Source of the DNA: Alphaproteobacteria bacterium
Lineage (GTDB): Bacteria > Pseudomonadota > Alphaproteobacteria > UBA8366 > GCA-2717185
Assembly (NCBI GenBank): GCA_021774385.1
Contig: JAJFJC010000261.1
Coordinates: 2,413-66,412, forward strand
Direction: 5' to 3'
DNA: 64,000 bases
Shown: positions 1-64,000 of the stretch, one piece after another
Layout of the letters: each line of letters starts with the position of its first letter
Numbering within the stretch: the first letter of the stretch is position 1
Notes under the pieces: generated by a model
What the model was told of the DNA's origin: nothing
Databases searched by the model: none
Seen by the model: the letters and a program-made list of their open reading frames with translations, nothing else
Program-made: the position numbers and the translations under genes

Positions 1-692
1 CTTACGATCATGATAATTAACCCAAGCATAATCTGGAGCGGCAATCCGACAAAAAAGACCTGAAATTGCGGCATCAAACGCGCTAGAATCCCAAGCGAAA
101 TATAAAACAGCGTCACGACGACAATAAATGGCGCGGCCAATTGGACACCCAGTTTAAAGCTTCCCGCCACGAGGCGGCTCATCGCCTCCGAAAAATTGTC
201 GAATGGCAATCCAGCCCCGGGAACGAACATGGTGTAACTGTCCATCAGAGCCACGAACAACAAATGGTGCAGGCCTGTTACAAAAATCAGCAGGGTGCCA
301 AGTAGCGATAGAAAGACCGACGTAAGCGCACCTTGATCTTGAATCATTGGATTGAACAACGTCGCGTTCGCAAAACCGGTTAGAAACGCGATTATCGTTC
401 CCGTGGTGGTGAGCGCCGTTGCCAAAACTCTGGCGACCGAACCGATGAATATGCCAACCGTGACCTCACCGAGAACCAATAAAAGTACCGCGATGAATGC
501 GTCCGGCGTCTTGGGCAACAGCGGCTCGACGACGGGAAACATAATGGCAGTGACTGTCAATGCGACAAGCAAGCGAACACGGGCGGGAATAAAAGCTTCG
601 CCAATCCCCGGCATGAGCATCATAGCGGCGCCAAGTCGACTGAACACGAGAAGGTAGGAGAACGCTTCAAGCGCGAGCAGTCGTTCCAGCAT
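1..692 (-). CDS. fliR: Flagellar export-gate protein FliR, partial (C-terminal part runs off the left window edge)
   Basis: Absent from the ORF track because it is open at the window edge. My reverse-strand translation from the ATG at 692 reads MLERLLALEAFSYLLVFSRLGAAMMLMPGIGEAFIPARVRLLVALTVTAIM... This is a polytopic hydrophobic protein directly downstream of fliQ, in the conserved fliQ-fliR order. Confidence 0.85.
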   Translation of the reverse strand, partial: MLERLLALEAFSYLLVFSRLGAAMMLMPGIGEAFIPARVRLLVALTVTAIMFPVVEPLLPKTPDAFIAVLLLVLGEVTVGIFIGSVARVLATALTTTGTIIAFLTGFANATLFNPMIQDQGALTSVFLSLLGTLLIFVTGLHHLLFVALMDSYTMFVPGAGLPFDNFSEAMSRLVAGSFKLGVQLAAPFIVVVTLFYISLGILARLMPQFQVFFVGLPLQIMLGLIIMIV

Positions 693-698
693 TACGGG

Positions 699-965
699 TC
701 AGTTAAGGCCGGCTATTCGATCGGCCACGCCCAGCATAAAGGTTTGTAGAGTTTCGACGATAAACGGCAGAAAGATCAGCAAACTTAAAAAGATAACGAT
801 AATCTTGGGAACGAATGTGAGTGTCATTTCCTGGATCTGAGTCAGCGCTTGGAATAATGCTATTACCAAGCCGACAACTAGCGCGATTAGCATAATCGGC
901 GAACCGATCTTCAAAACCGTGATAATCGCTTCGCGGGCGAATTCTAGCGCCTGCGCTTCATTCAT
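699..965 (-). CDS. fliQ: Flagellar export-gate protein FliQ
   Basis: 88-aa two-TM protein with the FliQ/SctS-type segment ALFQALTQIQEMTLTFVPKI. It lies between fliE and fliR. Confidence 0.9.
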   Translation of the reverse strand: MNEAQALEFAREAIITVLKIGSPIMLIALVVGLVIALFQALTQIQEMTLTFVPKIIVIFLSLLIFLPFIVETLQTFMLGVADRIAGLN

Positions 966-981
966 GAGCCGAAGACTGAAC

Positions 982-1293
982 TCAAATGGGCATCCTCAAT
1001 ATCTGCTGATAGGCTGTAATGATTCTGTCCCTTACGGCAACCACGGTCTGCAGTGTAACCTCAGCATTCGTTATCGCGGTTACAACTTCGGTCAGTTCAG
1101 CCTTGTCCTGTATCGCGGCCGCGGACATTTTCTCGGCTTGTTCGCCAGCTTCAATCGCGTTTTCCGCCACCTGTTTCACCATTTCGGCAAACTGTCCCGG
1201 CGCTGGCGTATCGCGCGCTTCCATGCCCGCCCCACCGCTAAGTTGCGCTGCCCTGTTCAACGCATCGGCGGCCTTCGAGAATTCAACTGCCAT
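982..1293 (-). CDS. fliE: Flagellar hook-basal body complex protein FliE
   Basis: 103 aa. The C-terminus EVTLQTVVAVRDRIITAYQQILRMPI matches the conserved FliE C-terminal helix. It follows flgB-flgC. Confidence 0.85.
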   Translation of the reverse strand: MAVEFSKAADALNRAAQLSGGAGMEARDTPAPGQFAEMVKQVAENAIEAGEQAEKMSAAAIQDKAELTEVVTAITNAEVTLQTVVAVRDRIITAYQQILRMPI

Positions 1294-1318
1294 GGCTTAA
1301 TCGCCTCGATATCATTGT

Positions 1319-1735
1319 TTACCGTAAAAGATCGATCGTTCTCGTCACCATCGACCGGGACGTCTCGATCATATTCAAATTAGCCTCATAACTCCGTTGC
1401 GCCTCGCGCATATCCGACATCTCGACAAGCCCATTAACATTCGGGATTTTGTAATACCCGTTGGGGTCCGATGCTGGGTGGTTCGGATCGAACACCAGGC
1501 CAAATTCGGATTGATCTCCTAAAACTTTCCGTACGCCAACCATATCCGCATCCAAGACCTTGTTGAACACGTTCTCGAAGGTTAGCACCTTTCGGCGGTA
1601 GGGGTCACCCCCTGGCGTATCCGCGGTCGAGTTGGAGTTCGCGATATTTTCGGCGATTACTTTGACGCGCTGCCCCTGAACGCGCAGGCCGGAGGCGGAA
1701 ATCATCATGCTCGTCTGTAAATCGGATGGCATCAC
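1319..1735 (-). CDS. flgC: Flagellar proximal rod protein FlgC
   Basis: 138 aa. It has the N-terminal axial-family motif ISASGLRVQGQRVKVIAENIANSNST and the C-terminal MSDMREAQRSYEANLNMI. Confidence 0.9.
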   Translation of the reverse strand: MMPSDLQTSMMISASGLRVQGQRVKVIAENIANSNSTADTPGGDPYRRKVLTFENVFNKVLDADMVGVRKVLGDQSEFGLVFDPNHPASDPNGYYKIPNVNGLVEMSDMREAQRSYEANLNMIETSRSMVTRTIDLLR

Positions 1736-1759
1736 TCTACCCTTTGATATCGTTTAATC

Positions 1760-2173
1760 TTATTGTCCGCCTTGGCGACCAAGCGCGATTCGGAACAGGT
1801 TCAAATTTTTGCGGTACAGGCTCGTGGCCAGTTGATGCTGGCCGGCATTGTCCGCAACTTTTATCAATTGCTCTTCGAGAACGACCGCGTTTCCAGTCGG
1901 TGAAATTTCGTATTTCTTCCGGGCCTCTTTTTCATCGCCAAATGCCGATTGCCGAATTTTGCTGTCTATGTGGCCGGTATTCGTAACGGCAAGTTGCAGA
2001 CGGAACGTATCTCGCTTGAATTTGCTTTTAAAATCAATTGGATCCAGATCCTTCGGCGCATAACCGGGCGTGTCAGCATTGGCGATATTTTGCGCCAGAA
2101 CACGTTGGCGGCGGCCAAGCCACTCCATTTTCGTGGACATCATCTGGAAGAGGGGTAATCCACCTAAATCCAT
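1760..2173 (-). CDS. flgB: Flagellar proximal rod protein FlgB
   Basis: 137 aa with the rod motif RQRVLAQNIANADTPGY. It is the first gene of the flgB-flgC-fliE-fliQ-fliR minus-strand run. Confidence 0.9.
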   Translation of the reverse strand: MDLGGLPLFQMMSTKMEWLGRRQRVLAQNIANADTPGYAPKDLDPIDFKSKFKRDTFRLQLAVTNTGHIDSKIRQSAFGDEKEARKKYEISPTGNAVVLEEQLIKVADNAGQHQLATSLYRKNLNLFRIALGRQGGQ

Positions 2174-2222
2174 GTTCTCGAACTCTACAAAACGTTATTC
2201 GGGGTACTCGACGATATTCAAT

Positions 2223-2237
2223 GCAGAGTCCGTGCCA
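2223..2237 (-). promoter_or_regulatory. Candidate sigma-54 (-24/-12) promoter of the flgB operon
   Basis: The minus strand reads TGGCACGGACTCTGC, with correct GG-N10-GC spacing. It lies about 50 nt upstream of the flgB ATG at 2173. Confidence 0.55.
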
Positions 2238-2502
2238 ATATGGCGCAAATCGCGAGGCTTATAGCCTGTCGAAACACCCTAAACAGGGCATTCAAACTCA
2301 CCCTATCGATTGTGCTGTTAGCGAATTGATATCATGGCGGCCTTTTTTCTTAATATTTAATATATTTCAATTAGTTGCATCCCGTTACACCGATTTCGAA
2401 TTTGTACAATTCCAGGAGGATGCTAAAACCTCACGCTTCCGGACAGTTCGATTCAAGTGTATCCTAATCGAAATATTGCGCTTATTTCGCGAGCATCCTG
2501 CA

Positions 2503-2937
2503 ATGCAAAAACCTGTGCCCCCCCATAGGAATAGTAATATTCAAGGCAAAAGGTCAGAAATTGCCGAACCGCGGGAACGAGACCAGGCAAAAGATACCGT
2601 CGCAATCGCGCTCGGCAATCAAGGCAACAACGCCGAATCGGTACCCCGTGTCCTGGCAACCGGTCGCGGTGAATTCGCCGAAACGATCCTTGATATCGCC
2701 TTTCGCAACGGTATTAAGGTCCGAGAGGACACCGATTTAGCCGAAATTCTTGCCGCGGTCGAGTTGGATAGTGAAATACCAGTCGAAGCGTTCATCGCGG
2801 TAGCGGAAATACTGCGTTACGTTTACGCTAATAACGATCACGAAACCTCCGAGTATCTGAAAACTATGGCAAGCGGCGTCAAATCGCTCGCATCAGAGGA
2901 AGAAGATTATGCCCCAGAAGGACGAAATTCTGAATAG
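2503..2937 (+). CDS. Stand-alone FlhB C-terminal-domain-like protein (EscU/YscU/FlhB-CC family), 144 aa
   Basis: I chose the internal ATG at 2503 because the longer track ORF from 2038 overlaps flgB antisense. The segment VPRVLATGRGEFAETILDIAFRNGIKVREDTDLAEILAAVELDSEIPVEAFIAVAEILRYVY aligns with the post-cleavage FlhB C-terminal subdomain. There are no TM region and no NPTH site. Confidence 0.7.
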   Translation: MQKPVPPHRNSNIQGKRSEIAEPRERDQAKDTVAIALGNQGNNAESVPRVLATGRGEFAETILDIAFRNGIKVREDTDLAEILAAVELDSEIPVEAFIAVAEILRYVYANNDHETSEYLKTMASGVKSLASEEEDYAPEGRNSE

Positions 2938-3223
2938 CTTGAACGAGTTGGCTAGTGAAGTCGCGCATGCTCGGGAAAGCCTTCTGAAAGGTGAAGCGAT
3001 CAAAATTAATAGCGTCCACGACCGTATCGAAACTCAGTGCCAGTTGATCGTAGATCTAGATCCAGAAGAGGCGGAAGAAATTAGACCAACGCTCGATGGG
3101 TTGCTGGATAACTTGCGCGTATTCTCGGCTGAAATCGAATATGTTCAGGCCAAGGTCGCCGAAATTTTGGAAAAGGCCCGGGAAGCTGAAATTGACGATA
3201 AAAACACCGACAACGAATCCTAG
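2909..3223 (+). CDS. Small acidic helical protein of unknown function, 104 aa (chaperone-like by size and charge only)
   Basis: The ORF overlaps the previous gene by 29 nt and precedes fliO. Its composition is acidic and predicted helical (EAEEIRPTLDGLLDNLRVFSAEIEYVQAKVAEILEKAREAEIDD). I recognise no family. Confidence 0.45.
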   Translation: MPQKDEILNSLNELASEVAHARESLLKGEAIKINSVHDRIETQCQLIVDLDPEEAEEIRPTLDGLLDNLRVFSAEIEYVQAKVAEILEKAREAEIDDKNTDNES

Positions 3224-3252
3224 CTTATGCGCCGCCATAGCATATTAATCTG

Positions 3253-3561
3253 TTGAGAATCATGGATTTTGACGGCTATCTGAGATTTGTTCTTGCACTA
3301 ATATTCGTAATTGGCTTGATCGGGTTATTCGCGTTGTTGCTCCGCCGATACGGACCAGGCATGACAGGCATGGTCCCGCGGCGCAAAGGGCAAGGGCGTC
3401 GATTGCAGATTATCGAAATTGCGGTCCTCGACGCACGCCGCCGCCTTGTACTGGTTAAGCGCGATGAGCGTGAGCATTTAATTCTACTCGGCGCGAACAC
3501 GGAAGTCGTGGTCGAAAGCAGTTGTTCCAGCGCAAAACCAGAAAGCGAATCCGAATGTTGA
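3253..3561 (+). CDS. fliO: Flagellar biosynthesis protein FliO
   Basis: 102 aa with a single N-terminal TM segment (FVLALIFVIGLIGLFALLL). The FliO-type core RRLQIIEIAVLDARRRLVLVKRDEREHLILLG follows. It lies directly upstream of fliP. Confidence 0.8.
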   Translation: MRIMDFDGYLRFVLALIFVIGLIGLFALLLRRYGPGMTGMVPRRKGQGRRLQIIEIAVLDARRRLVLVKRDEREHLILLGANTEVVVESSCSSAKPESESEC

Positions 3562-4292
3562 GGCACCGGCTATTCGGGCTGGCCGGCTCCTGCGTCGTCT
3601 TTTTCGCCATGCCCGCCGTTGCGCAAAGCCTAAATTTAGAATTCGGCGACGGCGGGTCGGCGACGGGACGAATCGTTCAGATAGTCGCGTTGATGGCGAT
3701 TTTATCGATCGCGCCATCGATCCTTATCATGGTGACGTCATTCGTTCGCATCGTCGTGGTCTTATCGTTTCTGAGAACCGCGATGGGCGCACAACAAACA
3801 CCGCCGAACGCGGTCCTCGTCAGCCTTGCCCTCTTCATGACGTTTTTCATCATGCAGCCGACCCTAGAAGAAGCATACGACAAAGGCATCGCACCGCTGA
3901 TCGAGGAACAGATTAGCGAAGAAGTCGCGTTCGAACGCGCGACCAGCCCGTTTCGAAGCTTCATGCTCAAACATGTCCGGGAAAAAGATCTCGAATTGTT
4001 TATGCAATTCGCCAGAATCGAAACAGTTCCCTCGGTGGACGAGACACCATTGCGCGCGTTAATACCCGCTTTCATGATCTCGGAGCTTCGAAGGGCGTTT
4101 GAAATTGGTTTCCTGCTCTTCGTGCCATTCCTGATGATCGATATCGTTATCGCGTCGGTCTTGATGTCGATGGGCATGTTGATGTTGCCGCCGGTCCTGA
4201 TATCCTTACCGTTTAAACTGATCTTTTTTGTGTTGGTCGATGGTTGGTATTTGGTTGCGGGCAGTTTGACGCAAAGTTTTGGTCCACTCTGA
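3555..4292 (+). CDS. fliP: Flagellar export-gate protein FliP
   Basis: The ATG at 3555 overlaps the fliO stop (ATGTTGA). This gives a signal-peptide-like MLRHRLFGLAGSCVVFFAMPAVAQS. The conserved FliP core is SIAPSILIMVTSFVRIVVVLSFLRTAMG. The track ORF starts 33 nt earlier, at 3522. Confidence 0.9.
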   Translation: MLRHRLFGLAGSCVVFFAMPAVAQSLNLEFGDGGSATGRIVQIVALMAILSIAPSILIMVTSFVRIVVVLSFLRTAMGAQQTPPNAVLVSLALFMTFFIMQPTLEEAYDKGIAPLIEEQISEEVAFERATSPFRSFMLKHVREKDLELFMQFARIETVPSVDETPLRALIPAFMISELRRAFEIGFLLFVPFLMIDIVIASVLMSMGMLMLPPVLISLPFKLIFFVLVDGWYLVAGSLTQSFGPL

Positions 4293-4313
4293 ACCGTAAG
4301 AGCGTTTTCGGCG

Positions 4314-7300
4314 CTAGGCCTTGCTTTCCGCACTCTCCTGCCCGGCCGCTTGTGGCGGTGTCGCGGGTGCCGCATCGGGTTGTACCGGCGCGACTGGTGA
4401 TTTTAACAGCCGCTTCTTATTGTCGGCGAGATATTCCTCGAGAAACGCCTCGAATACGCCATTGTCGGCAATGCGGCTGGTAATTGTTTCCAAATCCAGG
4501 GGGGCATCGGACGACGAGGCGCTCGCGATAAATTGGAACGCTTTACTCAAGGGGCTCGCCGCCATCGCCTGACCATACAAGGCACGCACGATCTCTAACC
4601 CGCTTTCATCCTTATCCAGGCGCAACGCGACCGCCCAGTTCAAGACCAACTGCGCCTCGGCTTGATCGAAGGTTGTCCCTTCCGCCGGCGGTTCTCCCGC
4701 TAAACGTTGCAGAACCTTTGACGCCTCACCCCAGTTTTCAGAGCGCCACTGGATGTCGGCGCGAAGCAAATCCGCATTGCGCGATACGTCACCAGCAAGT
4801 AGTTCGATCGCTTCCCTGACCTTTCCCGTTTCGAAAAAAGCACGCGCCTGAATTCTTCGCCTGTCATCGTCGAGTTGCTCCGGCAGCCGCGGAAAGACGG
4901 TTGTCCGCAACGCTTCGATCGCTTTTTTGGGATCCCTATCCAGGAGCCGTATGAATGCAAGCTTGGCACCAACTTGCGCGCGTTCGATGCCTTTCAAGCG
5001 AAACTTTACTTGATGCTGAAGCAAGTCGGCGGCCCTGTTCAATAGGTCTACATCCACAAGGCGCTCCGAAAGCCTCTGAATCATAACATTGCCTTCAGGT
5101 CCGGCAGGCGTTAATTCACGAAATTCATCGTATAGTGCCAATGCCGTTAACGGTGGTAACTTGTCCGCTTCTCCCTTCAGATATAATTTCTTAAAGGTAT
5201 CGGTCATGACCTCGGCGATCCGTTTCGTATCGGGATGCTGCGGAAAATAGGTGGCGATCACACGATATGTGCCAAGCCCGCCGCGAAAATCGTCACGCTC
5301 CAAATAAAGCCCGCCAAGGCGGCGAAGGACCTGCATCTCGAATTCGTCGCCACGCCACTGATAACGCAGTTTTTCAAGTCGCCCAATCGCCTCATCCACA
5401 TCCATTGTGGATTGCAACAAGCCCATATTGACAAGCGATAGTTCCGCGCGCGCCGCATTCCATGAATCGCCACTGTCCTGGAGCTCAGTCCATAAGTTAG
5501 TCGCGCGATCGATATCTTGCTCAACAAAGGCAAGCCGCCCTTGCAGATAACGCAAGGTAGCAAGTTCGCCTCTCGTCAAGGTCTTGGATTGTTTATCGAG
5601 CGTCGCCAACCAACGCGACGCGCTGCCGCTGTCCCTTGCCTTCAAGGCGGTTTCAACCCGCAGCAATCCAAGCGCTCCCTTTAAGGGCTCCGGATAACCG
5701 TGAAGGACCGCATCGCCTTGCCTAAATAATAATTGCGCGTCCTTCCATCGTTCCGCCCTCGCAGCCGCGACGCCGCGCCATAATTGTATTTCCTCGTATT
5801 TGTCGAGGCGCGGGTCGTTCAAATTCCGCGCCGCTGCTTCCACGTCGTTATTTAGTGCCGCGACTGCCCCTGTAATCGCCTTGAACTCGGGCTTTGCTTC
5901 CGCACGTGCGTCCGAACTCTGAACCACTTGCAAAACGCCCTTTGCCTCGGGGCCGAGGCCACGCGCGAAGTAGAATTGAGCAAGCCGCAGTCGATTGGCA
6001 TCCCTTCTTTCGCGCGGCTGACGTGCGGCGGCGACTTGAAGCTTCTGCCGCGCTTCGAAATAATCCTTCTCATTCCCGTTTCGCCACTCGGAAAGCCTAA
6101 AAATACGGCGCGAACGTCCAGCTTGCGTACCTCTACTCACCGAGGTATCGGGTGAGATACCCGAGATATGCAAACCTCCTGGCGTGCTCAAAACCAATCC
6201 CGCATCATCTTTTTCAAGTTCCGCGTCATCATTCAACGCGATTACCGCGATACCCTGGGCAGAGGCCAAAATTTGAAATTCGGGATAGGCCCTTTGCCCG
6301 GCAATGCCCTGTCCCGATGCTTGCACTGTCGCAACCTGGATCAAGTCGCCAACTTCCGGGTCGGGCAAACGAATCACGCGACCGGAATCGATGGCTGGAA
6401 ACAACAACCTCGCGCCCCCTTCGGCATCGGGATCAGCATCGATGGCGATTTGAATATCCGGTCTCGTTTTTCCTCGTCGGAATTCGACCACCCAATTCGT
6501 GCCATCGCGTTTCGCGGCCGCGCCTATTCCCTGACTTGGAATCATGCGTAATACACTCGCCTTCCCAATCGGCAACTGCTCAATGCCAGAAACCAGTCCC
6601 TTTCCTGCTTCGCGCAGGGGCGCAAGGTTGATTGGCTTCCGCTTGTCGAATATCACCCAGACAAAGCCAGCACGCTCAAATACCGCCGCGCCGACCGGTT
6701 CGGGCCACTCGAATACAAAGTTGACCAAAGACCGATTGGTTGAGTCCCCAGACGGTGCGGTTTTCGAATTCCGAAACGCTTCCGCGATTACGCCGCTTCG
6801 CTTCCCCTTCGATGGTGACGCCGTCACGGGTTGCGGGGCGACCGTTGGTTTGGGTTCGGTCGCCGTCGGCTCGGTCTCGGCTACGGTTTCCTTTGGTGCA
6901 GCCTGATCTGTTGAAGCAGGCTCCGCAGGCCTTTCCTTGGGCAATTCGGGCTTTGGTTGCTCATTTTTCGTGGCTAACAGGTTTCGCGGCGACGCGGATG
7001 CCGCGGTCTGTTTTGCGTTTTCAATTGCCTTTTCCGCGGCATCAAGCAACGACCCCTGGGAAGATGCCGGTTTCTTGGAAACAGGCTGAGGTTTATCGCC
7101 TTTCGACGGCGGCGCCTTCGCTGCGTCCCCCCCTTTGACCATAATATCCACGACGACCTTGGTGCCCGACCTAAAGTGACGCAATCTTGGAGTACCGGAA
7201 ACAGCCGCGATAAATTCCAGCGTATTGCCTTCCGACGAAGATTTCAGATTGCCAATATCCGCCGGAAGTTGACGGCGTAGACTATCAAGGTCGATTTGCG

Positions 7301-7799
7301 CGCGCCTGCTGAACCTCACACGCAATCGGCCGCCACTTAATGCGGCGTCATAATCAACTGGCCGATTCCAATCGAACACCAGCCTGGTATAGGTCGGATG
7401 TTCGCCAACTCGGACACCCAATTTCGGACGTGCCTTAGCCGATGACTGCGGCCTGCGAAGGTCGAGAACAATTGCATTGTCGTTTTTAAAGGACCGAAGC
7501 GTAAAATCTCCTGCGAGAGAAAACCGGGCTACACGTTGGTCTCTCGATATTGAGGCCTTCGTGACATACCCTTGAAGATTCTGTAACGCTGCTCCGAACC
7601 GCGCGGTTATCGGCTTGTTAAAACGAACGCTTAAATTGCGATTTTGGATGCGGGCGGTATACGCAACCGAAGATGGCCAATCGAAAACGAGTCGGCCAAA
7701 TTTCGGATGCGACCAACCCCGAACTTCGACATCAACGCCGAATGCCAGCCCTGGGAATAAAACTAAAATCAGAGCAATCAGAACGCGGATCGCGATCAA
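4314..7799 (-). CDS. Secreted 1161-aa protein: signal peptide, three FDW/FEW beta-modules (AMIN-like by pattern), Pro/Lys/Glu-rich linker, long TPR-like C-terminal half
   Basis: The N-terminus MIAIRVLIALILVLFPGLAFG is a signal peptide. Repeated modules are GRLVFDWPSSVAY, TRLVFDWNRPVDY and LVNFVFEWPEPVGA. The C-terminal half is helical-repeat rich. Its start overlaps the motB stop by 4 nt. Confidence 0.6.
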   Translation of the reverse strand: MIAIRVLIALILVLFPGLAFGVDVEVRGWSHPKFGRLVFDWPSSVAYTARIQNRNLSVRFNKPITARFGAALQNLQGYVTKASISRDQRVARFSLAGDFTLRSFKNDNAIVLDLRRPQSSAKARPKLGVRVGEHPTYTRLVFDWNRPVDYDAALSGGRLRVRFSRRAQIDLDSLRRQLPADIGNLKSSSEGNTLEFIAAVSGTPRLRHFRSGTKVVVDIMVKGGDAAKAPPSKGDKPQPVSKKPASSQGSLLDAAEKAIENAKQTAASASPRNLLATKNEQPKPELPKERPAEPASTDQAAPKETVAETEPTATEPKPTVAPQPVTASPSKGKRSGVIAEAFRNSKTAPSGDSTNRSLVNFVFEWPEPVGAAVFERAGFVWVIFDKRKPINLAPLREAGKGLVSGIEQLPIGKASVLRMIPSQGIGAAAKRDGTNWVVEFRRGKTRPDIQIAIDADPDAEGGARLLFPAIDSGRVIRLPDPEVGDLIQVATVQASGQGIAGQRAYPEFQILASAQGIAVIALNDDAELEKDDAGLVLSTPGGLHISGISPDTSVSRGTQAGRSRRIFRLSEWRNGNEKDYFEARQKLQVAAARQPRERRDANRLRLAQFYFARGLGPEAKGVLQVVQSSDARAEAKPEFKAITGAVAALNNDVEAAARNLNDPRLDKYEEIQLWRGVAAARAERWKDAQLLFRQGDAVLHGYPEPLKGALGLLRVETALKARDSGSASRWLATLDKQSKTLTRGELATLRYLQGRLAFVEQDIDRATNLWTELQDSGDSWNAARAELSLVNMGLLQSTMDVDEAIGRLEKLRYQWRGDEFEMQVLRRLGGLYLERDDFRGGLGTYRVIATYFPQHPDTKRIAEVMTDTFKKLYLKGEADKLPPLTALALYDEFRELTPAGPEGNVMIQRLSERLVDVDLLNRAADLLQHQVKFRLKGIERAQVGAKLAFIRLLDRDPKKAIEALRTTVFPRLPEQLDDDRRRIQARAFFETGKVREAIELLAGDVSRNADLLRADIQWRSENWGEASKVLQRLAGEPPAEGTTFDQAEAQLVLNWAVALRLDKDESGLEIVRALYGQAMAASPLSKAFQFIASASSSDAPLDLETITSRIADNGVFEAFLEEYLADNKKRLLKSPVAPVQPDAAPATPPQAAGQESAESKA

Positions 7800-8509
7800 G
7801 GTTCTTCCGCCGTACCATGAAGCACCAAATCAACACGACGGGCCAGCTTTAGCCGCTGCTGCTCATCCAGCCCCTCGCTCAGGTGACTATAACGCGAGTC
7901 GCCAAGACCCAAGACGATAATATTGCGATCATAACCGGAGTTACGAAGTTCAGCCGCCACCGCCGTGGCGCGATTTAGCGAAAGCAACCAGTTCGCATCA
8001 AAATCAGTTCCCTCCTTCGCCGAGGGGTCGGCGTGACCGAGCACTTCCAATTGATTACCGATATTCGCCACAACGCCGCCCAAATGAAATATCGAGTCGC
8101 GTGCGCCTTCGCTTAGGGTCGCGGTTCCGGGCTCGAACAATGCGTTTCCGAATAAGGAAATCACCACCCGGGAGTCCTGCCGACGCACGATCGCGTCCTT
8201 CAAAATTTCGTCTTGCCGCAAATGGTCGCGTAATACCGCGTTGAGATATTCCGTCGGTAGGGCGGGTTGCAGGGTTATGACAGGGATCGCCTTTTCCGCC
8301 TCCGGATTCGGTGCCCTGCCGGCTTGTGAAAACCGCAGACTATCCGACATCGTCCCCACGACCGCTTCCCAATCTTCCGATGGTATGGTTGTCGTCGAAA
8401 ACAGCATTACGAAAAATGTGAGAAGTAACGCAGTCACATCACCGAACGTCACCAACCAGATTGGCGCCTTTTCGACTTTCGGCGGCTCGTCTTCGGGAAG
8501 TTCCAACAT
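7796..8509 (-). CDS. motB: Flagellar stator protein MotB (OmpA-like C-terminal domain)
   Basis: 237 aa. The TM/plug segment WLVTFGDVTALLLTFFVMLF keeps the invariant channel Asp. The C-terminal OmpA-like motif is LLSLNRATAVAAELRNSGY. Confidence 0.8.
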   Translation of the reverse strand: MLELPEDEPPKVEKAPIWLVTFGDVTALLLTFFVMLFSTTTIPSEDWEAVVGTMSDSLRFSQAGRAPNPEAEKAIPVITLQPALPTEYLNAVLRDHLRQDEILKDAIVRRQDSRVVISLFGNALFEPGTATLSEGARDSIFHLGGVVANIGNQLEVLGHADPSAKEGTDFDANWLLSLNRATAVAAELRNSGYDRNIIVLGLGDSRYSHLSEGLDEQQRLKLARRVDLVLHGTAEEP

Positions 8510-9181
8510 CTACTTGATCAATTCCCGGAAATCCACATACGCCTTATCTTCCTCGCGTACGTGAAACCGCATACGCAGATGGCTGCGGTCTCCCCGAATA
8601 ACACCGACCTTAATGGTGTCCGGCGGTGCTCCGTTCGCGACGAGTTCCCGGGCGATGGCCACTGCTCGCAATTTTTGCGTTGTATTGGCTTCGCCTTTCG
8701 TCTCCACGTCATCTCCCAAAACAAACTGTAGTTCGTTTACAAAGCCCTGAGCCTTGTATGACAGCGCCTTGGACGTATTGACAAAAAGCGCACGCCGGTC
8801 AGAACGCAAATCAGCGCCACGCCCAAAGAAAAGCTCGTTTACCGGCATATCGACTTGCATCGTCCTTCCGTTGGAAAGACGGGTAACTTTGAGCAGCGGA
8901 ATTGACGCTACCCACAACCGTTCCAGTTCGTCGACAAGTTCCTCCGGCTCGGGAACCGGCGCGAGCGCAGAAATGTAAATTTCGGTCGACGTCGTTTCTT
9001 CATCGGGCGCTTGAAAAGTTAGTATTAAGGAGTTGATTACCGCACGTGTTTTGATTTCTTCACGCGTCGCCAAAGAATTTAGAAGAATAAAGAAAGCCAG
9101 TAGTAAAAGAAATAGACCCAAAAACAGAACAGGGCCGGAGTCTTTCACCGGCCCTGATTCATTGGGATTAAAGTCATCCAT
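8510..9181 (-). CDS. MotB-like paralogue lacking the channel Asp (single TM plus degenerate OmpA-like domain)
   Basis: 223 aa. The TM segment GPVLFLGLFLLLLAFFILLNSL has no acidic residue. The C-terminal RAVAIARELVANGAPPDTIKVGV is OmpA-like. It abuts motB with a 0-nt gap. Confidence 0.55.
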   Translation of the reverse strand: MDDFNPNESGPVKDSGPVLFLGLFLLLLAFFILLNSLATREEIKTRAVINSLILTFQAPDEETTSTEIYISALAPVPEPEELVDELERLWVASIPLLKVTRLSNGRTMQVDMPVNELFFGRGADLRSDRRALFVNTSKALSYKAQGFVNELQFVLGDDVETKGEANTTQKLRAVAIARELVANGAPPDTIKVGVIRGDRSHLRMRFHVREEDKAYVDFRELIK

Positions 9182-9518
9182 GACGAATATATTAATCTAT
9201 ATTTCGCTTATTCAAAACTCTCAAGTATCTTATCTATGTCATCTTGACTCGTTACGCCAGCGTCTAATTTTCATTCAATCGGCGAGATCACCGCAACACC
9301 CGTCTCCGACGAGAAGGTGTCGATCACGCCGCGCATAAATCAATGCGCCACCACAGAGAATTCTGAGTTACACGCCAAGATTCGGTCCCTCGCCCTAAAA
9401 CCCGGAACCATGCTGCCCTATAAGGGCAACCTGTAACGATTCCATAATCTCCTGCGATTTGACCGGACATTCGACGCCCTTGAGGCTTAGCAGCATCACG
9501 GTAGCCGGATGAATCGGC

Positions 9519-9905
9519 CTAGAATGCGCCGATTACACTCGACAATTTAGTCCGCAAAGTCGCGGCGTTAAACGGTTTGACGATATAGTTGTTAACGCCG
9601 GCTTCTTTGGCGGCAACAACATTTTCTGTCTTACTTTCGGCGGTAATCATAATGAAAGGCGTCTTTTTCAAGTTGCCGTCCGCGCGGACCTCTTTCAGAA
9701 GTTGCAGTCCTGTCATAGGGTCCATGTTCCAGTCCGAAATGACAAGGTTGAAATCGGAAGCTCTCAACTTTGTCAACGCTTCGCCGCCATCCATCGCTTC
9801 GTCTACATTGGTAAAACCAAGCTGTTTCAATAGATTGCGAATAATTCTTAACATAGTTTTATAATCATCAACGATGAGAATTGGCATATTCTTGTCAACG
9901 GCCAT
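9519..9905 (-). CDS. cheY: Single-domain CheY-like response regulator
   Basis: 128 aa. It has the receiver hallmarks ILIVDDYKTM, the phospho-acceptor context LVISDWNMDPMTG, IMITAES and YIVKPF. Confidence 0.85.
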   Translation of the reverse strand: MAVDKNMPILIVDDYKTMLRIIRNLLKQLGFTNVDEAMDGGEALTKLRASDFNLVISDWNMDPMTGLQLLKEVRADGNLKKTPFIMITAESKTENVVAAKEAGVNNYIVKPFNAATLRTKLSSVIGAF

Positions 9906-9985
9906 TTCAATAATCCCCGCTTAAGGCTTTGTCTGCGTCGCTTCAAAGGAAGCGTGTTTGATGCAGCTATAAAACCCTAAACGAG

Positions 9986-10000
9986 TTAATTCAGAGTTAA
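9986..10000. promoter_or_regulatory. Perfect TTAA-N7-TTAA (CtrA-box type) site upstream of cheY
   Basis: The sequence is TTAATTCAGAGTTAA. It sits 81-95 nt upstream of the cheY start (9905) and downstream of the motE-like stop (10053). Confidence 0.5.
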
Positions 10001-10052
10001 GCGCACGCGTTTTTTTAAAAACGAATATGCCGTCACTTCTAAGTCTTTAGAT

Positions 10053-10739
10053 TTATTTCGGGACTTTCGGGACGTTTTGTTTCTCGGCAAGCTGTTTCGT
10101 CAGCAACCGAGCCCGTTCGGCTTCCATGGCCGCGACAATCGGAGCAATCTTCCGCTCCTTCATACTCTGCATGACGTCAAGCAAGACTTTCATATCGAGA
10201 TCGTTGAAAATTTTCGCGGCGTCTTTTGGCTTCATATTCGAGTAAATGGCAACCAGGCGATTGAGCCGCTCCGCCTCTTCCTTTTCCTTGATATTGAGGA
10301 GTTTCTTGATTTCCTGTTTAATTTTTTTCAACTCAACTTGCTTTTCGACGAGGCGTTGCTCCGCCGCCTTTAACAATACAGCCCGCTGATCAAGCTTGCG
10401 CTCGCGACTGTCCAAGGCCTTCCGGCGTCCCCCCAATTCCTGAAGAAGGCGGATTTCCGAATAGCTCAACCTCGATACATCGCCAACTCCCGCATCTTCA
10501 CCTTTCTTCTTCTCGTTCAGCTTGGCACCCTTATCTGTTGCCGCAACCTGTTCAGGCTGGCCTTCCTTATTATCCAGCTTGTTTTCCGGTTCCTTCGGCT
10601 TCGTTTCGGCCAAAACCGGCGAGATTTCAATGGTGTCGCGCCTTTCCGAAACGGTCGTCCAAATATCACTCAGCTTGACCGAGAGCATTAAAGTCGCCAC
10701 GAAAATCAACACGGGAACGATTCTAATCGAAAATCGCAT
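10053..10739 (-). CDS. MotE-like / MgtE-N-domain flagellar protein (membrane-anchored, coiled coil)
   Basis: 228 aa with an N-terminal TM segment and a Lys/Glu coiled coil. The C-terminal segment LVAIYSNMKPKDAAKIFNDLDMKVLLDVMQSMKERKIAPIVAAMEAERARLL resembles the MgtE_N fold of MotE/FlbB-type proteins. Confidence 0.55.
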   Translation of the reverse strand: MRFSIRIVPVLIFVATLMLSVKLSDIWTTVSERRDTIEISPVLAETKPKEPENKLDNKEGQPEQVAATDKGAKLNEKKKGEDAGVGDVSRLSYSEIRLLQELGGRRKALDSRERKLDQRAVLLKAAEQRLVEKQVELKKIKQEIKKLLNIKEKEEAERLNRLVAIYSNMKPKDAAKIFNDLDMKVLLDVMQSMKERKIAPIVAAMEAERARLLTKQLAEKQNVPKVPK

Positions 10740-10742
10740 TTT

Positions 10743-11201
10743 CTATCTCATCCCCTGCAACGCCCGAAGCAGTTCCGCCTTGGATTTTCCGCGCTGTTCC
10801 TGGTCCGGCGTTTCGGGCGTCTCGTTCTCTGCTTCTTCCGCACGGGACAGCGGCTCGCTAGTCCGCGGTACAACTGTCCGGGACGCCTTAATCGCCGCTT
10901 CCAATCGATTGGCGAGTTCCTCACCCCGGTCCGTCATGAAGGCCAAATCGTCGCGAAGTTCTTGCGCCTTGCTTACATTTTCCTGCAATGTCGTCGCCGT
11001 CTCCGCAGCACTTGATTTCAAACGTGCAACACTCGCTTCGGCTCGGTTGGTGGACTGCGTAAAGGTCTGAATCAATGTATCCAATTCCGCCTTGTTCGCC
11101 TTCAGCGACGACAAGCTACGATTTAAACGAATCGCATATACGATTACCACAACGAGCAAAACGGCGCCAAGAACGTCAATCAAAAGTCCGATTTGGCCCA
11201 T
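10743..11201 (-). CDS. Membrane-anchored coiled-coil protein of unknown function in the fliLM operon
   Basis: 152 aa. It has an N-terminal TM segment (GLLIDVLGAVLLVVVIVYAI) followed by a helical region. The gap to fliM upstream is 4 nt and to the motE-like gene downstream 3 nt. I recognise no catalytic motif. Confidence 0.45.
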   Translation of the reverse strand: MGQIGLLIDVLGAVLLVVVIVYAIRLNRSLSSLKANKAELDTLIQTFTQSTNRAEASVARLKSSAAETATTLQENVSKAQELRDDLAFMTDRGEELANRLEAAIKASRTVVPRTSEPLSRAEEAENETPETPDQEQRGKSKAELLRALQGMR

Positions 11202-11205
11202 GAAT

Positions 11206-12321
11206 TCACTCCATCAGACGTTCGTCGACCCGAACGGCAACCGAGCCGCTCTTTCGGCCCATCGATGCGACGAACAACGGCACCGCGCCACATCTAAGTA
11301 TAACCTTACTATCCGGTTTCGCCTGCAACTGAATTTGTGTACCAACTTCCCAGTTCATTACGTCATTTAACGGCAAGAAAATTTCATCCAGCACGGCTTC
11401 CACACCAACCTCGGTAAACCATAGTTCCGTAGCCAGATGGTTTTCCCAAATCGAGTCACGGCCGAACTTTTCGCCCATGAACATTTGCAAAAGCAACTCA
11501 CGGACTGGCTCCAACGTCGCATATGGCAACATCAACTCGAGGCGCCCGCCACGATCTTCCATATCGATTCGCAACCGCGCCAGAATAGCCGCGTTTGCGG
11601 GCCGCGCAATCGTCGCGAAACGCGGGTTCGTCTCCAGCCGATCAAACCGGAACGTAACCGAGCTCAAAGGATCAAAGGCCGCTGAGAGGTCCGCGAGAAC
11701 GACATTGACCATGCGTTCGACTAAACCGCGCTCGATCGTCGTATAGGGTCTGCCTTCAATACGCATCGCTGCGGTGCCACGACGCCCACCGAGAAGAACG
11801 TCGACGATGGAATAAATTAGTGAGCTGTCGACCGTGATTAGACCGTAATTATCCCACTCTTCGGCCTTGAACACCGAAAGCATCGCGGGCAAAGGAATGG
11901 AGTTGAGATAATCGCCAAATCGTATCGATGTAATATTGTCGAGGCTGACCTCGACATTGTCCGACGTGAAGTTGCGCAACGAGGTCGACATCATGCGAAC
12001 GAGGCGATCATAAACAACCTCGAGCATCGGCAGGCGCTCATAAGACACCATGCCGCTATCGATGATAGCCTCGATTCCCGCCCGGTCGCCACCGGCACCA
12101 TCACCGTCCTGGAATCCTAGGAGACTATCGATTTCGTCCTGGTTGAGCACGCGCGTCGAAGCACCGTCGCCATCGCCATCGTCTTCCGCCATCGCGGCCC
12201 ATTCATCCGCCACGGCTTCATCATCGCCACCGCCGTCACCATCGCCTTCTTCGGCCATGGCAGCCCATTCCTCCGCGACCTTGTCGTCATCAACTTCTTC
12301 GTTGTCGTCTTCGTCAGCCAT
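11206..12321 (-). CDS. fliM: Flagellar C-ring switch protein FliM with an unusual 57-aa acidic N-terminal extension
   Basis: 371 aa. The CheY-P binding motif LNQDEIDSLLG is at residues 59-69 rather than at the extreme N-terminus. The FliM middle domain and a C-terminal SpoA-like domain (NWEVGTQIQLQAKPDSKVILRCGAVPLF) follow. Confidence 0.9.
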   Translation of the reverse strand: MADEDDNEEVDDDKVAEEWAAMAEEGDGDGGGDDEAVADEWAAMAEDDGDGDGASTRVLNQDEIDSLLGFQDGDGAGGDRAGIEAIIDSGMVSYERLPMLEVVYDRLVRMMSTSLRNFTSDNVEVSLDNITSIRFGDYLNSIPLPAMLSVFKAEEWDNYGLITVDSSLIYSIVDVLLGGRRGTAAMRIEGRPYTTIERGLVERMVNVVLADLSAAFDPLSSVTFRFDRLETNPRFATIARPANAAILARLRIDMEDRGGRLELMLPYATLEPVRELLLQMFMGEKFGRDSIWENHLATELWFTEVGVEAVLDEIFLPLNDVMNWEVGTQIQLQAKPDSKVILRCGAVPLFVASMGRKSGSVAVRVDERLME

Positions 12322-12369
12322 TATTCATTAATCCGAAATTGCGCAGGTAGCATGGTTTCACCCAAGCAA

Positions 12370-12897
12370 TTATTGTACCAGGATTTCTCTGAACAGTACG
12401 TCCTTAACCTTGACGGGATGCGTCGCAGCGTTCACTCGTGATAACAATTCCTCCTTGATGCGATAAATTCCCTGCGATCCCTGCAGTTCCTCTACTCGCA
12501 GTTCACGCAAGAATACCTGAAAATTGTCAATGATTCTCGGCATCACGGTCGTGACACGGGGTTCCTCAAGAGGATCTCCTATTTCCAGGCTGACACGTAG
12601 TTTTAGAAAACTCTGCTTGCGCCCCTTACTCGCCAACGTAACGAGCATTTCATCGAGGTCGATATAGTGTCCGGGCGTCTCCGCTTCCTTGACTTCCTCT
12701 TCTTTGACCTCCTCCTCCGGAGCGGCTCCCAAGAAAGAGTCTAGCAACCCACTAAAATAAACCCCTGCCCCGGCGCCCCCAATAAGCAGTATTGGCAAAA
12801 CGATAAACAAAATGAGCTTTTTGCCACCAAATCCACCACCGCCGGATTCTTCCTCGTCGGCGACTTCATCTTCGTCTTCTTCGACTTCTTCGCTCAT
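12370..12897 (-). CDS. fliL: Flagellar basal-body-associated protein FliL
   Basis: 175 aa with an acidic N-terminus and a single TM segment (LILFIVLPILLIGGAGAGVYF). The FliL core is YIDLDEMLVTLASKGRKQSFLKLRVSLE. It lies upstream of fliM. Confidence 0.85.
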   Translation of the reverse strand: MSEEVEEDEDEVADEEESGGGGFGGKKLILFIVLPILLIGGAGAGVYFSGLLDSFLGAAPEEEVKEEEVKEAETPGHYIDLDEMLVTLASKGRKQSFLKLRVSLEIGDPLEEPRVTTVMPRIIDNFQVFLRELRVEELQGSQGIYRIKEELLSRVNAATHPVKVKDVLFREILVQ

Positions 12898-13067
12898 GGC
12901 ACCCGAACAAGCAGTTTCTAGTTAATGAATTAATAACAAACTCTATTCTTGATCTTGGTCAATATATCACTTCATTTGAATAATAGTTAATTCTTTTAAA
13001 AGACAGAGACTAAGTTTCAAGACATCAGCACCGCCGTTCAATGCACCCGCGACGGCAAGAAGTACCC

Positions 13068-13080
13068 GGCAAAGCCTGCC
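13068..13080. promoter_or_regulatory. Dyad GGCAA-N3-CTGCC, candidate enhancer (FlbD-type) site for the flgF promoter
   Basis: The sequence is GGCAAAGCCTGCC, one mismatch to GGCAA-N3-TTGCC. Its centre is about 87 bp upstream of the sigma-54 promoter at 13154. An extra GGCAA half-site lies at 13054-13058. Confidence 0.4.
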
Positions 13081-13153
13081 AAGATTCCTTTGTAATGATT
13101 TGGAACGTCAATTCAAATCCAGCTAGCTTATTGATTTATCTATCTATTCGACA

Positions 13154-13168
13154 TGGCATACCCCGTGC
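13154..13168 (+). promoter_or_regulatory. Candidate sigma-54 promoter of flgF-flgG-flgA-flgH
   Basis: The sequence TGGCATACCCCGTGC has correct GG-N10-GC spacing. It lies 44 nt upstream of the flgF ATG at 13212. Confidence 0.6.
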
Positions 13169-13211
13169 ATCCGCAATGCATAGCGCACGAAATCAACGAT
13201 TCAGGGTTTTC

Positions 13212-13940
13212 ATGGAAAATACAGGGTACATCGCACTATCTCGGCAGTTGACGCTAAGGCGCGAACTAGATGTTGTCGCAAACAATATCGCGAATATGAA
13301 CACGCCTGCCTATAAAGCGGAACGCTTGATTTTTCGTGAGTTCATCCAAAAACCGGAGCCTAACCAGCCGCATTCCTTTGTCCAGGATATAGGCATGTCC
13401 CGAAACTTGACCGAAGGGCCGGCTTCGCCCACGGGAAACCCGCTCGATCTTGCGATTTCGGGTCCGGGTTATTTTGCCGTCGAAACCCCCGAAGGTATCC
13501 GATATACGCGCCATGGCCGCCTCCAACTCGACGCGCAAGGACAATTGATCAATAGCCAAGGCGCACCAGTCCTGTCTGGAAACGGCGCCCCAATCACCAT
13601 ACCGAATGGAACAGGCACCATCACGATTGCAACGGATGGGACGCTTTCCGGCGACGCCGGCCTTATCGGCAAAATTGGTCTTTCCGAATTCGCCGACGAA
13701 GGCAAACTCAAACGTGATGCGAACGGTCTTTACAGTGCCGGGGGCCAGCAGCCGGAAGCCGCGACCAAAACCAAGGTGATGCAGGGCATGCTTGAGCAAT
13801 CGAATGTCCAGCCAATTCTTGAAATGACCCGGATGATCAACGTTCACCGCTCCTATCAGTCAGCCCAAAGACTGATTTCCTCCGAACACGAACAATCCAT
13901 GCGCGCGATCAACAAGCTTATGCGCGCACGACAAGGTTAG
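13212..13940 (+). CDS. flgF: Flagellar proximal rod protein FlgF
   Basis: I chose the internal ATG at 13212 because the track ORF from 13041 would cover the promoter. The N-terminus is MENTGYIALSRQLTLRRELDVVANNIANMNTPAYK and the C-terminus is SNVQPILEMTRMINVHRSYQSAQ. Confidence 0.88.
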   Translation: MENTGYIALSRQLTLRRELDVVANNIANMNTPAYKAERLIFREFIQKPEPNQPHSFVQDIGMSRNLTEGPASPTGNPLDLAISGPGYFAVETPEGIRYTRHGRLQLDAQGQLINSQGAPVLSGNGAPITIPNGTGTITIATDGTLSGDAGLIGKIGLSEFADEGKLKRDANGLYSAGGQQPEAATKTKVMQGMLEQSNVQPILEMTRMINVHRSYQSAQRLISSEHEQSMRAINKLMRARQG

Positions 13941-13953
13941 GGAATAAAACACC

Positions 13954-14739
13954 ATGCGATCACTGAATATCGGCGCCACGGGAATGCTCGCTCAACAGCT
14001 AAATGTTGAGGTTATTTCCCACAATATCGCCAATATGAACACCACAGCATTCACGCGCAGGCGCGCCGAATTTCAAGACCTCTTATACCAAAACCTACGG
14101 CGCGTCGGCTCTGAATCCTCTGACACCGGCACGATCGTTCCGGCCGGCGTACAGATTGGTCTTGGCGTTAAGACGGCCGCCGTCTACCGCATCACCGAAC
14201 AAGGCAATCTGACGCTCACCGAGAATACGTTCGATGTTGCGATCAATGGAGAGGGTTATTTCCAAATTACCCTTCCCAATGGCGACACCGCCTATTCACG
14301 GGCCGGTTCATTCCAAATTAGCGCGGATGGCGAACTCGTCAGCGCCGATGGGTTCACTGTCGAACCGGCTATCACCATTCCGACAGATGCGGTGGACGTA
14401 TCGATAAATGCGAGTGGACAAGTTCTTGTTCAACAAGATGGACAAGTTGCGCCAGCCAATGTCGGACAGCTTCAGCTGGCCATCTTCTCGAACGAGGCCG
14501 GTTTGTTGGCTATCGGTGACAATTTGTTCCTTGAAACGCCCGCTTCAGGAACCGCGACGACGGGGAACCCTGGTTCCACGGGCATCGGCACGCTTCAACA
14601 AGGTTTTCTGGAAACATCGAACGTTAACGTCGTTGAGGAAATTACCAATCTCATTACCGCGCAGCGTGCCTACGAAATGAATTCGAAGGTTATCGAAACT
14701 TCCGATCAGATGATGTCAACCGTTAGCAACATCCGTTAG
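13954..14739 (+). CDS. flgG: Flagellar distal rod protein FlgG
   Basis: 261 aa. The N-terminus is MRSLNIGATGMLAQQLNVEVISHNIANMNTTAF and the C-terminus is SNVNVVEEITNLITAQRAYEMNSKVI. Confidence 0.92.
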   Translation: MRSLNIGATGMLAQQLNVEVISHNIANMNTTAFTRRRAEFQDLLYQNLRRVGSESSDTGTIVPAGVQIGLGVKTAAVYRITEQGNLTLTENTFDVAINGEGYFQITLPNGDTAYSRAGSFQISADGELVSADGFTVEPAITIPTDAVDVSINASGQVLVQQDGQVAPANVGQLQLAIFSNEAGLLAIGDNLFLETPASGTATTGNPGSTGIGTLQQGFLETSNVNVVEEITNLITAQRAYEMNSKVIETSDQMMSTVSNIR

Positions 14740-14750
14740 TAAGGACCCAA

Positions 14751-15716
14751 GTGATGCTTGCCAGGCAATCCATATTTACAATTCTTGCCGTCCTTGTTCT
14801 GCTGTACAGCATTCCCTCTCCCGCGGCGGTGCCGGCAAGCCTGCGCACGAATATCCTCGTCGAAGGCGATACGATCAGGTTACGCGATGTATTCAATGGC
14901 GCCGGCACGCACGGGGACAAGATTATCGCCTACGCCCCTTCGCCCGGACGCAAGCTTATATTGGAAGCGACCTGGCTTTTTCGCGTCGCTCGCGCATACA
15001 AGGTGAGATGGCGCCCCTCAAGCCGACTCGACCGAACCATCGTCGAACGCCGCAGTCAGGTCATCGGCACAGCTCAGATCATCGAAACGCTTATTGCCGG
15101 GCTACGGAAAGACGCGAACCTCACAGACAATGTGGAGATTGAACTCGACAACCGCGTCTTCCGTATTCATCTGCCCGTTGAGGCGACCCCCCAAATAACG
15201 GCGCGGTCGATTTCCTATGAACCAAGAAGCGGACGGTTTTCCGCCGTTTTGGCGACTACGGACGGCGATACCGGTGCATTGCAATTTTCGGTAACCGGCA
15301 ACGCCCATAAAGTCGTCGAGGTCCCCACATTAGCGCAACGCCTCTACACCAGCGATATTATCGGCGAACGCGATATCGTCTGGAAACCCATGCGTGTCAA
15401 TCGGTTAGATCCACGGACGGTACTGAATACCGAAAAAATGATTGGCCTAAGTCCCCGCAGACCGATCGTTGCGGGCCGCGCCATCCTAACCACGGAAATA
15501 CAGCCTCCCACCCTCGTGCGCCGCGGCAAACGCGTCACGATATTCCTACACACACCAAGGATGCGATTGACCGTGTTGGGTAAGTCGCTTGAGAACGGTG
15601 GAAAGGGTGACGTCGTACGGGTCCAAAATATCGATAGCGGTTCGACGATCGAAGCGGTCGTCATTGGCCCCGAACGCGTCGCTGTCACCGCCAACAGTTC
15701 TTTTACGCTGAACTAA
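14751..15716 (+). CDS. flgA: P-ring assembly chaperone FlgA
   Basis: 321 aa with a signal peptide. The C-terminal segment RGKRVTIFLHTPRMRLTVLGKSLENGGKGDVVRVQNIDSGSTIEAVV is typical of FlgA. It sits between flgG and flgH. Confidence 0.8.
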   Translation: MMLARQSIFTILAVLVLLYSIPSPAAVPASLRTNILVEGDTIRLRDVFNGAGTHGDKIIAYAPSPGRKLILEATWLFRVARAYKVRWRPSSRLDRTIVERRSQVIGTAQIIETLIAGLRKDANLTDNVEIELDNRVFRIHLPVEATPQITARSISYEPRSGRFSAVLATTDGDTGALQFSVTGNAHKVVEVPTLAQRLYTSDIIGERDIVWKPMRVNRLDPRTVLNTEKMIGLSPRRPIVAGRAILTTEIQPPTLVRRGKRVTIFLHTPRMRLTVLGKSLENGGKGDVVRVQNIDSGSTIEAVVIGPERVAVTANSSFTLN

Positions 15717-15734
15717 ATTAGGTCTTAGAGAGCA

Positions 15735-16493
15735 ATGAATCATACTGCGAAAATTGCACAACGTATCCTGCTCATCGCGATGTTTTCAATCGCTGTTTCC
15801 GGCTGCAACGCGCTTAGTCGATTGTCGAAAATGGGTACGGAACCAACGATTTCATCAATCGAAAATCCCACGACAAAGCCTGGCTACAAACCGATAAGCA
15901 TGCCAATGCCCGCGCCCGTCCAAATTTCTCACAACCCGAGTTCCTTATGGCGGAAGGGATCGCGCGCCTTCTTCAAAGACCTTCGCGCCAGTCAAGTCGG
16001 CGATATTGTCACTGTCACGATCGCGGTGGACGATGAAGCAGAACTCGACAATCAAACCACACGGACCCGCGCAACCGACGAGGATGCCGATGCCATTGCC
16101 TTATTTGGATATCAAGGGGCGTTGGGGGCTATTCTTCCCGAAGCAGTCAACCCGAATAGCCTATTGGATATAAATAGCGCCACCACCAATACCGGTACGG
16201 GTACGATCGAGCGCGAAGAGCAAATCACCCTGCAGGTCGCGGCGGTGGTGACTCAAGTGTTGCCGAACGGAAACTTAGTCCTTCATGGCCGACAAGAAAT
16301 GCGAGTTAATTACGAAGTTCGTGAAATTCAAATTGCCGGCGTCATAAGGCCGCAAGACGTAGACACGCAAAATACCGTTGCGCACGAGAAGATCGCCGAA
16401 TTGCGGGTTGCCTATGGCGGCAGGGGCCAAATATCAGACTTCCAGCAACCCCGTTACGGCACGCAAATCATCGACATAATATTCCCATTCTAG
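15735..16493 (+). CDS. flgH: Flagellar L-ring lipoprotein FlgH
   Basis: 252 aa with a lipobox, IAVSGC. The conserved blocks are LFKDLRASQVGDIVTVTI and GNLVLHGRQEMRVNYEVREIQIAGVIRPQDV. Confidence 0.9.
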   Translation: MNHTAKIAQRILLIAMFSIAVSGCNALSRLSKMGTEPTISSIENPTTKPGYKPISMPMPAPVQISHNPSSLWRKGSRAFFKDLRASQVGDIVTVTIAVDDEAELDNQTTRTRATDEDADAIALFGYQGALGAILPEAVNPNSLLDINSATTNTGTGTIEREEQITLQVAAVVTQVLPNGNLVLHGRQEMRVNYEVREIQIAGVIRPQDVDTQNTVAHEKIAELRVAYGGRGQISDFQQPRYGTQIIDIIFPF

Positions 16494-16517
16494 GGATCGC
16501 GTAACAATCGGACACAT

Positions 16518-16542
16518 GGGATTGATGCGTCGCATCAATCCC
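16518..16542. terminator. Bidirectional stem-loop between convergent flgH and dksA
   Basis: GGGATTGATGCG-T-CGCATCAATCCC is a perfect 12-bp inverted repeat. It lies in the 57-bp gap between the two stop codons. Confidence 0.6.
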
Positions 16543-16550
16543 GAAGCGTT

Positions 16551-16973
16551 TTATTCATCCCGATGCGTACGCTCCATACGCTCATGCTGTTCTTGTGCTT
16601 CAATGCTCAAGGTGGCGATTGGCCGTGCCTCGAGCCGGCCCAAGGAGATTGGATTATCTGTTTCCTCGCAAAATCCATAGGTACCTTCGTCTATCCGATG
16701 CAGTGCGGAGTCAATTTTGCTGATCAACTTTCGCTGACGATCACGCGTCCGTAATTCCAGGGAACGGTCCGTTTCAAGCGTTGCCCGATCCGCCATATCC
16801 GGTTCAGCGAGGCTCTCTTCCTGCAGGCTTAGCAAAGTCTCACCCGTCACGCGCAATAGCTGAGAACGCCAACTCATCAATTTCTGCCGGAAGTATTCCC
16901 GCTGCATTGGATTCATGAATTCCTCGCCTTCCGAAGGCCGGTAATCGGGCGGAAGTAAGGGTGACATTCGCAC
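16551..16973 (-). CDS. dksA: DksA-family RNA-polymerase-binding transcription factor (Cys-poor variant)
   Basis: 140 aa with a coiled-coil region containing DRATLETDRSLELRTRDRQRKLISKIDSAL. The C-terminal TYGFCEETDNPISLGRLEARPIATLSIEAQ retains only one of the four zinc-finger Cys positions. Confidence 0.8.
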   Translation of the reverse strand: MRMSPLLPPDYRPSEGEEFMNPMQREYFRQKLMSWRSQLLRVTGETLLSLQEESLAEPDMADRATLETDRSLELRTRDRQRKLISKIDSALHRIDEGTYGFCEETDNPISLGRLEARPIATLSIEAQEQHERMERTHRDE

Positions 16974-17066
16974 TCCAAATTCTTAGTTAATCCGAAAGCG
17001 GGCAATATATAATCGTGCGGGCCAAAGGGAGCAAGGCCCGGATCCTTCGTTATTCAAGTCTTGGAA

Positions 17067-17510
17067 TTAGCCGCCGACGGGTCTGTTTCGTGGCTCGTAT
17101 TTGGCGATCTCGACACGTACGCGCAATTCTATGTCGTCTAGTAATTCGTTCAGGCCACGATCCTCGGCATTTTGCCGCCGCTCCGATACCATTCGAGCGA
17201 GATTGATCAGGCGTTCCTTGGGAATAGCGCCAATAAGTAAATCGGTACGAATTTGTTCCAGTTGATCCAACGTATCGAAGCCCCATTGCCGCGCCCTGGC
17301 GTTCGCGGGGCTGTCGGTCGCGTCTCCCACGGTTTGAATTGCAACGACGGCATCCACACTTTGCGTTGGCGCCGCCGGCGATACCGGTGTCGATGTGTCA
17401 CCGGGTGCACCAAGGTGGCGCGCGAAACCGCCGCCGCCCCGCGTTTTTTCAGCCTTGCCTTTCGCTTTAGGCGAAGACGGCCGTACTTGGCCCGATGAAT
17501 CAATTTTCAT
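17067..17510 (-). CDS. fliX: Flagellar assembly regulator FliX
   Basis: 147 aa with a Gly/Ala/Pro-rich N-terminus. The C-terminal LINLARMVSERRQNAEDRGLNELLDDIELRVRVEIAKYE resembles Caulobacter FliX. It is divergent from flgI, as in Caulobacter. Confidence 0.75.
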   Translation of the reverse strand: MKIDSSGQVRPSSPKAKGKAEKTRGGGGFARHLGAPGDTSTPVSPAAPTQSVDAVVAIQTVGDATDSPANARARQWGFDTLDQLEQIRTDLLIGAIPKERLINLARMVSERRQNAEDRGLNELLDDIELRVRVEIAKYEPRNRPVGG

Positions 17511-17610
17511 GACGCCAGTTTAGCGGTTATCGGCGCGGAACGGAACAACGATCATAGCTTCATGCCGGCGCAGGATTCCGCACTGCGTGGAAATCTTTGC
17601 CGAGCGTACC

Positions 17611-17623
17611 GGCACGGCTTGCC
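17611..17623. promoter_or_regulatory. Dyad GGCAC-N3-TTGCC, followed by a GGCAA half-site; candidate enhancer for the flgI promoter
   Basis: The sequence is GGCACGGCTTGCC, followed by GGCAA at 17624-17628. Its centre is about 96 bp upstream of the sigma-54 candidate at 17706. Confidence 0.35.
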
Positions 17624-17705
17624 GGCAAATGCGCCATCTCCCTTGTCTGTTTTGCATTTTCCTAATTTTATCAACCTAAATCAACCGGTTACATTATCTC
17701 TATCA

Positions 17706-17720
17706 TGGCATGCCATTCGC
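17706..17720 (+). promoter_or_regulatory. Candidate sigma-54 promoter of flgI operon
   Basis: TGGCATGCCATTCGC has correct GG-N10-GC spacing, with TCGC instead of TTGC at -12. It lies 49 nt upstream of the flgI ATG. Confidence 0.45.
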
Positions 17721-17768
17721 ATTGAAGAGGCCTGAAACCTGTCGAAACAAGACGAATAACAAACGGCT

Positions 17769-18926
17769 ATGCAGCGTACAACGATCATAAAAAGCAAGAC
17801 ATGGCGACGGAGTATTCTAGATTTCGCGCCGTTATTCGCCTTGGCGCTTGCCATTTTGTCGTTCCATGGTGCCGCGCTTGGACAGTCACGCATCAAGGAT
17901 ATTGTTTCCTTCGAAGGCGTTCGCACAAACATGCTCGTCGGATACGGTCTCGTGGTTGGTCTGAATGGAACCGGTGATGGCTTGGCAAACGCGCCCTTCA
18001 CGCGCGAAAGCCTGATTGGCATGCTCGAACGGCTCGGCGTCAACGCACAGGATGACGGTCTGAACACGCAAAATGTCGCGGCCGTCATGGTGACCGCGAA
18101 TCTTCCCCCATTCGCCAACCAGGGCTCGCGAATCGACGTTACCGTCTCTGCATTGGGCGATGCGTCAAATCTGCTTGGTGGCACCCTACTCGTCACGCCC
18201 TTGGTTGGCGCCGATGGCGAAATCTATGCCGTCAGTCAAGGCACGATAGCCGTAGGCGGTTTCGCAGCGGTCGGCGCGGCGGAAAGCGTCGTCAAGGGCG
18301 TGCCGACCAGCGGCCGGATAGCCAATGGCGGCATCATTGAGCGCGAAATGCCGTTCAAGCTGTCCAACATGAAGCAAATCAAGCTTTCGCTGCGCAACCC
18401 TGATTTCACGACCTCGCGGCGCATAGCCCGGGCGATAAACGCATTTGTTGGACAGCCGGCGGCAAAATCCACCGACCCCACTACCGTAATCATGAAGACG
18501 CCGGCGAACTACAAAGGCGAGATTGTGGAACTCATTACGGATATCGAACAACTGCGAGTCGAACCCGACCAGATCGCCAAGGTCATAATCGATGAGCAAT
18601 CCGGGACAATCGTGATGGGCTCCAACGTCCGCATCAATACAGTCGCGATAGCGCAAGGCAATCTGACAATTCGGGTCACGGAAACGGCGCAAGTTTCTCA
18701 ACCGCTGCCATTTTCGAATACCGGAACAACCGAAACCGTGCCGCGGACGGAAATCGAAGTCAACGAGGATAAAGACCGCAAACTCACGGTCCTGCAAAAA
18801 GGTGTCAGCCTCCAAGATCTCGTCAACGGCTTGAACGCATTGGGTATCGGACCACGCGACATGATCACAATCCTGCAGGCCATTAAGGCGGCGGGTGCCC
18901 TCAACGCGGATATCGAGGTGCTTTGA
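17769..18926 (+). CDS. flgI: Flagellar P-ring protein FlgI
   Basis: 385 aa with a signal peptide ending in AALGQSRIKDI. The conserved blocks are VGYGLVVGLNGTGD and NPDFTTSRRIARAIN. The C-terminus is ILQAIKAAGALNADIEVL. Confidence 0.92.
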   Translation: MQRTTIIKSKTWRRSILDFAPLFALALAILSFHGAALGQSRIKDIVSFEGVRTNMLVGYGLVVGLNGTGDGLANAPFTRESLIGMLERLGVNAQDDGLNTQNVAAVMVTANLPPFANQGSRIDVTVSALGDASNLLGGTLLVTPLVGADGEIYAVSQGTIAVGGFAAVGAAESVVKGVPTSGRIANGGIIEREMPFKLSNMKQIKLSLRNPDFTTSRRIARAINAFVGQPAAKSTDPTTVIMKTPANYKGEIVELITDIEQLRVEPDQIAKVIIDEQSGTIVMGSNVRINTVAIAQGNLTIRVTETAQVSQPLPFSNTGTTETVPRTEIEVNEDKDRKLTVLQKGVSLQDLVNGLNALGIGPRDMITILQAIKAAGALNADIEVL

Positions 18927-19249
18927 TGGATCCCAATAATACCCTAGCGCTCTCGCAACAACATCTGAGTGCCTCTCAAACACCCAAACCGAGCGCGACT
19001 TCAAGCCCGGAAAAAGCCAAGGCCGCGGCTGAATCGTTCGAGGCGTTCTTTATCGGACAATATCTCGAGCACATGTTCGCCGGCATCCGTACGGACGGCA
19101 TGTTTGGCGGTGGCCAAGGCGAAAACGTTTTTCGCTCAATGATGATGCAAGAGTACGGCAAGACCATCGCAGCTCGGGGCGGCCTAGGCATCGCCGACTC
19201 AGTTTACAAATCCATTCTTCAAATGCAGGAACGGGAGCAGACGCCATGA
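18923..19249 (+). CDS. Rod-binding protein (FlgJ N-terminal domain-like / CheL-like), no muramidase domain
   Basis: 108 aa. The rod-binding pattern is ESFEAFFIGQYLEHMF...FRSMMMQEYGKTIAARGGLGIADSVYKSIL. It overlaps the flgI stop by 4 nt. Confidence 0.75.
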   Translation: MMDPNNTLALSQQHLSASQTPKPSATSSPEKAKAAAESFEAFFIGQYLEHMFAGIRTDGMFGGGQGENVFRSMMMQEYGKTIAARGGLGIADSVYKSILQMQEREQTP

Positions 19250-19689
19250 ACCCCAGTGCGCGCGCACACGAGTTAATTGAACTTTCACATTCACTTGTGC
19301 AGGTGATGGCAACGGAGATCGAGACACTAAAGGCCGGCCGCGTCGCTGATATTGAGCCGATGCAAATTCAAAAAGAAGCGCTTTCCAATGCGTACGAAAC
19401 CCACATGCGCGATGTTGCCGCGGAACCCGGCATGTTCAATGCCATCGAACCGGAACTTAAGACCGAGCTGACAACAGCCGCCAAACAGTTCGAGTCCACA
19501 GCGACGGAAAATAGAAATGCCGTCCAGGCGGCACTTGAACTTAATTCCCGGCTGGTACAAGTGATCGCGGATGCCGTCACCAAGAATACTCTGTCCGCGA
19601 CCGGTTATACGAAAACCGGCGCCGCACCGTCGTATTCGGCTAGAGCAGTACCCACCGCGACACCAGCAACGCTGAACCGGAGCCTCTGA
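19246..19689 (+). CDS. FlgN/FlbY-like helical protein (putative export chaperone for FlgK/FlgL)
   Basis: 147 aa, all-helical in composition. It overlaps the previous gene by 4 nt and sits immediately upstream of flgK. The family call rests on position and size only. Confidence 0.4.
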   Translation: MNPSARAHELIELSHSLVQVMATEIETLKAGRVADIEPMQIQKEALSNAYETHMRDVAAEPGMFNAIEPELKTELTTAAKQFESTATENRNAVQAALELNSRLVQVIADAVTKNTLSATGYTKTGAAPSYSARAVPTATPATLNRSL

Positions 19690-19719
19690 CCCTAAAAAAC
19701 AGCGACGAAAGACGGCACC

Positions 19720-21846
19720 ATGTCACTCACCCTCGCACTTCAGACCGCCCTTAGTGGAATTCAAGCCAATCAGGCGGCACTGCAAGTCGCTGCCAACAAT
19801 ATCGCCAACGTAAACACGGTCGGCTTTACCCGGAAATCGGTCGAATTCGAGGCCCGCCGAATCGATGTGACCGGTGCGGGTGTCGATATCAGCGATATCA
19901 CGCGCGCGGTTGATGAATTTCTCTTGCGCCAAGTACGTGAGCAAGAGGGCACGGTCGCCGCACTAACCGCGCGGGAGAAATTTCTATCCCAAATACAGGG
20001 GATCTTTGGGACCCCCAGCAGCAATGACACGATCGCCGCGGGCTTAACGACGCTGAACAACAATTTCGAATCACTGGCACTTTCGCCTGAATCGGAAGCG
20101 GCGCGTTTCGAAGCCGTAAACGAAGCACGAAAGCTTGCCGCACAGCTCAATCAACTATCCGGCGCCATTCAAGATCTGCGCGCGGATGCCGATCAGGGCA
20201 TCAGTCTGGCCGTTGCCGAGGTCACCGGTGAATTGCAATTAGTCGAGAATCTGAACATCAAGATCGCGCAAGCCGTTGCGCTCAATCAACCAAGCGGGGG
20301 ACTAAGAGACCAGCGGGATGTCGCGCTTTCCAACATCAGTAAAGTCTTAGATATTCGGACCTTCGAAGCCTCCAGCGGAAAAGTCGCAATCTTTACCGGT
20401 AGCGGCAGCACCTTGGTGAGCGAGGGAACGACGTTCTCTCTTACGCATACTTCGGCCGCGCAAACCGACGCCAGCGTCGCCTATGTGCGACCAGGTGATG
20501 CAAACTATCCTGGTCCCATAGATGGCATCTTCATTGGGACGCCTGATCTGGTGAACGGATCGAACGACATCACCACGGAGATCATCGACGGTGAATTGAA
20601 GGGTTTGATCGACGTTCGGGACACACTGCTCCCCAACCTTCAAAAGGAAATCGATCGCCTTTCCGCAGTGCTTAAAACGCAAATCAACACATTCCATAAC
20701 CAAGGCACGGCGTTTCCGCCGCCAGCCACCCTCACCGGCAGCCAAACCGTCGCGGCGACGGATGCCTTTAGCGGCACCGGCAGCGCGCGAATCGCGGTAC
20801 TGAATCAAACAACCGGCGCCGTCGTTGAGTTTGTCGATATTAACTTAGCGGGACTGGGCGCTACCGCGACTGTGAACGACGTGGTCACCGCGATAAATGC
20901 CGGATTGACGGGTACACCCGCATCAATCAATGCATCAGGGCAACTCGTCCTGCAGGCGCAAAGCGCCGGACAAGGTATCTCAATCAATGAAAATACAAGC
21001 GCCATCACCGTGGTCGGCGGCGAAACACGTGGGCTTTCACACTATTTCGGCTTGAATGACTTTTTCCAGGCCAACGTGAATGGCAGCGACTATAACAGCT
21101 TCGCTACCGCCAGACAGGCCAGCAGCACCACTGCGCTGGGGTTGACCGGCACACTCACCTTTCGCTTCGATGGCACGGCCGGCGCGGCTGTAAATTATGC
21201 GGTGGGCGATAGTCTGGAAGCGATTGCGGCATCAATCAATGGCACCGGCGCGCTTTCGGCACAAAATATTACCGCGACGGTCACCGATGATTCCGGCGGA
21301 CGCCGCCTCACGATTACGGATACCGACCGCAACAATTTCGTGATTTCGGATTCCGGCGCCCTGCTATCGACAACAAGTGCGACGCCGGACGAAACCAGCC
21401 TTTCGACCGTTGTAACGATCAATTCAGCCATCGCCGCCAATTCCGATCTCATTTCGCGAGGCCAGCTCGATATAACTGCTGCCGTGGGCGCGGTCGGTTT
21501 ATCGGTTGGCGACGGCAATATCGCGAATTCAATGGCGGGTGTTTTCAATACCGACGTATCGTTTGCCGGTTCCGGCGGCATCAGCTCAACAACGACAACG
21601 CTTATTCGCTATTCCAGTCAGATTATCGACCTGCAAGCATCCCTCGCCGGCGATGCCCGGTCTGACTTGGCATTCAACGAGACCTTCCTTGAGACAACAA
21701 CCTTTCGCGCGCAAAGCGAATCGGGCGTGAATATCGACGAGGAGCTCGCGGGACTCGTGGCGCTTGAGAACGCGTTCGCTGCATCCTCCCGTGTCCTTAC
21801 CGCGGTTGCGGAAATGCTTGACGAACTTATCAATTCAGTCCGTTAG
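19720..21846 (+). CDS. flgK: Hook-filament junction protein FlgK (HAP1)
   Basis: 708 aa. The N-terminus is LQTALSGIQANQAALQVAANNIANVNTVGFTRK and the C-terminus is SGVNIDEELAGLVALENAFAASSRVL. Confidence 0.9.
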   Translation: MSLTLALQTALSGIQANQAALQVAANNIANVNTVGFTRKSVEFEARRIDVTGAGVDISDITRAVDEFLLRQVREQEGTVAALTAREKFLSQIQGIFGTPSSNDTIAAGLTTLNNNFESLALSPESEAARFEAVNEARKLAAQLNQLSGAIQDLRADADQGISLAVAEVTGELQLVENLNIKIAQAVALNQPSGGLRDQRDVALSNISKVLDIRTFEASSGKVAIFTGSGSTLVSEGTTFSLTHTSAAQTDASVAYVRPGDANYPGPIDGIFIGTPDLVNGSNDITTEIIDGELKGLIDVRDTLLPNLQKEIDRLSAVLKTQINTFHNQGTAFPPPATLTGSQTVAATDAFSGTGSARIAVLNQTTGAVVEFVDINLAGLGATATVNDVVTAINAGLTGTPASINASGQLVLQAQSAGQGISINENTSAITVVGGETRGLSHYFGLNDFFQANVNGSDYNSFATARQASSTTALGLTGTLTFRFDGTAGAAVNYAVGDSLEAIAASINGTGALSAQNITATVTDDSGGRRLTITDTDRNNFVISDSGALLSTTSATPDETSLSTVVTINSAIAANSDLISRGQLDITAAVGAVGLSVGDGNIANSMAGVFNTDVSFAGSGGISSTTTTLIRYSSQIIDLQASLAGDARSDLAFNETFLETTTFRAQSESGVNIDEELAGLVALENAFAASSRVLTAVAEMLDELINSVR

Positions 21847-21857
21847 GAGGCGGAACC

Positions 21858-22811
21858 ATGACCCGCGTCGCAACGTTTGCACAAAACAGGTTTGCACTTT
21901 TCACCACGCTAAACACGCAACAGCGCCTATTCGACGCCCAAACACAAGTTGGCACCGGTCTCAAATCGCAAGACTTCGCCGGCCTTGCGCGCGAAGCAGG
22001 ACGATTGGTAAGCGTAAAGAACGAATTTGCCCGCGTTGACCAGTTTCTCGACAATATCGAGACGACTGATCGCCGGTTGGAGTTCATGGGTTTCAGCCTC
22101 GATCGCATCGAACAGGTTGGCCGGGAATTTCGAACTACGCTGTTGGGCGCCAAGAATGGTGATACGGCAAACGTAATTGGACTACCGGCACTGGCACAGG
22201 GTTTGCTCGATCAAATCGTCGACCTTCTTAACGTTCGCGACGAGAGCCGGTTTCTATTCTCCGGCGGCAATATTCGCACCAAGGCCGTGGACTTGAACAA
22301 CGGCGTCTACACTCCTCCCGTCGTTCCCCCCTTCCCCGCAGCCGCCAACACCGACTGGTATGGCGGCGACAATGTTGTTCAACGTGCCAGAATTGATGAA
22401 GGATTTGAAGTCGATTACGGCATTCGCGCCAACGACCCCGCAATCGAAAAGGTCGTCCGGGCTTTCGACTCAATATCGGAAATTACCTTTACCTCGCCGC
22501 CTTCGGCCGCCGAAATAACGGCGGTAAACGACGCGGTCGCGCTTTTAACACAAGCGCTCGACAACCCACCGGCCGGCGACACGACGATTGGCGGTCTATT
22601 TTCTCAAGCGGAGCTGCAACGCTCCATTTTGAATGATCTAAAAACCAAGCACGAGAACTTCGCCGCGTTCGCGGAAAAAAATATTGCCGAGATAGAACAG
22701 GTCAACACCGCCGAGGCAATCAGCATCCTCAACGCGGAACAGGTTACCTTGGAAGCTTCCTTCACGGTAATTGGCCGCATACAACGCGTCTCGCTCGTCA
22801 ACTTTCTTTAA
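21858..22811 (+). CDS. flgL: Hook-filament junction protein FlgL (HAP3)
   Basis: 317 aa with flagellin-like terminal helices. It follows flgK. Confidence 0.8.
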   Translation: MTRVATFAQNRFALFTTLNTQQRLFDAQTQVGTGLKSQDFAGLAREAGRLVSVKNEFARVDQFLDNIETTDRRLEFMGFSLDRIEQVGREFRTTLLGAKNGDTANVIGLPALAQGLLDQIVDLLNVRDESRFLFSGGNIRTKAVDLNNGVYTPPVVPPFPAAANTDWYGGDNVVQRARIDEGFEVDYGIRANDPAIEKVVRAFDSISEITFTSPPSAAEITAVNDAVALLTQALDNPPAGDTTIGGLFSQAELQRSILNDLKTKHENFAAFAEKNIAEIEQVNTAEAISILNAEQVTLEASFTVIGRIQRVSLVNFL

Positions 22812-22890
22812 CTCCCTTTGACACTGCGCTTCGCACTCTTGGCGTTTGGGTGATATAACGCGAACCTCTACGGTCTTCTGGAGCCAGGAA

Positions 22891-24888
22891 ATGGCGGATC
22901 CGCCGACGGAAAGCATACCGGGCGAGATACTGGTTGGCTCTCTTTCAGAGGTCCTGCACCGTGCCGCAAACCACTATAACCAGGCCGAATACGCGGCAGC
23001 CGCAGCAATTTGCCAGACCGTAGTCGCACAGGATAGCGACAATTCGGAAGCGCTGCATATCCTTGGTCATATCGCCCTGCGAACCGGAGAAACCGATACC
23101 GCAGTCGGCTATTTCACACGCACGGTTACACTCGAGCCAACCGACCCCCGATATAGCCGAAGTTTCGCGGCTTCTCTGGAAATATCAGGCCGCACTAATC
23201 AAGCAATGCACGCCTGGTCTCAGTATATCACGCTTAATGCCGAAGATGCGGATGCGCATTTCCATCTTGCGCGACTCCTTTCCGACAGCGGCGACCATGG
23301 GTTGGCGGCAACTAGGCTTGCCCGTGCGACTCAACTTGAGCCGACCAACCTGGATATACGTTTCGCCCTCTCGGTTTGCCTATATAAGTGTAATGAACTG
23401 TCTGAATCGATTGCGAACTTTGAAGCGCTCCTGAAAATTCGGCCGGACTGGGCAGCTTGCCATAGCGGTTTATCAGCAGCCCTACGCCAAGATCAACAAA
23501 TTGAACGCGCAATTTCCCATGCGGGCTGGGCGGTTTCCCTGCAGCCTGAGGCCTCCGAAGCGCACAACAATCTCGGTTTGGCGTATTTTTCCGCCCAGCG
23601 CACGGACGATACCGTGCGATCTCTCGAACGCGCGCGAGAATTGTCGCCTGACGACGCCGAGGTTTTGAACAATCTAGGTGTCGCAACCGCTCATATAGGG
23701 GACCGAGATCGCGCCAAAGCGTATTATGACCAGGCGTTAAAGTTACGGCCGGGTTGGGCGGAAGCACTCCTCAATCTCGCTAATATTTCGCGCCAGGAGA
23801 ATTTGCTCGAACTTGCCGTGGAGACCTATCAAGAAGCACTGCGCGCCCAACCGGACGACTATCGTATCCTTGGTAGTCTGGCGCTAACGTTCCTTAATTT
23901 GAACGATCCCCAAAACGCCATTGCCAGTTACGAACAGGCACTAGTTCTTGCACCCGGGAACCCGGAATTACGGAAGGGCCTCGGCATCGCACAGTTGCTT
24001 GACGGCCAATTCCAACCCGGCTGGCGCAACTACGAGGCGCGCCTTCTTTGTGGTTTCCAACGCAATTTCAACGTACCGCGCTGGGATGGCGAAGACCTAA
24101 ACGGAGGCAGGCTTCTCATTCATTCCGAACAAGGCTTCGGCGATACGATACAATTTTGTCGTTACTTGCCGCGGGTCGCCGACAAGGCAAACGCGAAATC
24201 CATAATTTTCGAGACACAGCGCCCTCTTCTTCGGCTACTCGCCACCGTCGAGGGAGTCGATGAAGTCATTGCCCGGGGCGATGCCTTACCCGAAATCGAT
24301 CGACATGTTCCGCTTCTAAGTTTGCCAGCGATTTTCGAGACGGATTTCGAGACTATTCCAGGTCAACATCCCTACATCGCCGCGAACGAGCATGATCACC
24401 CAGATTGGCGACCTAGGCTCGCCGGTGACAAGCCCCGTATCGGTATCGTTTGGAAAGGAAATCCACGACGACAGGATGACGATAAGCGTTCCTGTCCGGT
24501 CGCCGCTTTCGAACCCATTTTAAAACTGTCCAATTACCAATTTTTCAGTTTGCAAATCGACGCCGATTTCAGTGAAACATCATGGTTCGGCAAACATGGT
24601 GTCGCCGATCTTGCAAACAATATCAAAGACTTCTCGGATACAGCGGCGATAATCGCGGAACTAGACCTCGTCATCAGCGTCGACACCGCGACAGCACATT
24701 TAGCCGGTGCGTTGGGAAAGCCTGTTTGGGTTCTTCTTGGTCACGCCGCGGATTGGCGTTACCTAACGGCGAGAGACGATTCGCCCTGGTATCCCAGCAT
24801 GCGATTGTTTCGACAAAGTAATAGAGACAATTGGCGCGAACTCGCCAATCAGGTTTCAAGGACGCTTAATCAATCGTTCGATTTCTAA
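22891..24888 (+). CDS. Bipartite TPR protein with C-terminal GT9-like (heptosyltransferase-fold) glycosyltransferase domain
   Basis: I prefer the ATG at 22891 over the track's TTG at 22846. There are about 10 TPR-like repeats. The C-terminal motifs GFGDTIQFCRYLP and DTAAIIAELDLVISVDTATAHLAGALGKPVWVLL are typical of GT9-fold enzymes. Confidence 0.7.
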   Translation: MADPPTESIPGEILVGSLSEVLHRAANHYNQAEYAAAAAICQTVVAQDSDNSEALHILGHIALRTGETDTAVGYFTRTVTLEPTDPRYSRSFAASLEISGRTNQAMHAWSQYITLNAEDADAHFHLARLLSDSGDHGLAATRLARATQLEPTNLDIRFALSVCLYKCNELSESIANFEALLKIRPDWAACHSGLSAALRQDQQIERAISHAGWAVSLQPEASEAHNNLGLAYFSAQRTDDTVRSLERARELSPDDAEVLNNLGVATAHIGDRDRAKAYYDQALKLRPGWAEALLNLANISRQENLLELAVETYQEALRAQPDDYRILGSLALTFLNLNDPQNAIASYEQALVLAPGNPELRKGLGIAQLLDGQFQPGWRNYEARLLCGFQRNFNVPRWDGEDLNGGRLLIHSEQGFGDTIQFCRYLPRVADKANAKSIIFETQRPLLRLLATVEGVDEVIARGDALPEIDRHVPLLSLPAIFETDFETIPGQHPYIAANEHDHPDWRPRLAGDKPRIGIVWKGNPRRQDDDKRSCPVAAFEPILKLSNYQFFSLQIDADFSETSWFGKHGVADLANNIKDFSDTAAIIAELDLVISVDTATAHLAGALGKPVWVLLGHAADWRYLTARDDSPWYPSMRLFRQSNRDNWRELANQVSRTLNQSFDF

Positions 24889-24905
24889 AGCGAGCAGCAC
24901 CGCCT

Positions 24906-25334
24906 TTAAGCAACAATATCCCCGCTAGGCGTCGCGTTTTGCTGCGGAATCTGGACGATTTCCTGATCCGGCGTTTCCATCAAACCGCTAGCGATATTGC
25001 GATTAATTTCAATCAGCACACCAAGTTTGCCGCTATCGGGTTCGGCAAGAGCACCAACCGTGTGCTTATCGATGAAAATGCTCAAACTCATTACATTTGC
25101 CTTGATTTCCGATGGCAGGGCATTTTCTCCCGACGCGATATCCGCTTGAATAATCGTCCACAAACGCCAATTCAAGCGCAAGGCCGCGCGGTAGTCGGTT
25201 TGATCATCGTTCTCAATCGAGACCTCCGATAATCTGCGGGCCGCTTCCAGCAACGCTCTCGCCTCAGTTTGGCGCGCACCAGCTCCAAGCTTCTGCGAGG
25301 ATTGGTACGCCTGATTACTATGCGTTTGCGACAT
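24906..25334 (-). CDS. flaF: Flagellin synthesis regulator FlaF
   Basis: 142 aa. The blocks EARALLEAARRL, ALRLNWRLWTIIQADI and LPSEIKANVMSLSIFIDKHT match FlaF. It overlaps flbT by 17 nt. Confidence 0.85.
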   Translation of the reverse strand: MSQTHSNQAYQSSQKLGAGARQTEARALLEAARRLSEVSIENDDQTDYRAALRLNWRLWTIIQADIASGENALPSEIKANVMSLSIFIDKHTVGALAEPDSGKLGVLIEINRNIASGLMETPDQEIVQIPQQNATPSGDIVA

Positions 25335-25713
25335 TTTTTAGAACCTCATCTTCATATTTCATAAGCTTACGGCATTTTTTTAACGCACTGTATAGATCAC
25401 CTCGAATTACGTTCTCGCCAATTTCAAGAATTATCGGTGAGGCACTCGGCACAGCCTTAATGAAATCTCTCGTAAAGGAGTTAAATTTCTCTTGATAAAA
25501 AGCAGTATTGACCGGAAACAAGTAGATCATCTGAACCGCGAAATATACGCGTTTCGCCGGAGAGCTCGCCTGTTCTTCCGTCATGATGTCACGTTCGCGC
25601 AACACGCTTGCCTTATTCTCCAAGACAAGCTCGCTTTTCTGCCCGCCATTAACGATAACCGCTTGGTTAATGACGATTTTTTCACCCGGCTTTAAAGCCA
25701 ACTTCAAGGGCAT
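25318..25713 (-). CDS. flbT: Flagellin translational repressor FlbT
   Basis: I prefer the start at 25713, which has a GAGGAGGG Shine-Dalgarno just upstream. The track ORF starts 24 nt further upstream, at 25737. The product begins MPLKLALKPGEKIVINQAVIVNGGQKSELVLENKASVLRERDIM, the FlbT N-terminal signature. Confidence 0.88.
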   Translation of the reverse strand: MPLKLALKPGEKIVINQAVIVNGGQKSELVLENKASVLRERDIMTEEQASSPAKRVYFAVQMIYLFPVNTAFYQEKFNSFTRDFIKAVPSASPIILEIGENVIRGDLYSALKKCRKLMKYEDEVLKNVANA

Positions 25714-25841
25714 GGTTTCACCCTCCTCTACTGACATATCGAATTCTTCAATTCGCCACCCACGGTGCGGTCAGCATATGCCGACCATTCGGGCGATGCC
25801 ATCGCGTGCAATTTAGCCCATGACGACACATAAATATCTGT

Positions 25842-25856
25842 GCACATAGTGTGCCA
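25842..25856 (-). promoter_or_regulatory. Candidate sigma-54 promoter of flbT-flaF
   Basis: The minus strand reads TGGCACACTATGTGC, with GG-N10-GC spacing. It lies about 130 nt upstream of the flbT start. Confidence 0.5.
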
Positions 25857-25880
25857 CAGCTTCGAAAAACAAACAGAAAT

Positions 25881-25918
25881 AAAACAAAAAAAGGGCGGCG
25901 AAAAATTCGCCGCCCCCC
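25881..25918 (-). terminator. Rho-independent terminator downstream of flagellin 1
   Basis: The minus-strand RNA reads GGGCGGCGAA-UUU-UUCGCCGCCC followed by UUUUUUUGUUUU. This is a 10-bp GC-rich stem plus a U-tract, about 25 nt after the flagellin stop. Confidence 0.85.
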
Positions 25919-25942
25919 CCTTGTAGAGTGTCTTGTGCTGGC

Positions 25943-26770
25943 TTAACCGAACAGTGCGAGAATCGAACGTTCGCTCTGACTTGCCAATGCCAAGGAGTTA
26001 ATGCCCAACTGCTGTCTTGTTTGAAGAGCCAGCAGATTGGCGCTTTCCTCGTTAAGGTCGGCCTGCGTCAGCTTGGTTGCACCACCTTCCAGGGTATTAA
26101 CCAGGTCAGCCGTGAAATCGAACCGCGCGGTAAGGACCGACGCATTGGAGCCCAAGGTGGACGCCGTTGTCCGTAGGGTCGTCAACGCCGAATTGACCGC
26201 GGTAATCGCTGCATCAATGTTCGTATCGGCGGCGAAATCGCCCTGAGCAACGTCGATATTGATGCCAGCGGCGGCGGTCGTGGTATCGACACCCGAAATT
26301 GTCAACGCGCTCGAACCGTCCTCGTTGAAGTTGACGGTCAAGTTATCGGGTGTCGTCTTCAAGAGATTTGTACCGGCGAAACTGGTATCGTTGGTAATCG
26401 CATCGATTTGGCTAAGAAGCGCATTGAACTGAACGCCAAGTGAAGAGCGCTCGTTCGTGTCACTCGTCGCCTTCGCCGTGATCGCCAAACCTTTGGCTTG
26501 TTCCGCCAGTTCGGTAATAGCGTCGATACCGGCAATAGCGGCCTCGACCGCACTAATACCCTGATCGATATCGGATTTCAGACCATCCAAATCACTCGCC
26601 CGGGAAGTCAAGGATTGTGACGCAAAAAATGCAGATGCGTCATCAAGCGCTGAGTTCACGCGAAGGCCAGTAGCTAGTCTGTTCTGAGTAGAGTCAATTT
26701 GGCGTTGTGTAAGCTGAAGTGTCAGCAGATTGGAACGAACAGCGCCGGATAGTGAAATACTGTCAGCCAT
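25943..26770 (-). CDS. Flagellin (short alphaproteobacterial type, 275 aa), copy 1
   Basis: The N-terminus is SGAVRSNLLTLQLTQRQIDSTQNRLATGLRVNSALDDASAFFASQSL. The C-terminus is ADLNEESANLLALQTRQQLGINSLALASQSERSILALFG. Both are conserved flagellin D0/D1 helices. Confidence 0.92.
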   Translation of the reverse strand: MADSISLSGAVRSNLLTLQLTQRQIDSTQNRLATGLRVNSALDDASAFFASQSLTSRASDLDGLKSDIDQGISAVEAAIAGIDAITELAEQAKGLAITAKATSDTNERSSLGVQFNALLSQIDAITNDTSFAGTNLLKTTPDNLTVNFNEDGSSALTISGVDTTTAAAGINIDVAQGDFAADTNIDAAITAVNSALTTLRTTASTLGSNASVLTARFDFTADLVNTLEGGATKLTQADLNEESANLLALQTRQQLGINSLALASQSERSILALFG

Positions 26771-26921
26771 TTAATTTCCCTTTCTAGGAATAAACAGGTT
26801 GCATTCTACAACCTTATGTTTCAATCGTAATAACGACACATAATTTACGTATCGTGGATGACGTTCTGTCATCCTTCCGCCTACCTTGTCGGCGGATCAT
26901 TAGGACCGACATGATAGGCAA

Positions 26922-26936
26922 GCAAACTATGTGCCA
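26922..26936 (-). promoter_or_regulatory. Sigma-54 promoter of flagellin 1 (perfect consensus)
   Basis: The minus strand reads TGGCACATAGTTTGC (TGGCAC-N5-TTGC). It lies about 150 nt upstream of the start at 26770, implying a leader of about 140 nt. Confidence 0.75.
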
Positions 26937-27031
26937 CATGGAACTAGCACATGATCTCCATGTGTAGCCTTGGACACAAATTATCCTCGAAAAGTAAACA
27001 AAAGGTTTATGGCAAGAATTTCCGGCCGGGC

Positions 27032-27046
27032 CGGCAAATTTTGCCG
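27032..27046. promoter_or_regulatory. Perfect dyad CGGCAAA-T-TTTGCCG (GGCAA-N3-TTGCC), candidate bEBP/FlbD enhancer for flagellin 1
   Basis: It is a 7-bp inverted repeat. Its centre is about 110 bp upstream of the sigma-54 promoter at 26922-26936. Confidence 0.5.
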
Positions 27047-27089
27047 AGCCCGATGGAAAATCTTGCCGACTCTCTAGGCGGTCGTGATC

Positions 27090-27917
27090 TTAACCGAAGA
27101 GGTTCAGGATAGCTCTTTCACTTTGCGCCGCCAGCGAAAGTGAGTTCAAACCCAGTTGTTGACGGGTCTGTAACGATAGCAAATTCGCGCTTTCCTCATT
27201 AAGGTCGGCAAGCGTCAGTTTGCCGGCACCTTCGTCCAACGTATTGACAAGGTCCTCGGTGAAATCCAGGCGGGTTTGCAGCACCGAATTGTTCGAACCC
27301 AACGTCGCCGCGGTCGTGCGCAATGTGGTCAACGCATTGCGTGTCGCTGTCAAAGCCAAATCGATGTTCGTGTCGGCGGCAAAATCACCGATTGCCCCCG
27401 CGACGTTGATACCAGTCGCGGCCGTTGTCGAATCAATACCAAGAATGGTGATCTGGCTCGAAGAATCCTCATTGAAATCCACGACCAAGTTATCGGGCGT
27501 GGCCTGAATAATATTCTGCCCGTTGTAGCTTGAGTCGTTGGAGAGATTATCGATCTGTAGAAGCAAAGCGTTGAACTGCACACCAAGCGAAGATCGTTCG
27601 TTGGTATCGCCGGTCGCCTTTGCGGTAATCGCAATACCTTGGGCCTGCTCGATAAGCTGCGTGATCGACTCAATACCATTGACCGCCGCCGTCAAAGCGC
27701 TAATAGATTGATCTATATTATCCTTAAGACGGTTTAGATCGTCTGCCCGAAAACTTAACGCCCGTGCCGCGAAGAATGCGGCAGCGTCGTCGAGCGCGGA
27801 ATTAACCTTCAAGCCCGTGGCGAGACGCACCTGTGTCCGGTCGCCGAGGTCAATTGTCCGTTGCAGCGTAAGCAAATTGCTTCGGATCGCAGCCGAAAGC
27901 GCAATTTTTTCCGCCAT
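27090..27917 (-). CDS. Flagellin (275 aa), copy 2, diverged tandem paralogue of copy 1
   Basis: It has the same length and architecture as copy 1. The shared block is ITAKATGDTNERSSLGVQFNALLLQID (ITAKATSDTNERSSLGVQFNALLSQID in copy 1). The C-terminus is ADLNEESANLLSLQTRQQLGLNSLSLAAQSERAILNLFG. Confidence 0.92.
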   Translation of the reverse strand: MAEKIALSAAIRSNLLTLQRTIDLGDRTQVRLATGLKVNSALDDAAAFFAARALSFRADDLNRLKDNIDQSISALTAAVNGIESITQLIEQAQGIAITAKATGDTNERSSLGVQFNALLLQIDNLSNDSSYNGQNIIQATPDNLVVDFNEDSSSQITILGIDSTTAATGINVAGAIGDFAADTNIDLALTATRNALTTLRTTAATLGSNNSVLQTRLDFTEDLVNTLDEGAGKLTLADLNEESANLLSLQTRQQLGLNSLSLAAQSERAILNLFG

Positions 27918-28027
27918 TTCCTTACTCCTATTCTGGATGCGCGCAATTTGCGCGTTCTTTCAATCTTTCCGAAGCGAGCCCCGCCATAACGTCGTCGGAT
28001 CCGCCAATGTGCTTCAATCCAGAATTG

Positions 28028-28042
28028 GCAATGCTCATGCCA
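28028..28042 (-). promoter_or_regulatory. Sigma-54 promoter of flagellin 2
   Basis: The minus strand reads TGGCATGAGCATTGC, with GG-N10-GC spacing and a TTGC -12 element. It lies about 110 nt upstream of the start at 27917. Confidence 0.7.
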
Positions 28043-28130
28043 AGCGGCAAAACCTATTTAACCTATTGGTAAACCTAGTATTTCTTTGAAGTCGCGCTTC
28101 TATAAACCGGGTCAATGCCCAGTTCTGCCG

Positions 28131-28143
28131 GGTAAGTATTGCC
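28131..28143. promoter_or_regulatory. Dyad GGTAA-N3-TTGCC, candidate enhancer for flagellin 2
   Basis: GGTAAGTATTGCC has one mismatch to GGCAA-N3-TTGCC. Its centre is about 102 bp upstream of the sigma-54 promoter at 28028-28042, similar to the flagellin 1 offset. Confidence 0.4.
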
Positions 28144-28158
28144 CCGAATCGGCAGTTC

Positions 28159-29265
28159 TTACCCGCTCGTGGCACTCACGACGGCATTACGCACATCGCG
28201 AATTTCCGCAACGCCGATATCCTGGGAAAACGGTAACCCAATGACGGAAGTGGCGAGGGATTCCGTAACGGGAAGAGGCAAGCGGGGCATGTTCTTGAAA
28301 GCCGCCATCCTATGGCATCCCGCTCCCCACCATTGACGTGTCGCGATACCCGCATTTGACAGTACCGACATGGCCCGTTCGGCATGCCCTTCGGTCAATT
28401 GTATATTGAAAGTCGAGTGCACCTGTGATGCAAAAAAACCAGGAGCCGGCCGAACCTTAGGCACCTCGACAAATGCTTCCCGGTATCGCGCGCCCGCCGC
28501 CGCAAAAGCCGCCCGGGTCTCCGGCCAACGATCCAGCGCGGCCATACCAACCGCCGCCGTGTATTCGCTTATTTTCGCGTTCAAACCATCGAGTTCAGCC
28601 TCCCGGCGCGCCGCGAAACCAAAATTCGATAAAGCCCGAATTCGGGCGGAGAGCACCTTATCCCGGCTTCCAACCAACGCCCCTTCGCCTATGCCAAGAA
28701 CCTTTGTGGCGTGCAGGCTAATCACAACCGGTGCATCGCCGAATTGCGCACCGTCAAACGCCGCCGCCGCATCAACGACAACAGGGATCCCGGTATCCTG
28801 ACGAAACGTCTCCCAGCCCTCGATATCCACCGGCGCACCAAACGCCGAAATCGCCATAACCGCGCCGACCGGCCCGCCTATCTCTTTGAGTGCTCGTCGC
28901 GCGATGTCTGGCGTCAGCATCCATGTCGCGGCATCGACATCGACGAACAAAGGCTGCATCCCGGCCCATCGCGCGGCATGCGCGCTCGCCGCGAAGGTCC
29001 ATGACGGCATAACGCAATAGGCACCAGATTCAGGTTCATAGGCCCTCAGGCTAAGCATCAATCCCATCGTGCCACTTGCCACGCAAACCATTGTCTCCAT
29101 ACTTAAATCCAACGATTTTGCAAGGCGCTCCTCAAATGCGTTAACCATTGGTCCGAAATTTGAATACCAGCGTGCCTGGTCAATCCGCCGCAAGTACGGC
29201 AACAATGCGTCAGCCGTCGGCAACAACGGTCGCATTAGCGGTATTCGCGGATTTTGCGTTGTCAT
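28159..29265 (-). CDS. DegT/DnrJ/EryC1/StrS-family PLP-dependent (sugar) aminotransferase
   Basis: 368 aa with the family pattern SGTMGLMLSL. The PLP-lysine context is VISLHATKVLGIGEGALV. Confidence 0.8.
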   Translation of the reverse strand: MTTQNPRIPLMRPLLPTADALLPYLRRIDQARWYSNFGPMVNAFEERLAKSLDLSMETMVCVASGTMGLMLSLRAYEPESGAYCVMPSWTFAASAHAARWAGMQPLFVDVDAATWMLTPDIARRALKEIGGPVGAVMAISAFGAPVDIEGWETFRQDTGIPVVVDAAAAFDGAQFGDAPVVISLHATKVLGIGEGALVGSRDKVLSARIRALSNFGFAARREAELDGLNAKISEYTAAVGMAALDRWPETRAAFAAAGARYREAFVEVPKVRPAPGFFASQVHSTFNIQLTEGHAERAMSVLSNAGIATRQWWGAGCHRMAAFKNMPRLPLPVTESLATSVIGLPFSQDIGVAEIRDVRNAVVSATSG

Positions 29266-29421
29266 GCAATGATTCCGGCTCGTGGATTCAATTTCACATC
29301 GTTCCTAGCACGATTCACGCCGAACGACGGCCCTTACACCATTCAAAGCCACGCGGTGCACAAAATCTAATCGGAAAACAGCATTGCAACAGCACCGCAA
29401 TCGCGGCTAAATCGGAAAATC

Positions 29422-30219
29422 ATGACCCACGAGTTCCCGACAAACGAAACCGAACCACGGGATGCGCTTTCGGCGGACGGATGGTTCCTTTCTCGACAGG
29501 CTGTGCCCGATGCGCTGCTTATCCGGCTCCGCGACGACCTGCAATCAATCTACAAGAAACGGCGGGCAATCCAGATTCGCAACGGTATCGGTGAGGGCAT
29601 GGTCGGAACCTGTCATCACCTTCTCGGTGAAAACAGCGCAATGGACGACCTTATAAAATTGTTGCCTTTGCACGACGAAGTTCGATCCTTTTTTGGTAGC
29701 CCCTACATTCTCAATTCTTTTGGCGGATTTATAAACAAGAAGGAGAACGCCGAAGGCTACATCGGCGCGATTCATAGAGACGTACGAACTTTTTCGCGCG
29801 ATTTCAGACTAATGATCAATATGCTGGTTATGCTCGACGATTTCACCACCGAAAACGGCGCAACATATCTCATGCCCGGTTCGCAACACGACCCCGACAA
29901 GCCTACGGAACATCAATTTCGCGACGCGGCGGTTCGCGCCACTGGCACGGCGGGCGATATTTTAGTATTCGATTCGAGGCTTTGGCATGCCGCTGGTTCG
30001 AATGCGACAACGCAGTCCAGGTGCGCGCTAACCCTGACATTTACGCGCCCCTTCTTCAAACCACAGCTCGATTATCCCCAATTCTTGGGCGAAAACTACG
30101 CCATGTCCCTATCACCCGAAGTTCGACAAGTGCTTGGATATGATGCGCAGGTCCCGCGCAGCATCGACGCGTTTTACCAACCGCCCGCGCGGCGTGCCTA
30201 TAAATCCGACCAAGGATAA
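29422..30219 (+). CDS. Phytanoyl-CoA dioxygenase (PhyH)-family Fe(II)/2-oxoglutarate oxygenase
   Basis: 265 aa. The HxD-type ligand context is GAIHRDVR, the distal His context is RLWHAAGSN, and YLMPGSQH is also present. Confidence 0.7.
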   Translation: MTHEFPTNETEPRDALSADGWFLSRQAVPDALLIRLRDDLQSIYKKRRAIQIRNGIGEGMVGTCHHLLGENSAMDDLIKLLPLHDEVRSFFGSPYILNSFGGFINKKENAEGYIGAIHRDVRTFSRDFRLMINMLVMLDDFTTENGATYLMPGSQHDPDKPTEHQFRDAAVRATGTAGDILVFDSRLWHAAGSNATTQSRCALTLTFTRPFFKPQLDYPQFLGENYAMSLSPEVRQVLGYDAQVPRSIDAFYQPPARRAYKSDQG

Positions 30220-30234
30220 CAAGGAAGCCGCCCC

Positions 30235-30966
30235 ATGGCCGATATTCACCGAGAATTCGACGAATTGAACCGGATTGCCGAGGATTATGACGACGGCCCT
30301 TTCGACAACGCAATGCGAAACTACATGATGCGCAGCCTAAAACCGCATTTGCGCGCAGGTAAAGCCTTGGAAATGGGTTGCTTCAATGGCGCCTTTTCCG
30401 TCTGCCTCGCGCAAGAATTCGGCGACTTGACGGTTGTCGACGCCGTGGACCAATTTCTTGACATCGTACGGGTAAAATTAGGCGCAAGTGTGCAAACTGT
30501 CTGCTGCCTGTTCGAAGATTACGATACCGACGAGCGGTATGATTCGATCTTTATCGTCCATGTCCTGGAGCACCTGCTGGATCCCGTGGCAATACTGCGC
30601 AAGGCAAAATCTCTACTCGCCCCGAATGGCCGAATTTTTTTGGTCGTCCCAAACGGCGCTGCGGCGTCACGGCGCATTGCCGTCAAAATGGGAATACTCC
30701 CGACACTGGACGCCTTGTCGGAGGCGGATACCAAACACGGGCATCGGCGTATCTACTTCTTCGACACGCTTGCTAACGACGCTCGTCGGGCCGGCCTGGA
30801 CATCGTCGAAACTGGTGGCATATTTTTCAAACCACTCGCCAATTTTCAATTTGATGAACTGATGGGCGGACCGCTATTAAGCGAAGGCTTTCTTGAAGGG
30901 TGTTACCAGCTTGGCAAGGAGGAGCCTGGGTTTTCCGCAAGTATTTTCGCCATTTGCGAGGCCTAA
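30235..30966 (+). CDS. Class I SAM-dependent methyltransferase
   Basis: 243 aa. Motif I is KALEMGCFNGAFS. The post-I acidic residue is in LTVVDAV, and the motif II/III region is YDSIFIVHVLEHLLDP...LLAPNGRIFLVVPN. Confidence 0.75.
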   Translation: MADIHREFDELNRIAEDYDDGPFDNAMRNYMMRSLKPHLRAGKALEMGCFNGAFSVCLAQEFGDLTVVDAVDQFLDIVRVKLGASVQTVCCLFEDYDTDERYDSIFIVHVLEHLLDPVAILRKAKSLLAPNGRIFLVVPNGAAASRRIAVKMGILPTLDALSEADTKHGHRRIYFFDTLANDARRAGLDIVETGGIFFKPLANFQFDELMGGPLLSEGFLEGCYQLGKEEPGFSASIFAICEA

Positions 30967-31034
30967 CCCCCTCTTTACCCTTCGGTCGCGACGGCATACG
31001 ATTACATATTGCATAACTTTTTGTCGGAAAACTG

Positions 31035-32111
31035 ATGCCTCGGACAGCGACTATCGACCTTCGGACCGAAGAATTATCACCCGTAAGCGGCCCGGCGGCC
31101 TGGTACGGCCCCCACATGGCCACGCAGTCCGATTCTTGGATTTACCACTTAAGCAAAGCTCATATCGCCGAATTCATGGAAGCGATCGATGCGGTCCGTA
31201 ACCGAGAAGTTCTAGAAATCCGCAAGAGTGATTTCCGGCTGCCGAAATTGGGTGAGCTCCTTCGTGAAATTCGGGCGGAAACACTGCATGGTCGTGGTTT
31301 TTCCCTACTTCGCGGCATCCCGGTCTCGGCATTGAGCAGCCGTGAGGCAGCGATTGGGTTTTGGGGCATCGGACAACACCTTGGTCAGGCGGTTTCTCAA
31401 AATGGTAAGGGCCATGTTTTGGGGCATGTGCAAGACCTCGGTCTGGACTATGCCAGTCCGCAGGCACGTGGCTATCAAACCAGCGCCCGCCTGCCTTACC
31501 ATACCGATTCATCCGATTTGGTTTGTCTATTATCTTTGCAAACCCCGCAATCAGGGGGCCTTAGCAGCATCGTCAGTTCGGTTACGGTTTACAACGAATT
31601 GCTGCGCGCCAACCCTGAATTTGTCGAACTCTTGACCAACCCTGTCTATCGCACGCGGTGGGGCGAAGTCCCGGAAGGCAAAAAACCCTATAGTGAAATT
31701 CCGGTTTTCAATCCCCACCAAGGAAACGTCATCACAACCTATGTCCGAAGCGCTATTCGCAAGGGTCAGAAACTCGCCGGCGTTCCGCGCCTCACCGACG
31801 AACACGAGAAAGCGTTTGATAGGATTGATGCCTTAGCGGGTGACGCCGCGCTGCGCTTGGATATGGAATTTCAGGTTGGCGATATCCAAATTCTGAACAA
31901 CCACCAAATCATGCATTCCCGCACGGCCTACAAGGACCATGATGAACCAGCCCGACGACGCCACCTCCTGCGGCTTTGGCTCGCTTGCGAGGACGGTCCC
32001 GCCCTGCCACCGGTGATGACGACTACCCACCAGGGAACGACGAAAAGCGGCAGACCGAATGGAATCCAAGTTCCGGGCGTTCCCTTCAAAGCCCCCCTAA
32101 CGGCGGAATAA
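31035..32111 (+). CDS. TauD/TfdA (clavaminate-synthase-like) family Fe(II)/2-oxoglutarate dioxygenase
   Basis: 358 aa. The HxD motif is in LPYHTDSSD. The distal His and Arg are in NHQIMHSRTAYKD...RRHLLRLW. Confidence 0.7.
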   Translation: MPRTATIDLRTEELSPVSGPAAWYGPHMATQSDSWIYHLSKAHIAEFMEAIDAVRNREVLEIRKSDFRLPKLGELLREIRAETLHGRGFSLLRGIPVSALSSREAAIGFWGIGQHLGQAVSQNGKGHVLGHVQDLGLDYASPQARGYQTSARLPYHTDSSDLVCLLSLQTPQSGGLSSIVSSVTVYNELLRANPEFVELLTNPVYRTRWGEVPEGKKPYSEIPVFNPHQGNVITTYVRSAIRKGQKLAGVPRLTDEHEKAFDRIDALAGDAALRLDMEFQVGDIQILNNHQIMHSRTAYKDHDEPARRRHLLRLWLACEDGPALPPVMTTTHQGTTKSGRPNGIQVPGVPFKAPLTAE

Positions 32112-32121
32112 ACAAGGGAAT

Positions 32122-32676
32122 TCAAGGCTGCTGACCGCGTCCGGTGTGCTTGAAATACCGGTCCCGTGTGATGCCTAAAATGACATTGTCGTGGAATTGG
32201 TTGCGGCGAAAAAATGCGCGCGCCTTGCGACCCTCTTCAATCCACCCACACTTGCCAAGATATAGTCCCAGCGATGCGATATTGTGGGCAATTATCGTCG
32301 TATCGAGTCGTTCAAGGCCCAATTCCTCAAAGGCATAGCGCATCGTCGCTCGCACCGCGTCGGCGCCGAAGCCCTTGCGCCGCAAGGCCGGCATGCCGAC
32401 CATGATGCCAGTGAAGGCATTTCTGTCTTTCCAATTGATATTCACCAGATTCGTCATGCCGATTGGGCCATATTCGATTGTATCAATAACGAAGCGTTGG
32501 TCTAAGCCATCATGACGAAAGGTTTCAAACCACTGCAGTATCGCGGTTTCGGAAAGAGGGAAATGCCACTGCCCCAAATTAAACTGAATTTCCGGATCGT
32601 TAGCCCACTGGTGTAGCGCCGCCAAATCGGATTTTTCCACCGCGCGTAGTGTTATTTTGTCACCATGGACATTCAT
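32122..32676 (-). CDS. GNAT-family N-acetyltransferase (RimJ/RimL-like)
   Basis: 184 aa. The acetyl-CoA pocket pattern is TGIMVGMPALRRKGFGADAVRATMRYAFEELGLERL. Confidence 0.75.
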   Translation of the reverse strand: MNVHGDKITLRAVEKSDLAALHQWANDPEIQFNLGQWHFPLSETAILQWFETFRHDGLDQRFVIDTIEYGPIGMTNLVNINWKDRNAFTGIMVGMPALRRKGFGADAVRATMRYAFEELGLERLDTTIIAHNIASLGLYLGKCGWIEEGRKARAFFRRNQFHDNVILGITRDRYFKHTGRGQQP

Positions 32677-32692
32677 CCCTCAATTCCTTTCC

Positions 32693-33589
32693 TCAACCAA
32701 CCATCGATGCCCGATAAGCTGGGAAATAGCCTGTGTCGTGGTCGATGTTCGCACCACTTAGTTCACTGTAACGCGCTGGATCCAACACTTTACCGCACAA
32801 ATAGGCCGATTTCGCGCAATTCGAAAAGCCGCGCTTGAAACGTGCCAGACCATCATTCGAGTTCTCTTCCAGTCCCGCGCCGCCGCCTAGATCAAACGTT
32901 TTGACATCATCGAAGCGCCGAAACGCGGCATCATACAATAGATACGCAGCGCCATGGCGCCTGCCCGTCTCGCTCGACGCGGCTAAATGGCTGTGCATGT
33001 GGTCCCCACAACGTACCCACAAGTGACAGGCCACGAGTTCCCCACCGACGAACGCGCCAAAACTCACCAAACCATCCAGGTCGGCGAGTCGCTGAAATAT
33101 TCGAACCGAGAAGGCGGCGGTCCCAACGATATGGTGACGGGACACCAATTCCTCATAAAGGCGTAGCCAATCGGCCATATGTTCGGCAAGGCCTATCTCT
33201 CGAATTTCTGCATCCGCACGCCGCAATTCATAGCGATGATGCTTGGAATAGGCCGGGTACAATTCCGTCCTGCGATGGAAATAGTGAGTTTTAAATTCTT
33301 TATATATATCAAAATACTGTGAAGGTTTATTATCACGAATTTTGAAGAAAGGATCCGCCACGAAAACAACCGAAACCAAACCGGCATCACGTAACCTATC
33401 CAATCCGGCTTGTATATCGATGTTTTCACCGAAGACCGCGACAGGGTAGCAGCCCACGGCATCGGCGACGGCCATTCCTTCGATAGGCCGGCGAAGAACG
33501 CAAAGTCCCCATTCGGGAACGGGAATTACACGATCAACCTCCTCGGCAAGCAATTCCGCATATTGCCGACTGGCATAAGGATGTATCAT
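32693..33589 (-). CDS. FemAB-like / Acetyltransf_6-type GNAT-fold acyl- or aminoacyl-transferase
   Basis: 298 aa. The C-terminal pattern FDLGGGAGLEENSNDGLARFKRGFSN is typical of the PF13480-type family, as I recall it. It overlaps the upstream PLP-enzyme gene by 4 nt. Confidence 0.55.
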   Translation of the reverse strand: MIHPYASRQYAELLAEEVDRVIPVPEWGLCVLRRPIEGMAVADAVGCYPVAVFGENIDIQAGLDRLRDAGLVSVVFVADPFFKIRDNKPSQYFDIYKEFKTHYFHRRTELYPAYSKHHRYELRRADAEIREIGLAEHMADWLRLYEELVSRHHIVGTAAFSVRIFQRLADLDGLVSFGAFVGGELVACHLWVRCGDHMHSHLAASSETGRRHGAAYLLYDAAFRRFDDVKTFDLGGGAGLEENSNDGLARFKRGFSNCAKSAYLCGKVLDPARYSELSGANIDHDTGYFPAYRASMVG

Positions 33590-34623
33590 TCGAGAGCGTC
33601 CATGAAAGCCGTCGCGACAAATGCCATGTCGTCGCCATTATACCGTTGATCGCAGGGCAACAGCAGCAGTTCCCGGCTTAGCGCGTGAGCCGCGGGAAAC
33701 ATTGAGCGCTCGGAGGGCAGATCCGGCCAATAACGCGCGGGGAAAATTCGATTGGCGCGTAGCCTCTCCCAAACCGCATCCCGGTTCCTGATTCGAACAG
33801 GAAACCCCATGGGAACAAATTCTGGCTCTAAATCTGGAAATAACGCGAATTCCTGCAGCTTTCCCGCGAGAAACGTATAATTTTCACACCGCCGCCGGCT
33901 TGCCGATGCCGCATCGATACCAGCCAGCAACCGCCGGGTTATGTCAGAAATCGGCTCATCGGAGACGGTCATTTCCGCCTCGACTTGACGATAGGCATCA
34001 TACCATCGCCGATTATCGCGCTCTTCAGCATCATCACGCCGCATCACGCGCGGGCGTTCCCGGTTTTTCGAGGTGTGTTCGGGGTGGGCAACCGGCTTCA
34101 AATGTCCCCCTGAATGGACCATGATCCCGCCATCGGGAACGCCGAATAGTTTTCGGGGGCTATAAAGAACCCAATTTGCCCAAGGTTCGGCCGCGGGCAT
34201 CAACGCTTGCGCACGATCCTCGACCCACAAAACCTCGTGCGTTTGCGCGACGAAGGATCGAAACATCTGTTCCGGCTGACAGCCGAAATAATCCACCGCG
34301 AGGACACAATCTCCCTCACGAAGCGACCGTGAAAGGACATCGGTATCGGGTGATAGCCGATTAATCAGGGGGTAAAAAAGGACCTCTCGTTCCTCCCCTG
34401 CCGCGCTAACCAGTTCGCGGCATATAAATTCCGGCAAAAATAGGCGCTTTATCTCGAATTGTTGCAGTAAGTGAGCCAGCGCACTGCGAGCATTGGCGAA
34501 AAACCAGGCGTTCGTCTCTTCGACATCCCATAATGAAAGTACATTTTCGGAGATATTTGGGCTTAGGGATTCCAACGGCAGGAAACCGCCGATAGCGCGC
34601 CTATTTACGGCTGGCGTCGACAT
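33586..34623 (-). CDS. DegT-like PLP-dependent transferase (second aminotransferase-fold enzyme), 345 aa
   Basis: I chose the ATG at 34623, which gives MSTPAVNRRAIGG... This start shares one base with the upstream stop (TAATG). The track ORF extends to 34749, inside the upstream gene. The Lys context is WVLYSPRKLFGVPDGGIMV. Confidence 0.55.
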   Translation of the reverse strand: MSTPAVNRRAIGGFLPLESLSPNISENVLSLWDVEETNAWFFANARSALAHLLQQFEIKRLFLPEFICRELVSAAGEEREVLFYPLINRLSPDTDVLSRSLREGDCVLAVDYFGCQPEQMFRSFVAQTHEVLWVEDRAQALMPAAEPWANWVLYSPRKLFGVPDGGIMVHSGGHLKPVAHPEHTSKNRERPRVMRRDDAEERDNRRWYDAYRQVEAEMTVSDEPISDITRRLLAGIDAASASRRRCENYTFLAGKLQEFALFPDLEPEFVPMGFPVRIRNRDAVWERLRANRIFPARYWPDLPSERSMFPAAHALSRELLLLPCDQRYNGDDMAFVATAFMDALE

Positions 34624-36887
34624 TATGAAGCATCCGCCGATCGTGGGCCGGCCCTTAAAAGGAATTGCGCGAAGCTGTCCGCGGCCGCATGGTCTTCGAA
34701 CAAACGGTCGCACCGGTCTTGGATTCGTTTTCCCAATTTCGAGCGCCATGCCCGGTTAGTGCCCAATCTCAATGCGATATCAATGTAGGATTCGCTTGTT
34801 GCCGCGATCAATTCTGATATTTCCAAGCGCTCATATAACGCCATTGTCGAGCGCCCGCGCGCGAAGCGGCTTGGAAAGGTAACAATCGGCACGCCCATCG
34901 CGAGCCCTTGATAAGCGGTGTTCCCTCCACTAAACGGCCAGGTATCAAGAAGAACATCCGTCACACATAGAATATTTAAGAAATTAGTTAAACTTTGCCT
35001 TTTTAATATTTGAACTCTCTCAATATTTTCGCCAAATTGTTTTGCCCATCTTTGCTTTAAAAGGTCTGACCAATGAGGTTCCGGCCCCTCGAATACGATG
35101 ATTGACGCCTTAGGGTCCCTCTTGAGGATCTCGGCAAAAGCCGAATCCATATCTGGATGAATTTTAAAGAGGCTTTGAGGACACACATAAAGCGTCGCGT
35201 TTTCCGGCAACCCAAACGCATCACGCAGCTTTAGGGGATACGGCCGCACTGGGCGGTCATAGTCGACCAACACACCGTCCAGCGCGGCAAGCTCTTCGCT
35301 ATAATACGCCGACGCATCTGGTTGCTCCAACGGCGCGCTGCTAATGAAATAGTCAATTGCTGGTATTCCCGTAGTATCGGGATGTCCGTTCGTCACACAT
35401 TGCACCGGCGCCAACCTCGAAAAGGCAAGAAAATAGGTCAACGGCTCCATGCCGATATCCGTGTATACCAGAACATCGAGCTTTTCGCGCGCAAGTCGTT
35501 CCCTTGCTTGAATTAGGCCGTTCGGTAGGATCACGGCATTGTCCACATCTTCCGCAATCGCGCGCCAGACAGGATCGTTATCGTCGAGAAATGTAAAAGC
35601 CGAGACGTGGATTTTCTCGCGCGATAGATGCCGCAAAATTCGGTGATAACACCACCCTACCGCATGATTCCGAAGGTAACGCGAAACAAAACCAACTTTT
35701 ATTTTCCGATTAGTCCGTCGTTCGGGCTTCTTGCAGTGCGGCGCCACAAACTCAAGCGTGGGACATGCCTTGGCATAGAGACGTGCAATTTTGCCGTTCA
35801 AAACACGATTATCTTCATCGTGATAGGACAGATGAAAATTAGTGATACCGACCTCGTTTATGGGGTCGTCGATATGTATTTTCTCCGCCAGCAACGCGTC
35901 GATTGCTGATTCCGTTTTTTCGCGCGCTTCCGCCATGGCGTGGATGGAAGAAGGGATGACAGGCAGAAGCGTCGCTAGCCGTATCCGCACACCCGGGTCT
36001 GGGCGAACCTGCAAAGCGGCACGATAGCTCGATGCAGCATCTTCATAGCGTCCTTGGCGCCGTAAAACATTACCAAGATTCCCGTACGCTTCAGGGGATT
36101 CTGGGTTTAATGTAATTAATCGGCGAAGAGTTGCTTCGGCAACAGCCGTATTCCCATCCGCAAGAAATGCAACAGCCATATTATTTAATGTTTCTTGATT
36201 GTTAGGATCAATATTTAAAGAAACACTATAATGTTCCAAAGCTTCGGAAAGCGCACCGCTTTCCATCCTAACCACGCCCAAATTGTTCCGGACGGTAATA
36301 TCCGAGGGAAAAGCGCTGACGAGTGATTGATATATTTCCGTCGCTCGCTTCAGGTCGCCGCGACGGCGGAAAATTTGCGCCAGACCAAGTTGTGCCGTGC
36401 GGTGCGAGGGCTGAGATTTGAGGGCCGATACATAATGCGCCTTTGCGCCGCTTATGTCGTTACGATCGAAAAGCGAATTACCGAGATTACAATGGGCATC
36501 GAGTAATTCAGGGTCGATCGCCAGCGCCTCTTGAAACACCTTCTCCGCATAGGCGGTATCGCCAATTGCACGGGCGGAAACACCGAGATTATTGAGAAAC
36601 GATGCATTTCGAGGCGCGCATGCGACGGCTTTCTCGAAAAAAACAAAAGCATCATGATGATGGCCCCGGCCGGCCGCGATGACGCCAAGCATATGGAGTG
36701 CATCGGCGTGATGCGGTTCGACTGACAGTATTTCGCGATATTTCACCCAAGCTTCGTCGATACGTCCCGCACGATGATCGCGAACAGCCTCCGCGTATTG
36801 AAATTTCGTTTGATCACGTTCGATCATGCTATTCCCACCAAACAAGGCGCGGTCGAAGCGAATTGCGTAGCTCCCTCTATGCAACAC
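34623..36887 (-). CDS. Bipartite TPR protein with C-terminal GT41-like (O-GlcNAc-transferase/SPY-like) domain; candidate flagellin glycosyltransferase
   Basis: 754 aa with about 9 TPR repeats in the N-terminal half. The C-terminal half has KVGFVSRYLRNHAVGW, VLVYTDIGMEPLTYFLAFSRLAPVQCVTNGHPDTTGIPAIDYFISS and DTWPFSGGNTAYQGLAMGVPIVT, typical of GT41-type domains. Confidence 0.7.
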   Translation of the reverse strand: MLHRGSYAIRFDRALFGGNSMIERDQTKFQYAEAVRDHRAGRIDEAWVKYREILSVEPHHADALHMLGVIAAGRGHHHDAFVFFEKAVACAPRNASFLNNLGVSARAIGDTAYAEKVFQEALAIDPELLDAHCNLGNSLFDRNDISGAKAHYVSALKSQPSHRTAQLGLAQIFRRRGDLKRATEIYQSLVSAFPSDITVRNNLGVVRMESGALSEALEHYSVSLNIDPNNQETLNNMAVAFLADGNTAVAEATLRRLITLNPESPEAYGNLGNVLRRQGRYEDAASSYRAALQVRPDPGVRIRLATLLPVIPSSIHAMAEAREKTESAIDALLAEKIHIDDPINEVGITNFHLSYHDEDNRVLNGKIARLYAKACPTLEFVAPHCKKPERRTNRKIKVGFVSRYLRNHAVGWCYHRILRHLSREKIHVSAFTFLDDNDPVWRAIAEDVDNAVILPNGLIQARERLAREKLDVLVYTDIGMEPLTYFLAFSRLAPVQCVTNGHPDTTGIPAIDYFISSAPLEQPDASAYYSEELAALDGVLVDYDRPVRPYPLKLRDAFGLPENATLYVCPQSLFKIHPDMDSAFAEILKRDPKASIIVFEGPEPHWSDLLKQRWAKQFGENIERVQILKRQSLTNFLNILCVTDVLLDTWPFSGGNTAYQGLAMGVPIVTFPSRFARGRSTMALYERLEISELIAATSESYIDIALRLGTNRAWRSKLGKRIQDRCDRLFEDHAAADSFAQFLLRAGPRSADAS

Positions 36888-36922
36888 CCATGCCCAAATT
36901 AAGAAGGCTCCCGTTACCGCCC

Positions 36923-36935
36923 GGCAATAATTGCC
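36923..36935. promoter_or_regulatory. Perfect dyad GGCAA-TAA-TTGCC in the divergent GT41 / flaG intergenic region
   Basis: GGCAATAATTGCC starts 36 bp upstream of the GT41-like gene start codon (36887). Confidence 0.4.
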
Positions 36936-36952
36936 TCAATTTCGACGTGCTC

Positions 36953-36965
36953 GGCAATTTCTGCC
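36953..36965. promoter_or_regulatory. Dyad GGCAA-TTT-CTGCC (one mismatch), second site of the same cluster
   Basis: The site is CGGCAATTTCTGCCG. Further CGGCAA half-sites have their GGCAA cores at 36984-36988 and 37039-37043. Confidence 0.35.
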
Positions 36966-37119
36966 GAAATCCCGCCTGTAACCGGCAAACATTTCCATCG
37001 TCAAATACCGAAAAGTGCCGCACAATTCCTGATAGATCGGCAAACCGGCTCGTTGCTATTTAAATGGTAGGCTCCGATAGAGAAATTCTAGTCATTTTCA
37101 AAGCAAAATTTCCACCTTG

Positions 37120-37134
37120 TTAACAGTACGTTAA
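37120..37134. promoter_or_regulatory. Perfect TTAA-N7-TTAA (CtrA-box type) site
   Basis: TTAACAGTACGTTAA lies in the 589-bp divergent intergenic region. It is about 110 bp upstream of the flaG sigma-54 promoter and about 235 bp upstream of the GT41-like gene start. Confidence 0.5.
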
Positions 37135-37238
37135 TGTTTCTTTGCACAATATTAACAAGTGTGGTTGTTACGACTTCGTCTTGCCAGAGAGATATTCAAC
37201 ACAGCAAGATTCGAGGAACGAACCGCCACGGCGGAATT

Positions 37239-37253
37239 TGGCACTTAGTTTGC
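37239..37253 (+). promoter_or_regulatory. Sigma-54 promoter (perfect consensus) upstream of flaG
   Basis: TGGCACTTAGTTTGC differs from the flagellin 1 promoter by one base in the spacer. It lies about 225 nt upstream of the flaG ATG. Confidence 0.7.
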
Positions 37254-37476
37254 ATGTCGTTAGTTGGATTTCGAATTCCTGGTCGTCAGGCCACTTCGAA
37301 ATCTAGGAACATAAGATGGTTTGGTTTTCATTTTCTTGCACAGTGGCGACAGAATACGTCGTGCGGGGAAATCGGTGATAAAGGCGAGTTAGAATTTTCG
37401 TCGATTGACACCGGCCCATTGAGACCAAATCAACTGTTCGCGCATTTGACAGAACGCCGATTGCGGGAGATATGAG

Positions 37477-37917
37477 ATGGAATTCGGTTCACTCGGCCTT
37501 GGGTCCCAATCCCAATCCGCGTCAAACCAGACAGGTACGTCCAGTTCGGTACAGACGCCCACTAATGGAACAAACCCAGAAAATACCGTAACACCCGTCG
37601 AAAGCGGAACCGCGTCGTTAAACGATCGGCGGCAGGATCTACTTGGTCAAGACGATCCCCAAGCAAGCCAGGAAAATGGCGAGGCTCCGGACGCCGCAGA
37701 AGACTTACAATTGACCAGCAGGCGCACCACGCTGAACTTCGACAGTGAACAAAATCGCATATTCTTGGAAGTCGTCGATACCTCAACCGAAGAGGTTATC
37801 GAACAGATACCCTCCGATAAGTTTGTTGAGTTCGTCGCCAATGCCCTTGATACCGGCGAAGATTCCAACCTTGAGGAGAATGAAGACAATTCGTCGCAAG
37901 ACGCCCCTCCCGTTTGA
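37477..37917 (+). CDS. flaG: FlaG-family flagellar protein
   Basis: 146 aa. The core LNFDSEQNRIFLEVVDTSTEEVIEQIPSDKFVEF matches the FlaG signature (the pattern vvkVvD..TgEviRqiP). Confidence 0.75.
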   Translation: MEFGSLGLGSQSQSASNQTGTSSSVQTPTNGTNPENTVTPVESGTASLNDRRQDLLGQDDPQASQENGEAPDAAEDLQLTSRRTTLNFDSEQNRIFLEVVDTSTEEVIEQIPSDKFVEFVANALDTGEDSNLEENEDNSSQDAPPV

Positions 37918-38127
37918 TGTGAAATCTGTTTCATCGAATTGAGCATCTCTTCGGCGCGTGTCTCTGGATAGCGCGGCGTAAGTACGTAATTTTTTCCGGT
38001 GTGCCCCTGCCACACTGGAAAAATATGCCGCAATGTGGATGAATAAATTGCCCCGGGATCCGTTCCGAGGACCTGGCGGTTTTTATAAATTACGTATTTT
38101 CAATAACTTAAATCCATTTCGAGCCTT

Positions 38128-38142
38128 TGGCCCGTTGCTTGC
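38128..38142 (+). promoter_or_regulatory. Candidate sigma-54 promoter of fliK-flgD-flgE
   Basis: TGGCCCGTTGCTTGC has GG-N10-GC spacing and a TTGC -12 element. It lies 35 nt upstream of the fliK ATG. Confidence 0.6.
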
Positions 38143-38176
38143 TGTGTTGGTTTCAACGCAATAGCGAGGAAGCACC

Positions 38177-39658
38177 ATGCAGGTATCGAGCGTGGACGTC
38201 CCCCAAACACCGGGCACGGAAAACCAATCGGCAAAGATTTCGGAGCCATCCGGGAGTGTGTTCGCCACGTTGCTTAAAAGCATCGTCGGCCAGAATGGGG
38301 CCCGGTTGCGTCTCGAAGCCGGCACGAGCCTGGGGCAATCGATCGTCCCCGATGCCGTCCGGCCACGCACGGACGAATATGAATCTAAACCGGAACCGTC
38401 GGACGATGCGGTCGAGGCTAGCACAGACCAAACTGACGATATTAGCGACAGCCCAGAAGCATCCGAGCAGCCGGTTCAATCCGATAATTCGAGGGACGCC
38501 GAACAAACATTAGCAATAATCGACGAAACGTTAGAGATCCCTACCGAAACGTTAGACCGCCCCACCACGGACACGGCGACGTTGGCCTTGGCTACGGTTC
38601 CAGCGGCACTAACCACATCAAATGGACAAGGACAAACGGGGCCTGTTCAACAAAATGTCGGTTCAACTCAGGCGGTAGCGCAATCATCCACGCCAGAACA
38701 AACCGCCCCGGTAGCCGCCGCACCTCTGGCCTCGAAAGAAAGTCGGAGCGAAACGCAACGCTTGAGCGCCCAAGTCACCGATACACCTCAAGAACTGATA
38801 TCACGCCCCAGCAACACACTGGCCGCCGTGTCAGCGGTTGCCTCGCAAACCGAAAAACAGCGCGCCGTTGGAAATACCGTCGTAGCCGACCCTGAACGGA
38901 GTACGGAAAGTTCCGGCAACTTACTGTTGAACAGTGCGGCAAAGAAGGTCACGGCAAACGGAAACAACATCCGAGGCAATGCGGCGCAGGCGGCACCCAC
39001 GACGGCCGCGGGGACCGAACCCTCCGCTACCCCCAGCAGTCAATCGCTTTCATTTCCAGCTTCGATGGCGGCGGCGCAACCTTCGGCCGCCGCAACAAAT
39101 CGCACGGCTATGGGCCTTCCCACTCGAAGCCCTGAAATGGCGCCCCTCAATTCCATCAGCGGTGGTTCGACCGCAGGGTCGGCAGCAGCGGGAACCGCTC
39201 GAATTGCCACACCGCCGCCACCTGCGCCGATCCCCCTACGTGTACTGACCGAACAAATCGCGGTGCAGATTCAGAAATCCGTTGGCCAAGGTCTCGATCG
39301 AATAAAAATTCAGCTCAAACCCGCGGAACTCGGTCGCGTCGAAATTAAGCTCGATGTGATGCAGGATGGCCGCGTGGCCGCGTCGGTCATCGTCGACCGG
39401 CCGGAAACACTGGAAATGTTGCAGCGAGACGCACGGGGCCTGCAACAAGCCTTGCAGGACGCCGGCCTGAAATCCGACGGCGCGAATTTAAGCTTTAATC
39501 TCAGCGGCCGTGGTGCCTCAGATGGTCAGCAAAGCGCGGAGGGCAACGGCGGACCGAACGGCAACCAGAACGAAAATGCGGACAGCGAGTTAGCCGCGAT
39601 TGAATCCGAAACACTCCATCGACGCGCCAGCGACAGCATGATCGACGTAGAAGTCTGA
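38177..39658 (+). CDS. fliK: Hook-length control protein FliK
   Basis: 493 aa with a long Pro/Ala/Ser/Thr-rich ruler region. The C-terminal Flg_hook-type domain reads DRIKIQLKPAELGRVEIKLDVMQDGRVAASVIVDRPETLEMLQRDARGLQQALQDAG. Confidence 0.85.
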   Translation: MQVSSVDVPQTPGTENQSAKISEPSGSVFATLLKSIVGQNGARLRLEAGTSLGQSIVPDAVRPRTDEYESKPEPSDDAVEASTDQTDDISDSPEASEQPVQSDNSRDAEQTLAIIDETLEIPTETLDRPTTDTATLALATVPAALTTSNGQGQTGPVQQNVGSTQAVAQSSTPEQTAPVAAAPLASKESRSETQRLSAQVTDTPQELISRPSNTLAAVSAVASQTEKQRAVGNTVVADPERSTESSGNLLLNSAAKKVTANGNNIRGNAAQAAPTTAAGTEPSATPSSQSLSFPASMAAAQPSAAATNRTAMGLPTRSPEMAPLNSISGGSTAGSAAAGTARIATPPPPAPIPLRVLTEQIAVQIQKSVGQGLDRIKIQLKPAELGRVEIKLDVMQDGRVAASVIVDRPETLEMLQRDARGLQQALQDAGLKSDGANLSFNLSGRGASDGQQSAEGNGGPNGNQNENADSELAAIESETLHRRASDSMIDVEV

Positions 39659-39668
39659 GGGCGAACGA

Positions 39669-40358
39669 ATGGAAATCACGCAAACCACCCCGACCCCCGA
39701 AAGCACAACCGGTCAAACGAGTTCACTTGCGGGATTGGCTGAAAATTTTGATAATTTTCTAACCATTCTGACAACGCAACTGCAGCATCAAGATCCTCTA
39801 GACCCCTTGGATTCGAATGAATTTACGAGTCAGTTGGTTCAATTTACGGGTGTCGAGCAACAAGTTCTCCAAAATCAAAACTTGGAGTCCTTAATCGCGT
39901 TGCAAGAGCAAAACCAGGCCGTTGGTGCGGTGGATTACATCGGTAAGACGATCGAAGCCGCTGGCAACACGAACATGCTTGTCGGTGGCGAAGCCATATT
40001 CTCGTACCTGCTCCCTGAATCGGCCGAAGCGGCGGCACTACAAGTATTCGACGCCTCCGGTGGTTTGGTCTTCCAACAAGACGTCAACACGGCCGCCGGC
40101 GTTCACGACATCGCATGGGACGGCACGACGATTCAGGGCGGCATCGCACCCGACGGCGTCTATTCGTTTAAAGTTACCGCCCTTGATGCAGAAGAACAAA
40201 ATATCGATGTCACGCATCGGATCGTCGGCCGCGTGACCGGAATTTCATTTGAAGATGGAAAAACAGTATTGGGCATCGGCGAAGTCGGTGTTCCCTTGGA
40301 TGTCATAACCGGAGTTCAGGACGCGCCAGAAGACGCGGAACAATCCGAACAGGGCTAA
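39669..40358 (+). CDS. flgD: Hook capping / assembly protein FlgD
   Basis: 229 aa. The N-terminal motif is FLTILTTQLQHQDPLDPLDSNEFTSQLVQFTGVEQ. A C-terminal FlgD Ig-like region (DGTTIQGGIAPDGVYSFKVTA) follows. Confidence 0.9.
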   Translation: MEITQTTPTPESTTGQTSSLAGLAENFDNFLTILTTQLQHQDPLDPLDSNEFTSQLVQFTGVEQQVLQNQNLESLIALQEQNQAVGAVDYIGKTIEAAGNTNMLVGGEAIFSYLLPESAEAAALQVFDASGGLVFQQDVNTAAGVHDIAWDGTTIQGGIAPDGVYSFKVTALDAEEQNIDVTHRIVGRVTGISFEDGKTVLGIGEVGVPLDVITGVQDAPEDAEQSEQG

Positions 40359-40410
40359 GGCCCCGCGGTGTGGCGTTTTTAGCCGCACCGTTTGAAAAGG
40401 AGGCGATTTA

Positions 40411-41760
40411 ATGAGTCTTTTCGGCGCAATGCGAGCCGGTGTCAGCGGATTGTTCACGCAAAGTCAGGCGATGGGCATGGTTGCAGACAATATCGCGAAC
40501 GTGAACACGACCGGCTACAAAGGTGTTTCCCCTCGCTTCTCGACCCTGGTGACGGCGCAGGCCTCATCATCGAGTTTCACGCCGGGTGGCGTACAGCTCA
40601 ACACGTTGAATGCAATTGACCAGCAAGGACTGCTTGAATCCTCCGCTTCACCGACGGATCTCGCGGTTTCCGGCTCCGGGTTTTTCGTCGTTTCCGACAA
40701 TGCCACGACAGGGTCGGGACAAACCGCGTTCACGCGCGCGGGCTCGTTCCGCCCCGACGCGAACGGGAATCTTGCCAATACCGCTGGGGAATTTCTCACC
40801 GGTTGGCCGATCGTCAATGGTGCTGTCCAGCAAACCAGCATATTGAATGCATTCTCGACGGTTAATATTTCCAACCTGACATCCGCCCCGGTCGAAACGT
40901 CGACAATGGATATTGGCGCAAACCTGCCATCCACGGCCGCCACAAATGACACATTCGACCTTTCCGTCGAGGCCCTGGACAAGCAAGGTGGCAGTCATGC
41001 CTTGGTTCTAACCTTTACCAAGACCGCGACCGCAAACCAATGGGACGTTAGCGCGACCGCGGCTAACGCCTCTTTCCTGGATATTGATGGCAACGACGAC
41101 GGTGTGGCGGGGGACAATGCCTTAATCGCCGGTGCAACGAGCACACGGTTAGGAACCGTAACCTTTGGCGCGAACGGTACGTTGGCTACGGTCACGTCAT
41201 CGACCGCGGCCGGTGATATTTCAACGATTACCGCCAACAACTTCGTCTTCGATTTGGATTATGACAACGTGATCGGCACCGGAACAGCCGATGACCGGGT
41301 CTCCTTGACTCTCGATGTAGGTACGGTTGGCCTCACCGATGGGTTGACGCAATTCGCGGGTACTTTTATTCCGAATTTTATCAATCAGAACGGTAGGCAA
41401 TTCGGCTCCGTCACCGGAGTGACCGTCGCCGAAAATGGTACGGTTACCGCGCTTTTCGATAACGGTGAAACGCGAGACATTTTTCAAGTTCCCTTGGCGG
41501 TTTTCCCAAACCCCAACGGCCTTATCGCACAAACAGGGAATATATTCGCCGGCGGCAGCAACGCCGGAATCCCCGTGGCCCTAGCGCCAAATTCCGGCGG
41601 TGCCGGGGTCATCGCTTCGAACGCCCTGGAAGCATCAACTGTCGATTTGGCCGACGAGTTTACCCGCATGATCGTGACGCAGCGCGCTTTCTCGGCAAAC
41701 ACGAAGATCATAACGACCGCCGACGAAATGCTCGCAGAACTGACGAATATAATCCGGTAA
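40411..41760 (+). CDS. flgE: Flagellar hook protein FlgE
   Basis: 449 aa. The N-terminus is MSLFGAMRAGVSGLFTQSQAMGMVADNIANVNTTGYK and the C-terminus is STVDLADEFTRMIVTQRAFSANTKIITTADEML. Confidence 0.92.
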   Translation: MSLFGAMRAGVSGLFTQSQAMGMVADNIANVNTTGYKGVSPRFSTLVTAQASSSSFTPGGVQLNTLNAIDQQGLLESSASPTDLAVSGSGFFVVSDNATTGSGQTAFTRAGSFRPDANGNLANTAGEFLTGWPIVNGAVQQTSILNAFSTVNISNLTSAPVETSTMDIGANLPSTAATNDTFDLSVEALDKQGGSHALVLTFTKTATANQWDVSATAANASFLDIDGNDDGVAGDNALIAGATSTRLGTVTFGANGTLATVTSSTAAGDISTITANNFVFDLDYDNVIGTGTADDRVSLTLDVGTVGLTDGLTQFAGTFIPNFINQNGRQFGSVTGVTVAENGTVTALFDNGETRDIFQVPLAVFPNPNGLIAQTGNIFAGGSNAGIPVALAPNSGGAGVIASNALEASTVDLADEFTRMIVTQRAFSANTKIITTADEMLAELTNIIR

Positions 41761-41799
41761 CGGATCAACCTCTCACATTCAATTCTCCCCGACTTAATC

Positions 41800-41828
41800 G
41801 GCCCGGACGCGTTCCGGGCCGTTTTTTT
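41800..41828 (+). terminator. Rho-independent terminator after flgE
   Basis: GGCCCGGA-CGCGT-TCCGGGCC is followed by GTTTTTTT. This is an 8-bp GC stem plus a T-tract, 40 nt after the flgE stop. Confidence 0.85.
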
Positions 41829-42006
41829 GTCATTTTTCGCCAAGGAACTTCAACAAAGTCAATCCGCTAACAAATTCATCCAAACGTAATCAAGCGACTT
41901 TACGATTTATTTAACAATTCAAGGTTTACTCATCGAAGCCAGCAAACATAGCAGGAACGGCATCGAAACAGGTCAATATCGCATTTTCGGCCTTGAGGAT
42001 GAAAAA

Positions 42007-42309
42007 TTGAGTAACACAGATTTATCGGAAGTCTACACGCCACCCGTCCCCATGGTCATCGGCCCGGATGGAAAACCGATTACCTTGGCAGACTTACCAC
42101 CTGTGACCACGAAAAGGTGGGTTGTCCGTCGGAAGGCGATCGTCGTGTTTGCAGTTCGCGCCGGATTGCTCTCGCTTGAAGCAGCTTGCGAGCGCTATAG
42201 CCTTTCAATCGAAGAGTTCACGTCATGGCAGCGCCTGATAGAACGGCATGGCATGCGTGGCTTGCGTACGACTCGGTTACAACAGTATAGGAATTCGCGG
42301 ACCAGATAG
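42007..42309 (+). CDS. sciP: DUF1153 / SciP-like small helix-turn-helix protein (CtrA-associated transcriptional regulator family)
   Basis: 100 aa from a TTG start, with an alternative ATG at 42052. The segment VIGPDGKPITLADLPPVTTKRWVVRRKAIVVFAVRAGLLSLEAACERYSLSIEEFTSWQRLIERHGMRGLRTTRLQQYR closely resembles Caulobacter SciP as I recall it. Confidence 0.75.
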   Translation: MSNTDLSEVYTPPVPMVIGPDGKPITLADLPPVTTKRWVVRRKAIVVFAVRAGLLSLEAACERYSLSIEEFTSWQRLIERHGMRGLRTTRLQQYRNSRTR

Positions 42310-42402
42310 CTCAGCTGACGCGTATTGCCTGCTCAACACTAGTTGATGGCGACTCTTTGGTGATACTTCCTGTATTGCTAAATAAATAATATTACGATCT
42401 TC

Positions 42403-42439
42403 GGCAATTTACATTGAATTTGCGTTCAATGATTGCCGT
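42403..42439. promoter_or_regulatory. Nested inverted repeat (14 paired positions) in the sciP-fliF intergenic region
   Basis: The element is CGGCAAT-tta-CATTGAA-tttgcg-TTCAATG-ATTGCCG. No T-tract follows, so it is not an obvious terminator. Confidence 0.35.
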
Positions 42440-42494
42440 AAAGGCGAAATATTACCTTTACTCCCAATTTTAAACTTCATATTTTTTTACACTG

Positions 42495-42507
42495 GGCAAT
42501 TTTTGCC
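42495..42507. promoter_or_regulatory. Perfect dyad GGCAA-TTT-TTGCC upstream of fliF
   Basis: GGCAATTTTTGCC has its centre about 188 bp upstream of the fliF GTG. It is immediately followed by TTAACTTCACTTTTA, a TTAA-N7-TTTA near-CtrA box. Confidence 0.4.
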
Positions 42508-42688
42508 GCGTTTTAACTTCACTTTTACTAAAATGTCGTGTAACTTGCGTTGGAATGATTCGTGCAACGCAAATAATTTGCCTGCGATTAATAGTGAGCA
42601 AATATGGAACGAACCCTCAGTCGACCAAAGCGATACACGCAGTCAGCAAGCGTCTTATGCCAAAAAGTGGCCAATGAGGTAAATTAAC

Positions 42689-44392
42689 GTGGATGCATTT
42701 CTGCAGATTTTGCGCAATATCGGAACGGCCCGTCTTGGCGCGATGGCCGGTGTCGCCGTCATACTGGTCGCATTTTTCATTTACCTGACGACGCGTTTGG
42801 CTTCCCCCAACATGGCGCTACTTTATGGCGGCTTGGACGCGGCGGATGCGGGGCAAATTATTGGCCATCTCCAGGCGCAAAGCGTTCCGTATGAAGCGCG
42901 AAACAAGGGCACCGAATTATTCGTTCCAACCAACCAGGTCGGAACATTAAGGCTTTTCATCGCGGAACAAGGCCTGCCTGGCGGCGGCACGCTGGGCAAC
43001 GAATTGCTTGATCGCGACGAGGCGATCGGAACGTCCAGTTTTATACAAAACCTTAATAGGATTCGCGCACTTGAAGGAGAGATATCCAGAACGATCATGT
43101 CCTTGGGGCCCGTCAAAACCGCACGGGTTCATCTGGTCTTGCCGCGTCGGGAATTGTTTACCCGTGACCGTCAGGAACCAAGTGCCTCCGTCGCGTTACA
43201 GATGCGCGGCTCGACCCGTCTTGACCGAAACCAAGTTCTCGCGATTCAGCATTTAGTCGCCGCGGCTGTGCCAGGACTACAGCCTTCGCGAATTTCCATT
43301 GTCGATGATCGAGGAACCTTGCTGGCCCGCCTTGGCGATGGCGACGGGAGTCAATTGCAAGGGGACTTCACCCCAGACGAACAGCGTGTCGCATTCGAGT
43401 CTCGGATAGGCAACCGCCTGACGAATCTTTTGGAAAGAACCATCGGATTTGGCAAGGTTCGCGCCGAGGTCCGGGCGGAGATAGATTTCGACCGCATCGA
43501 AACCAATCAAGAAACCTACGATCCAGACGGTCAGGTCGTACGATCGACACAGACGATCGAAGATTCCAGCCAAAGTAAAGAAGGTGATGCGGATGCGGTT
43601 TCCGTAGGCCAAAACTTGCCGGATGCGGACCAACTTGGCGGTGGCGCCGGCAGTCAAAACCAATCGAACAGGACCGAGGAAGCCGTTAACTTTGAAATTT
43701 CGAAAACCGTGCGCCGCAGTGTCCGGAATGCCGGCAAGGTTAACCGGATGTCCGTTGCCGTCTTGGTCGACGGCGTCGTCACGAATGCTGAAAACGGCGA
43801 CCAAACCTACCGGCCGCGCAGCGCGGAGGAAATGGAACAAATCGAAAAACTGGTTCGGTCGGCTATAGGGTTCGACGGCGACCGGGGCGATACGATAGAG
43901 GTGGTGAATATGCGTTTTGCGTCCGCGCCGGTCGGAGATGCTGACCTCGCAAGCGACGAAATCTTCGGCTTCAAACAAAACGACCTTTTGCGGCTACTGG
44001 AAGTCGTCGTTCTGGCGACCGTCGGTATTCTCGCAATTCTCCTCGTCGTTAGGCCTCTAATCAGCAAGGTATTCGAGGCCACGGCCGCGACGGCCGAGGC
44101 CATCGCCCAGTCAACGGAACAACAAATGCTTACAGACCAAAGCGGCGGAGCGCCCGCGCTAGCCGGTCCCGCGGGAGCGGCGGGCGGTGTCCCGGCGGCA
44201 ATGGGCGGCGCTGCAATGGGAGGCGGTGTGGCTGGCGCGCTTTCCGCTGATGAAGACGAAAACATGATCAATCTCAGCAATATCGAGGGCCGCGTAAAGG
44301 CGTCGTCCCTACGAAAAATTGGCGATATTATCGACAAACATCCCGAAGAAGCCGTCTCTATCATGCGGACTTGGATGTATCAGGACAGTTAA
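42689..44392 (+). CDS. fliF: Flagellar MS-ring protein FliF
   Basis: 567 aa from a GTG start with GAGG 9 nt upstream. The N-terminal TM segment is followed by ALLYGGLDAADAGQIIGHLQAQSVPYE. The ring-building region contains VKTARVHLVLPRRELF, and a C-terminal TM segment precedes IIDKHPEEAVSIMRTWM. Confidence 0.92.
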   Translation: MDAFLQILRNIGTARLGAMAGVAVILVAFFIYLTTRLASPNMALLYGGLDAADAGQIIGHLQAQSVPYEARNKGTELFVPTNQVGTLRLFIAEQGLPGGGTLGNELLDRDEAIGTSSFIQNLNRIRALEGEISRTIMSLGPVKTARVHLVLPRRELFTRDRQEPSASVALQMRGSTRLDRNQVLAIQHLVAAAVPGLQPSRISIVDDRGTLLARLGDGDGSQLQGDFTPDEQRVAFESRIGNRLTNLLERTIGFGKVRAEVRAEIDFDRIETNQETYDPDGQVVRSTQTIEDSSQSKEGDADAVSVGQNLPDADQLGGGAGSQNQSNRTEEAVNFEISKTVRRSVRNAGKVNRMSVAVLVDGVVTNAENGDQTYRPRSAEEMEQIEKLVRSAIGFDGDRGDTIEVVNMRFASAPVGDADLASDEIFGFKQNDLLRLLEVVVLATVGILAILLVVRPLISKVFEATAATAEAIAQSTEQQMLTDQSGGAPALAGPAGAAGGVPAAMGGAAMGGGVAGALSADEDENMINLSNIEGRVKASSLRKIGDIIDKHPEEAVSIMRTWMYQDS

Positions 44393-44506
44393 ATTAAGTG
44401 AACCGGGAAACATCATCGTGATTCTGGAAATCATCCCTGATCAGGCCTCAGGCCCCAAACAACATGGCTTGCGTGCAACGCCGCGCTTGCAATTTGCCAT
44501 TGAACG

Positions 44507-45559
44507 ATGGAATTGAGTCTCCCCTTGGAAAACAAGAAGTACCCACCCTATCTTTTCGACCTCGATTTCGACGCAAGCGCATTACCGCCGGAACCCGAGA
44601 TTGTCGAAGAGGCGCCACCGCCACCAACCTTTTCCAGCGAGGAATTACAGGCTGCGCGCGATGAAGGGTATGCCTCGGGAAAAGCGGAAGGGCTCTCGCA
44701 GACCCAATCGGAATTCGACCTACATCTAGGCGAAATCATCGCTGCAATTCAGCATAACTTCGCGACCTTGGCAGCCGCCCAGACCGAAACAAACGAAACA
44801 ACACTTCGCGACGCGGTCCAAGTTGCATTGGCTATAAACAAGAAATTGTTTCCGGAATATGCCAGACGGCATGGGCTCGACGAAATCGAGGCTTTTATTT
44901 TAGGCACACTTTCCACGCTGTTTTCCGAGGCTGAAATTACCATCAACGTGCCAGAGGCGATTGCCAGTGAAATTGCCGCACGGCTCGAACCGATCGCTAA
45001 ACCAAGCGGATTGTCGGAAAGGTTAAGAGTCGCCGCCGACCCGACATTGGGCACGGCGGATTGCAAAATTGAATGGGGCAATGGTGGTGCCGAGCGAAAC
45101 GGCGAACTGCTTATGGCCGAAATAGAAACCATTGCCGCACGCTTCCTGGATAGCCATCCGCAACCATTCGAAACGCCAATCAAACACATTGAGGCTGTGT
45201 CGAAACCGGAACCCGACCTTGTTGAAACAGTATTCCCCGACGTTGAAACGTCAGATCAGCAGCAACAAACGGCTCAGGACGACGTCACCGGTGCGAACGA
45301 AGAACTTATCGACAGTCCTGGCCGTGATGTGGAACCGGAACCATCGAACGACACTCCTGCCGCGGTTCCCCTTGCGGATCAATTAGCGGAAGGCGCAATC
45401 GAGCCGGAAGAACCGGAAGCGGAAAATCCGGAAGAGGAAATTCCAGCAGAGATGACGCCGCCGTTACCCAAGCAGATGGAAAATCAAACAGCTGAAGACA
45501 CACCTGTTGACGTCCCCCCCACACCGGCCGCCCTTCCAGGAGCAATCGATGCTAGCTAG
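44507..45559 (+). CDS. fliH: Flagellar export ATPase regulator FliH-like protein with a long acidic/proline-rich C-terminal tail
   Basis: 350 aa. The N-terminal pattern is ELQAARDEGYASGKAEGLSQ. The FliH/SctL-type domain ends at about residue 215 (TLGTADCKIEWGNGGAERNGELLMAEIETIAARFL). The last ~135 aa are low-complexity and rich in E, P, D and T. Confidence 0.65.
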   Translation: MELSLPLENKKYPPYLFDLDFDASALPPEPEIVEEAPPPPTFSSEELQAARDEGYASGKAEGLSQTQSEFDLHLGEIIAAIQHNFATLAAAQTETNETTLRDAVQVALAINKKLFPEYARRHGLDEIEAFILGTLSTLFSEAEITINVPEAIASEIAARLEPIAKPSGLSERLRVAADPTLGTADCKIEWGNGGAERNGELLMAEIETIAARFLDSHPQPFETPIKHIEAVSKPEPDLVETVFPDVETSDQQQQTAQDDVTGANEELIDSPGRDVEPEPSNDTPAAVPLADQLAEGAIEPEEPEAENPEEEIPAEMTPPLPKQMENQTAEDTPVDVPPTPAALPGAIDAS

Positions 45560-45696
45560 AAGAATCGAACCTACGGTCAGGATTATTTCGCACCTTGAAA
45601 TTGGCTTCGACCTACGAGACCCAATCGAGGCAACAGAACCAAACGATGACTTCACCTAGTCCAGATACGCTTTAGCGCCTCCTAAAGGAGCAAACG

Positions 45697-46056
45697 ATGG
45701 CAGAAGACGACGAATCGCCACCTCTAGAAGAGTTGGACGAAGAACAAACCGAAGCGGAAGACACCGGCGTAGACCCTCGAATTGCCGAGATGGAATCACC
45801 CCTCGGCGCGCGCGATTTGGAAGCTGTCTACCAAATTCCCGTGCAAGTCTCGGCAGTATTGGGCAAATCAACGATGCAGGTTAGCAATCTGCTGAAAATG
45901 GGGCGCGGCGCTGTTGTCGAATTGGATCGAAAGGTCGGCGAGGCCATCGACATCTATGTGAACAACCGGCTGGTGGCGCGTGGTGAGGTCGTCGTTGTCG
46001 AAGACAAACTTGGTGTGACGATGACGGAAATCATCAAGTCAGAGCGCAATACATGA
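45697..46056 (+). CDS. fliN: Flagellar C-ring protein FliN
   Basis: 119 aa. The SpoA domain reads IPVQVSAVLGKSTMQVSNLLKMGRGAVVELDRKVGEAIDIYVNNRLVARGEVVVVEDKLGVTMTEII. Confidence 0.92.
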   Translation: MAEDDESPPLEELDEEQTEAEDTGVDPRIAEMESPLGARDLEAVYQIPVQVSAVLGKSTMQVSNLLKMGRGAVVELDRKVGEAIDIYVNNRLVARGEVVVVEDKLGVTMTEIIKSERNT

Positions 46057-46116
46057 TGTTGCCGCTTATGACAGTTTGCAATACCAGGTGCTGCCTCGAC
46101 ATCGAAACGGTATGCC

Positions 46117-46956
46117 ATGGCAATTGAAGCCGAAGGAGGCGGCGATTCAAGAACGCCCACGGTGTCGCCACCGGTAACGCGGTCGGCTGTCGACCTGGCG
46201 ACCTTGGTCGGTATATCGGGTGCGTTCCTACTAATTTTCACGGCGATTTATTTGGGCGGAACGCCGGGTGCGTTCCTCAACATCCCATCGATATTTATTG
46301 TCGTTGGCGGCACCGTGGGTGTGACGACGGCCTGTTTTTCCCTACGCGACATGTCCCATGCCGTCCGCATTGTCGCTCAGACCGTATTTCATAGATCACG
46401 AGACCCCGCCGGAGCGGCCATTCATGCTCTGCAACTTGCCCAGATCGCGCGTTACAGAGGCGCGCTGGCACTACAGCCACATATCGAAAGTATCGAGCCG
46501 CAGAGAATGCTTTATCGCGGCCTGACTATGGTCGTCGATGGCACACCGGGTGACGAAATCGAGCGGATCATGCAGCAGGAGTTGCAGGCAACCGCCCAGC
46601 GCCAAGCACGCAGCGTGAACGTTTTGCGCCGCGCCGCCGAGATCGCCCCCGCAATGGGTCTGATCGGAACCCTCGTCGGATTAATACAAATGCTGGGAAA
46701 TCTCGAAGACCCGAGCACGATTGGACCGGCGATGGCGGTCGCGCTTCTCACCACGTTCTACGGCGCAATACTCGCCAATATGGTTTTCACGCCCCTTGCA
46801 TCAAAACTTGAACGAAACTCGAGCGAAGAGACCCTTATCAACCACCTTTATGTAATGGCGTCGGCTTCGATTGGCCGGCAAGAGAACCCAAGGCGGCTCG
46901 AAATGCTGCTGAATACAATTCTGCCTCCCGGACACCGGGTCGAATATTTCAACTAG
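46117..46956 (+). CDS. motA: Flagellar stator protein MotA (MotA/TolQ/ExbB family)
   Basis: 279 aa and four TM segments. The conserved C-terminal channel region is APAMGLIGTLVGLIQML...AVALLTTFYGAILANMVFTPLASKL. Confidence 0.85.
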   Translation: MAIEAEGGGDSRTPTVSPPVTRSAVDLATLVGISGAFLLIFTAIYLGGTPGAFLNIPSIFIVVGGTVGVTTACFSLRDMSHAVRIVAQTVFHRSRDPAGAAIHALQLAQIARYRGALALQPHIESIEPQRMLYRGLTMVVDGTPGDEIERIMQQELQATAQRQARSVNVLRRAAEIAPAMGLIGTLVGLIQMLGNLEDPSTIGPAMAVALLTTFYGAILANMVFTPLASKLERNSSEETLINHLYVMASASIGRQENPRRLEMLLNTILPPGHRVEYFN

Positions 46957-46980
46957 TTAGACTACAAGGTCGGATCAACC

Positions 46981-48357
46981 ATGAGACTACTAATCGTCGG
47001 CACCCTGGAAGGCCATATCAGCACCGCTGGAAAAATTGCAATTTCCCGAGGTGCGAAAGTCAGCCATGTCAATTCGATTGAGGAAGCGCTTGCTTCCGTT
47101 CGCTCCGGTCAAGGCGCGGAATTACTACTCGTTGATGTCAAACTCAATATCGGCGACCTAGTAACGCGTCTCGCCAGCGAGCGCATCAATGTACCCGTCG
47201 TATCGTGCGGAATCGGAACCAGCGCAGAGGCCGCGGTGGAAGCGATCCGCCAAGGCGCGCGGGAATATATACCACTCCCCCCCGACCCTGAACTGATCGC
47301 CGCCGTCCTGGAGGCCGTGGCCGCGGAAAGCAATACGATCATACATCGCGATCCGGCAATGAAAGCGGTCATTGCGCTGGCTGACCAAATCGCGCCATCC
47401 GAAGCTTCGATCCTAATCACGGGCGAATCGGGCACCGGCAAGGAATTGATGGCGCGCCATATCCACGTGAAAAGCAACAGGTCGTCAAAGGCTTTCGTTG
47501 CGGTAAATTGCGCGGCAATACCGGAGAACCTTCTTGAATCGGAATTATTCGGACACGAAAAAGGCGCTTTTACAGGAGCCGTGGCGAGGCGGATTGGTAA
47601 GTTCGAGGAAGCCGATGGTGGCACACTACTGCTTGACGAGATCAGTGAGCTGCACCCCCGCCTTCAAGCCAAACTTCTACGCGCTGTCCAAGAACGCGAA
47701 ATAGATCGAGTCGGCGGTCTAAAGCCGATCAAGATCGATGTCAGGCTCCTCGCGACATCAAACCGAAATCTTCAGGATGCAGTGAAAAACGGTGATTTTC
47801 GTGAAGATCTGTATTTTCGCCTGAATGTCGTGAATATCGGCATCCCGGCATTGAGAAACCGGCCGCAGGACATTGAAATTCTAGCCAATTTCTTTGCCGA
47901 CAAATATGCCGAGGCAAATGGCGTCGCTAGGAAACCCATAGGACAGGATACGTTGAACACGCTCCAACGACACGGCTGGCCAGGCAATGTCCGAGAGCTT
48001 GAAAACACCATGCATCGTTCCGTTCTGCTTTCACAGGGCACCGAACTCGCCATGGATGCGACGATACTTCAATTGTCTGGCATCAGCGTCGGGGAACCGG
48101 CGGCGCCGTCGTTCGCGCCAACAACACCAGCCGATTCGAATAGTACCAATGGCGAAGCCGACTTCGTGCGGCGCACCGTCGCCGAGGTCGAACGCGACCT
48201 CATCATTGACACGTTGCAACATTGCCTCGGCAACAGAACCCATGCCGCGAATATTTTAGGCATTTCAATCAGAACGCTTAGAAACAAACTAAAGCTTTAC
48301 GCCGAGAATGGCCTCGCGGTACCCATGCCCGGTGAAGTGGAGTCAACGGCACCTTAG
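46981..48357 (+). CDS. flbD: Sigma-54-dependent transcriptional activator FlbD (degenerate receiver + AAA+ + Fis-type HTH)
   Basis: 458 aa. Walker A is GESGTGKE, the GAFTGA loop is EKGAFTGAV, and the C-terminal HTH is NRTHAANILGISIRTLRNKL. The N-terminal domain (MRLLIVGTLEG...AKVSHV...REYIPLPPDPELIAAVLEAV) lacks the acidic pair and the conserved Lys. It resembles Caulobacter FlbD. Confidence 0.85.
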   Translation: MRLLIVGTLEGHISTAGKIAISRGAKVSHVNSIEEALASVRSGQGAELLLVDVKLNIGDLVTRLASERINVPVVSCGIGTSAEAAVEAIRQGAREYIPLPPDPELIAAVLEAVAAESNTIIHRDPAMKAVIALADQIAPSEASILITGESGTGKELMARHIHVKSNRSSKAFVAVNCAAIPENLLESELFGHEKGAFTGAVARRIGKFEEADGGTLLLDEISELHPRLQAKLLRAVQEREIDRVGGLKPIKIDVRLLATSNRNLQDAVKNGDFREDLYFRLNVVNIGIPALRNRPQDIEILANFFADKYAEANGVARKPIGQDTLNTLQRHGWPGNVRELENTMHRSVLLSQGTELAMDATILQLSGISVGEPAAPSFAPTTPADSNSTNGEADFVRRTVAEVERDLIIDTLQHCLGNRTHAANILGISIRTLRNKLKLYAENGLAVPMPGEVESTAP

Positions 48358-48401
48358 GAAAGGAACGGCACGAAAATCGTGACGACCGGAGTTAGCAGGG
48401 C

Positions 48402-50534
48402 ATGACCGATGCGACACCAGAAGTAGGCGGAGAAAGCACGAACGCCCGTGCCATCGCCTCGTCCTCGATTAATGGTACGCTCCGAAACATTTCAAAACGC
48501 GGCGATATCGCGTTGGCGCTTGGCATCGTCTGTATTTTGGTGGTGCTCCTCTTGCCGATGCCGACATGGATGTTGGATTTTTCGCTGGCGTTGTCGATCA
48601 CGTTTTCCGTCCTCATCCTAATGACGGTTCTGTTTATTAAGGAACCTCTCGAGCTAAACTCTTTCCCTACAATTCTGCTGATCGCGACAATGATGCGATT
48701 GGCGCTGAACCTTGCATCGACCCGCCTAATCCTCGCCGACGGTCATACCGGGACCGCGGCTGCGGGACGCGTCATTGAATCCTTCGGAAATTTCGTCGTT
48801 GCCGGCAACTATGTCATCGGCATTATTGTTTTCGGAATTTTGGTAATCGTAAATTTCGTCGTGATTACCAAAGGCGCGGGACGTATCGCGGAGGTGGCGG
48901 CCAGGTTCAGTCTCGACGCCATGCCCGGCAAGCAGATGGCGATCGATTCCGATCTATCGGCGGGTTTAATCGGCGAGGAGGACGCCCGGAACCGGCGTTC
49001 GAAACTCGAGGAAGAAAATTCATTCTTTGGTGCAATGGACGGAGCGTCGAAGTTCGTGCGTGGCGACGCGATTGCCGGCCTACTCATCACGTTTATCAAC
49101 ATTATCGGCGGCATCATTATCGGCACGGCGCAGCAGGACATGTCCGTGTCGGAAGCGGCGCAGAACTATACATTGCTGACCGTCGGCGACGGCCTGGTGA
49201 GCCAAATTCCGGCACTCATTGTTTCCATTGGCGCGGGTATGCTGGTTACCAAAGCGGGCGTCCGGGGAACCACGGACAAGGCCGTGTTTGGTCAATTAGG
49301 CGGCTATCCGAGCGCGCTGGGAATATCTTCCGTTCTACTCGTCGTCATGGCGATGCTACCCGGAATTCCAGCTTTTCCGTTCCTGTTGCTCGCCGCGATT
49401 ACCGGCGGCCTCGCGTTTAATCTGACGCGGCAGGAGGCAAAAACGGTTGCCGACGAGCAAGCCAACGCCGCCGCGGAAGCAGCCGAAGTTCCCGTCGCGG
49501 AAGAACCCATTACAACGGCGCTTGCAATTGACCTGATACGGCTCGAACTCGGATATGGCCTGCTATCGATGATCAATTCGCAAAAAGAACAGCGCCTTAC
49601 CGATCAAATCAAAGCGCTCCGGCGCCAGCTCGCCTCGGAAATGGGGTTCGTCATGCCGGCGGTCCGCATACAAGACAATCTCCAATTGGCGGCGAATGCC
49701 TATGTTGTGCGTATTAAGGAAATTGAAGCGGGAACAGGGGAACTACGCCCCAGCATGCTGTTGGTGATGGATCCTAGAGGAGAACAAATAAGTCTGCCTG
49801 GGGAGGCAACACAGGAACCGACATTTGGTCTACCTGCCATGTGGATCAACGAACAAAGCCGCGAGGAAGCAATGTTCCGTGGTTACACTGTTGTGGATGC
49901 TCCAACGGTGATCACAACCCACATAACCGAAATTATTCGGGAAAACATGTCGGAACTTTTGTCTTACGTCGAAACGCAAAAACTTCTCGACGAACTCGAT
50001 GCCGCACACCAGAAACTAATCGCCGATTTGGTTCCCAATCAAATTTCTGTCGGTGGTGTACAACGAGTCCTGCAAAACCTCCTTTCCGAGCGGATTTCCA
50101 TTCGCGACCTTTCGACCATCCTGGAAGGGATTTCCGAAGCTTGCGGTTACACACGTAACATGACCCAAATTACCGAGCACGTTCGGTCGCGGTTGGCGCG
50201 GCAACTTTCAGATACAAACACCAATGAACAAGGTCACGTCCCCTTGATCACCCTATCGCCGGAATGGGAACAGGCATTCGCGGAATCGATCATCGGCGAA
50301 GGAGAAGAAAAGCAACTTGCAATGTCGCCGACCGACTTACAAAAATTTATCAATGCGGTTCGAACCACGTTTGAGCGACATGCGATGCAAGGCGACGTCC
50401 CAATTTTGCTCGTCAGTCCGGGCATTCGGCCTTATGTCCGCTCGGTAATCGAGCGTTTCCGCCCCGTTACTGTCGTTATGTCTCAAAATGAGATCCACGC
50501 GAAGGCGCGGATCAAGACCGTCGGACAAATTTAG
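48402..50534 (+). CDS. flhA: Flagellar export-gate protein FlhA
   Basis: 710 aa. The conserved FHIPEP region is EVAARFSLDAMPGKQMAIDSDLSAGLI...FFGAMDGASKFVRGDAIAG. A large cytoplasmic C-terminal domain follows. Confidence 0.93.
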   Translation: MTDATPEVGGESTNARAIASSSINGTLRNISKRGDIALALGIVCILVVLLLPMPTWMLDFSLALSITFSVLILMTVLFIKEPLELNSFPTILLIATMMRLALNLASTRLILADGHTGTAAAGRVIESFGNFVVAGNYVIGIIVFGILVIVNFVVITKGAGRIAEVAARFSLDAMPGKQMAIDSDLSAGLIGEEDARNRRSKLEEENSFFGAMDGASKFVRGDAIAGLLITFINIIGGIIIGTAQQDMSVSEAAQNYTLLTVGDGLVSQIPALIVSIGAGMLVTKAGVRGTTDKAVFGQLGGYPSALGISSVLLVVMAMLPGIPAFPFLLLAAITGGLAFNLTRQEAKTVADEQANAAAEAAEVPVAEEPITTALAIDLIRLELGYGLLSMINSQKEQRLTDQIKALRRQLASEMGFVMPAVRIQDNLQLAANAYVVRIKEIEAGTGELRPSMLLVMDPRGEQISLPGEATQEPTFGLPAMWINEQSREEAMFRGYTVVDAPTVITTHITEIIRENMSELLSYVETQKLLDELDAAHQKLIADLVPNQISVGGVQRVLQNLLSERISIRDLSTILEGISEACGYTRNMTQITEHVRSRLARQLSDTNTNEQGHVPLITLSPEWEQAFAESIIGEGEEKQLAMSPTDLQKFINAVRTTFERHAMQGDVPILLVSPGIRPYVRSVIERFRPVTVVMSQNEIHAKARIKTVGQI

Positions 50535-50540
50535 AAGACG

Positions 50541-51527
50541 ATGCGACTGAAAACGTTTCACGCGGAAAGCATGAAGGAAGCCATGGAGCTCGTGCGCGAG
50601 CAACTCGGCGCGGACGCAATCATTGTCGCGACCCATGAAGACGAGAGCGCGCGGGACGTCCGCATTACCGCAGCAGTTGAAGGTGATGATCTTGAGTCAC
50701 CGTTACTCGAAAACGCCGAACCACTCGATATCGTCGACCAGCTTAGCGTCTCGCTCGACGCCCATGGCGTGCCCACGGCACTCGCCGATAAATTATTAAA
50801 CGCTGCATCCCATCTCGGTATAGCGGACCCCGTGCTCGCCTTGGCGGGGGCATTGGATGATTGTTTCGCCTTTGCACCGCTCCCCGACCAACGCGGCCCC
50901 AAGCCCTTAATGTTCATAGGCCCTCCAGGTTCCGGAAAAACCGTCAGCATGGCTAAATTGGCGGTGCGTATCCGTCTTGAGGACAATTCCGTCAGCTTTA
51001 TCTCCACGGACACGGTTCGGGCAGGTGCGATCGATCAGCTCAGCACATACGCCAAGTATCTGAAGGCGGAATTCAGCAGTGCCAATACCCCTGTGTCCCT
51101 GGTCGAAGCCATGCGCAACGCGAATGCAGCGGCGCAGATACTGATCGATACGGCGGGCGTCAACCCGCATAGCGCGGAGGACATTCATCGCCTCCTTGAG
51201 TTCACGGAAACGGCGCAAATGGAACGAATTCTCGTTGTCGCGGCGGGCGGAGACGCAATAGAAACCGGGGAACTCGCAGCGGCCTTTGCTCAAATAAGGC
51301 CGAGCCGAATACTCATTACCCGTCTCGATATGGTCCGGCGGCTTGGCGGCATCCTGGCCGCCGCCGACGCGAGCGGGCTGCCCTTTTGTGACGTCAGCCT
51401 TACGCCCGATATCGCATCCGGCCTGCGCGCCATTAATCCTGTTTCTCTGGCACGCCTCTTGCTACCTGACTTCGCACAAGACTCTTCTTTGCAAGCGGAA
51501 ACCATACAAGCGACTGGATCCAACTAG
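50541..51527 (+). CDS. flhF: Flagellar SRP-type GTPase FlhF
   Basis: 328 aa. The N-terminus is MRLKTFHAESMKEAMELVREQLGADAIIV. G1 is FIGPPGSGKT, DTAG is LIDTAGV, and ITRLD is also present. Confidence 0.85.
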   Translation: MRLKTFHAESMKEAMELVREQLGADAIIVATHEDESARDVRITAAVEGDDLESPLLENAEPLDIVDQLSVSLDAHGVPTALADKLLNAASHLGIADPVLALAGALDDCFAFAPLPDQRGPKPLMFIGPPGSGKTVSMAKLAVRIRLEDNSVSFISTDTVRAGAIDQLSTYAKYLKAEFSSANTPVSLVEAMRNANAAAQILIDTAGVNPHSAEDIHRLLEFTETAQMERILVVAAGGDAIETGELAAAFAQIRPSRILITRLDMVRRLGGILAAADASGLPFCDVSLTPDIASGLRAINPVSLARLLLPDFAQDSSLQAETIQATGSN

Positions 51528-52316
51528 ATGTCACTTCGACCGATAGCAGCCGACACACCCGACCCAGCGGCTCGCCGCAAGATAATTGCCGTTGCCTCGG
51601 GCAAGGGTGGCGTGGGCAAAACCTGGTTCTCGATTTCTCTAAGCCAAGCGCTGAGCCAAAGCGGCCAGCGAACCCTCCTTTTCGACGGTGACCTTGGTTT
51701 GGCAAATGTCGACATACAACTTGGCCTGATGCCAAAGCAGGACCTCGCCGGGGTAATCGCTGGGAAACTTACCTTACCGCAAGCGATTACCAACTATCGC
51801 GAGGGGCAGTTCGATATTTTGGCCGGCCGTTCCGGCGCTGGGAATTTGGCAATGCTACCCGTACAGCGGCTCGTCACGCTTCGTGACAATCTGATGCGCC
51901 TGGCCGGAAAATACGATCGAGTCATTCTAGATCTAAGTGCCGGTGTCGACCGCACGGTCCAGACTCTTGCCGCGGCCGCGGGAACCGCCTTGGTCGTTAC
52001 GACGGACGAACCGACTTCACTCACCGATGCCTATGCCTTCATCAAACTGACCGTCGCCGACCATCCAGAGGCCGATTTGCGGATCGTCGTGAACATGGCG
52101 GAGACATCGAACAGTGGGCGCGAGACATATGAGACCTTGCGCAAGGCTTGTTACAATTTTCTTGGGAGGGAAATTCCCTTGGCCGGAATTGTTCGAAACG
52201 ACAGCAAGGTGCGCGAAAGCATTCGTCGCCAAACAGCACTCCTGACCCGCCACCCCTCAGCCGAGGCCGCGCAGGATGTCGAAGCGATCGCCGCCCGATT
52301 GAAGCGGGAGACATGA
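51528..52316 (+). CDS. flhG: MinD/ParA-type ATPase FlhG (FleN/YlxH)
   Basis: 262 aa with the deviant Walker A VASGKGGVGKT. It lies directly after flhF with a 0-nt gap. Confidence 0.85.
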   Translation: MSLRPIAADTPDPAARRKIIAVASGKGGVGKTWFSISLSQALSQSGQRTLLFDGDLGLANVDIQLGLMPKQDLAGVIAGKLTLPQAITNYREGQFDILAGRSGAGNLAMLPVQRLVTLRDNLMRLAGKYDRVILDLSAGVDRTVQTLAAAAGTALVVTTDEPTSLTDAYAFIKLTVADHPEADLRIVVNMAETSNSGRETYETLRKACYNFLGREIPLAGIVRNDSKVRESIRRQTALLTRHPSAEAAQDVEAIAARLKRET

Positions 52317-53815
52317 GCGAGGCTTTACCGCCTACATCGAATGCGACGTCGGCGCCGCCGGCGACACCTCATTCGTCACAATTAGCACCACCGCAGCCGC
52401 CAACCAATATCGGAGCGGGCACAATCTTGCGGCTGCCCCCCAATGTAATCACTCTGCCAATTGGCGAACGCCTGGAAGGTATCGTCACGGCTCGCTTGGC
52501 AAACACACAATCAGTTCTTCAAACGAGACTGGGGCCCGTTACGGTTCAATCGGCCCAGGCACTGCCTGTTAACAGCCAAATCATCTTCACTGTTTCCACG
52601 GCGGGTCCACGACCCACTATTCAACTTGCCTACCAACCGGAACGCCCCGCATCACCGCCCCCCCACACACCGCAAGCAAGGCTGGCGGGAACCGCAGCAC
52701 CGACATTGCCAGTCGCGACGCGCTCCAACCCAGCGCCGCCCGTTCCCGCACAACCGGCAATACAAGGTCTCACCGACAGTCAATCGCAGCTACGCGGTAG
52801 TCTCGTAACCGCGACGGTTGTTCGTATCGCCGCGCCGGCAAACGCGCGTTCGATATCTCAGTCCACATCGACTGCGGCCCTGGGACCGTCGCCTCACCAA
52901 ACCGCGCTTGCAACCGGCGATCGTTTTGCCGTGCGGATTTCCGCGATTACCCGGCCCGGCACAGGCGCCCCGCCGGCATCTCCCGGCACCGCGTCGACGA
53001 CGGGAACCGTAACCGGCACCACAAATGCCGGACATGCCGTCGTCCGAACCAACAGCGCCGAGCTTTCCCTCGCCGTACCGCGCCCACTGCCGGTGGGAAG
53101 CAACCTTCTGTTGCAGGCGACGGGAACACCAATATCTCAATCACCACCAGCCCTCCAACAGAGCGGACTCGTCCTCGCGGAACGGTGGGAGACCTTGAGC
53201 GACATTTTGCGCGTGGGCGCATCGTCACCTACACCAAACGCCATAAATCAGTCGGTGCCCCAACCTGGCCCGCAACTCACGAACACAATGCTATTCTTCA
53301 TGGCGGCGTTGCGCGCCGGCGACCTGCGCGGTTGGCTGGGACCTAATGCGGTACGTCTTATCGAACGCGAAGGACTACTGGGCCGGATAAGCGAGGAATT
53401 CGGCCTCATGCAACGTATCGCGAGCGAGCCCGCGGGGCAGGATTGGCGGCTCTTCCTGATACCCGTAATCTCAGAAGAGCAATTGCACCAAATGCGCCTC
53501 TTCATTCGCGACCATGGTGGCGGGGACCAAGATGGCGAAACACCGCAAGAGACTCGCTTCATCATAGAAGTAACGTTCACAAAACTCGGCCCATTTCAGT
53601 TCGACGGTCTGGCCCGGCCTAAAGCGCTCGACCTTATCATTCGAACCGAGCGGGAGATAACAAAGCATATGCGGCAATCCATCAGCGAGGTGTTCACCGA
53701 TACAACGTCCGCGCTCGGTTTAACCGGACGCATTGGGTTCAAAAAGGAACGTTTTTTCGAAATACAGCCGCTGCGCGATTCGGGCCTCGCGCATGATTCC
53801 GGCATCGTCGCGTGA
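52313..53815 (+). CDS. Pro/Ala/Thr-rich 500-aa protein of unknown function, translationally coupled to flhG
   Basis: The ATG at 52313 overlaps the flhG stop (ATGA). The track ORF extends upstream to 52148, inside flhG. The N-terminal two thirds are low-complexity with repeated PLPV/GxxL beta-like modules. The C-terminal ~170 aa are globular (WRLFLIPV...RFIIEVTFTKLGPFQFDGLARPKALDLIIRTE). A weak FliK-C-like pattern is an impression only. Confidence 0.45.
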   Translation: MSEALPPTSNATSAPPATPHSSQLAPPQPPTNIGAGTILRLPPNVITLPIGERLEGIVTARLANTQSVLQTRLGPVTVQSAQALPVNSQIIFTVSTAGPRPTIQLAYQPERPASPPPHTPQARLAGTAAPTLPVATRSNPAPPVPAQPAIQGLTDSQSQLRGSLVTATVVRIAAPANARSISQSTSTAALGPSPHQTALATGDRFAVRISAITRPGTGAPPASPGTASTTGTVTGTTNAGHAVVRTNSAELSLAVPRPLPVGSNLLLQATGTPISQSPPALQQSGLVLAERWETLSDILRVGASSPTPNAINQSVPQPGPQLTNTMLFFMAALRAGDLRGWLGPNAVRLIEREGLLGRISEEFGLMQRIASEPAGQDWRLFLIPVISEEQLHQMRLFIRDHGGGDQDGETPQETRFIIEVTFTKLGPFQFDGLARPKALDLIIRTEREITKHMRQSISEVFTDTTSALGLTGRIGFKKERFFEIQPLRDSGLAHDSGIVA

Positions 53816-53828
53816 CGAAGTTCTCGCA

Positions 53829-54230
53829 ATGAACGACTCTCCCGAAAGCACGATAGCAGCAACGGAGCGCCGCTCACTGCTGTCGACCGCGTCAAACCCA
53901 ACTACCGCACTAGATTATCTGAACCATCTTGAAGGTCACACGCGCGGCGCGAATGCCTATATCGTGCTGCGTTATGTCCCTGACAAACTCACCCTGCCGC
54001 CCGCATCGTTCACTCGCTATCTCAACGCTCTAGACACTTATTCAACTAAAACCCTGGAACAGCTCGCCGTGGCGATACTGGAAGACGTCAACAACGAACT
54101 CGTACCCCGATGGGCCCAAATAGTCGCAACGCGCGATTTAGGAGAAGATGCTGGTCATCGCATCCTTATCGAGGACAGGCAGCCAAAATGGGACAACCCT
54201 GCCCTCCTCGCGCGCATGGAGCGTTTTTAG
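53829..54230 (+). CDS. Small T-fold-like protein with a QueF-like YVPDK...YL segment but no catalytic Cys (function unknown)
   Basis: I chose the ATG at 53829, giving 133 aa. The segment ANAYIVLRYVPDKLTLPPASFTRYLNAL resembles the type I QueF segment [23 protein letters not shown]. The CPxTGQPD thioimide-forming Cys motif is absent. Confidence 0.35.
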   Translation: MNDSPESTIAATERRSLLSTASNPTTALDYLNHLEGHTRGANAYIVLRYVPDKLTLPPASFTRYLNALDTYSTKTLEQLAVAILEDVNNELVPRWAQIVATRDLGEDAGHRILIEDRQPKWDNPALLARMERF

Positions 54231-54373
54231 ACAGTCTCCAAGCAAAACCAGGCTCGTTTGACATTTGTCCTTGTGCGCGAAAAATCTATTCGCCTTGAAA
54301 TGACTAATTCGATTTAAACCGATAGTTCGCTTTTATTGCTCAATAAGACAGATGCGTTACTCGCGTCCAATTT

Positions 54374-55522
54374 TCATCGAAGTAGTTTTTTCGCGATACT
54401 GAGCAAATGTATCTGACTGGTCCCCTCATAAACGCGGAAGGCCCTTACATCTCGATAAAATCGCTCGATCCCAGTTCCCTTCACATAGCCTTGACCGCCA
54501 AAGATTTGCACGACTCGATCCGCCACGCGCCCACACATTTCCGTTGAGTAATATTTACAAAGACTCACTTCCAAGGTGACATCCTCCCCCCTGTCGCGCT
54601 TACGGGCTGTCTCGAGAATGAGCGCACGCGCGGCTTCGATTTCCACCTTGCACTCGGCAAGCATCGCCTGAATGAGTTGAAATTCACCGATTGCCTTATC
54701 GAACTGCCGACGTTCCTTCGCAAAGGCAATCGCGTCATCCAACATGCGGATCGCGGGACCGGTGGAAAGTGCCGAGAGGTTAATGCGCTGCTTGTTTAGG
54801 GCCTTCATAACGGTTCGGAACCCCAGCCCCTCCACTCCACCAAGGACCGCAGTATCGGGCACGAAGACATTTTCAAAGGCGATTTCGCCAATTGGCGCGC
54901 CTTCTTGGCCCATTTTCGGCGTCGACGCGCTCGGTGTCATACCCTCCGTGCCGCGTTCAATTAGAAATGCCGTGACACCGTCGGCACCTCTATCACCCGA
55001 CGTTCGGGCAAATACAGTGTAGAGATCGGCGATGGGGGCCAGCGTAATATAGCGTTTGTCACCATTGATACGGTAGCCGCCATCAATCTTTACCGCTCGG
55101 GTTTTCATCGCCGTCGCATCGGAGCCAGCCGAGGTTTCCGTCAACGCCAGGCAACCGATCATCTCACCCGACGCTAGGCGCGGCAGATAGTGCCGCTTCT
55201 GTTCCTCCGTCCCGTCGCGGATGATGCACTCCGATCCAATGCCGGCATTCTGACCGCCGTAAACACGGAATGCCACGGAACATTGGGTAAATTCCATGAA
55301 TGCGATAGCCAACTCCTCGGACGTCAGACCGAGCCCGCCATACTCCTCCGGAATGCTCCATCCAAAGCTACCGAGCTCTTGCAGCTTCTCGACTACATCA
55401 CCGGGGATTCGATCCTCTGCCTCGACACGGTCCTCATTAGGAACGGCAACGTCTCTGATGAAACCGCGAATTTGCGTTATCAGCGTTTGTAATTTCTCTT
55501 GATCACGTATCACAGCGTCCAC
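54374..55522 (-). CDS. Acyl-CoA dehydrogenase family protein
   Basis: 382 aa. The ACAD patterns are GCLALTETSAGSDA, QFDKAIGEFQLIQAMLAE and the C-terminal IFGGQGYVKGTGIERFYRDVRAFRVYEGTSQI. Confidence 0.85.
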   Translation of the reverse strand: MDAVIRDQEKLQTLITQIRGFIRDVAVPNEDRVEAEDRIPGDVVEKLQELGSFGWSIPEEYGGLGLTSEELAIAFMEFTQCSVAFRVYGGQNAGIGSECIIRDGTEEQKRHYLPRLASGEMIGCLALTETSAGSDATAMKTRAVKIDGGYRINGDKRYITLAPIADLYTVFARTSGDRGADGVTAFLIERGTEGMTPSASTPKMGQEGAPIGEIAFENVFVPDTAVLGGVEGLGFRTVMKALNKQRINLSALSTGPAIRMLDDAIAFAKERRQFDKAIGEFQLIQAMLAECKVEIEAARALILETARKRDRGEDVTLEVSLCKYYSTEMCGRVADRVVQIFGGQGYVKGTGIERFYRDVRAFRVYEGTSQIHLLSIAKKLLR

Positions 55523-55713
55523 CTATGCGAATCATGGCTAAGATTGAGCTTGGCCGCACCCTAGCGGCTCCAATATGAACTGTCTTCGAGTTTGCTCTTA
55601 TCCATTAGAAAATGGTGAACCATCCTCTCAACAACGGCAGACTTCCCTCATGACCACGCCACGAATGCCCGGTTCAGCCAGTGCAGGTTACACCATGTCT
55701 GACGCGTTATTGT

Positions 55714-56139
55714 TCAGGAACTGGCAGGCTTACCACGGCTGTAAGCATTCAAACCAAGTTCATCTTGCACGATCCGATCGCGGCGACCTGCTTCCGCGGC
55801 AGCCGCGCTATCCCGGTTCTCCTTGGTAATCTCATACTTCTTTAGTGTCTCAAAAGACCGCGCTACCGCGTCGCGCGCATCCTCCACTTGCCGTGTTACC
55901 GATTCCAACTGTTCCCGTAGCGCCGTCCGGCGTTGAATAACCGCTCGCGCAAATCCACCGTAGGCATAACCACCTTCCGTGGATTGACGGGCAGCGACTT
56001 GCTCGTCCGACAATTCTTGCGCCAAACGCGCTAGGGATAGTTCAATTTGAACACGGACCTCTTCGATGTCTTTCAAGGCGCGGCGCTTCTCATCCAGCTC
56101 AAACGCGTGAATTTTTATCAGCGCCGCAATACCCTTCAT
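55714..56139 (-). CDS. fliJ: Flagellar export chaperone/stalk protein FliJ
   Basis: 141 aa with coiled-coil composition. It overlaps the fliI stop by 4 nt, in the conserved fliI-fliJ order. Confidence 0.7.
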   Translation of the reverse strand: MKGIAALIKIHAFELDEKRRALKDIEEVRVQIELSLARLAQELSDEQVAARQSTEGGYAYGGFARAVIQRRTALREQLESVTRQVEDARDAVARSFETLKKYEITKENRDSAAAAEAGRRDRIVQDELGLNAYSRGKPASS

Positions 56140-57473
56140 TGCACGTCCGCTGACAGAATTTGCGCCAATTGATCATAACCATGGTCGAGGTCCTGCTGAT
56201 CGTCCATTCCTTGAGCGAGAAACGCTTCTATCTGAGGATAAAAACCTATCGCCTCGTCGATTTCGCTATCGCTCCCGGCACGATATGCGCCAATTCTAAT
56301 AAGTTCCGCCATATCCTCATAGGTCGCGATCAAGGCACGGGCCCGATTGACGATCGTGTTCTGTTCCTCCGTGTTGCAATCCGGCAAGGTCCGCGAAACG
56401 CTCCTGAGAATATTAATTGCCGGAAAGCGGTTGCGATGTGCGATCGATCGGTCGAGCATTATATGCCCGTCCAATATACCGCGAACGGCATCGGAAATTG
56501 GCTCGTTTTCATCATCACCCTCGACTAAAACCGAGAACAATCCAGTAATGCTTCCCACACCAACGCCGGGACCGGCGCGTTCCAACAGCTTCGGCAATTC
56601 TGAAAATACCGTCGGCGTATACCCCTTGCTTGCGGGTGGCTCACCCGCCGAAAGTCCGATTTCCCGCTGCGCCATGGCAAAGCGCGTTACACTATCCATC
56701 AGACACAACACATCTTTACCCTGGTCGCGGAAATATTCCGCGACAGCCATTGTCATGTAGGCAGACTGCCGTCGCAGCAATGCCGATTGATCGGAGGTCG
56801 CCACCACGACCACGCTTCGCGCAAGGCCTTCGGGACCAAGATCATCCTCCAAAAACTCCTTCAGCTCTCGGCCCCGCTCGCCAATAAGGCCGAATACGAC
56901 AACTTCCGCCGACGTAAACCGCGCCAACATTGACAGCAGCACCGATTTTCCAACTCCCGAACCCGAGAAAATCCCCATGCGTTGTCCTCGGCAACAAGTT
57001 AGGAAGGTGTTTATCGACCGAACGCCAAGATCCAGCTTACCACCAACACGTTGGCGCGAATGCGCCGGTGGCGGTTGGTTCTTGATCGCGTAAGCTCGAT
57101 CGCCTTGCGGCAGGGCGCCCTTACCGTCGGCCGGTCCACCGAAACCGTCAACAACGCGCCCCAGCCACGCGTCGGTCGGATAGATAGTCGGCTCCGTCTC
57201 CGATAGAATCGCCCTGCAACCAAGTCCAACGCCATCCAGTGGGCGGAATGGCATCGCCAACGCGGTTCCGGAACGAAACCCCACGACTTCACACGGCACC
57301 AGCGTTCCGCCACGTGCGACAATATCGCACCGGTCGCCAACCGAAAGGTTCCCCTGCACACCGGCAATTTCCACCAACATGCCCTGAATACCGCATACGG
57401 TGCCGAAAACGGCGGCATCCGACAGTCGGTTTATATCGCCAATTAAGTTTTCCAGCGGCCCCGTCATTTCCAA
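56136..57473 (-). CDS. fliI: Flagellum-specific ATPase FliI
   Basis: 445 aa. Walker A is GSGVGKSVLL and Walker B is in VLCLMDSVTRFA. FPAINILRSVSR is F1/T3SS-ATPase-like. Confidence 0.93.
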   Translation of the reverse strand: MEMTGPLENLIGDINRLSDAAVFGTVCGIQGMLVEIAGVQGNLSVGDRCDIVARGGTLVPCEVVGFRSGTALAMPFRPLDGVGLGCRAILSETEPTIYPTDAWLGRVVDGFGGPADGKGALPQGDRAYAIKNQPPPAHSRQRVGGKLDLGVRSINTFLTCCRGQRMGIFSGSGVGKSVLLSMLARFTSAEVVVFGLIGERGRELKEFLEDDLGPEGLARSVVVVATSDQSALLRRQSAYMTMAVAEYFRDQGKDVLCLMDSVTRFAMAQREIGLSAGEPPASKGYTPTVFSELPKLLERAGPGVGVGSITGLFSVLVEGDDENEPISDAVRGILDGHIMLDRSIAHRNRFPAINILRSVSRTLPDCNTEEQNTIVNRARALIATYEDMAELIRIGAYRAGSDSEIDEAIGFYPQIEAFLAQGMDDQQDLDHGYDQLAQILSADVQ

Positions 57474-57652
57474 ACCTTAATCGTCCTTGACGCCCTGATG
57501 AAAGACCGTACGGGCTAGCGGCACTATATCCTAAATTTTGCTAAAATTTTGATTATCTGAATATCGAAACAATTTGTTAACCTTTTCTGGTCATAAATAT
57601 TAATATTGCAATGTTGGTTAAAATTAACGACGACCTGAGAAGGGAAGAGAAT

Positions 57653-58357
57653 ATGCGAGTTTTATTAGTCGAGGATGACAAAGCTATCTCCGACAGCATC
57701 CAGCTTATGCTCAAAACGGAAAATTTTGTCGTCGATTGTACCGAACTGGGCGAAGACGGCCTGGAAATCGGTAAGATCTACGATTACGACATTATCATTC
57801 TCGACCTAATGCTTCCCGACATCGACGGATATGAAGTACTGCGCCGTCTTCGGGACGCGCGTGTCGAAACACCAATTCTTATCCTCTCGGGACTGGGCGA
57901 GCTTGAAAATAAAGTCAAAGGGCTTGGATTCGGCGCCGATGACTATCTCACGAAGCCCTTCCACAAGCAGGAACTTATCGCGCGCGTCAACGCAATCATC
58001 CGTCGCTCGAAGGGCCATGCCCAATCGATCATCGAAACCGGCAAGTTGAAGGTAAATCTCGATGCCCGTACCGTCGAAGTCGACGGCAAGCCGCTTCATT
58101 TAACGGGGAAAGAATACGGCATTCTCGAATTGCTGTCCTTGCGTAAAGGCATGACCTTAACGAAGGAAATGTTCCTCAACCATCTATATGGCGGCATGGA
58201 CGAGCCGGAATTGAAGATCATCGACGTGTTCGTCTGCAAACTACGCAAGAAACTCTCTTCCGCAACCGGAGACGAAAATTATATTGAGACGGTATGGGGA
58301 CGCGGCTATGTGTTGCGCGATCCAGAAAATCTCGTTGCCAGCGCGCCCGCCGCGTAA
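57653..58357 (+). CDS. ctrA: Cell-cycle / motility master response regulator CtrA (OmpR-family)
   Basis: I chose the ATG at 57653, which has a purine-rich RBS; the track ORF starts at 57611. The product is [25 protein letters not shown]...[21 protein letters not shown]...ILILSG...[27 protein letters not shown] plus a winged helix ending [14 protein letters not shown]. This is very close to canonical CtrA. Confidence 0.9.
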
Positions 58358-58496
58358 GGAATTAACGTTTCCTCATAAGCGCGAAACCGTCGTCGACGTT
58401 ATTCGCGCCCTGCCAAAGACCTCGTGAAAGCGGGGTCTTTGCGATTCCAGCCACCAAAATGTTGCCACTTTCGAAGACCACAACTTCCGAACTAAT

Positions 58497-59651
58497 ATGA
58501 GCAGCGCGGATGCCTGCTTCATTCGACACCATGACCTGTTCGACAACAGGCGACGGAGGATTTTCATCATCGAAACACGGCAACTCCGAATTTGGGCGCA
58601 GGGTGATGCCCATGTGGGACGGGATTTGGAATTCGGTCGCACAAGCTTGTCCGACGCGCTGAATCATTCGGAACGTGGCGGTGATTTGGGCGGCCCACCG
58701 TTCGATTGGGATTTTGCGATCAATGTTGGAGATTACTGCGGCTACCGAGATTTGCCGAGCGACGAGGAAGGCGCGGAAATTATCAAGCAGTTCTCGGCCC
58801 TAAAGGAACACCGCCGCGAACAAGTCTATTCGCTCTCCGGTAATCACGACCGCAATGGACTCCACCAGCCGGACGGCGAATGGTTCCAGAAGTGGATCGA
58901 CCCGATGGGAGAAAACACGGAATTCTCGGGCGTAACCCGTGCGCATTATCCCTTTCCTATTGAAGGCACCTGGGAACGCTACGCTATTGAAGCCGGCAAC
59001 ATCGTCATCCTCATGCTGAGCGACGTCAACGAGAGAAGCCACAAGAAAGGCCGGGGCGAGCTCGAAGGAAATCCCGGCGGCGTCGTATCCCATGAAACCT
59101 TCGAATGGTGGAAGGACCAAGTCCTCAAACATAAGGACAAGATCGTCATCACCGCGCACCACTACGTGCTGAAAGACACCACCTTTGCATCCGGCCTATG
59201 GGAAGGCATGCGCAGGGACGGGCAAGGAAACTGGATTCAAGATTATCACCGCTATATCGAGGAAGGATCACCCGCCGGGGCTTCCTTTCTATGCTGGGTC
59301 GGCGGCCTTTTCGATTCGGGTCAATTCGAACGGGTTCTCAAAGAAAATCCCGGCGCCGTCGATATGTGGTTCGCCGGCCACACCCATTCCAACCCAGATG
59401 ACCGCAAAGGCGGGCGCGGCTGCTTCGAACGAAAATACGGCAACACCATGTTCATGAACATCTGCGCCCTTACCCGTTACATGGTGCCCGACCATGCCAT
59501 CCCGCACAGTTGGCTGCTCACCTTCACTGAAGGCAGCGATGAAATGCGCGCGCAATGTTACATGCACACCGATGAGTACAGAGCACAAGGCTGGTACGAT
59601 CACGCGGAGCGCTCGATCAAATTAACAACGGCTTTTCGGTTTTTGAATTGA
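58497..59651 (+). CDS. Calcineurin-like metallophosphoesterase family protein
   Basis: 384 aa. The motifs occur in order: GDAHVG (DxH), NVGDYCG (GD), SGNHD (GNH) and AGHTHS (GHxH). The start codon is uncertain. Confidence 0.6.
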   Translation: MSSADACFIRHHDLFDNRRRRIFIIETRQLRIWAQGDAHVGRDLEFGRTSLSDALNHSERGGDLGGPPFDWDFAINVGDYCGYRDLPSDEEGAEIIKQFSALKEHRREQVYSLSGNHDRNGLHQPDGEWFQKWIDPMGENTEFSGVTRAHYPFPIEGTWERYAIEAGNIVILMLSDVNERSHKKGRGELEGNPGGVVSHETFEWWKDQVLKHKDKIVITAHHYVLKDTTFASGLWEGMRRDGQGNWIQDYHRYIEEGSPAGASFLCWVGGLFDSGQFERVLKENPGAVDMWFAGHTHSNPDDRKGGRGCFERKYGNTMFMNICALTRYMVPDHAIPHSWLLTFTEGSDEMRAQCYMHTDEYRAQGWYDHAERSIKLTTAFRFLN

Positions 59652-59909
59652 AGCGGTAAGTTGATCGCCCTAGTTCATTCTATTTAGGTGAGAAACTATA
59701 ATAAAATTTCTAACTTTAGAAGAATTTTCTGTTGTCTAAAAACTAAAGCATGAATTTTAATTTTCTATACTTTACTGAAAATATAGAATAAAATTAGAAA
59801 TTCCGTTGGGAAAAATACTCAAAAGATAAAATAGGAACGATCAGTCATTGAAATAAAGTTTTATTTATTTTTCATTTTTGGATGAATTTTTCATTCATGG
59901 AGATACCTG
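59652..59909. promoter_or_regulatory. Strongly AT-rich 258-bp intergenic region with small palindromes, upstream of the ODP-like/hybrid-kinase operon
   Basis: Long A/T runs contrast with the roughly 50% GC I judge by eye for the surroundings. The palindromes are TTCTAA-CT-TTAGAA (59708-59721) and ATGAAT-TTTTC-ATTCAT, the latter just before the GGAG RBS. Confidence 0.5.
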
Positions 59910-60671
59910 ATGAACATGGAGAGTACCGGCCCAAGAAATCAAAAGTATGAAAGGGCAATACTCGTTAAGGACGGTATTCATTGGGTCGGGTTTTATGACG
60001 AATTAGCACACCTTCATTGCAATCCCTACATATTGACCGATGGAAACGAAGCTGTCTTCTTCGACCCAGGCTCGTTACCTGACTTCCCACAGATTATGAG
60101 GAAGGTAATCGAAGTATCGGATCCCCTCGATATTGCATATATCGTCGTTAGTCATCAGGACCCGGATGTATGCGGCAACCTAGCGGTTGTCGAGGACGTC
60201 ATAGATCGTTCGGACATGAAGATCGTGGGACACATGAATACGATCCGCCTCATTCAGCATTATGGCGTACGATCTAAATTCTATCCGGTTGAGCAAAACG
60301 AATACCGTCTGAATTTGCGTTCTGGGCGCCAGATCGAATTTATTTTTACACCGTTTTTGCACAGTCCCGGCGCGATCGTCGCCTATGACGCCGCCACCAA
60401 AAGCCTATTCACCGGCGATATTTTCGGCGCGATATCCGACCATTGGGCATTATTTGCGGAAGACGACTACCTGACACCAATGGCGGCGTTCCATCAAGCC
60501 TATATGCCAAGCAATCAAGTACTGAAAGCGGGCTTGGAGCGCCTTGAGCGCTATGAAATCGATCAAATCCTTCCACAGCACGGCTCAATATTAAGGGGAG
60601 ATCAAATCCCCAAGGCGTTCGAGTATTTAAAGTCGCTACCATGCGGAGTCGACCTGGAAGGAAGCCAGTAA
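59910..60671 (+). CDS. Stand-alone metallo-beta-lactamase-fold di-iron domain protein (ODP-like / flavodiiron-core-like, no flavodoxin domain)
   Basis: 253 aa. The ligand-bearing motifs, in flavodiiron order, are VSHQDPDVCG, TPFLHSPG, LFTGDIFG and LPQHGS. Confidence 0.65.
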   Translation: MNMESTGPRNQKYERAILVKDGIHWVGFYDELAHLHCNPYILTDGNEAVFFDPGSLPDFPQIMRKVIEVSDPLDIAYIVVSHQDPDVCGNLAVVEDVIDRSDMKIVGHMNTIRLIQHYGVRSKFYPVEQNEYRLNLRSGRQIEFIFTPFLHSPGAIVAYDAATKSLFTGDIFGAISDHWALFAEDDYLTPMAAFHQAYMPSNQVLKAGLERLERYEIDQILPQHGSILRGDQIPKAFEYLKSLPCGVDLEGSQ

Positions 60672-60672
60672 G

Positions 60673-62430
60673 ATGGCGAGGTTCGATGTCTACCATGCCG
60701 GCGTCGACAACCTACGCGACATCGGCGCCATCAATAATTCTTTACTCGAAAAAGCTTTGGAGATGCGCGTCGTCAGCTATATGGCGCATATCAAGGGGCA
60801 ATTGCTGCTGAACACAATCCGTGAAGTCGGCCGTGAAAAGAAATCGCTACGCGCCATCAACGATCGGCTGTTGGCGGCGAATATGTTTTTGCAGGACCAA
60901 ACTCAGACCAGTAAATCCCACATCCGGCTTTTAGAAGCCGTGGAGAGCATATCGGACGGGTTTTCGCTCTATGATTCGGATAAGCGTCTTTTGATTTGCA
61001 ACAAGCATTTCGAAAAAATATGGACCGCGGTGGAAGACATCATCAAACCCGGAATTTCGCTTTTAGAGTTCACCGATGCGCTTATCGAACGGAACATAGT
61101 TGATGGCACCGCCGAGCAAATCAAACAATGGCGCGAGCAAAAGGTCTCCCAAAACGCATCGTCGGGCGAAGATTTTACCATTCGGCTAAGGAATGGCCGC
61201 TGGATCCGCAGCCGCGTTTATTCCAACGAAGACGGCGGCTTCGTGATCATCGATGCGGATATTACCGATTTAAAGGACGGCGAAGAGCAACTGAGACTGT
61301 CCCAGAGAATGGAGGCTCTAGGCCAATTGACTGCCGGCATCTCTCATGATTTCAATAATTTGCTCGCTATCATCACGGGAAATATCGAATTATCACTTTC
61401 CAACCCAAACGATCCAGATGTCAGTGATCGTCTGAAAACAGCCGACGAAGCCGCTCAAAAAAGTGCGGACCTCATCCAAAGACTACTAACTTATTCGAAG
61501 CACCAAAAATTGGAGCCCGAATTCGTCGATACCGAGAACTTGGTACTGGAGTTAATGAAACTCCTGCGCCGCGCATTGGGAGAGACCATCAAAGTCGACA
61601 CTCAATTCCAAGAGGGGTTGAGCAAAATTTTCGTCGACCGCAGTCATCTTGAGAATGCTTTGTTGAACTTGAGTATTAATGCACGCGACGCCATGCCGTC
61701 CGGCGGCAACATATTGATTAAGGCCCGAAACCAGACAATCGATGAAGATAGTATGAGTTCGAGCACGCCTAAAACATCCGGCGATTATGTCGTTATTTCC
61801 GTCTTGGATAACGGGACCGGCATTCCTGAGAATATTCTCGACCGCGTCCTTGAACCCTATTTCACGACGAAAGGGCCAGGAAAAGGCAACGGCCTCGGAC
61901 TAAGCATGGTCTACGGTTTTGTTACCCAGTCGGAGGGGCACATTGCAATCCATAGCGTTGAGGGTGAAGGGGCAAAAATTGAACTTTTTTTCCCAGTTTA
62001 CAACCAGGAGCCGGCACCGCCAGTTAGAGACGACCGGCATGAGAACGAAACGAAAGGTTCCGGTGAAAAGATTTATTTAATCGAGGATGAGGTCCTGCTC
62101 CGCGACACATTGAAAACGATGCTAACGGATCTTGGCTATACGGTTGTTGATGGAGGAGCCGGGGAAGATGCCATGACCGATAACGGCCAATGGGAAGAAA
62201 TTGACCTGCTATTGACGGATATCTATCTGCCTGACGGTAGGAATGGCAGCAAGATTGCCACTTGGGTAGAAAACACGTTTCCAAATATCAAAATTCTTTT
62301 GATGTCCGGTTATGCCAAGAGCGAAAATACGCATGCGGAAGATGGCAGCGCCCTTTTCTCCTACATCAAAAAGCCGTTCAGGAAACGTCTTCTCGCACAG
62401 AGTTTGCACGATTTGCTCAACGAAACGTGA
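60673..62430 (+). CDS. Soluble PAS-domain hybrid sensor histidine kinase / response regulator
   Basis: 585 aa with no TM segment. The PAS domain spans ISDGFSLYDSDKRLLICNKHFEKIW...IDADITDLK. The H-box is GISHDFNNLL, the N-box is LLNLSINARDAM, and the G-boxes are DNGTGI and GNGLGLS. The C-terminal receiver has IYLIEDE and LLLTDIYLPDG. The ATG is 1 nt after the upstream stop. Confidence 0.85.
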   Translation: MARFDVYHAGVDNLRDIGAINNSLLEKALEMRVVSYMAHIKGQLLLNTIREVGREKKSLRAINDRLLAANMFLQDQTQTSKSHIRLLEAVESISDGFSLYDSDKRLLICNKHFEKIWTAVEDIIKPGISLLEFTDALIERNIVDGTAEQIKQWREQKVSQNASSGEDFTIRLRNGRWIRSRVYSNEDGGFVIIDADITDLKDGEEQLRLSQRMEALGQLTAGISHDFNNLLAIITGNIELSLSNPNDPDVSDRLKTADEAAQKSADLIQRLLTYSKHQKLEPEFVDTENLVLELMKLLRRALGETIKVDTQFQEGLSKIFVDRSHLENALLNLSINARDAMPSGGNILIKARNQTIDEDSMSSSTPKTSGDYVVISVLDNGTGIPENILDRVLEPYFTTKGPGKGNGLGLSMVYGFVTQSEGHIAIHSVEGEGAKIELFFPVYNQEPAPPVRDDRHENETKGSGEKIYLIEDEVLLRDTLKTMLTDLGYTVVDGGAGEDAMTDNGQWEEIDLLLTDIYLPDGRNGSKIATWVENTFPNIKILLMSGYAKSENTHAEDGSALFSYIKKPFRKRLLAQSLHDLLNET

Positions 62431-62610
62431 AGCGCCCCACGGCACAGATATTCAAACCGTAACGCAGGGCGACTAAGTTCTGCGTGTACGATAAACTCGC
62501 AAATAATTAGTCTAGTCGGCTAACTTTAGGATCATCACTGATAGAACGTGTTATCGTTTCCAGCGACACGGGGTATATGTATAGACGCCACAAATAGCGG
62601 GAATGAAAAC

Positions 62611-64000
62611 ATGTCAGACATTCGGAACGTATTGTTAATCGTCGTCGATCAGTGGCGGGGCGATACGGTTTCCTATCTCGATCACCCCTGCATCAAGACG
62701 CCGCATCTGGATGCGCTGTGCGGCGACGGCGTCACATTCCGCAATCATTACGTACAAGGCGTGCCCTGTGCGCCAGCGCGGGCCTCGTTGCTAACCGGTC
62801 AGTACATGATGACGCATAGGGTCGTGCAGAACGGCATCCCGATGGATGCACGCCATAACAATTTGGCCTATGAACTGAGAGCATTGGGGTACGATCCCGC
62901 GTTGGTCGGCTATACCACCACGACGCACGATCCCCGTGAAATTCCCGCGAACGACCCCCGATTCAGCGCCTTGGGCGATCTCATGCCGGGCTGGAACCCA
63001 ATCGCCCGTCTCGACCCTGCACGCCGCCCCTATTTCGACTGGTTACGGCAACATGGCGTGGACGTACCAACAGACCCGGATGATATCTGGTTGCCCGCAG
63101 ATTCAAGTGCCACATCAGCCTCGCGCATTGCCGCCGAACATTCCGATACCAGCTATGCCACCGAACATGGACTGGCCTACCTGCGGGGGATGGAAGGCCA
63201 GCCCTGGGCGTTACATTTAGGATATTACCGTCCACACCCACCGTTCATCGCACCATCGCCCTATAACAGCTCGGTTGATCCAGCAGACGTCCCCGCCCCT
63301 ATTCGGGCCGCCAACGCGGCGGTCGAAGGCGAACAACATCCGATGCTCAACCATTATTTGGGCTATATTAAGCAGCGGAAATTCTTCCAGAACGGGGCCG
63401 GACTTGGCAGCGAAATGGACGAGGGAGCCGTGCGGAACATGCGGGCGGCCTATTATGGGCTGATCACCGAAGTCGACGATCATGTGGGACGCGTAATCGC
63501 GTATCTGAAGCAAAGCGGCCAGTACGACAACACGTTGATCGTCTTCACGTCCGACCATGGCGAGCAGCTCGGCGACCATCACCTGCTCGGCAAACTCGGT
63601 TACTTCGATCAATCCTTTCATATTCCGTTGGTCATTCGCGATCCCCGCGCGGAAGCAAATTCAACGCGCGGCGATATCGTCGATGCGTTTACCGAAGCGG
63701 TCGACGTCATGCCAACGATTCTCGACTGGCTGGACAAACCTAATCCTCGTGACTGCGCGGGGGCCTCGCTAATCCCCTTTGTCAAAGGTGAAACGCCGGC
63801 GGACTGGCGGCAGGAGGTGCATTGGGAGTACGACTTCCGCCCCTACTATGCGGACGCGGGAACGCCACCGCCCTTCGGCCTATCGATCGACCAATGTGCG
63901 CTATCGGTCATTCGAGACACGAAATACAAATATGTCCATTTCGACGCGCTGCCGCCACTCTTCTTCGATTTGGAAGCCGACCCGCATGAGTTCCGGAACC
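62611..64000 (+). CDS. Sulfatase-family (alkaline-phosphatase superfamily) enzyme, partial (3' end beyond the window)
   Basis: Absent from the track because it is open at the window edge. My translation from the ATG at 62611 is MSDIRNVLLIVVDQWRGD...GVPCAPARASLLTGQY, which carries the CxPxR formylglycine motif. Later it reads VFTSDHGEQLGDHHLLGK. Confidence 0.8.
   Translation, partial: MSDIRNVLLIVVDQWRGDTVSYLDHPCIKTPHLDALCGDGVTFRNHYVQGVPCAPARASLLTGQYMMTHRVVQNGIPMDARHNNLAYELRALGYDPALVGYTTTTHDPREIPANDPRFSALGDLMPGWNPIARLDPARRPYFDWLRQHGVDVPTDPDDIWLPADSSATSASRIAAEHSDTSYATEHGLAYLRGMEGQPWALHLGYYRPHPPFIAPSPYNSSVDPADVPAPIRAANAAVEGEQHPMLNHYLGYIKQRKFFQNGAGLGSEMDEGAVRNMRAAYYGLITEVDDHVGRVIAYLKQSGQYDNTLIVFTSDHGEQLGDHHLLGKLGYFDQSFHIPLVIRDPRAEANSTRGDIVDAFTEAVDVMPTILDWLDKPNPRDCAGASLIPFVKGETPADWRQEVHWEYDFRPYYADAGTPPPFGLSIDQCALSVIRDTKYKYVHFDALPPLFFDLEADPHEFRN

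Follow-up and report, generated by a model that had tools for sequence, protein, structure and literature searches.

Described systems and the layout of the island

Flagellin glycosylation islands without a nonulosonic-acid pathway have been described in Pseudomonas and Enterobacteriaceae. The viosamine island of Pseudomonas syringae pv. tabaci and the glycosylation island of P. aeruginosa PAK (VioA, VioB, VioM, VioT, VioS, VioR, and an ACP) lie in the flagellar cluster, encode an aminotransferase, an acyltransferase, a methyltransferase, and a large glycosyltransferase, and take their 4-keto sugar from elsewhere (PMC3927599). In Enterobacteriaceae, comparative genomics has catalogued hypervariable, flagellin-adjacent islands with SPINDLY/OGT-type GT41 glycosyltransferases, DegT aminotransferases, SAM methyltransferases, and acetyltransferases, most of them without Pse/Leg genes (De Maayer and Cowan 2016, PMC4875605). 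A third system, among alphaproteobacteria, is that of FlmG in Caulobacter crescentus and Brevundimonas subvibrioides, a protein with N-terminal TPR repeats and a C-terminal GT-B domain that acts on short flagellins of ~275 aa, uses CMP-Pse or CMP-Leg, and whose donor genes may be dispersed (PMC7591256; 10.1101/2022.03.25.485807).

The stretch of DNA analyzed here (the window, 64 kb) carries eight genes at 28159–36887, directly behind two tandem flagellin genes (Table 1). The ORFs lie where the original prediction placed them, and Pfam finds the predicted domain in all but the second DegT-like enzyme (protein 7). The flagellar cluster around the island is complete, and base composition does not shift in the island. 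The tight minus-strand junctions are also as predicted: a 1-nt overlap (TAATG at 34623) between the genes of GT41 and protein 7, a 4-nt overlap (33586–33589) between those of protein 7 and the FemX-like protein, and a 16-nt gap (32677–32692) between the latter and the GNAT gene. The gene of protein 7 shows translational coupling on both sides, with GT41 upstream and with the FemX-like gene downstream. On the plus strand, ORF coordinates give gaps of 15 nt between the PhyH and methyltransferase genes and of 68 nt between the methyltransferase and TauD genes. For the GT41 gene, the ATG at 36827 is the probable start codon; its product then has 734 aa, as in the homologs.

Table 1. Features of the island and of its flagellar surroundings (positions in the window)
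Feature	Position	Strand	Evidence
TPR + GT9-like GT-B protein, FlmG-family homolog (outside the reported island)	22846..24888	+	match to Caulobacter FlmG ortholog
Two tandem 275-aa flagellin genes	25943–26770 and 27090–27917	-	Pfam Flagellin_N + Flagellin_C
DegT1, DegT-family PLP sugar aminotransferase	28159..29265	-	Pfam DegT_DnrJ_EryC1, 198 bits
PhyH-type Fe(II)/2-oxoglutarate oxygenase	29422..30219	+	Pfam PhyH, 78.5 bits
Class I SAM methyltransferase, NodS-like	30235..30966	+	Pfam Methyltransf_23/11
TauD/TfdA-type Fe(II)/2-oxoglutarate oxygenase	31035..32111	+	Pfam TauD, 133.8 bits
GNAT N-acyltransferase	32122..32676	-	Pfam Acetyltransf_3, 73 bits
FemX-like transferase	32693..33589	-	Pfam Acetyltransf_6 PF13480, 44 bits
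Protein 7, divergent DegT-fold PLP enzyme	33586..34623	-	family profile + AlphaFold model
TPR + GT41 (OGT/SPINDLY-type) protein glycosyltransferase	34623..36887	-	Pfam Glyco_transf_41, 88 bits; many TPR matches

The two flagellins, the presumed acceptors, are 70% identical to each other and have Ser/Thr-rich centers. Sigma54-like promoters precede their genes (26922–26936 and 28028–28042), whereas a promoter scan finds none of this flagellar type upstream of the island operons. Upstream of the GT41 operon there is a CtrA-box-like site, which recalls the cell-cycle control of flmG and is weak evidence.

Like the Pseudomonas islands, the locus combines a predicted DegT-family C4 aminotransferase, an N-acyltransferase, a methyltransferase, and a large dedicated glycosyltransferase within the flagellar cluster; its gene content varies from strain to strain, and its 4-keto-6-deoxy sugar precursor would likewise come from genes elsewhere. 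It differs in lacking an LbH VioB-type acyltransferase (which the sister islands L086–L088 have) and a 3-oxoacyl-ACP synthase, reductase, and ACP, and in having a GNAT, a FemX-like protein, a second, divergent PLP enzyme, two Fe/2OG oxygenases, and a TPR-GT41 as glycosyltransferase. With the enterobacterial islands it shares hypervariability, position beside flagellin, the enzyme classes listed above, and the lack of Pse/Leg genes. Those islands, however, belong to another class (Gammaproteobacteria), the majority of their GT41s are fused to methyltransferase domains, and dioxygenases, of which the window has two, are unmentioned in the main text of PMC4875605. Hence, this kind of island is known, and this set of enzymes is uncharacterized. 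The premise that characterized flagellin O-glycosylation rests on the Pse/Leg pathways alone was incomplete.

The island GT41 resembles FlmG in architecture, and the flagellins are short, as in FlmG systems. The resemblance stops at the TPR repeats, as the catalytic domains are not homologous at BLAST level and the FlmG GT domain finds no match within the island GT41 gene. The earlier comparison of the two was thus misplaced, the FlmG homolog being a separate gene next to flaF, which is kept in L001–3, L007, and L086–88. Its product aligns with the Caulobacter FlmG ortholog on L089 over 534 aa, a stretch that takes in the GT domain, at 25% identity (E = 6e-38); the GT domain alone matches 24067–24879 (E = 9e-22), and there are a faint Glyco_transf_9 match and heptosyltransferase matches. 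It is a candidate second flagellin glycosyltransferase. The core genes for FlmG donors are missing from the window: in agreement with the original prediction, Pfam detects no dehydratase, NeuB-type synthase, or cytidylyltransferase among the 38 other ORFs judged genes in the 64 kb, and C. crescentus FlmA, FlmD, NeuB, and FlmC used as tblastn queries give only matches with E > 0.01. Because Pse/Leg genes are dispersed in Caulobacter and Brevundimonas, this absence is weak evidence.

Predicted activities of the island enzymes

Scores against the DesI, PseC, PseH, NodS, and FemX models all fall under the curated equivalog cut-offs, and assignments below are to the closest family. DegT1, which adjoins flagellin B, keeps the SxHxxK lysine in the homolog alignment. 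It scores 190.9 bits against the NCBIfam DesI model, versus 112.6 for LegC and 105.3 for PseC (all under cut-off), and its top PDB matches are DesI 2PO3 (E = 6e-50) and 3JU7; it thus appears closest to the DesI/VioA-type C4 aminotransferases of NDP-4-keto-6-deoxyhexoses. Protein 7 has no match in Pfam or among PDB sequences. Its identification as a second DegT-like enzyme is nevertheless borne out by its family profile, which matches DegT aminotransferases (E = 2e-6), by its AlphaFold model (pLDDT 88.7), which matches the PseC, WbpE, and ArnB folds at TM 0.6–0.69, and by an invariant motif Asp136 and Lys158. It is presumed to be an aminotransferase, and its relatives occupy 465 loci in the 185,579 species genomes searched.

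The GNAT distantly resembles PseH/FlmH, judging from 54.8 bits against the PseH model (cut-off 93.1) and 25% identity with C. crescentus FlmH over 125 aa. The profile of the FemX-like family retrieves only aminoacyl-tRNA-dependent enzymes from the PDB (FemX, E = 1e-13; 9WQY, E = 2e-3). Within this family K252 never varies, and conservation of F251 is at least 90%; the two residues align to the "FK" of FemX, whose catalytic residue is Lys305 (review PMC12945691). Although shorter (298 aa) than FemABX-type transferases, the protein is therefore a candidate aminoacyl-tRNA-dependent aminoacyl transferase. A precedent is Orf11 of the BD-12 (streptothricin-like) pathway, which glycylates an amino sugar in a tRNA-dependent reaction (review PMC12945691). 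As for Orf11, the predicted acceptor is likely an amine on a sugar-type small molecule, whereas the context is protein-glycan/flagellin glycosylation rather than peptidoglycan or antibiotic.

The methyltransferase scores 45 bits, under cut-off, against the NCBIfam model of NodS, an N-methyltransferase of a glucosamine amine. The PhyH oxygenase conserves the HRD...H iron-binding triad (36 homologs aligned), and in the PDB it is related to oxygenases of small molecules, namely DhiD, TlxI/J, and three that act on sugars, EvdO2, AviO1, and KanJ. The TauD oxygenase has FrbJ 5EQN (E = 4e-45) and 7N7V as top PDB matches, with HxD and the distal His aligned. Its gene looks like a lineage-specific addition, recently recruited to the island, as in the census described below it occurs only in the window, L001, and L006. 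Homologs at 55–60% identity are very numerous, in LysR/TctC or unrelated contexts, and because they are common in catabolic contexts the gene may be a passenger. The catalytic domain of the island GT41 matches Thermobaculum OGT 5DJS (E = 9e-35), XcOGT 2VSN (E = 7e-24), and human OGT.

A constant slot and a portable module

The gene order of the island recurs in three independent relatives (L001, L006, and L007, 51–81% protein identity), and hence the arrangement is beyond chance. The flagellar slot holds identical or reduced versions in L001, L002/3, L006, and L007, with GT41 homologs at 41–69% identity filling the same slot in relatives. The more distant sister islands L086–L088 keep a DegT1 ortholog (47–51% identity) adjoining flagellin and one to three TPR-GT41 genes; the genes brought in by exchange are those of a VioB/NeuD-family acetyltransferase, WbqC, a different PhyH, and a HAD hydrolase. 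From these comparisons, the flaG-flagellin slot appears to be a hypervariable glycosylation island that always has a DegT beside flagellin and one to three TPR-GT41 genes, whereas acyl-tailoring genes are exchanged. This conservation of the slot supports the predicted flagellin-associated island.

DegT, PhyH, methyltransferase, GNAT, the FemX-like protein, and the divergent DegT-like enzyme form a portable six-gene module, spread over many phyla and mostly away from flagellar genes. A census of homologs found via protein 7 gave 85 loci, with flagellar genes scored within 10 kb. PhyH homologs occur in 34 of them, methyltransferases in 32 (mostly in the order PhyH-MT-GNAT), and GNATs in 30; the FemX-like gene adjoins that of protein 7 in 57 of 61 loci. 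A flagellar gene lies near eight of the 85, and none near the other 77. Hence, the connection with flagellin depends on the close relatives and on position.

The same census bears on direct modification of flagellin side chains by the oxygenases and methyltransferase, and perhaps the acyltransferases (e.g., hydroxylation or lysine methylation). Such a role would fit the proximity of the flagellin genes, the known lysine methylation of Salmonella flagellin by FliB, and a weak, sub-cut-off match of the methyltransferase to PF05891, a family of protein N-terminal methyltransferases; all computed results would also allow TauD a protein substrate. Yet PhyH, methyltransferase, and GNAT travel with the PLP enzymes and the FemX-like protein in over 30 loci, which mostly have no flagellar genes nearby, the enzymes structurally close to PhyH and TauD all act on small molecules, and TauD homologs at 55–60% identity occur in catabolic operons. 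Direct action is highly improbable. A module that is widespread and usually nonflagellar suggests action on a sugar donor, and its nonflagellar neighbors (GT2, ABC-transporter, SDR dehydratase, and NeuB genes) indicate soluble sugar substrates. Hence, of the two options originally offered, decoration of a sugar made elsewhere is favored.

GT41 accompanies the module: its catalytic domain is encoded close by in ~28 loci, GT41 being followed by protein 7 in several Caulobacterales, and a Planctomycete (L080) has a single operon GT41-PhyH-MT-P7-Fem-GNAT-DegT1-GT41. NeuB is beside the module in 5/88 loci, and FlmD or FlmA in some, which makes nonulosonic-acid tailoring compatible as well. In L015/L016, the NeuB is 77% identical to the C. 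crescentus enzyme, and L016 also has FlmD (57% with the C. crescentus query). In Brevundimonas sp. L046/L047, a locus of ~18 kb unites an FlmG ortholog (48% identity), the module, a GT41-like gene, a cytidylyltransferase, and homologs of FlmA, FlmB, FlmD, FlmH, and NeuB. It is possible, if doubtful, that the cassette tailors a Pse/Leg-type nonulosonic acid whose core (PseB/C/H/G/I/F or Leg) is encoded elsewhere and which is transferred by the FlmG homolog, GT41, or both. The FlmG homolog conserved in the cluster, whose characterized relatives use Pse or Leg, the dispersal of Pse/Leg genes in Caulobacter and Brevundimonas, and the distantly PseH-like GNAT agree with this. Against it, DegT1 is far closer to DesI than to PseC or LegC, NeuB is near so few module loci, the window lacks core genes, and L046 carries its own FlmB- and FlmH-like genes besides DegT1 and GNAT, so that equating the module with the PseC/PseH step would be too simple. 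Moreover, the known donors of GT41 enzymes are UDP- or GDP-hexoses and not CMP-sugars.

Assembly and transfer of the predicted glycan

The region probably represents one form of a hypervariable island for flagellin glycosylation, located in the flaG-flagellin slot of an unclassified alphaproteobacterial lineage, with the cassette making a donor that GT41 transfers. The best model for this donor is an N-acylated, methylated, hydroxylated amino sugar, possibly aminoacylated in a tRNA-dependent manner. Its scaffold may be a 6-deoxyhexose or a nonulosonic acid; the window has no nucleotidyltransferase or 4,6-dehydratase. We infer the substrates, the order of the steps, the tRNA dependence, and flagellin as the acceptor as follows. 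An NDP-4-keto-6-deoxyhexose from enzymes encoded elsewhere would be aminated by DegT1 and N-acylated on the resulting amine by the GNAT. Protein 7 would install a second amine, which the translationally coupled FemX-like enzyme would aminoacylate from an aminoacyl-tRNA. The product would be methylated by the NodS-like methyltransferase and hydroxylated by the PhyH oxygenase, and the TauD oxygenase, a recent recruit in this lineage, may act on it as a second hydroxylase. The cytoplasmic GT41, recruiting flagellin through its TPR domain, would then place the completed sugar on Ser/Thr of both flagellins ahead of their export, and the FlmG-family TPR-GT probably contributes either the first sugar or a second glycan.

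The island might instead not be dedicated to flagellin, with GT41 and the cassette modifying a different protein or supplying LPS, capsule, or S-layer glycans. One could expect this from the 77 module loci without flagellar neighbors, from the presence at some module loci of GT2 and ABC-transporter genes, as is typical of loci for polysaccharides, from the lack of a flagellar sigma54 promoter upstream of the island operons, and from the very large and functionally diverse TPR-GT41 family (at least 2,189 matches). This is improbable, as every close relative examined (L001–3, L006, L007, and L086–88) has a TPR-GT41 and a DegT1 ortholog in the flaG-flagellin slot, a constant slot with otherwise varying content is the pattern of known flagellin glycosylation islands (PMC4875605, PMC3927599), and the CtrA-box-like site points, weakly, the same way. 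In conclusion, the eight genes most likely build an unusual decorated amino sugar and attach it to the flagellar filament.

The flagellar cluster and its variable slot

According to Pfam annotation, the window is one large alphaproteobacterial-type flagellar cluster. It contains flhB, motB, fliM, fliL, flgF, flgG, flgA, flgH, flgI, flgK, an flgL-like gene, flaF, flbT, the two flagellin genes, flaG, fliK, flgD, flgE, fliF, motA, a sigma54 activator, flhA, flhF, a MinD-like gene, and fliI. Two long ORFs also lie in the cluster: one of 1,161 aa has only faint AMIN-like and TPR matches, and one of 555 aa has no family match and a listed TTG start that overlaps the MinD-like gene. Just downstream of flagellin A there is a very strong intrinsic-terminator-like hairpin, made of a 19-bp stem followed by a T run.

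The eight ORFs of the island described in the original prediction are all present, placed between flagellin B and flaG, and the tight junctions reported for them are real (TAATG at 34623, a 4-nt overlap at 33586-33589, and a 16-nt gap at 32677-32692). In Pfam, seven of the eight proteins have the domain assigned to them: DegT, PhyH, class I methyltransferase, TauD, GNAT, Acetyltransf_6, and TPR plus GT41. In three relatives (L001, L006, and L007) the same genes are found in the same order, with protein identities of 51-81%; judged from these comparisons, the arrangement of the island genes is not due to chance. Two further relatives (L002 and L003) have a reduced island in the flagellar slot, in the order GT41, protein 7, FemX-like gene, GNAT, methyltransferase, PhyH, without DegT1 and TauD. 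The island bears no compositional sign of recent transfer, its GC content (52-55%) being like that of the flanks. The named more-distant relatives of the window lineage carry the labels Rhodospirillaceae or Rhodospirillales.

Three homologues of the island GT41 at 47-52% identity were looked up, and all three occupy the same flaG-flagellin slot, in related flagellar clusters (L086, L087, and L088) whose flagellins share 65-70% identity with the window flagellins. These sister clusters keep a DegT1 orthologue (47-51% identity) directly adjoining the flagellin genes and one to three TPR-GT41 genes, these paralogues standing in tandem where there are two or three. The genes swapped in are a NeuD/PglB/VioB-family acetyltransferase (172 bits in L086, cut-off 160.8), a WbqC-family protein, a different PhyH, a HAD hydrolase, and a 303-aa protein without family. 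The L086 island also includes an additional short FlmG-like (TPR plus GT9) gene. By its gene content the slot is a hypervariable glycosylation island, and known flagellin glycosylation islands behave in the same way, with a constant transferase and aminotransferase and exchanged acyl-tailoring genes.

Sigma54-type promoters (TGGCAC-N5-TTGC, with 0-1 mismatch) precede flagellin A, flagellin B, flbT, flaG, and fliK, and none is found before the island operons within two mismatches. Because the flaG site lies inside a 113-aa ORF without family match, this ORF is probably not a gene. A perfect TTAA-N7-TTAA (CtrA-box-like) site, TTAACAGTACGTTAA, is found in the divergent intergenic region between flaG and the GT41 operon, upstream of the latter; there are two exact matches to this pattern in the 64 kb, against 0.69 expected. 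In Caulobacter, flmG is expressed early and under cell-cycle control (PMC7591256), which the site upstream of the GT41 operon may faintly recall.

Coordinates of features in the window
Feature	Position	Strand	Remark
1,161-aa ORF	4314-7799	-
FlmG-family homologue	22846-24888	+	680 aa
sigma54-type site, flbT	25842-25856	-
Terminator-like hairpin	25884-25924	-
Flagellin A	25943-26770	-	275 aa
sigma54-type site, flagellin A	26922-26936	-
Flagellin B	27090-27917	-	275 aa
sigma54-type site, flagellin B	28028-28042	-
PhyH	29422-30219
TauD	31035-32111
FemX-like	32693-33589
Protein 7	33586-34623
TPR-GT41	34623-36887		listed start GTG at 36887
CtrA-box-like site	37120-37134
113-aa ORF	37134-37475		probably not a gene
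sigma54-type site, flaG	37239-37253	+
sigma54-type site, fliK	38128-38142	+
555-aa ORF	52148-53815	+

Two TPR glycosyltransferases beside the flagellins

The island glycosyltransferase matches PF13844 with 88.4 bits (cut-off 25), and its catalytic domain matches in PDB the bacterial OGT 5DJS (E = 9e-35), XcOGT (E = 7e-24), and human OGT. The N-terminus has hits to multiple TPR families (E = 1e-20 to 1e-37, residues ~40-300). By family it is a genuine GT41, and it is predicted to transfer sugar from a UDP- or GDP-linked donor to protein side chains. Its catalytic domain has at least 2,189 homologues at E < 1e-10. An ATG at 36827, 20 codons downstream of the listed GTG start, would give a protein of 734 aa, where homologues have 731-733 aa.

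A reference for FlmG came from contig L089, picked out of the metagenome contigs by a scan for the flmG forward primer known from the literature. The ORF found there is 598 aa long and begins with MSRKSAL; where the published internal primer has SGQDLRG, it reads SDQDLKG. An FlmH-like GNAT comes next, an arrangement shared with C. crescentus. Since the C-terminal end deviates from the C. crescentus primer, the ORF is the FlmG orthologue of a related Caulobacter rather than the same gene. The possibility that the island GT41 is itself an FlmG orthologue was rejected, since BLASTP against this reference aligns the TPR repeats only. The GT domain of FlmG has no match in the island enzyme or in any GT41 gene; the C-terminal GT-B domain characteristic of FlmG-class systems is instead shared by another window protein, which has TPRs and a GT9-like GT-B C-terminal domain. 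This protein is 25% identical to the reference over 534 aa, including the whole GT domain (E = 6e-38), and the GT domain of FlmG alone matches it at 24067-24879 (E = 9e-22). The same domain matches the FlmG orthologues of two Brevundimonas loci (L046 and L047, 48% identity) and the flaF-adjacent gene of L001-L003, L007, and L086-L088. On these alignments, the window protein is an FlmG-family homologue conserved in the lineage. Hence, the GT-domain comparisons indicate that the flagellins of the window lie between genes for two unrelated TPR-GT-B proteins, one of the FlmG family and the other the GT41 of the variable island. A 2023 preprint gives FlmG as confined to Caulobacterales; the present data suggest that FlmG-type enzymes exist beyond this order, the window lineage being placed only as Alphaproteobacteria.

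The tailoring enzymes and their distribution

The best NCBIfam model for DegT1 is DesI (190.9 bits, vs 112.6 for LegC and 105.3 for PseC), all three scores being far below the equivalog cut-offs (650 for DesI), and its best PDB match is DesI 2PO3 (E = 6e-50). Protein 7, described originally as a second DegT-like enzyme, has no sequence match in Pfam, NCBIfam, or PDB. The description survives at the level of profile and fold: a profile of 26 homologues reaches DegT aminotransferases in PDB (E = 2e-6), and the AlphaFold model (pLDDT 88.7) matches the folds of PseC, WbpE, ArnB, and DesV at TM 0.6-0.69 with probability 1.0. Two residues are invariant in the family, D136 (within IEDRAQA) and Lys158. 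Taken with the modeled fold, this probably places protein 7 in a divergent subfamily of DegT/DnrJ/EryC1/StrS, as a member at the superfamily level.

The FemX-like protein matches PF13480 with 44.3 bits (cut-off 22). In PDB, the profile of its family finds FemX (E = 1e-13) and the aa-tRNA-dependent peptide synthase 9WQY (E = 2e-3), and no further match below 0.01, i.e., aminoacyl-tRNA-dependent transferases only. Among 25-58 homologues, K252 is invariant and F251 at least 90% conserved, both aligning to the FK of FemX, whose Lys305 is its sole reactive residue (PMC12945691). The FemABX-like enzyme Orf11 glycylates an amino sugar from Gly-tRNA (PMC12945691).

In PhyH, the H-R-D and the distal H of the HxD...H iron-binding triad are conserved in 36 homologues, and its PDB relatives are oxygenases of small molecules, with EvdO2, AviO1, and KanJ among them acting on sugars. 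The methyltransferase is NodS-like, with weak matches. TauD is closest to FrbJ and 7N7V, its triad motifs LPYHTDSSD and IMHSRTAY aligning with those of FrbJ, and belongs to a family of at least 4,477 members at E < 1e-20. Homologues with 55-56% identity (on L090 and L091) are found beside LysR regulators and TctC-family binding proteins, or in unrelated neighborhoods. Because these are unrelated catabolic loci, the context gives no clue to the substrate of TauD, which looks like a recent recruit to the island with an uncertain role in the glycan.

The other six tailoring genes (DegT1, PhyH, methyltransferase, GNAT, FemX-like, and protein 7) form a portable module. Homologues of protein 7 make up 182 clusters in the protein database and occupy 465 loci when contigs of one genome per species are searched, in hosts that include Caulobacterales, Acetobacteraceae, Rhodobacterales, Burkholderiales, Acidobacteriota, Chloroflexota, Planctomycetota, Verrucomicrobiota, and Geobacter. 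A census by tblastn and clustering covered 85 loci with 10 kb of flank each, using the best 80 of the 465 protein 7 loci. The protein 7 cluster is present in 61 of the 85 loci, the FemX-like cluster in 57, and homologues of DegT1, PhyH, the methyltransferase, and GNAT in 46, 34, 32, and 30, respectively. Protein 7 and FemX-like genes are almost always neighbors, and the other four usually adjoin them. TauD occurs in the window, L001, and L006 only. Other recurring neighbors are a Methyltransf_24 enzyme, GT2 enzymes, SDR dehydratases/epimerases, an ABC transporter, and TPR-GT61 proteins. Several loci have a smaller set, with protein 7 and the FemX-like gene alone, and in Chitinivorax (L004) the operon is DegT1-GNAT-protein 7-FemX-like. 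This pattern points to two aminotransferases, each teamed with an acyltransferase (DegT1 with GNAT; protein 7 with the FemX-like enzyme), and to PhyH and the methyltransferase as a further, tailoring pair.

L001, L006, and L007 keep this gene set at the flagellar slot. The module is mostly nonflagellar, as a gene for any of 19 flagellar proteins lies within 10 kb in just 8 of the 85 loci, even at permissive thresholds. The movement of the cassette among nonflagellar glycan loci makes it most likely that its enzymes act on soluble sugar intermediates rather than on flagellin side chains. Of the two options originally offered, the decoration of a sugar made elsewhere is thus favored, and direct action on flagellin side chains disfavored. 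Tandem small paralogues beside the module in L014 and L080 were considered as alternative acceptors and rejected, as none is a flagellin: they turned out to be FabZ-like dehydratases and membrane proteins.

About 28 loci have a GT41-like domain no more than 10 kb from the module, and in several Caulobacterales it stands immediately upstream of protein 7 (L022, L037, L039, L044, L063, L070, and L071; PF13844 confirmed in the last two). In a Planctomycetaceae MAG (L080, 6222-15896), a single-strand operon reads GT41-PhyH-methyltransferase-protein 7-FemX-like-GNAT-DegT1-GT41, so that in a distant phylum the whole module stands between two OGT-type transferases. The flanks of this operon contain no flagellar gene; upstream of it are an SDR (FabG-like) gene and two FabZ-like ones. 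In the complete genome of Brevundimonas sp. R86498 (L046, 165-18140) and in L047, the FlmG orthologue, module genes, and a GT41-like gene share about 18 kb with homologues of FlmA, FlmB, FlmD, FlmH, and NeuB and a cytidylyltransferase. The module portion there has a PhyH-like gene, DegT1, an SDR, protein 7, the FemX-like gene, GNAT, and a Methyltransf_24 gene. L046 would be a good cultured model to tell the GT41 and FlmG systems apart.

Donor sugar and significance

The absence of a nonulosonic-acid core from the window, claimed from its sequence, is borne out by a Pfam scan and by tblastn with C. crescentus proteins. No dehydratase, NeuB-type synthase, or cytidylyltransferase domain was found by Pfam in the 48 window ORFs scanned (island, flagellins, and 38 others). 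Searches of the window with FlmA, FlmD, NeuB, and FlmC gave best E values of 0.18, 4.5, 1.6, and 0.027 (PseB/C/H/G/I/F being equivalent to FlmA/B/H/D/NeuB/FlmC). FlmB weakly matches DegT1 (31% over 237 aa), and FlmH the island GNAT (25% over 125 aa). That the module is merely PseC plus PseH was rejected, because both equivalog thresholds are missed (105.3 bits vs a cut-off of 423.5 for PseC, 54.8 vs 93.1 for PseH) and because Brevundimonas L046 has its own FlmB- and FlmH-like genes besides the module.

As scaffold of the donor, a 4-amino-4,6-dideoxyhexose (viosamine-type) has, in our judgment, slightly better than an even chance. It is favored because DegT1 is DesI-like and because the sister islands hold VioB-family and WbqC genes; the known GT41 enzymes use UDP- or GDP-sugars as donors, which also counts for a hexose. 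A further point for it is that the Pseudomonas viosamine island (VioA/VioB/VioM/VioT/VioS/VioR/ACP) gets its 4-keto sugar from elsewhere (PMC3927599). That island has a VioA/DesI-type 4-aminotransferase of dTDP-4-keto-6-deoxyglucose; for the window DegT1, DesI is the best model, with a score below cut-off. The Pseudomonas island differs in having an LbH VioB-type N-acyltransferase, a 3-oxoacyl-ACP synthase, a reductase, and an ACP, none of which is among the window ORFs scanned with Pfam. A nonulosonic acid is a possible though clearly less probable scaffold, the remainder being left unassigned. In its favor, a donor is required for the conserved FlmG homologue, and FlmG enzymes are known to use Pse and Leg; NeuB lies beside the module in 5 of 88 loci and in L015 and L016 shares 77% identity with its C. 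crescentus counterpart; and in Brevundimonas the Flm/NeuB set and cytidylyltransferase fit within about 18 kb together with the FlmG orthologue, the GT41-like gene, and the module. Because Caulobacter and Brevundimonas have their Pse and Leg genes scattered, absence from 64 kb proves little.

A fuller reading can be put forward tentatively, as possible rather than probable. The translationally coupled protein 7 and FemX-like enzymes would aminate the donor sugar and aminoacylate it from aminoacyl-tRNA, and GT41 would put the N-aminoacyl sugar on flagellin. A single cell would glycosylate its flagellin with both GT41 and an FlmG-type enzyme, two unrelated classes of TPR glycosyltransferase.

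The original prediction knew of no such combination at a flagellin locus. Its general kind, a variable flagellin-adjacent island with a dedicated TPR-type glycosyltransferase, a DegT aminotransferase, and methyl- and acyltransferases, without Pse/Leg core, has in fact been described: in Pseudomonas by experiment (PMC3927599), and in Enterobacteriaceae, GT41 glycosyltransferases included, by comparative genomics (PMC4875605). A literature search did not find the exact gene set at a flagellin locus, and a search linking FemAB, nucleotide sugar, aminoacyl-tRNA, and O-antigen found nothing relevant. As far as these searches reach, what is undescribed is the cassette of divergent PLP enzyme, FemX-like protein, GNAT, PhyH, and methyltransferase (with TauD in the window lineage), its tight linkage to GT41, and the occurrence of GT41 alongside an FlmG-family enzyme.

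Flagellin glycans affect motility, filament assembly, phage adsorption, and immune recognition, and to our knowledge their chemistry is almost unknown outside a few pathogens. The locus is a compact testable system: its two flagellins are short, its two cytoplasmic TPR glycosyltransferases differ from each other, and its six-gene tailoring cassette is found again in hundreds of genomes. Cytoplasmic protein glycosylation of the GT41 and FlmG types from soluble donors is attractive for glyco-engineering. If the FemX-like enzyme uses aminoacyl-tRNA on a sugar amine, translation substrates would be tied to surface-glycan decoration, and it would become clear where the N-aminoacyl sugars of many O-antigens and capsules come from. 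If the whole proposal is true, this would be the first described tRNA-dependent step in protein-glycan biosynthesis, and the cassette, found at 465 loci in many phyla, would explain amino-acyl substituents on bacterial surface glycans generally.

Follow-up and report, generated by a model that had tools for sequence, protein, structure and literature searches.

The control region analysed here separates a leftward flagellin-modification operon from flaG within the window, the 64,000-nucleotide stretch of alphaproteobacterial DNA that was analysed as a whole. A preliminary description of the window had placed the flaG ATG at 37477, which is correct, and had started the divergent glycosyltransferase (GT41) reading frame at GTG 36887, which is not, as protein-level conservation of the GT41 N-terminus among the relatives L081, L082, L085, L087 and L088 starts at ATG 36827. 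After this correction the intergenic region proper spans 36828–37476 (649 bp), and since the start is ATG 36827 rather than GTG 36887, its inverted-repeat dyads lie 96–140 bp from the GT41 start codon instead of the 36–80 bp originally given. The window also encodes FlbD (46981–48357; 748 bits to the NCBIfam FlbD equivalog model, whose cut-off is 750), FliX (17067–17510) and, adjoining the flagellins, both FlbT and FlaF. A coding reading of the region was rejected, since the 113-aa (37134–37475) and 121-aa (36698–37063) open reading frames find homology in relatives only where the conserved RNA hairpin described below is covered, and no small open reading frame in the leaders is conserved among relatives. 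The nearest genome, L001, is uninformative for comparison because flaG and its promoter are missing from its hook region. Every motif listed in the preliminary description is present at its position; the presence of the following features, like the recurrence, conservation and covariation reported for them below, is a matter of observation.

34623–36827, minus strand: TPR plus GT41 glycosyltransferase gene, FlmG-like by architecture (Pfam TPR repeats and Glyco_transf_41), first of the flagellin-modification operon; ribosome-binding site GGTGGGAA, corrected start ATG 36827
36879–36895, minus strand: sigma-54-type promoter GGGCATGGGTGTTGCAT; predicted start ~36869, leader ~42 nt to the GT41 ATG
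36923–36935, no strand assigned: dyad 1, GGCAATAATTGCC, perfect; putative FlbD/ftr enhancer site, kept in close relatives
36952–36966, no strand assigned: dyad 2, CGGCAATTTCTGCCG; putative FlbD/ftr site 30 bp from dyad 1, kept in close relatives
36984–36996, no strand assigned: dyad 3, GGCAAACATTTCC, one mismatch; putative FlbD/ftr site 31 bp from dyad 2, kept in close relatives
37038–37043, plus strand: fourth CGGCAA hexamer, without dyad partner
37120–37134, no strand assigned: TTAA box TTAACAGTACGTTAA, a perfect CtrA-type full site by sequence, between the dyads and the flaG promoter
37239–37255, plus strand: flaG sigma-54 promoter TGGCACTTAGTTTGCAT, exact consensus; predicted start ~37265
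37264–37306, plus strand: 5'-terminal hairpin of the predicted flaG transcript (-18.3 kcal/mol)
37345–37360, plus strand: mid-leader hairpin GGCG-ACAGAAUA-CGUC, AGAA in the loop
37383–37402, plus strand: second mid-leader hairpin GGCGAG-UUAGAAUU-UUCGUC, AGAA in the loop
37437–37469, plus strand: hairpin sequestering the Shine–Dalgarno (SD) sequence, apical loop C-AGAAC-G at 37450–37456
37477–37917, plus strand: flaG (Pfam FlaG; alignment with 12 relatives)
38098–38110: IHF-like site TTTCAATAACTTA near the fliK promoter
38128–38144, plus strand: fliK-flgD-flgE sigma-54 promoter TGGCCCGTTGCTTGCTG

The dyads belong to a family that recurs at flagellar promoters throughout the window. With up to one mismatch allowed, GGCAA-N3-TTGCC occurs 13 times against 2.97 expected, a number reached in none of 100 shuffles, and the sites cluster upstream of flagellin 1, flagellin 2, flgI/fliX, flgF, flaG and fliF. 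The resemblance noted earlier to a sequence upstream of flagellin 1 (27011–27023) reflects membership of this same family, which has three copies there at 22-bp spacing (27011, 27033 and 27055). Among relatives, virtually every locus with enough upstream sequence has two or three dyads ahead of its flaG sigma-54 promoter, even where GT41 is 3.5–4 kb away. Most of the 30 relatives compared at fliF carry a single perfect dyad ~190–220 bp upstream, followed in several by a CtrA-like box as at Caulobacter PfliF (PMC3930126), and this pairing in the window and its relatives speaks for an FlbD role of the dyads. Our preferred reading is that of putative FlbD (ftr-type) enhancer sites, and the FlbD input proposed in the preliminary description is supported by the recurrence and conservation of the dyads and by the presence of FlbD, FliX, FlbT and FlaF in the window. 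The GGCAA cores reported at 36984–36988 and 37039–37043 are both present, the former within dyad 3. The latter belongs to a fourth CGGCAA, which we reject as a half-site, contrary to the four originally counted: it is probably a chance occurrence because it forms no dyad, the aligned relatives do not keep it, and the bare hexamer is common, with 134 copies in the window.

The sigma-54 promoter of flaG is also supported. The window has four exact TGGCAC-N5-TTGC matches where 0.16 would be expected, a number that no shuffle out of 100 attains, and the earlier assignment of TGGCACTTAGTTTGC at 37239–37253 as the flaG promoter agrees with the finding of an equivalent in 49 of 59 flaG loci. Across relatives the promoter motif begins 177–240 bp before the flaG ATG, and the leader, about 212 nt here and close to the ~215 nt first proposed, is conserved family-wide, so that promoter, dyads and leader length are kept together in about 50 related loci.

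Interpretation of the TTAA box is less straightforward. The preliminary description called it a CtrA-type box, which stands as a description of its sequence and falls short as an assignment to CtrA. Exact TTAA-N7-TTAA occurs twice in the window against 0.69 expected, a count reached in 14 of 100 shuffles, and 21 times with one mismatch against 17.7; the motif is not significant by count, and its sole support is conservation in close relatives. The box is perfect in the window, L081, L082 and L083 at an equal offset (-118 to -122 from the promoter), perfect and displaced by 27 bp in L087, one mismatch away in L085 and degenerate in L086; among the orthologous regions compared it is absent from L084 and from the wider family, and the perfect form is confined to the subclade with GT41 adjacent to flaG. 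In L084, L086 and the wider family this slot is taken by IHF-consensus sites, which in the wider family share one orientation. The match to the IHF core WATCAANNNNTTR is 8 of 9 positions in L081, L083 and L086 and 8–9 of 9 in the wider family; the window's own box is poorer as an IHF site (7 of 9) than as a CtrA site (8 of 8). IHF-like sites between dyads and promoter number 31 in the promoter's orientation against 12 in the opposite one, at offsets fixed per subgroup, and others occur at PflgI, PfliK and P-flagellin-2 in the window. The two consensus sequences coincide, at a one-position offset, in all specified bases but one, a practical warning that CtrA boxes called from sequence alone in sigma-54 promoter regions may mislead.

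A genuine CtrA site, adding cell-cycle or master-regulator input, is possible but rather unlikely. Such a site might drive a sigma-70-type promoter for the glycosyltransferase operon, as at Caulobacter PflmG, which CtrA binds and activates (PMC7591256), or modulate looping to flaG. The perfect full site invites this reading, as do the retention of both TTAA halves around a varying spacer (CAGTACG, CAATACG, CAGGATG or CGCATTC among the window, L081, L082, L083 and L087), the restriction of the perfect box to the subclade with adjacent GT41, the CtrA-like boxes that accompany the fliF promoter in the clade, and a leftward TTAACA-18-GAAAAT pair that overlaps the box in the window sequence. However, activating CtrA sites sit near the promoter -35 (PMC6180460), whereas the flaG promoter has its -24 element 105 bp downstream of this box and no conserved sigma-70-type -35 coincides with it; the best hexamer pairs point in different directions among relatives, and no consistent sigma-70-type promoter tied to the box was found. 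The lack of enrichment in the window, the IHF-consensus sites that fill the slot in L084, L086 and the wider family, and the lack of an upstream CtrA box at the GT41 genes of distant relatives, which have no sigma-54 or dyad elements upstream either, also argue against it. By sequence the box would suit either protein; IHF-type DNA bending is its most likely role, with CtrA as the alternative.

The flaG leader carries a series of hairpins. The one that opens it, whose stem ATTTCGAA...TTCGAAAT at 37268–37302 had been noted before, proves a real hairpin by fold energy (-18.3 kcal/mol, z = -3.3, with none of 200 shuffles as stable); L081, L082, L083 and L084 have a hairpin of different sequence at this position, and L085, L086 and L087 have none there. 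Many relatives have equivalents of the mid-leader AGAA-loop hairpins at about -108 to -134, and AGAA-loop hairpins average 1.17 per flaG leader against 0.28 in shuffles. The SD hairpin, absent from the preliminary description, is the best-supported and most conserved RNA element of the region. Part of the SD sequence GGGAG (37465–37469) is paired at the 3' base of its stem, and it scores 37.7 bits to our covariance model R1, which has one significant match, at flaG, in each locus with a match. In the alignment 86% of cells are paired, where slid controls give 34–51%; compensatory changes occur at 8 of the 13 pairs, and none of 500 shuffles reaches the observed values; across 34 diverse flaG leaders the CAGAA-G loop is invariant while the stems covary. 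A known RNA family was rejected for these elements, Rfam returning nothing at an E of 1 or less in 36700–38300 and only sub-threshold, chance-level matches in 25600–28200.

A similar design appears at flagellin 1, whose 85-nt leader holds three conserved AGAAN-loop hairpins, one of them over the SD; L121 and L122 keep all three with compensatory changes, and L123 keeps them in part. The link between the two leaders rests on clustering and conservation rather than on one shared model, because the match of R1 to the flagellin-1 leader is weak, partial and non-significant (7.5 bits, E = 7) and the strict C-AGAAN-G hairpin shows no window-wide enrichment (4 against 2.1). Only a looser AGAA-loop definition brings out clustering in the leaders of late flagellar genes, the strict hairpin was discarded as a window-wide motif, and R1 was likewise set aside as a finder of the motif upstream of other genes, flaG alone being significant. 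We propose tentatively, as a reading that is plausible rather than probable, that AGAA(N)-loop hairpins with the last one occluding the SD may constitute an undescribed operator motif that the late flagellar mRNAs of flaG and flagellin share across a broad, uncultured clade of alphaproteobacteria, read by FlbT/FlaF or another RNA-binding protein. The flagellin-1 leader, with three such hairpins and one covering the SD, points to FlbT/FlaF as the likely factor; flbT and flaF are both present, and the 5' UTR is structured with a stem-loop at the ribosome-binding site. That FlbT itself binds the hairpins we infer, and purely so. If the proposal is true, FlaG would resemble flagellin as a late product gated at translation, and a testable sequence definition would be at hand for the RNA target of FlbT-type regulators, long sought without a name; the covarying SD hairpin offers a concrete, mutable RNA element for the coupling of FlaG, and perhaps flagellin, translation to assembly.

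It is rather unlikely, though still to be reckoned with, that the leader hairpins are instead generic mRNA features (for stability, folding, or as an sRNA or thermosensor target) with no tie to FlbT/FlaF, their AGAA loops arising from purine-rich composition near ribosome-binding sites. The unenriched strict motif and the non-significant R1 match to the flagellin leader would fit this explanation, as would the finding that an AGAA-loop hairpin adjoining flbT is not conserved in L121–L123. Composition near ribosome-binding sites would not account for mid-leader AGAA-loop hairpins ~100 nt from any such site, however, and the three hairpins of the short flagellin-1 leader are conserved with compensatory changes. 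An invariant loop on covarying stems in 34 diverse flaG leaders suggests that a partner recognises the loop by its sequence.

On the other side of the dyads, the leftward sigma-54-type promoter bears on how they relate to the GT41 gene. It is among nine window matches to TGGCAYN5TTGCWT with up to one mismatch (1.38 expected), eight of which lie upstream of a flagellar-cluster gene, the ninth (22192) falling inside the preceding open reading frame. It is kept in L081 and L082 and was not found in L087 or L085, and it is seen in only three of the five relatives with adjacent GT41; its first position is a non-consensus G, and dyad 1 is only 27 bp from its -24 element, which is close for an enhancer. 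Its placement between the dyads and the GT41 start suggests that the dyads probably activate both this gene and flaG. The preliminary description had left open whether dyads so near the GT41 gene repress or activate it; the promoter favours activation and makes repression less likely, so that the relation is likely one of enhancer sharing and not of operator-type control. That the dyads act mainly as an operator, through which bound FlbD would repress the glycosyltransferase operon, as it does fliF in Caulobacter, and activate only flaG, is improbable: Caulobacter FlbD does activate and repress through ftr sites (PMC3930126; PMC4083442), a single dyad adjoins the CtrA-like box at fliF in the window and a leftward transcript from the TTAA box would need to traverse the dyads, but a sigma-54-type promoter lies directly downstream of the dyads leftward at a normal enhancer distance, no conserved sigma-70-type promoter lies upstream of them, and three phased dyads resemble the activating flagellin-promoter clusters, whereas the repressive fliF site is a single dyad.

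With shared activation as the preferred reading of the dyads, we consider that these 649 bp probably form a late-flagellar control region of the Caulobacter type (class III/IV), with an enhancer between divergent sigma-54 promoters and an SD-gated flaG leader. We infer the bound proteins, the directions of effect and the transcription starts in this model. The three dyads, 30–31 bp apart or about three helical turns, would together serve as the enhancer of FlbD, a sigma-54 activator whose gene lies 10 kb downstream. Their centres would lie at about -60, -90 and -121 from the leftward promoter (36879–36895), predicted to drive the FlmG-like glycosyltransferase operon, and at about -275 to -336 from the rightward promoter (37239–37255), predicted to drive flaG. 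The TTAA box, at about -138 and roughly midway, would most likely serve IHF-type bending that brings FlbD to the flaG promoter, with CtrA as the alternative occupant. Once flaG is transcribed, the 5' hairpin would probably stabilise its mRNA, and the SD hairpin, by pairing part of the SD and presenting its invariant AGAAN loop, may keep translation off until a factor acts, the candidate being the flagellin translational regulator system FlbT/FlaF. The preliminary suggestion that one region couples CtrA and FlbD to both flaG and the modification operon thus finds support for FlbD and for both genes, and less for CtrA.

This arrangement recalls the divergent flaN/flbG (hook operon) sigma-54 promoters of Caulobacter crescentus, with their ftr enhancers and IHF sites, reportedly described by Mullin and Newton in 1989 and 1993 and by Gober and Shapiro in 1990 and 1992 (as listed in PMC3096577). 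The likeness lies in the arrangement of elements: two divergent sigma-54 promoters surround a cluster of inverted-repeat enhancer elements, an A/T-rich element resembling a bending site stands between enhancer and promoter, and one cluster encodes both FliX and the activator FlbD, with the hook operon next door. Here, however, flaG is paired with a flagellin glycosyltransferase operon in place of flaN with flbG, a separate promoter serves the hook operon, the distance from enhancer to flaG promoter is unusually long (about -255 to -336), and in this subclade the bending-site slot holds a perfect CtrA-type sequence. A second point of comparison is Caulobacter PfliF, a class II promoter that CtrA activates and FlbD represses at ftr4 (PMC3930126; PMC4083442); the same dyad family stands beside a CtrA-like box upstream of fliF in the window and relatives, but the flaG/GT41 dyads are triple, phased and flanked by sigma-54 promoters, leaving the PfliF-like arrangement to fliF only.

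The glycosyltransferase gene itself finds its counterpart in Caulobacter flmG, whose promoter PflmG is CtrA-dependent (PMC7591256). In Caulobacter the operon belongs to the early CtrA tier. Both loci have a TPR and glycosyltransferase flagellin-modification gene with a CtrA-type box upstream, but here the box stands about 250 bp ahead of the predicted start, and the proximal promoter has the look of one that depends on sigma-54 and FlbD. By sharing the flaG enhancer, the operon appears to be wired to the late (FlbD/sigma-54) tier; if this reading is right, glycosyltransferase expression has shifted from the early to the late tier. The region is of a known regulatory type with one possibly new RNA motif. 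With it, the FlbD/FliX/FlbT flagellar hierarchy of Caulobacter reaches into an uncultured marine lineage of alphaproteobacteria, where its cis-elements are readable from sequence.

For the leader, we know of no AGAA-loop motif described for FlbT, and flaG is to our knowledge not a recognised FlbT target. In Caulobacter, FlbT and FlaF exert translational control of flagellin mRNA via its 5' UTR (Anderson & Gober 2000, as cited in PMC3930126). The window resembles that system in having flbT and flaF beside the flagellins and structured late mRNA leaders with the last hairpin over the SD, and the link to FlbT/FlaF is drawn solely from this shared hairpin design. CsrA–FliW, which controls flagellin mRNA via GGA-loop hairpins, one overlapping the SD, as in Campylobacter flaA (PMC4894983), likewise combines several short hairpins of fixed loop motif in a flagellar leader with a last one that occludes the SD; the loop here is AGAA and not GGA, no CsrA or FliW gene was seen in the window, and the likeness is an analogy of design, not membership.

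Downstream, the separate fliK-flgD-flgE promoter fits the Caulobacter RpoN motif GGCNC-N4-CTTGC (PMC4287350) and is conserved in all eight close relatives. Because these genes have a conserved sigma-54 promoter of their own, they need not depend on that of flaG, and the earlier idea that the region might also feed fliK-flgDE is not required, given this promoter at 38128–38144.

The DNA control region between the divergent GT41 gene and flaG follows the well-known Caulobacter class III/IV design, and the part that may be new is a set of leader hairpins carrying AGAA in their loops. The region lies within a large flagellar gene cluster of an uncultured alphaproteobacterium, in which the TPR and GT41 glycosyltransferase gene (-) is followed by flaG, fliK, flgD, flgE, fliF and flbD (+), with two flagellins, FlbT, FlaF and FliX also encoded in the window. 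Because FlbD, FliX, FlbT and FlaF are all encoded there, the regulatory toolkit is the Caulobacter one, in which FlbD and FliX control transcription and FlbT and FlaF control flagellin translation. A genome scan with FlgE identified a MAG contig as the closest (FlgE identity 85%), with further relatives labelled Rhodospirillaceae, "Rickettsiales" or Alphaproteobacteria MAGs.

Every motif named in the preliminary description was found where it had been placed. The sigma-54 consensus (4 in the window vs 0.16 expected) and GGCAA-N3-TTGCC dyads with at most one mismatch (13 vs 2.97) both lie far above chance, and the bare CGGCAA hexamer is frequent, with 134 copies. The dyads fall at flagellar promoters as follows.

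13068: dyad upstream of flgF
17589/17611: dyads between fliX and flgI, opening the canonical order (17589-17722) that continues with the perfect IHF consensus AATCAACCGGTTA (17679-17691) and ends in the sigma-54 promoter TGGCATGCCATTCGCAT (17706-17722)
27011/27033/27055: dyads spaced 22 bp apart, lying 75-131 bp ahead of the flagellin-1 sigma-54 promoter
28131: dyad upstream of flagellin 2
36923/36953/36984: dyads between GT41 and flaG
42495: dyad upstream of fliF

In Caulobacter, FlbD activates late genes and represses fliF via ftr sites (PMC3930126, PMC4083442). Since the distribution of the window's dyads over flagellar promoters mirrors this regulon, we read them as putative FlbD sites, which supports the FlbD input proposed earlier. 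Upstream of fliF (42495-42527; 12288-12320 in the related contig L001), a CtrA-like box, TTAACTTCACTTTTA, stands 5 bp after the perfect dyad GGCAATTTTTGCC; the single perfect dyad is retained in most of 30 relatives compared and the TTAAC-N6-TTYA box, 5 bp after it, in several, an arrangement resembling Caulobacter PfliF with its CtrA activation and FlbD repression. As a separate observation, the listed flgF ORF (start 13041) is probably overlong, with family-model alignments starting at residue 58, and its extension (13041-13212) contains a sigma-54-type promoter at 13154-13170 as well as dyad 13068.

The GTG at 36887 previously taken as the GT41 start is wrong, as protein conservation in five relatives begins at ATG 36827, after GGTGGGAA. 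Between this start and the first dyad lies a further promoter.

36879-36895 (-): leftward sigma-54-type promoter, GGGCATGGGTGTTGCAT

The window has nine matches to a 17-nt sigma-54 pattern (1.38 expected), this promoter among them; of the other eight, seven precede flagellar genes and one (22192) falls inside an ORF. The leftward promoter is kept in the related loci L081 and L082 and, in the same comparison of relatives, is not conserved in L087 or L085. From its predicted start near 36869 the dyad centres lie at about -60, -90 and -121, an ordinary enhancer distance, and relative to the flaG promoter (37239-37255, predicted start near 37265) the same dyads sit at -275 to -336. Most simply, one FlbD enhancer would serve two divergent sigma-54 promoters, those of GT41 and flaG, a design described for Caulobacter flaN/flbG. 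The earlier reading is partly right: its FlbD, sigma-54 and long-leader components are supported, its GT41 start is wrong, and it overlooked both the leftward sigma-54 promoter and the key RNA hairpin.

About 60 flaG loci were gathered, by the genome scan with FlgE and by scanning metagenomes with a FlaG alignment. Essentially all of those with enough upstream sequence share one order: two or three dyads at intervals of 30-37 bp, a promoter TGGCAY-N5-TTGCAT 100-320 bp downstream of them, and the flaG ATG, which lies 177-240 bp beyond the beginning of the promoter motif. This conservation supports the proposed flaG sigma-54 promoter and long leader. In the closest subclade (L081, L082, L085, L087 and L088), as in the window, GT41 and flaG are immediate divergent neighbours, and the same order persists where GT41 lies 3.5-4 kb off and another gene precedes flaG, such as one for a PhyH dioxygenase or a methyltransferase; this assigns the dyads to the flaG promoter. 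The earlier suggestion that this region might also drive fliK-flgDE need not hold, as the hook operon carries a promoter of its own, conserved in 8/8 close relatives and fitting the Caulobacter RpoN motif GGCNC-N4-CTTGC (PMC4287350).

38017-38029: weak dyad
38098-38110: IHF-like site
38128-38144: fliK sigma-54 promoter, TGGCCCGTTGCTTGCTG

WLWY01000003.1 (L001) and WLWD01000057.1 (L082), both 1,067,509 bp, are apparently the same contig; if so, the nearest relative has its hook operon ~150 kb from the GT41/flaG module. Its fliK ORF beside flgD is shortened (287 aa), and the upstream sequence carries neither flaG nor a sigma-54 promoter.

The TTAA-N7-TTAA box at 37120-37134, earlier taken as a CtrA site, is present and is only a candidate CtrA site: the motif is not enriched in the window (2 vs 0.69 exact; 21 vs 17.7 with one mismatch), and IHF-consensus sites occupy its slot across the wider family. 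A perfect box with a variable spacer stands at a constant position, -118 to -122 relative to the flaG promoter, in the window, L081, L082 and L083. A perfect box at -145 and a one-mismatch box at -117 occur in L087; the box of L085 has one mismatch, that of L086 is degenerate, and L084 has none. Across the wider family this interval carries an IHF-consensus site, tTWTCAATnnnTTAt, always oriented as the promoter, whose offset depends on the subgroup (-48, -86 or -105); the counts are 31 sites in that orientation vs 12 in the opposite one. Offset by one base, the two consensuses disagree at just one specified position (TTAA vs the WAT of WATCAA), and the sequence TAACAATACGTT(A/G) of L081, L083 and L086 matches IHF at 8/9. 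CtrA sites that activate transcription are usually found close to a -35 (PMC6180460), and sigma-70 hexamer candidates around the box are inconsistent among relatives. A CtrA role would accord with CtrA activation of Caulobacter PflmG (PMC7591256) and with restriction of the perfect box to the subclade with GT41 adjacent. Position favours an architectural IHF-type role and the window's own sequence CtrA, so that on sequence alone both stay candidates. The only other perfect box in the window (9986-10000) precedes a cheY-like gene (9519-9905, -) by 81-95 bp, with two one-mismatch boxes nearby at 9848 and 9910.

The flaG leader contains no conserved ORF, and the long ORFs that cross the region are spurious, their only homology in relatives being over the conserved RNA hairpin. 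The 5' hairpin described earlier is real (-18.3 kcal/mol, z = -3.3); it is present with differing sequences in the window and L081-L084, and is lacking in L085, L086 and L087. The strongest leader element is a hairpin at the 3' end, accompanied by two more with AGAA in the loop.

37345-37360: AGAA-loop hairpin
37383-37402: AGAA-loop hairpin
37437-37469: hairpin with the Shine-Dalgarno (SD) sequence in its basal pairs

The apical loop of the last, C-AGAAN-G, is invariant in 34 diverse sequences. In a MAFFT alignment 86% of cells are paired vs 34-51% in slid controls, compensatory changes occur at 8/13 pairs, and the observed covariation was reached by 0/500 shuffles; a model-based alignment gives the same result. 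A covariance model finds one significant match at flaG, and none elsewhere, in each of 55 related loci and the window. Rfam has no match to the hairpin.

Family-wide, flaG leaders hold 1.17 AGAA-loop hairpins each vs 0.28 in shuffles, concentrated around -25 and between -108 and -134. Of the window's 13 AGAAN-loop hairpins, four belong to late flagellar leaders. The 85-nt flagellin-1 leader has three, with its SD covered by the last, and the fourth adjoins the flbT ATG.

26770-26925 (-): flagellin-1 leader hairpins, loops near 26867, 26807 and 26785

In the related loci L121, L122 and L123 (near 2850-3003) these three are kept with compensatory changes, in L123 only partly, and the flbT hairpin is in no case conserved. 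The flagellin-2 leader retains CAUCC-AGAAY-AGGAG at its SD. A strict closing-pair definition gives no window-wide enrichment, and the flaG covariance model scores the flagellin hairpin weakly. Together, the sequence patterns suggest that AGAA-loop hairpins may be a shared RNA operator of late flagellar mRNAs, for which FlbT/FlaF is the obvious candidate to act. A near-consensus sigma-54 site upstream of flbT, TGGCACACTATGTGC (25842-25856, -), recurs unchanged in L121 and L122; flbT-flaF may therefore possess its own late promoter.

A second large TPR-only protein (680 aa, 22846-24888), convergent with flaF and without a GT41 domain, keeps its position in L121-L123. The exact sigma-54 site at 22192 lies 640 bp upstream of its gene, inside an ORF (21858-22811) with no family match whose place after flgK suggests flgL.

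Follow-up and report, generated by a model that had tools for sequence, protein, structure and literature searches.

Two conserved genes at the 3' end of an alphaproteobacterial flagellar operon encode a ruler-recalling protein and a QueF-derived pseudoenzyme, candidate new flagellar parts

The 64,000-nucleotide stretch of alphaproteobacterial DNA analysed here (the window) carries, within a flagellar supercluster, an operon closed by two genes, ORF-A and ORF-B, whose proteins are conserved well beyond chance. Neither family has a name, and nothing on either was found in the literature searched. The presence in one flagellar operon of a conserved, unstudied, Cys-free protein that recalls flagellar length rulers (ORF-A) and of a catalytically dead copy of the tRNA-modifying enzyme QueF (ORF-B) makes both of them candidate new flagellar parts. 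Both are real, lineage-specific genes, probably flagellar accessory genes that are co-transcribed with, and close at its 3' end, the early fliN-motA-flbD-flhA-flhF-flhG operon of Rhodospirillales-type Alphaproteobacteria. With a probability of about 40%, ORF-A is a second FliK-like protein, exported or acting at the export gate, and ORF-B is its regulatory T-fold partner.

The operon is tightly packed up to the start of ORF-A, with intergenic gaps of 60 to -4 nt, and its gene order recurs in relatives (Table 1). The initial annotation had described an ATGA overlap between flhG and a 500-aa ORF, a 13-nt spacer and a 133-aa ORF; these coordinates were all confirmed, and the four peptides it quoted were all found in the translations. 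The ATG of ORF-A lies within 'gggagacATGAgcg', with a GGGAG Shine-Dalgarno-like run just 5' of it. The same 4-nt overlap appears in the gene calls of two other loci (L088, from Oceanibaculum, and L089), and a gap of 13-88 nt separates flhG from ORF-A in six further gene-called loci (L001, L003, L004, L086, L087 and L091). Across 74 related loci, the tblastn match of ORF-B starts a median of ~22 nt after the ORF-A stop (range -10 to 138). A database gene call of ORF-B (P0001, 145 aa) begins 36 nt further 5' and overlaps the end of ORF-A, so that the two genes are tightly coupled with either start (133 or 145 aa). Zero terminator-like sites were called by a consensus scan of the + strand from flhG to ORF-B. 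ORF-B is followed by a gap of 143 nt and a convergent gene, and the weak hairpin in this gap suggests that the operon ends there.

Table 1. Positions of the genes, protein regions and sites discussed, numbered from the first letter of the window.
Feature	Position	Strand	Basis
FlhB-C-only paralogue	about 2500-2937		
Canonical FliK (Flg_hook protein)	38177-39658		
fliN-to-flhG operon stretch	45697..52316	+	
fliN	45697-46056	+	ORF list, Pfam, NCBIfam
motA-like	46117-46956	+	ORF list, Pfam, NCBIfam
Sigma-54 activator flbD	46981-48357	+	ORF list, Pfam, NCBIfam
flhA	48402-50534	+	ORF list, Pfam, NCBIfam
flhF	50541-51527	+	ORF list, Pfam, NCBIfam
flhG	51528-52316	+	ORF list, Pfam, NCBIfam
ATGA, overlap of flhG stop and ORF-A start (4 nt)	52313..52316	+	Sequence read
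ORF-A, 500 aa, ATG at 52313, stop TGA at 53813-53815	52313..53815	+	ORF list
ORF-A beta module 1, residues 31-107	52403..52633	+	AF2, strands pLDDT >90
ORF-A beta module 2, residues 164-274, broken by disordered Pro/Ala/Thr/Ser loops	52802..53134	+	AF2, hhalign
ORF-A helical bundle, residues 293-371, conserved LFFxxALRxGDLRxWLG motif	53189..53425	+	Alignment, AF2
ORF-A C-terminal beta/alpha domain, residues 378-478, candidate T3S4-like (FliK/YscP switch)	53444..53746	+	AF2
ORF-A/ORF-B spacer, 13 nt, strong Shine-Dalgarno absent	53816..53828	+	Sequence read
ORF-B, 133 aa, ATG at 53829	53829..54230	+	ORF list
Codon of invariant Glu77 of ORF-B	54057..54059	+	Alignment; pairs with B. subtilis QueF Glu97
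Family-specific motif EDRQPKWDN of ORF-B, residues 115-123	54171..54197	+	Alignment
Weak terminator-like hairpin 3' of ORF-B	54351..54367	+	Consensus scan; site number not above shuffled expectation

Both genes are widespread. A word-indexed search returned 60 homologues of ORF-A (284-794 aa) and 53 of ORF-B at E <= 1e-3; among 1.84 billion proteins ORF-B has 533 cluster representatives, and a search with the EDRQPKWDN motif as pattern placed its relatives in 156 species-level genomes. ORF-A lies immediately 5' of ORF-B in 74 of 80 species-level loci, with FlhA encoded upstream in 44 of 47 loci, FlhG in 47 of 53 and FlhF in 37 of 51. Checked for synteny, the two genes were found to be syntenic with flhA-flhF-flhG across Rhodospirillales-type Alphaproteobacteria. 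Where upstream DNA was sufficient (51 loci), 36 loci carry both flhF and flhG, 9 flhG only, 1 flhF only and 5 neither. Several arrangements depart from that of the window: ORF-A directly follows flhA, with flhF and flhG locally absent, in loci L046, L052 and L092; it follows flhF without flhG in L082; Stellaceae show the order flhA, ORF-A-like, flgI; and Pararhodospirillum has a stand-alone flhF-flhG-ORF-A cluster without flhA. ORF-A and ORF-B are unlikely to be an obligate pair, since each is found without the other, ORF-A in Dongia, Oceanibaculum and L091, ORF-B in L009 and in two non-flagellar contexts (L083 and L084).

ORF-B is an acidic protein (pI 5.3) with 0 Cys. The initial annotation had seen in it, by eye, a QueF-like T-fold protein devoid of the catalytic Cys motif, and on both counts it was right: sensitive profile searches (Pfam, NCBIfam, PDB), an AF2 model and Foldseek all recover the T-fold relationship. 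By itself the protein scores below cutoff against Pfam QueF (E 2.3e-5, 24.9 bits, cutoff 27.3) and against TIGR03139 (23 bits, cutoff 86.9); across the family 35 of 37 members match PF14489 at E <= 0.01, at best 2.5e-8. Searched against the PDB, the family profile retrieves B. subtilis QueF (4fgc/4f8b, E 6e-4 to 7e-4), archaeal QueF-L (E 1.7e-3) and FolE (0.13). The AF2 model (pLDDT 89.4, pTM 0.83) predicts a beta-beta-alpha-alpha-beta-beta T-fold core (E32-38, E43-50, H58-73, H76-91, E95-104, E107-117). QueF is its best Foldseek match (E 3e-7, TM 0.66-0.73), ahead of FolE/GTP cyclohydrolase I (2e-6) and QueF-L (1.5e-4), and of the 42 matches at E <= 1e-3 those listed are all chains of these three enzymes.

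The comparison with the NADPH-dependent 7-cyano-7-deazaguanine reductase QueF (B. subtilis YkvM, PDB 4f8b/4fgc, Pfam PF14489) shows what was kept and what was lost. ORF-B has the same fold and size class as this top sequence-profile and structural match, and shares with it a strand that ends in Y-(V/I)-P-D, another that starts with P-R-(W/Y), the closing Tyr of the QueF motif and the anchoring Glu. Its E77, which the model places at the N-terminal end of helix 2, pairs with the Glu of 'FHED' in 4f8b and corresponds to E97 of B. subtilis QueF. In QueF, Glu97 anchors the purine substrate, Cys55 is the catalytic nucleophile that forms the thioimide, and E(S/L)K(S/A)hK(L/Y)(Y/F/W) is the NADPH-binding motif. 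Cys55 (B. subtilis numbering) has no counterpart in ORF-B; 33 of 53 homologues lack Cys altogether, and the alignment has no conserved Cys column. The HMM alignment to 4f8b puts the position of Asp62 into a variable loop rich in gaps and pairs the charged E78, K80 and K83 with P57, A59 and T62, in columns that are not conserved. Of the motif, the last Tyr (Y64) alone is invariant. With Cys55, Asp62 and the NADPH motif lost, ORF-B is not a nitrile reductase, and an active QueF is ruled out. It is a QueF-derived pseudoenzyme, descended from unimodular (type I) QueF. Unlike QueF, the family carries its own C-terminal motif EDRQPKWDN, with D116, R117, Q118, P119, W121, D122 and N123 invariant, and Y49, Y64, E77, D86, R94 and W95 are invariant elsewhere in the protein. 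Fusion to other domains was not seen: the best 150 of the 533 cluster representatives, 105-166 aa long, all stand alone. ORF-B retains the T-fold and the purine/pterin-anchoring Glu of type I QueF. Most likely it is a small subunit of an oligomer, with a binding or regulatory task directed at a planar ligand resembling guanine, at a protein partner or at both.

The archaeosine synthase QueF-Like (QueF-L) needs a catalytic Cys for its thioimide chemistry, and FolE uses a zinc site. QueF-L (PDB 5jyx, 5k0p) is a precedent for the re-use of the QueF scaffold in a different reaction; its covalent thioimide intermediate, named in the PDB entry title, sets it apart from ORF-B, which has no catalytic Cys. 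ORF-B could instead be an autonomous protein that binds a 7-deazapurine, a pterin or a guanine nucleotide, or an enzyme other than a reductase, whose flagellar location reflects regulation only or hitch-hiking and which is functionally independent of ORF-A. The T-fold Glu within a dense set of invariant polar residues (the six listed above and DRQPxWDN), the orphans in non-flagellar neighbourhoods, the retention of ORF-B after the loss of ORF-A in L009 and the rank of GTP cyclohydrolase I as next-best structural match are in favour of such a role. We nevertheless hold it to be improbable, as ORF-B sits within tens of nucleotides of ORF-A in a flagellar operon in nearly all loci, its alignment contains no conserved His or Cys able to form a metal site of the FolE type, and no queuosine or folate genes, the former being the expected company of a QueF, were seen near it in any locus inspected.

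ORF-A matches 0 Pfam and 0 NCBIfam families, and 0 Pfam domains were found in 36 relatives either (37 members in all, E <= 0.1). It shows no membrane segment or signal peptide, its maximum Kyte-Doolittle 19-residue mean being 1.05. Its AF2 model (mean pLDDT 77.9) contains two six-stranded beta units, and the repeated modules that had been suspected from the sequence are real, since residues ~48-99 and ~228-280 align by hhalign with a profile-profile probability of 97% (E = 1e-10). The linkers that flank the second module differ in length across the family. The low-complexity and globular parts proposed by the initial annotation both exist, with corrected limits: the boundary lies near residue 290 and not 330, and the globular part, made of the helical bundle and the beta/alpha domain, covers about 210 residues and not 170. 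Within the family the nearly uncharged N-terminal part, rich in Pro/Ala/Thr/Ser/Gly/Gln, varies from 250 to 583 aa (59-78% P/A/T/S/G/Q), whereas the C-terminal part is constant, at about 210-236 aa. In the model the C-terminal domain runs through a beta hairpin followed by a beta-beta-beta-alpha-beta order.

This layout was compared with the type III secretion rulers FliK, YscP and PscP, which end in a T3S4 domain that switches substrate specificity (Pfam Flg_hook PF02120; PDB 5cuk). Like them, ORF-A has a ball-and-chain build, with a disordered N-terminus, a variable low-complexity chain and a constant C-terminal globular part; it is likewise devoid of Cys and of a signal peptide and is encoded in a flagellar cluster. 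The beta-beta-beta-alpha-beta order predicted for its C-terminal domain may resemble the PscP SS domain, at fold level only: Foldseek matches the AF2 model to 5cuk with a probability of 0.98 but an E of 0.28, and the superposition gives a TM(target) of 0.52 and an rmsd of 3.0 over 68 columns. Among the matches listed for ORF-A, this T3S4 domain has the top Foldseek probability. The sole hhalign alignment of the C-domain with alphaproteobacterial FliK pairs RFIIEVTFTKLGPFQF with DRIKIQLKPAELGRVEI (probability 1.7%, E 0.03) and falls on the T3S4 core of FliK, and the glycines of 'LG', 'DG' and 'A(L)G' span 46 residues in ORF-A and 44 in alphaproteobacterial FliK. Significant sequence similarity to the rulers is absent. 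The family found nothing in the window's own FliK by hhalign, hmmsearch between ORF-A and Flg_hook/FliK gave nothing below E 0.16 in both directions, and PDB profile searches with ORF-A were empty. A FliK paralogue detectable by sequence is therefore ruled out by hhalign, hmmsearch, Pfam (37 members) and PDB profiles, leaving the fold-level resemblance alone. ORF-A further differs from the rulers in the helical bundle and beta hairpin ahead of its C-terminal domain and in the two folded beta modules of its chain. Nor is it the true FliK of the operon: its gene follows flhG, whereas a canonical Flg_hook protein is encoded before flgD-flgE (Table 1). One family member has been auto-named FliK in UniRef. 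FxxxPhi is a gate-recognition motif, and none was found by eye in the N-terminus of ORF-A. The earlier impression of a ruler-like protein gains support from the variable chain and constant C-terminal part, the Cys-free family and the Foldseek match of the last domain with the switch domain of PscP.

The amino acid composition points indirectly towards export. ORF-A itself has 0 Cys; 53 of 60 family members are Cys-free, and the family as a whole has 11 Cys among 31,455 residues (0.03%), the same content as in the FliK family. In the window, the exported FlgE, FlgK, FlgD, flagellin and FliK have 0 Cys each, whereas the cytoplasmic FlhA, FlhF, FlhG, FlbD and FliI have 1-8. Low-complexity proteins are Cys-poor anyway, which weakens this argument. 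We infer export of ORF-A, a T3S4 function and possible contacts of ORF-A with ORF-B or of either with FlhB or FlhA. ORF-A is a ball-and-chain protein whose last domain, as modelled, has the T3S4 strand-helix order and three conserved Gly turns; it would measure or switch in the manner of a second FliK, either stationed at the export gate of the flagellar type III apparatus or secreted by way of it, and ORF-B may modulate or escort it in the cytoplasm. That ORF-A keeps company with flhA even at loci lacking flhF and flhG, and that its family is nearly Cys-free like exported axial proteins, count for this reading. Against it count the canonical FliK already present in the window and the occurrence of each gene without the other, in the case of ORF-B even outside flagellar contexts; nor is the T-fold known as a chaperone fold of type III systems.

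The initial annotation had instead regarded the two genes as possible partners of FlhF and FlhG. ORF-A would then be a cytoplasmic scaffold or adaptor of the placement-and-number system, which ORF-B would adjust; with its extended proline-rich region ORF-A would hold FlhG or FlhF at the pole or on the forming MS/C ring. The translational coupling of ORF-A to flhG through the ATGA overlap, here and in two other loci, the Pararhodospirillum cluster, the frequency of FlhG upstream and the lack of a signal peptide or membrane segment agree with this idea. It was weakened by the loci in which ORF-A follows flhA or flhF without the full flhF and flhG pair, by the retention of both genes in about 9-12 loci with flhG and without flhF, and by the finding of each gene alone; strict dependence is ruled out, 36 of 51 loci carrying the full pair, and ORF-A is not strictly a FlhF/FlhG partner. 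A near-total absence of Cys is, moreover, typical of exported and not of cytoplasmic flagellar proteins. Known lineage-specific partners and polar landmarks (FipA, HubP/FimV, TipN/TipF) are anchored in the membrane and recognised by characteristic domains (DUF2802, LysM, coiled coil). ORF-A is like them in adjoining flhF-flhG, in being lineage-restricted and in having low-complexity regions, but it has no transmembrane segment, LysM, DUF2802 or any Pfam match, and no similarity to FipA, HubP/FimV or TipN-type proteins was found. An adaptor role appears somewhat less likely than a FliK-like one. Less likely still, ORF-A could be a structural part outside the cytoplasm, belonging to an elaboration of the basal body peculiar to this lineage (collar, disk or rod-associated scaffold); the flagellar export apparatus would deliver it, and it would have no switching role. 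Its freedom from Cys, the lack of a Sec signal, the early-operon position and two small beta-barrel-like modules, common in periplasmic flagellar scaffolds, would suit such a part. Known motor accessory structures are unmatched, though, the MS-ring 8z5v reaching a Foldseek probability of only 0.18, and a chain of changing length joined to a C-terminal part of constant length suits rulers better than ring-forming scaffolds.

The second-FliK reading can be carried further, to a point that we regard as highly speculative. ORF-B, as a ligand-sensing pseudoenzyme with the QueF pocket (for 7-deazaguanine or a guanine nucleotide), would control ORF-A as a secreted or gate-bound switch whose target is FlhB or the FlhB-C-only paralogue that the window also encodes, and the two together would make flagellar type III export pass a checkpoint gated by a metabolite. 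Such a checkpoint would be peculiar to Rhodospirillales-type bacteria in which the FlhF/FlhG and FlbD/FliX systems occur together.

Flagellar gene sets count as well catalogued, yet two such genes lie in a core early flagellar operon and are conserved in at least 156 species, including Azospirillum. As far as the literature searched shows, ORF-B would be the first case of a QueF/T-fold scaffold that lost its catalytic residues and was taken into a flagellar operon. As a clear-cut pseudoenzyme that has kept its ligand-anchoring Glu, it lends itself to a direct test of binding. ORF-A may add to the canonical FliK another substrate of the ruler or switch kind, a possibility that bears on the order of assembly in polar alphaproteobacteria with both FlhF/FlhG and FlbD/FliX. 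A survey of Gram-negative polar flagellates separated organisms with FlhF/FlhG from alphaproteobacteria without them (PMC7064773), and the locus described here fits neither group. Its nearest relatives are MAGs of marine or uncultured Alphaproteobacteria (L006 and L007), and cultivable Azospirillum species are among the carriers of ORF-A and ORF-B.

The two genes that end the flhA-flhF-flhG operon, ORF-A and ORF-B, are most likely early-expressed flagellar accessory genes. The ORF list and sequence reads confirmed the layout proposed in the initial annotation, a flhG overlap followed by ORF-A, a short spacer and ORF-B, and all four peptides quoted there were found in the translations. The ORF-A ATG lies within gggagacATGAgcg, and its start therefore overlaps the flhG stop by 4 nt, while 13 nt separate the ORF-A stop from the ORF-B start. 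The genes 5' of ORF-A encode FliN, a MotA-type stator protein, a sigma-54 activator of the FlbD type, FlhA, FlhF and FlhG (Pfam, NCBIfam), with intergenic gaps of 60 to -4 nt. No terminator-like site was called on the + strand from flhG through the end of ORF-B; beyond it come a 143-nt convergent gap and, on the opposite strand, an acyl-CoA dehydrogenase gene. Because of the small gaps, the absence of a called terminator and the convergent gap, the eight genes are read as one operon, with ORF-A and ORF-B as its last two cistrons.

Features of the window, with domains of ORF-A given in residues
Feature	Position	Strand	Basis or remark
FlhB C-terminal domain match	~2500-2937, inside ORF 2038-2937	+	Bac_export_2 profile positions 261-335
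fliO-like gene	3253-3561		
fliP	3522-4292		
Poorly annotated gene	4314-7799	-	
Poorly annotated gene	8510-9181	-	
Poorly annotated gene	10053-11201	-	
fliX	17067-17510	-	
TPR-glycosyltransferase region	22846-24888	+	
TPR-glycosyltransferase region	28159-36887		
Canonical fliK	38177-39658		Flg_hook E 4e-17; 5' of flgD, flgE
350-aa ORF	44507-45559	+	between fliF and fliN
flbD	46981-48357	+	
flhF and flhG	50541-52316	+	
flhG	51528-52316	+	ORF list, sequence reads; Pfam/NCBIfam
ORF-A, 500 aa	52313-53815	+	ORF list, sequence reads
ORF-A N-terminus			disordered; conserved MSxxVPP start; A2, AF2
ORF-A beta module 1	residues 31-107		six-stranded; A2, AF2
ORF-A linker between beta modules			disordered, Pro/Ala/Thr/Ser; A2, AF2
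ORF-A beta module 2	residues 164-274		disordered insertions; A2, AF2
ORF-A helical bundle	residues 293-371		A2, AF2
ORF-A C-terminal domain	residues 378-478		beta hairpin, then beta-beta-beta-alpha-beta; A2, AF2
ORF-B, 133 aa	53829-54230	+	ORF list, sequence reads
Acyl-CoA dehydrogenase	54374-55522	-	

Judged by its profile matches and predicted structure, ORF-B is a QueF-derived T-fold protein, and the resemblance first noticed by eye is upheld by Pfam, a PDB profile search, the AF2 model and Foldseek. As a single sequence it scores slightly below the Pfam QueF cutoff (24.9 bits, threshold 27.3, E 2.3e-5) and matches NCBIfam TIGR03139 weakly; of 37 aligned relatives, 35 reach E <= 0.01 against Pfam QueF (best 2.5e-8), and these match no other family. 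The top PDB sequences for the ORF-B family profile (A1) are B. subtilis QueF 4fgc and 4f8b (E 6e-4 to 7e-4), with archaeal QueF-Like archaeosine synthase (1.7e-3) and GTP cyclohydrolase I (0.13) as further top matches. The AF2 model is confident (pLDDT 89.4, pTM 0.83) and contains a beta-beta-alpha-alpha-beta-beta T-fold core, for which Foldseek ranks QueF first (E 3e-7, TM 0.66-0.73), followed by FolE and QueF-L. A search of 1.84 billion cluster representatives yields 533 family members at E <= 1e-3, and each of the best 150 of these is a stand-alone protein of 105-166 aa.

ORF-B shares the QueF scaffold but departs from the enzyme in three features, the NADPH motif, the Asp and the catalytic Cys. 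Aligned by HMM to 4f8b, its invariant Glu77 matches Glu97, which anchors the substrate; nothing corresponds to the nucleophile Cys55, and Asp62 comes to lie in a loop that is variable and gapped. Nor does the family conserve the charged residues of the NADPH-binding QueF motif. The missing catalytic Cys reported initially is thus borne out, as ORF-B contains no Cys at all, like 33 of 53 relatives. The family has invariants of its own, namely Y49, Y64, E77, D86, R94, W95 and a C-terminal EDRQPKWDN. Nitrile reduction is excluded on the evidence of the catalytic residues, and ORF-B is, as far as sequence can tell, a QueF-derived pseudoenzyme of a new T-fold subfamily. With its invariant T-fold Glu and polar motif, ORF-B may well retain a ligand pocket or offer a protein interface.

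Synteny with flhFG across relatives, proposed earlier as a test, holds. The order fliN-motA-flbD-flhA-(flhF)-flhG-ORF-A-ORF-B recurs by gene calls in Shumkonia mesophila, two Rhodospirillales MAGs and a 3.2-Mb metagenomic contig. When each species was represented by a single genome, 156 genomes proved to carry ORF-B relatives; the best 80 include many Azospirillum species, Thalassospiraceae, Terasakiella, Aestuariispira, Curvivirga, Caenispirillum, Marivibrio and Magnetovibrio. By tblastn, ORF-A lies directly 5' of ORF-B at 74 of these 80 loci; three others are too short to judge and three, L009, L083 and L084, have no ORF-A. Upstream of ORF-B, FlhA was found at 44/47 loci, FlhG at 47/53 and FlhF at 37/51; the 51 loci with sufficient upstream DNA comprise 36 with FlhF and FlhG, nine with FlhG only, one with FlhF only and five with neither. 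The pair is placed at the operon end because the genes 3' of ORF-B vary between loci. ORF-A is more widespread than ORF-B: it follows flhG without ORF-B in Dongia deserti, Oceanibaculum pacificum and the related locus L091, follows flhF-flhG without flhA in Pararhodospirillum oryzae, and has a distant homologue between flhA and flgI on a Stellaceae contig that lacks flhF and flhG.

Several individual loci deserve mention. About a fifth of the related loci, e.g. Shumkonia mesophila, have no flhF between flhA and flhG, and loci without flhF and/or flhG are L001, L020, L025-L027, L030, L044, L068, L076, L078 and L080; L046, L052 and L082. At the few that lack flhG, or both genes, ORF-A and ORF-B are still in place. 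At L009, ORF-B directly follows flhG. L083 (8740-9363) and L084 (8998-9351) carry orphan ORF-B homologues that keep the EDRQPxWDN motif in non-flagellar neighbourhoods; translations read by eye indicate a phasin-like ORF and an RpoH-like sigma factor in the former, a CNNM/TlyC-like protein and an Mnh-type antiporter in the latter.

ORF-A, ball-and-chain in layout, represents a new family, matching no Pfam or NCBIfam family either itself or in 36 relatives. Its domain order was taken from the family alignment (A2) and the AF2 model, and hhalign shows its two beta modules to be homologous (probability 97%, E 1e-10), confirming the repeated modules described initially. Family members differ in the length of the N-terminal part (250 to 583 aa; 59-78% P/A/T/S/G/Q and almost no charge), and the C-terminal part is constant at 210-236 aa; ORF-A has no hydrophobic segment. 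Cys is nearly absent from the family (11 in 31,455 residues, 0.03%; 53 of 60 proteins Cys-free), at the same frequency as in the FliK family (0.03%).

By eye, the C-terminal RFxIEVxFSRLGPFQFDGL...LDLIxRT...ALGxxGxxxF recalls the alphaproteobacterial FliK core DRIxIxLxPAELGRVEVxL...DGRV...ALQDAGL...GSLSF, the three conserved glycines of 'LG', 'DG' and 'ALG' spanning 46 residues in ORF-A and those of 'ELG', 'DG' and 'DAGL' 44 in FliK. This pairing is the sole hhalign alignment of the two domain profiles (A3 and A4; probability 1.7%, E 0.03), and no match between ORF-A and FliK/T3S4 came from Pfam, from PDB profile searches or from HMMER run either way. Foldseek with the full-length model gave no match at E < 1e-3; the highest probability among the matches listed, 0.98, is to the PscP substrate-specificity-switch domain 5cuk (TM(target) 0.52, rmsd 3.0 over 68 columns). 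One family member, from Roseospira, is auto-named FliK in UniRef. In layout, and perhaps also in fold, ORF-A recalls the T3S4 rulers, but no sequence similarity to them was found; that its C-terminal domain is T3S4-like is suggested rather than shown. Since a canonical FliK is already encoded in the window, ORF-A would be a second such protein.

We tentatively propose, with a probability of about 0.4, that ORF-A is a FliK/YscP-type protein, which would be exported through the type III export gate or act at it. Four features make this a better fit than a cytoplasmic landmark: the chain varies in length while the C-terminal part does not, Cys is missing, there is a resemblance to T3S4 at fold level, and the linkage to flhA is constant. 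Cys is generally missing from exported flagellar subunits; in the window, the exported axial proteins FlgE, FlgK, FlgD, flagellin and FliK have none, whereas the cytoplasmic FlhA, FlhF, FlhG, FlbD and FliI have 1-8. Against export, low-complexity proteins are Cys-poor anyway, FliK sequence homology is undetectable, and the FxxxPhi gate-recognition motif, looked for by eye in ORF-A, was not seen.

That ORF-A would instead serve as a scaffold for FlhG/FlhF seems somewhat less likely to us. Its translational coupling to flhG is conserved, with the 4-nt overlap also present at the related loci L088 and L089, and the Pararhodospirillum mini-operon likewise speaks for such a role; the Stellaceae homologue without flhF or flhG nearby weakens a specific partnership. 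The initial observation is thus confirmed, and its interpretation in part: synteny and the T-fold relationship, whose lack would have refuted it, were both found, but the reading of the genes as specific FlhF/FlhG partners loses ground. ORF-B, being small, acidic and encoded right behind a putative export substrate, is chaperone-like in these respects; against this, the T-fold is to our knowledge not among the known chaperone folds and each gene can occur alone.

An ORF of the window matches the C-terminal cytoplasmic domain of FlhB only, and its likely N-terminus, MQKPVPP, resembles the ORF-A family start. It adjoins the fliO-like gene and fliP and is divergent from flgB, flgC and fliE. T3S4 domains are known to target FlhB-C, which makes the protein of this ORF a candidate ORF-A partner.

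Full-text literature searches found no paper on the ORF-A family, the ORF-B family or a link between QueF and flagella. What is new here is a putative QueF-derived pseudoenzyme beside a FliK-like ball-and-chain protein; their setting is conserved and amenable to experiment. The locus also combines FlhF/FlhG with FlbD and FliX in one cluster, the latter two making up the Caulobacter-type checkpoint between class II and class III. Polar flagellates were sorted by one survey into two groups, one with FlhF/FlhG and a two-component system and the other of alphaproteobacteria without FlhF/FlhG, FliX/FlbD and FlhF/FlhG being traits of separate groups (PMC7064773).

Among the scanned ORFs of the 64-kb flagellar cluster, no FliG was identified. 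The 350-aa ORF has a long acidic Pro/Glu-rich tail and no match in Pfam or PDB, and looks FliH/FlbE-like by eye (EELQAARDEGYASGKAEG). Among the poorly annotated cluster genes, one upstream of motB encodes 1161 aa with TPR and AMIN-like hints, another a 223-aa protein whose only match is a weak one to MotB-plug, and two more an MgtE_N-like protein and a DUF6468 protein beside fliM. The acyl-CoA dehydrogenase gene that separates ORF-B from the convergent fliJ-fliI seems to have been inserted locally into the cluster; in the closest relatives, L006 and L007, fliJ follows ORF-B by a few to ~15 nt. The genes for flagellin, FlaF and FlbT are flanked by two large proteins of the TPR-glycosyltransferase type (GT9- and GT41-like) and by an aminotransferase, a methyltransferase, dioxygenases and GNAT acetyltransferases; the set suggests an island for flagellin glycosylation or modification.
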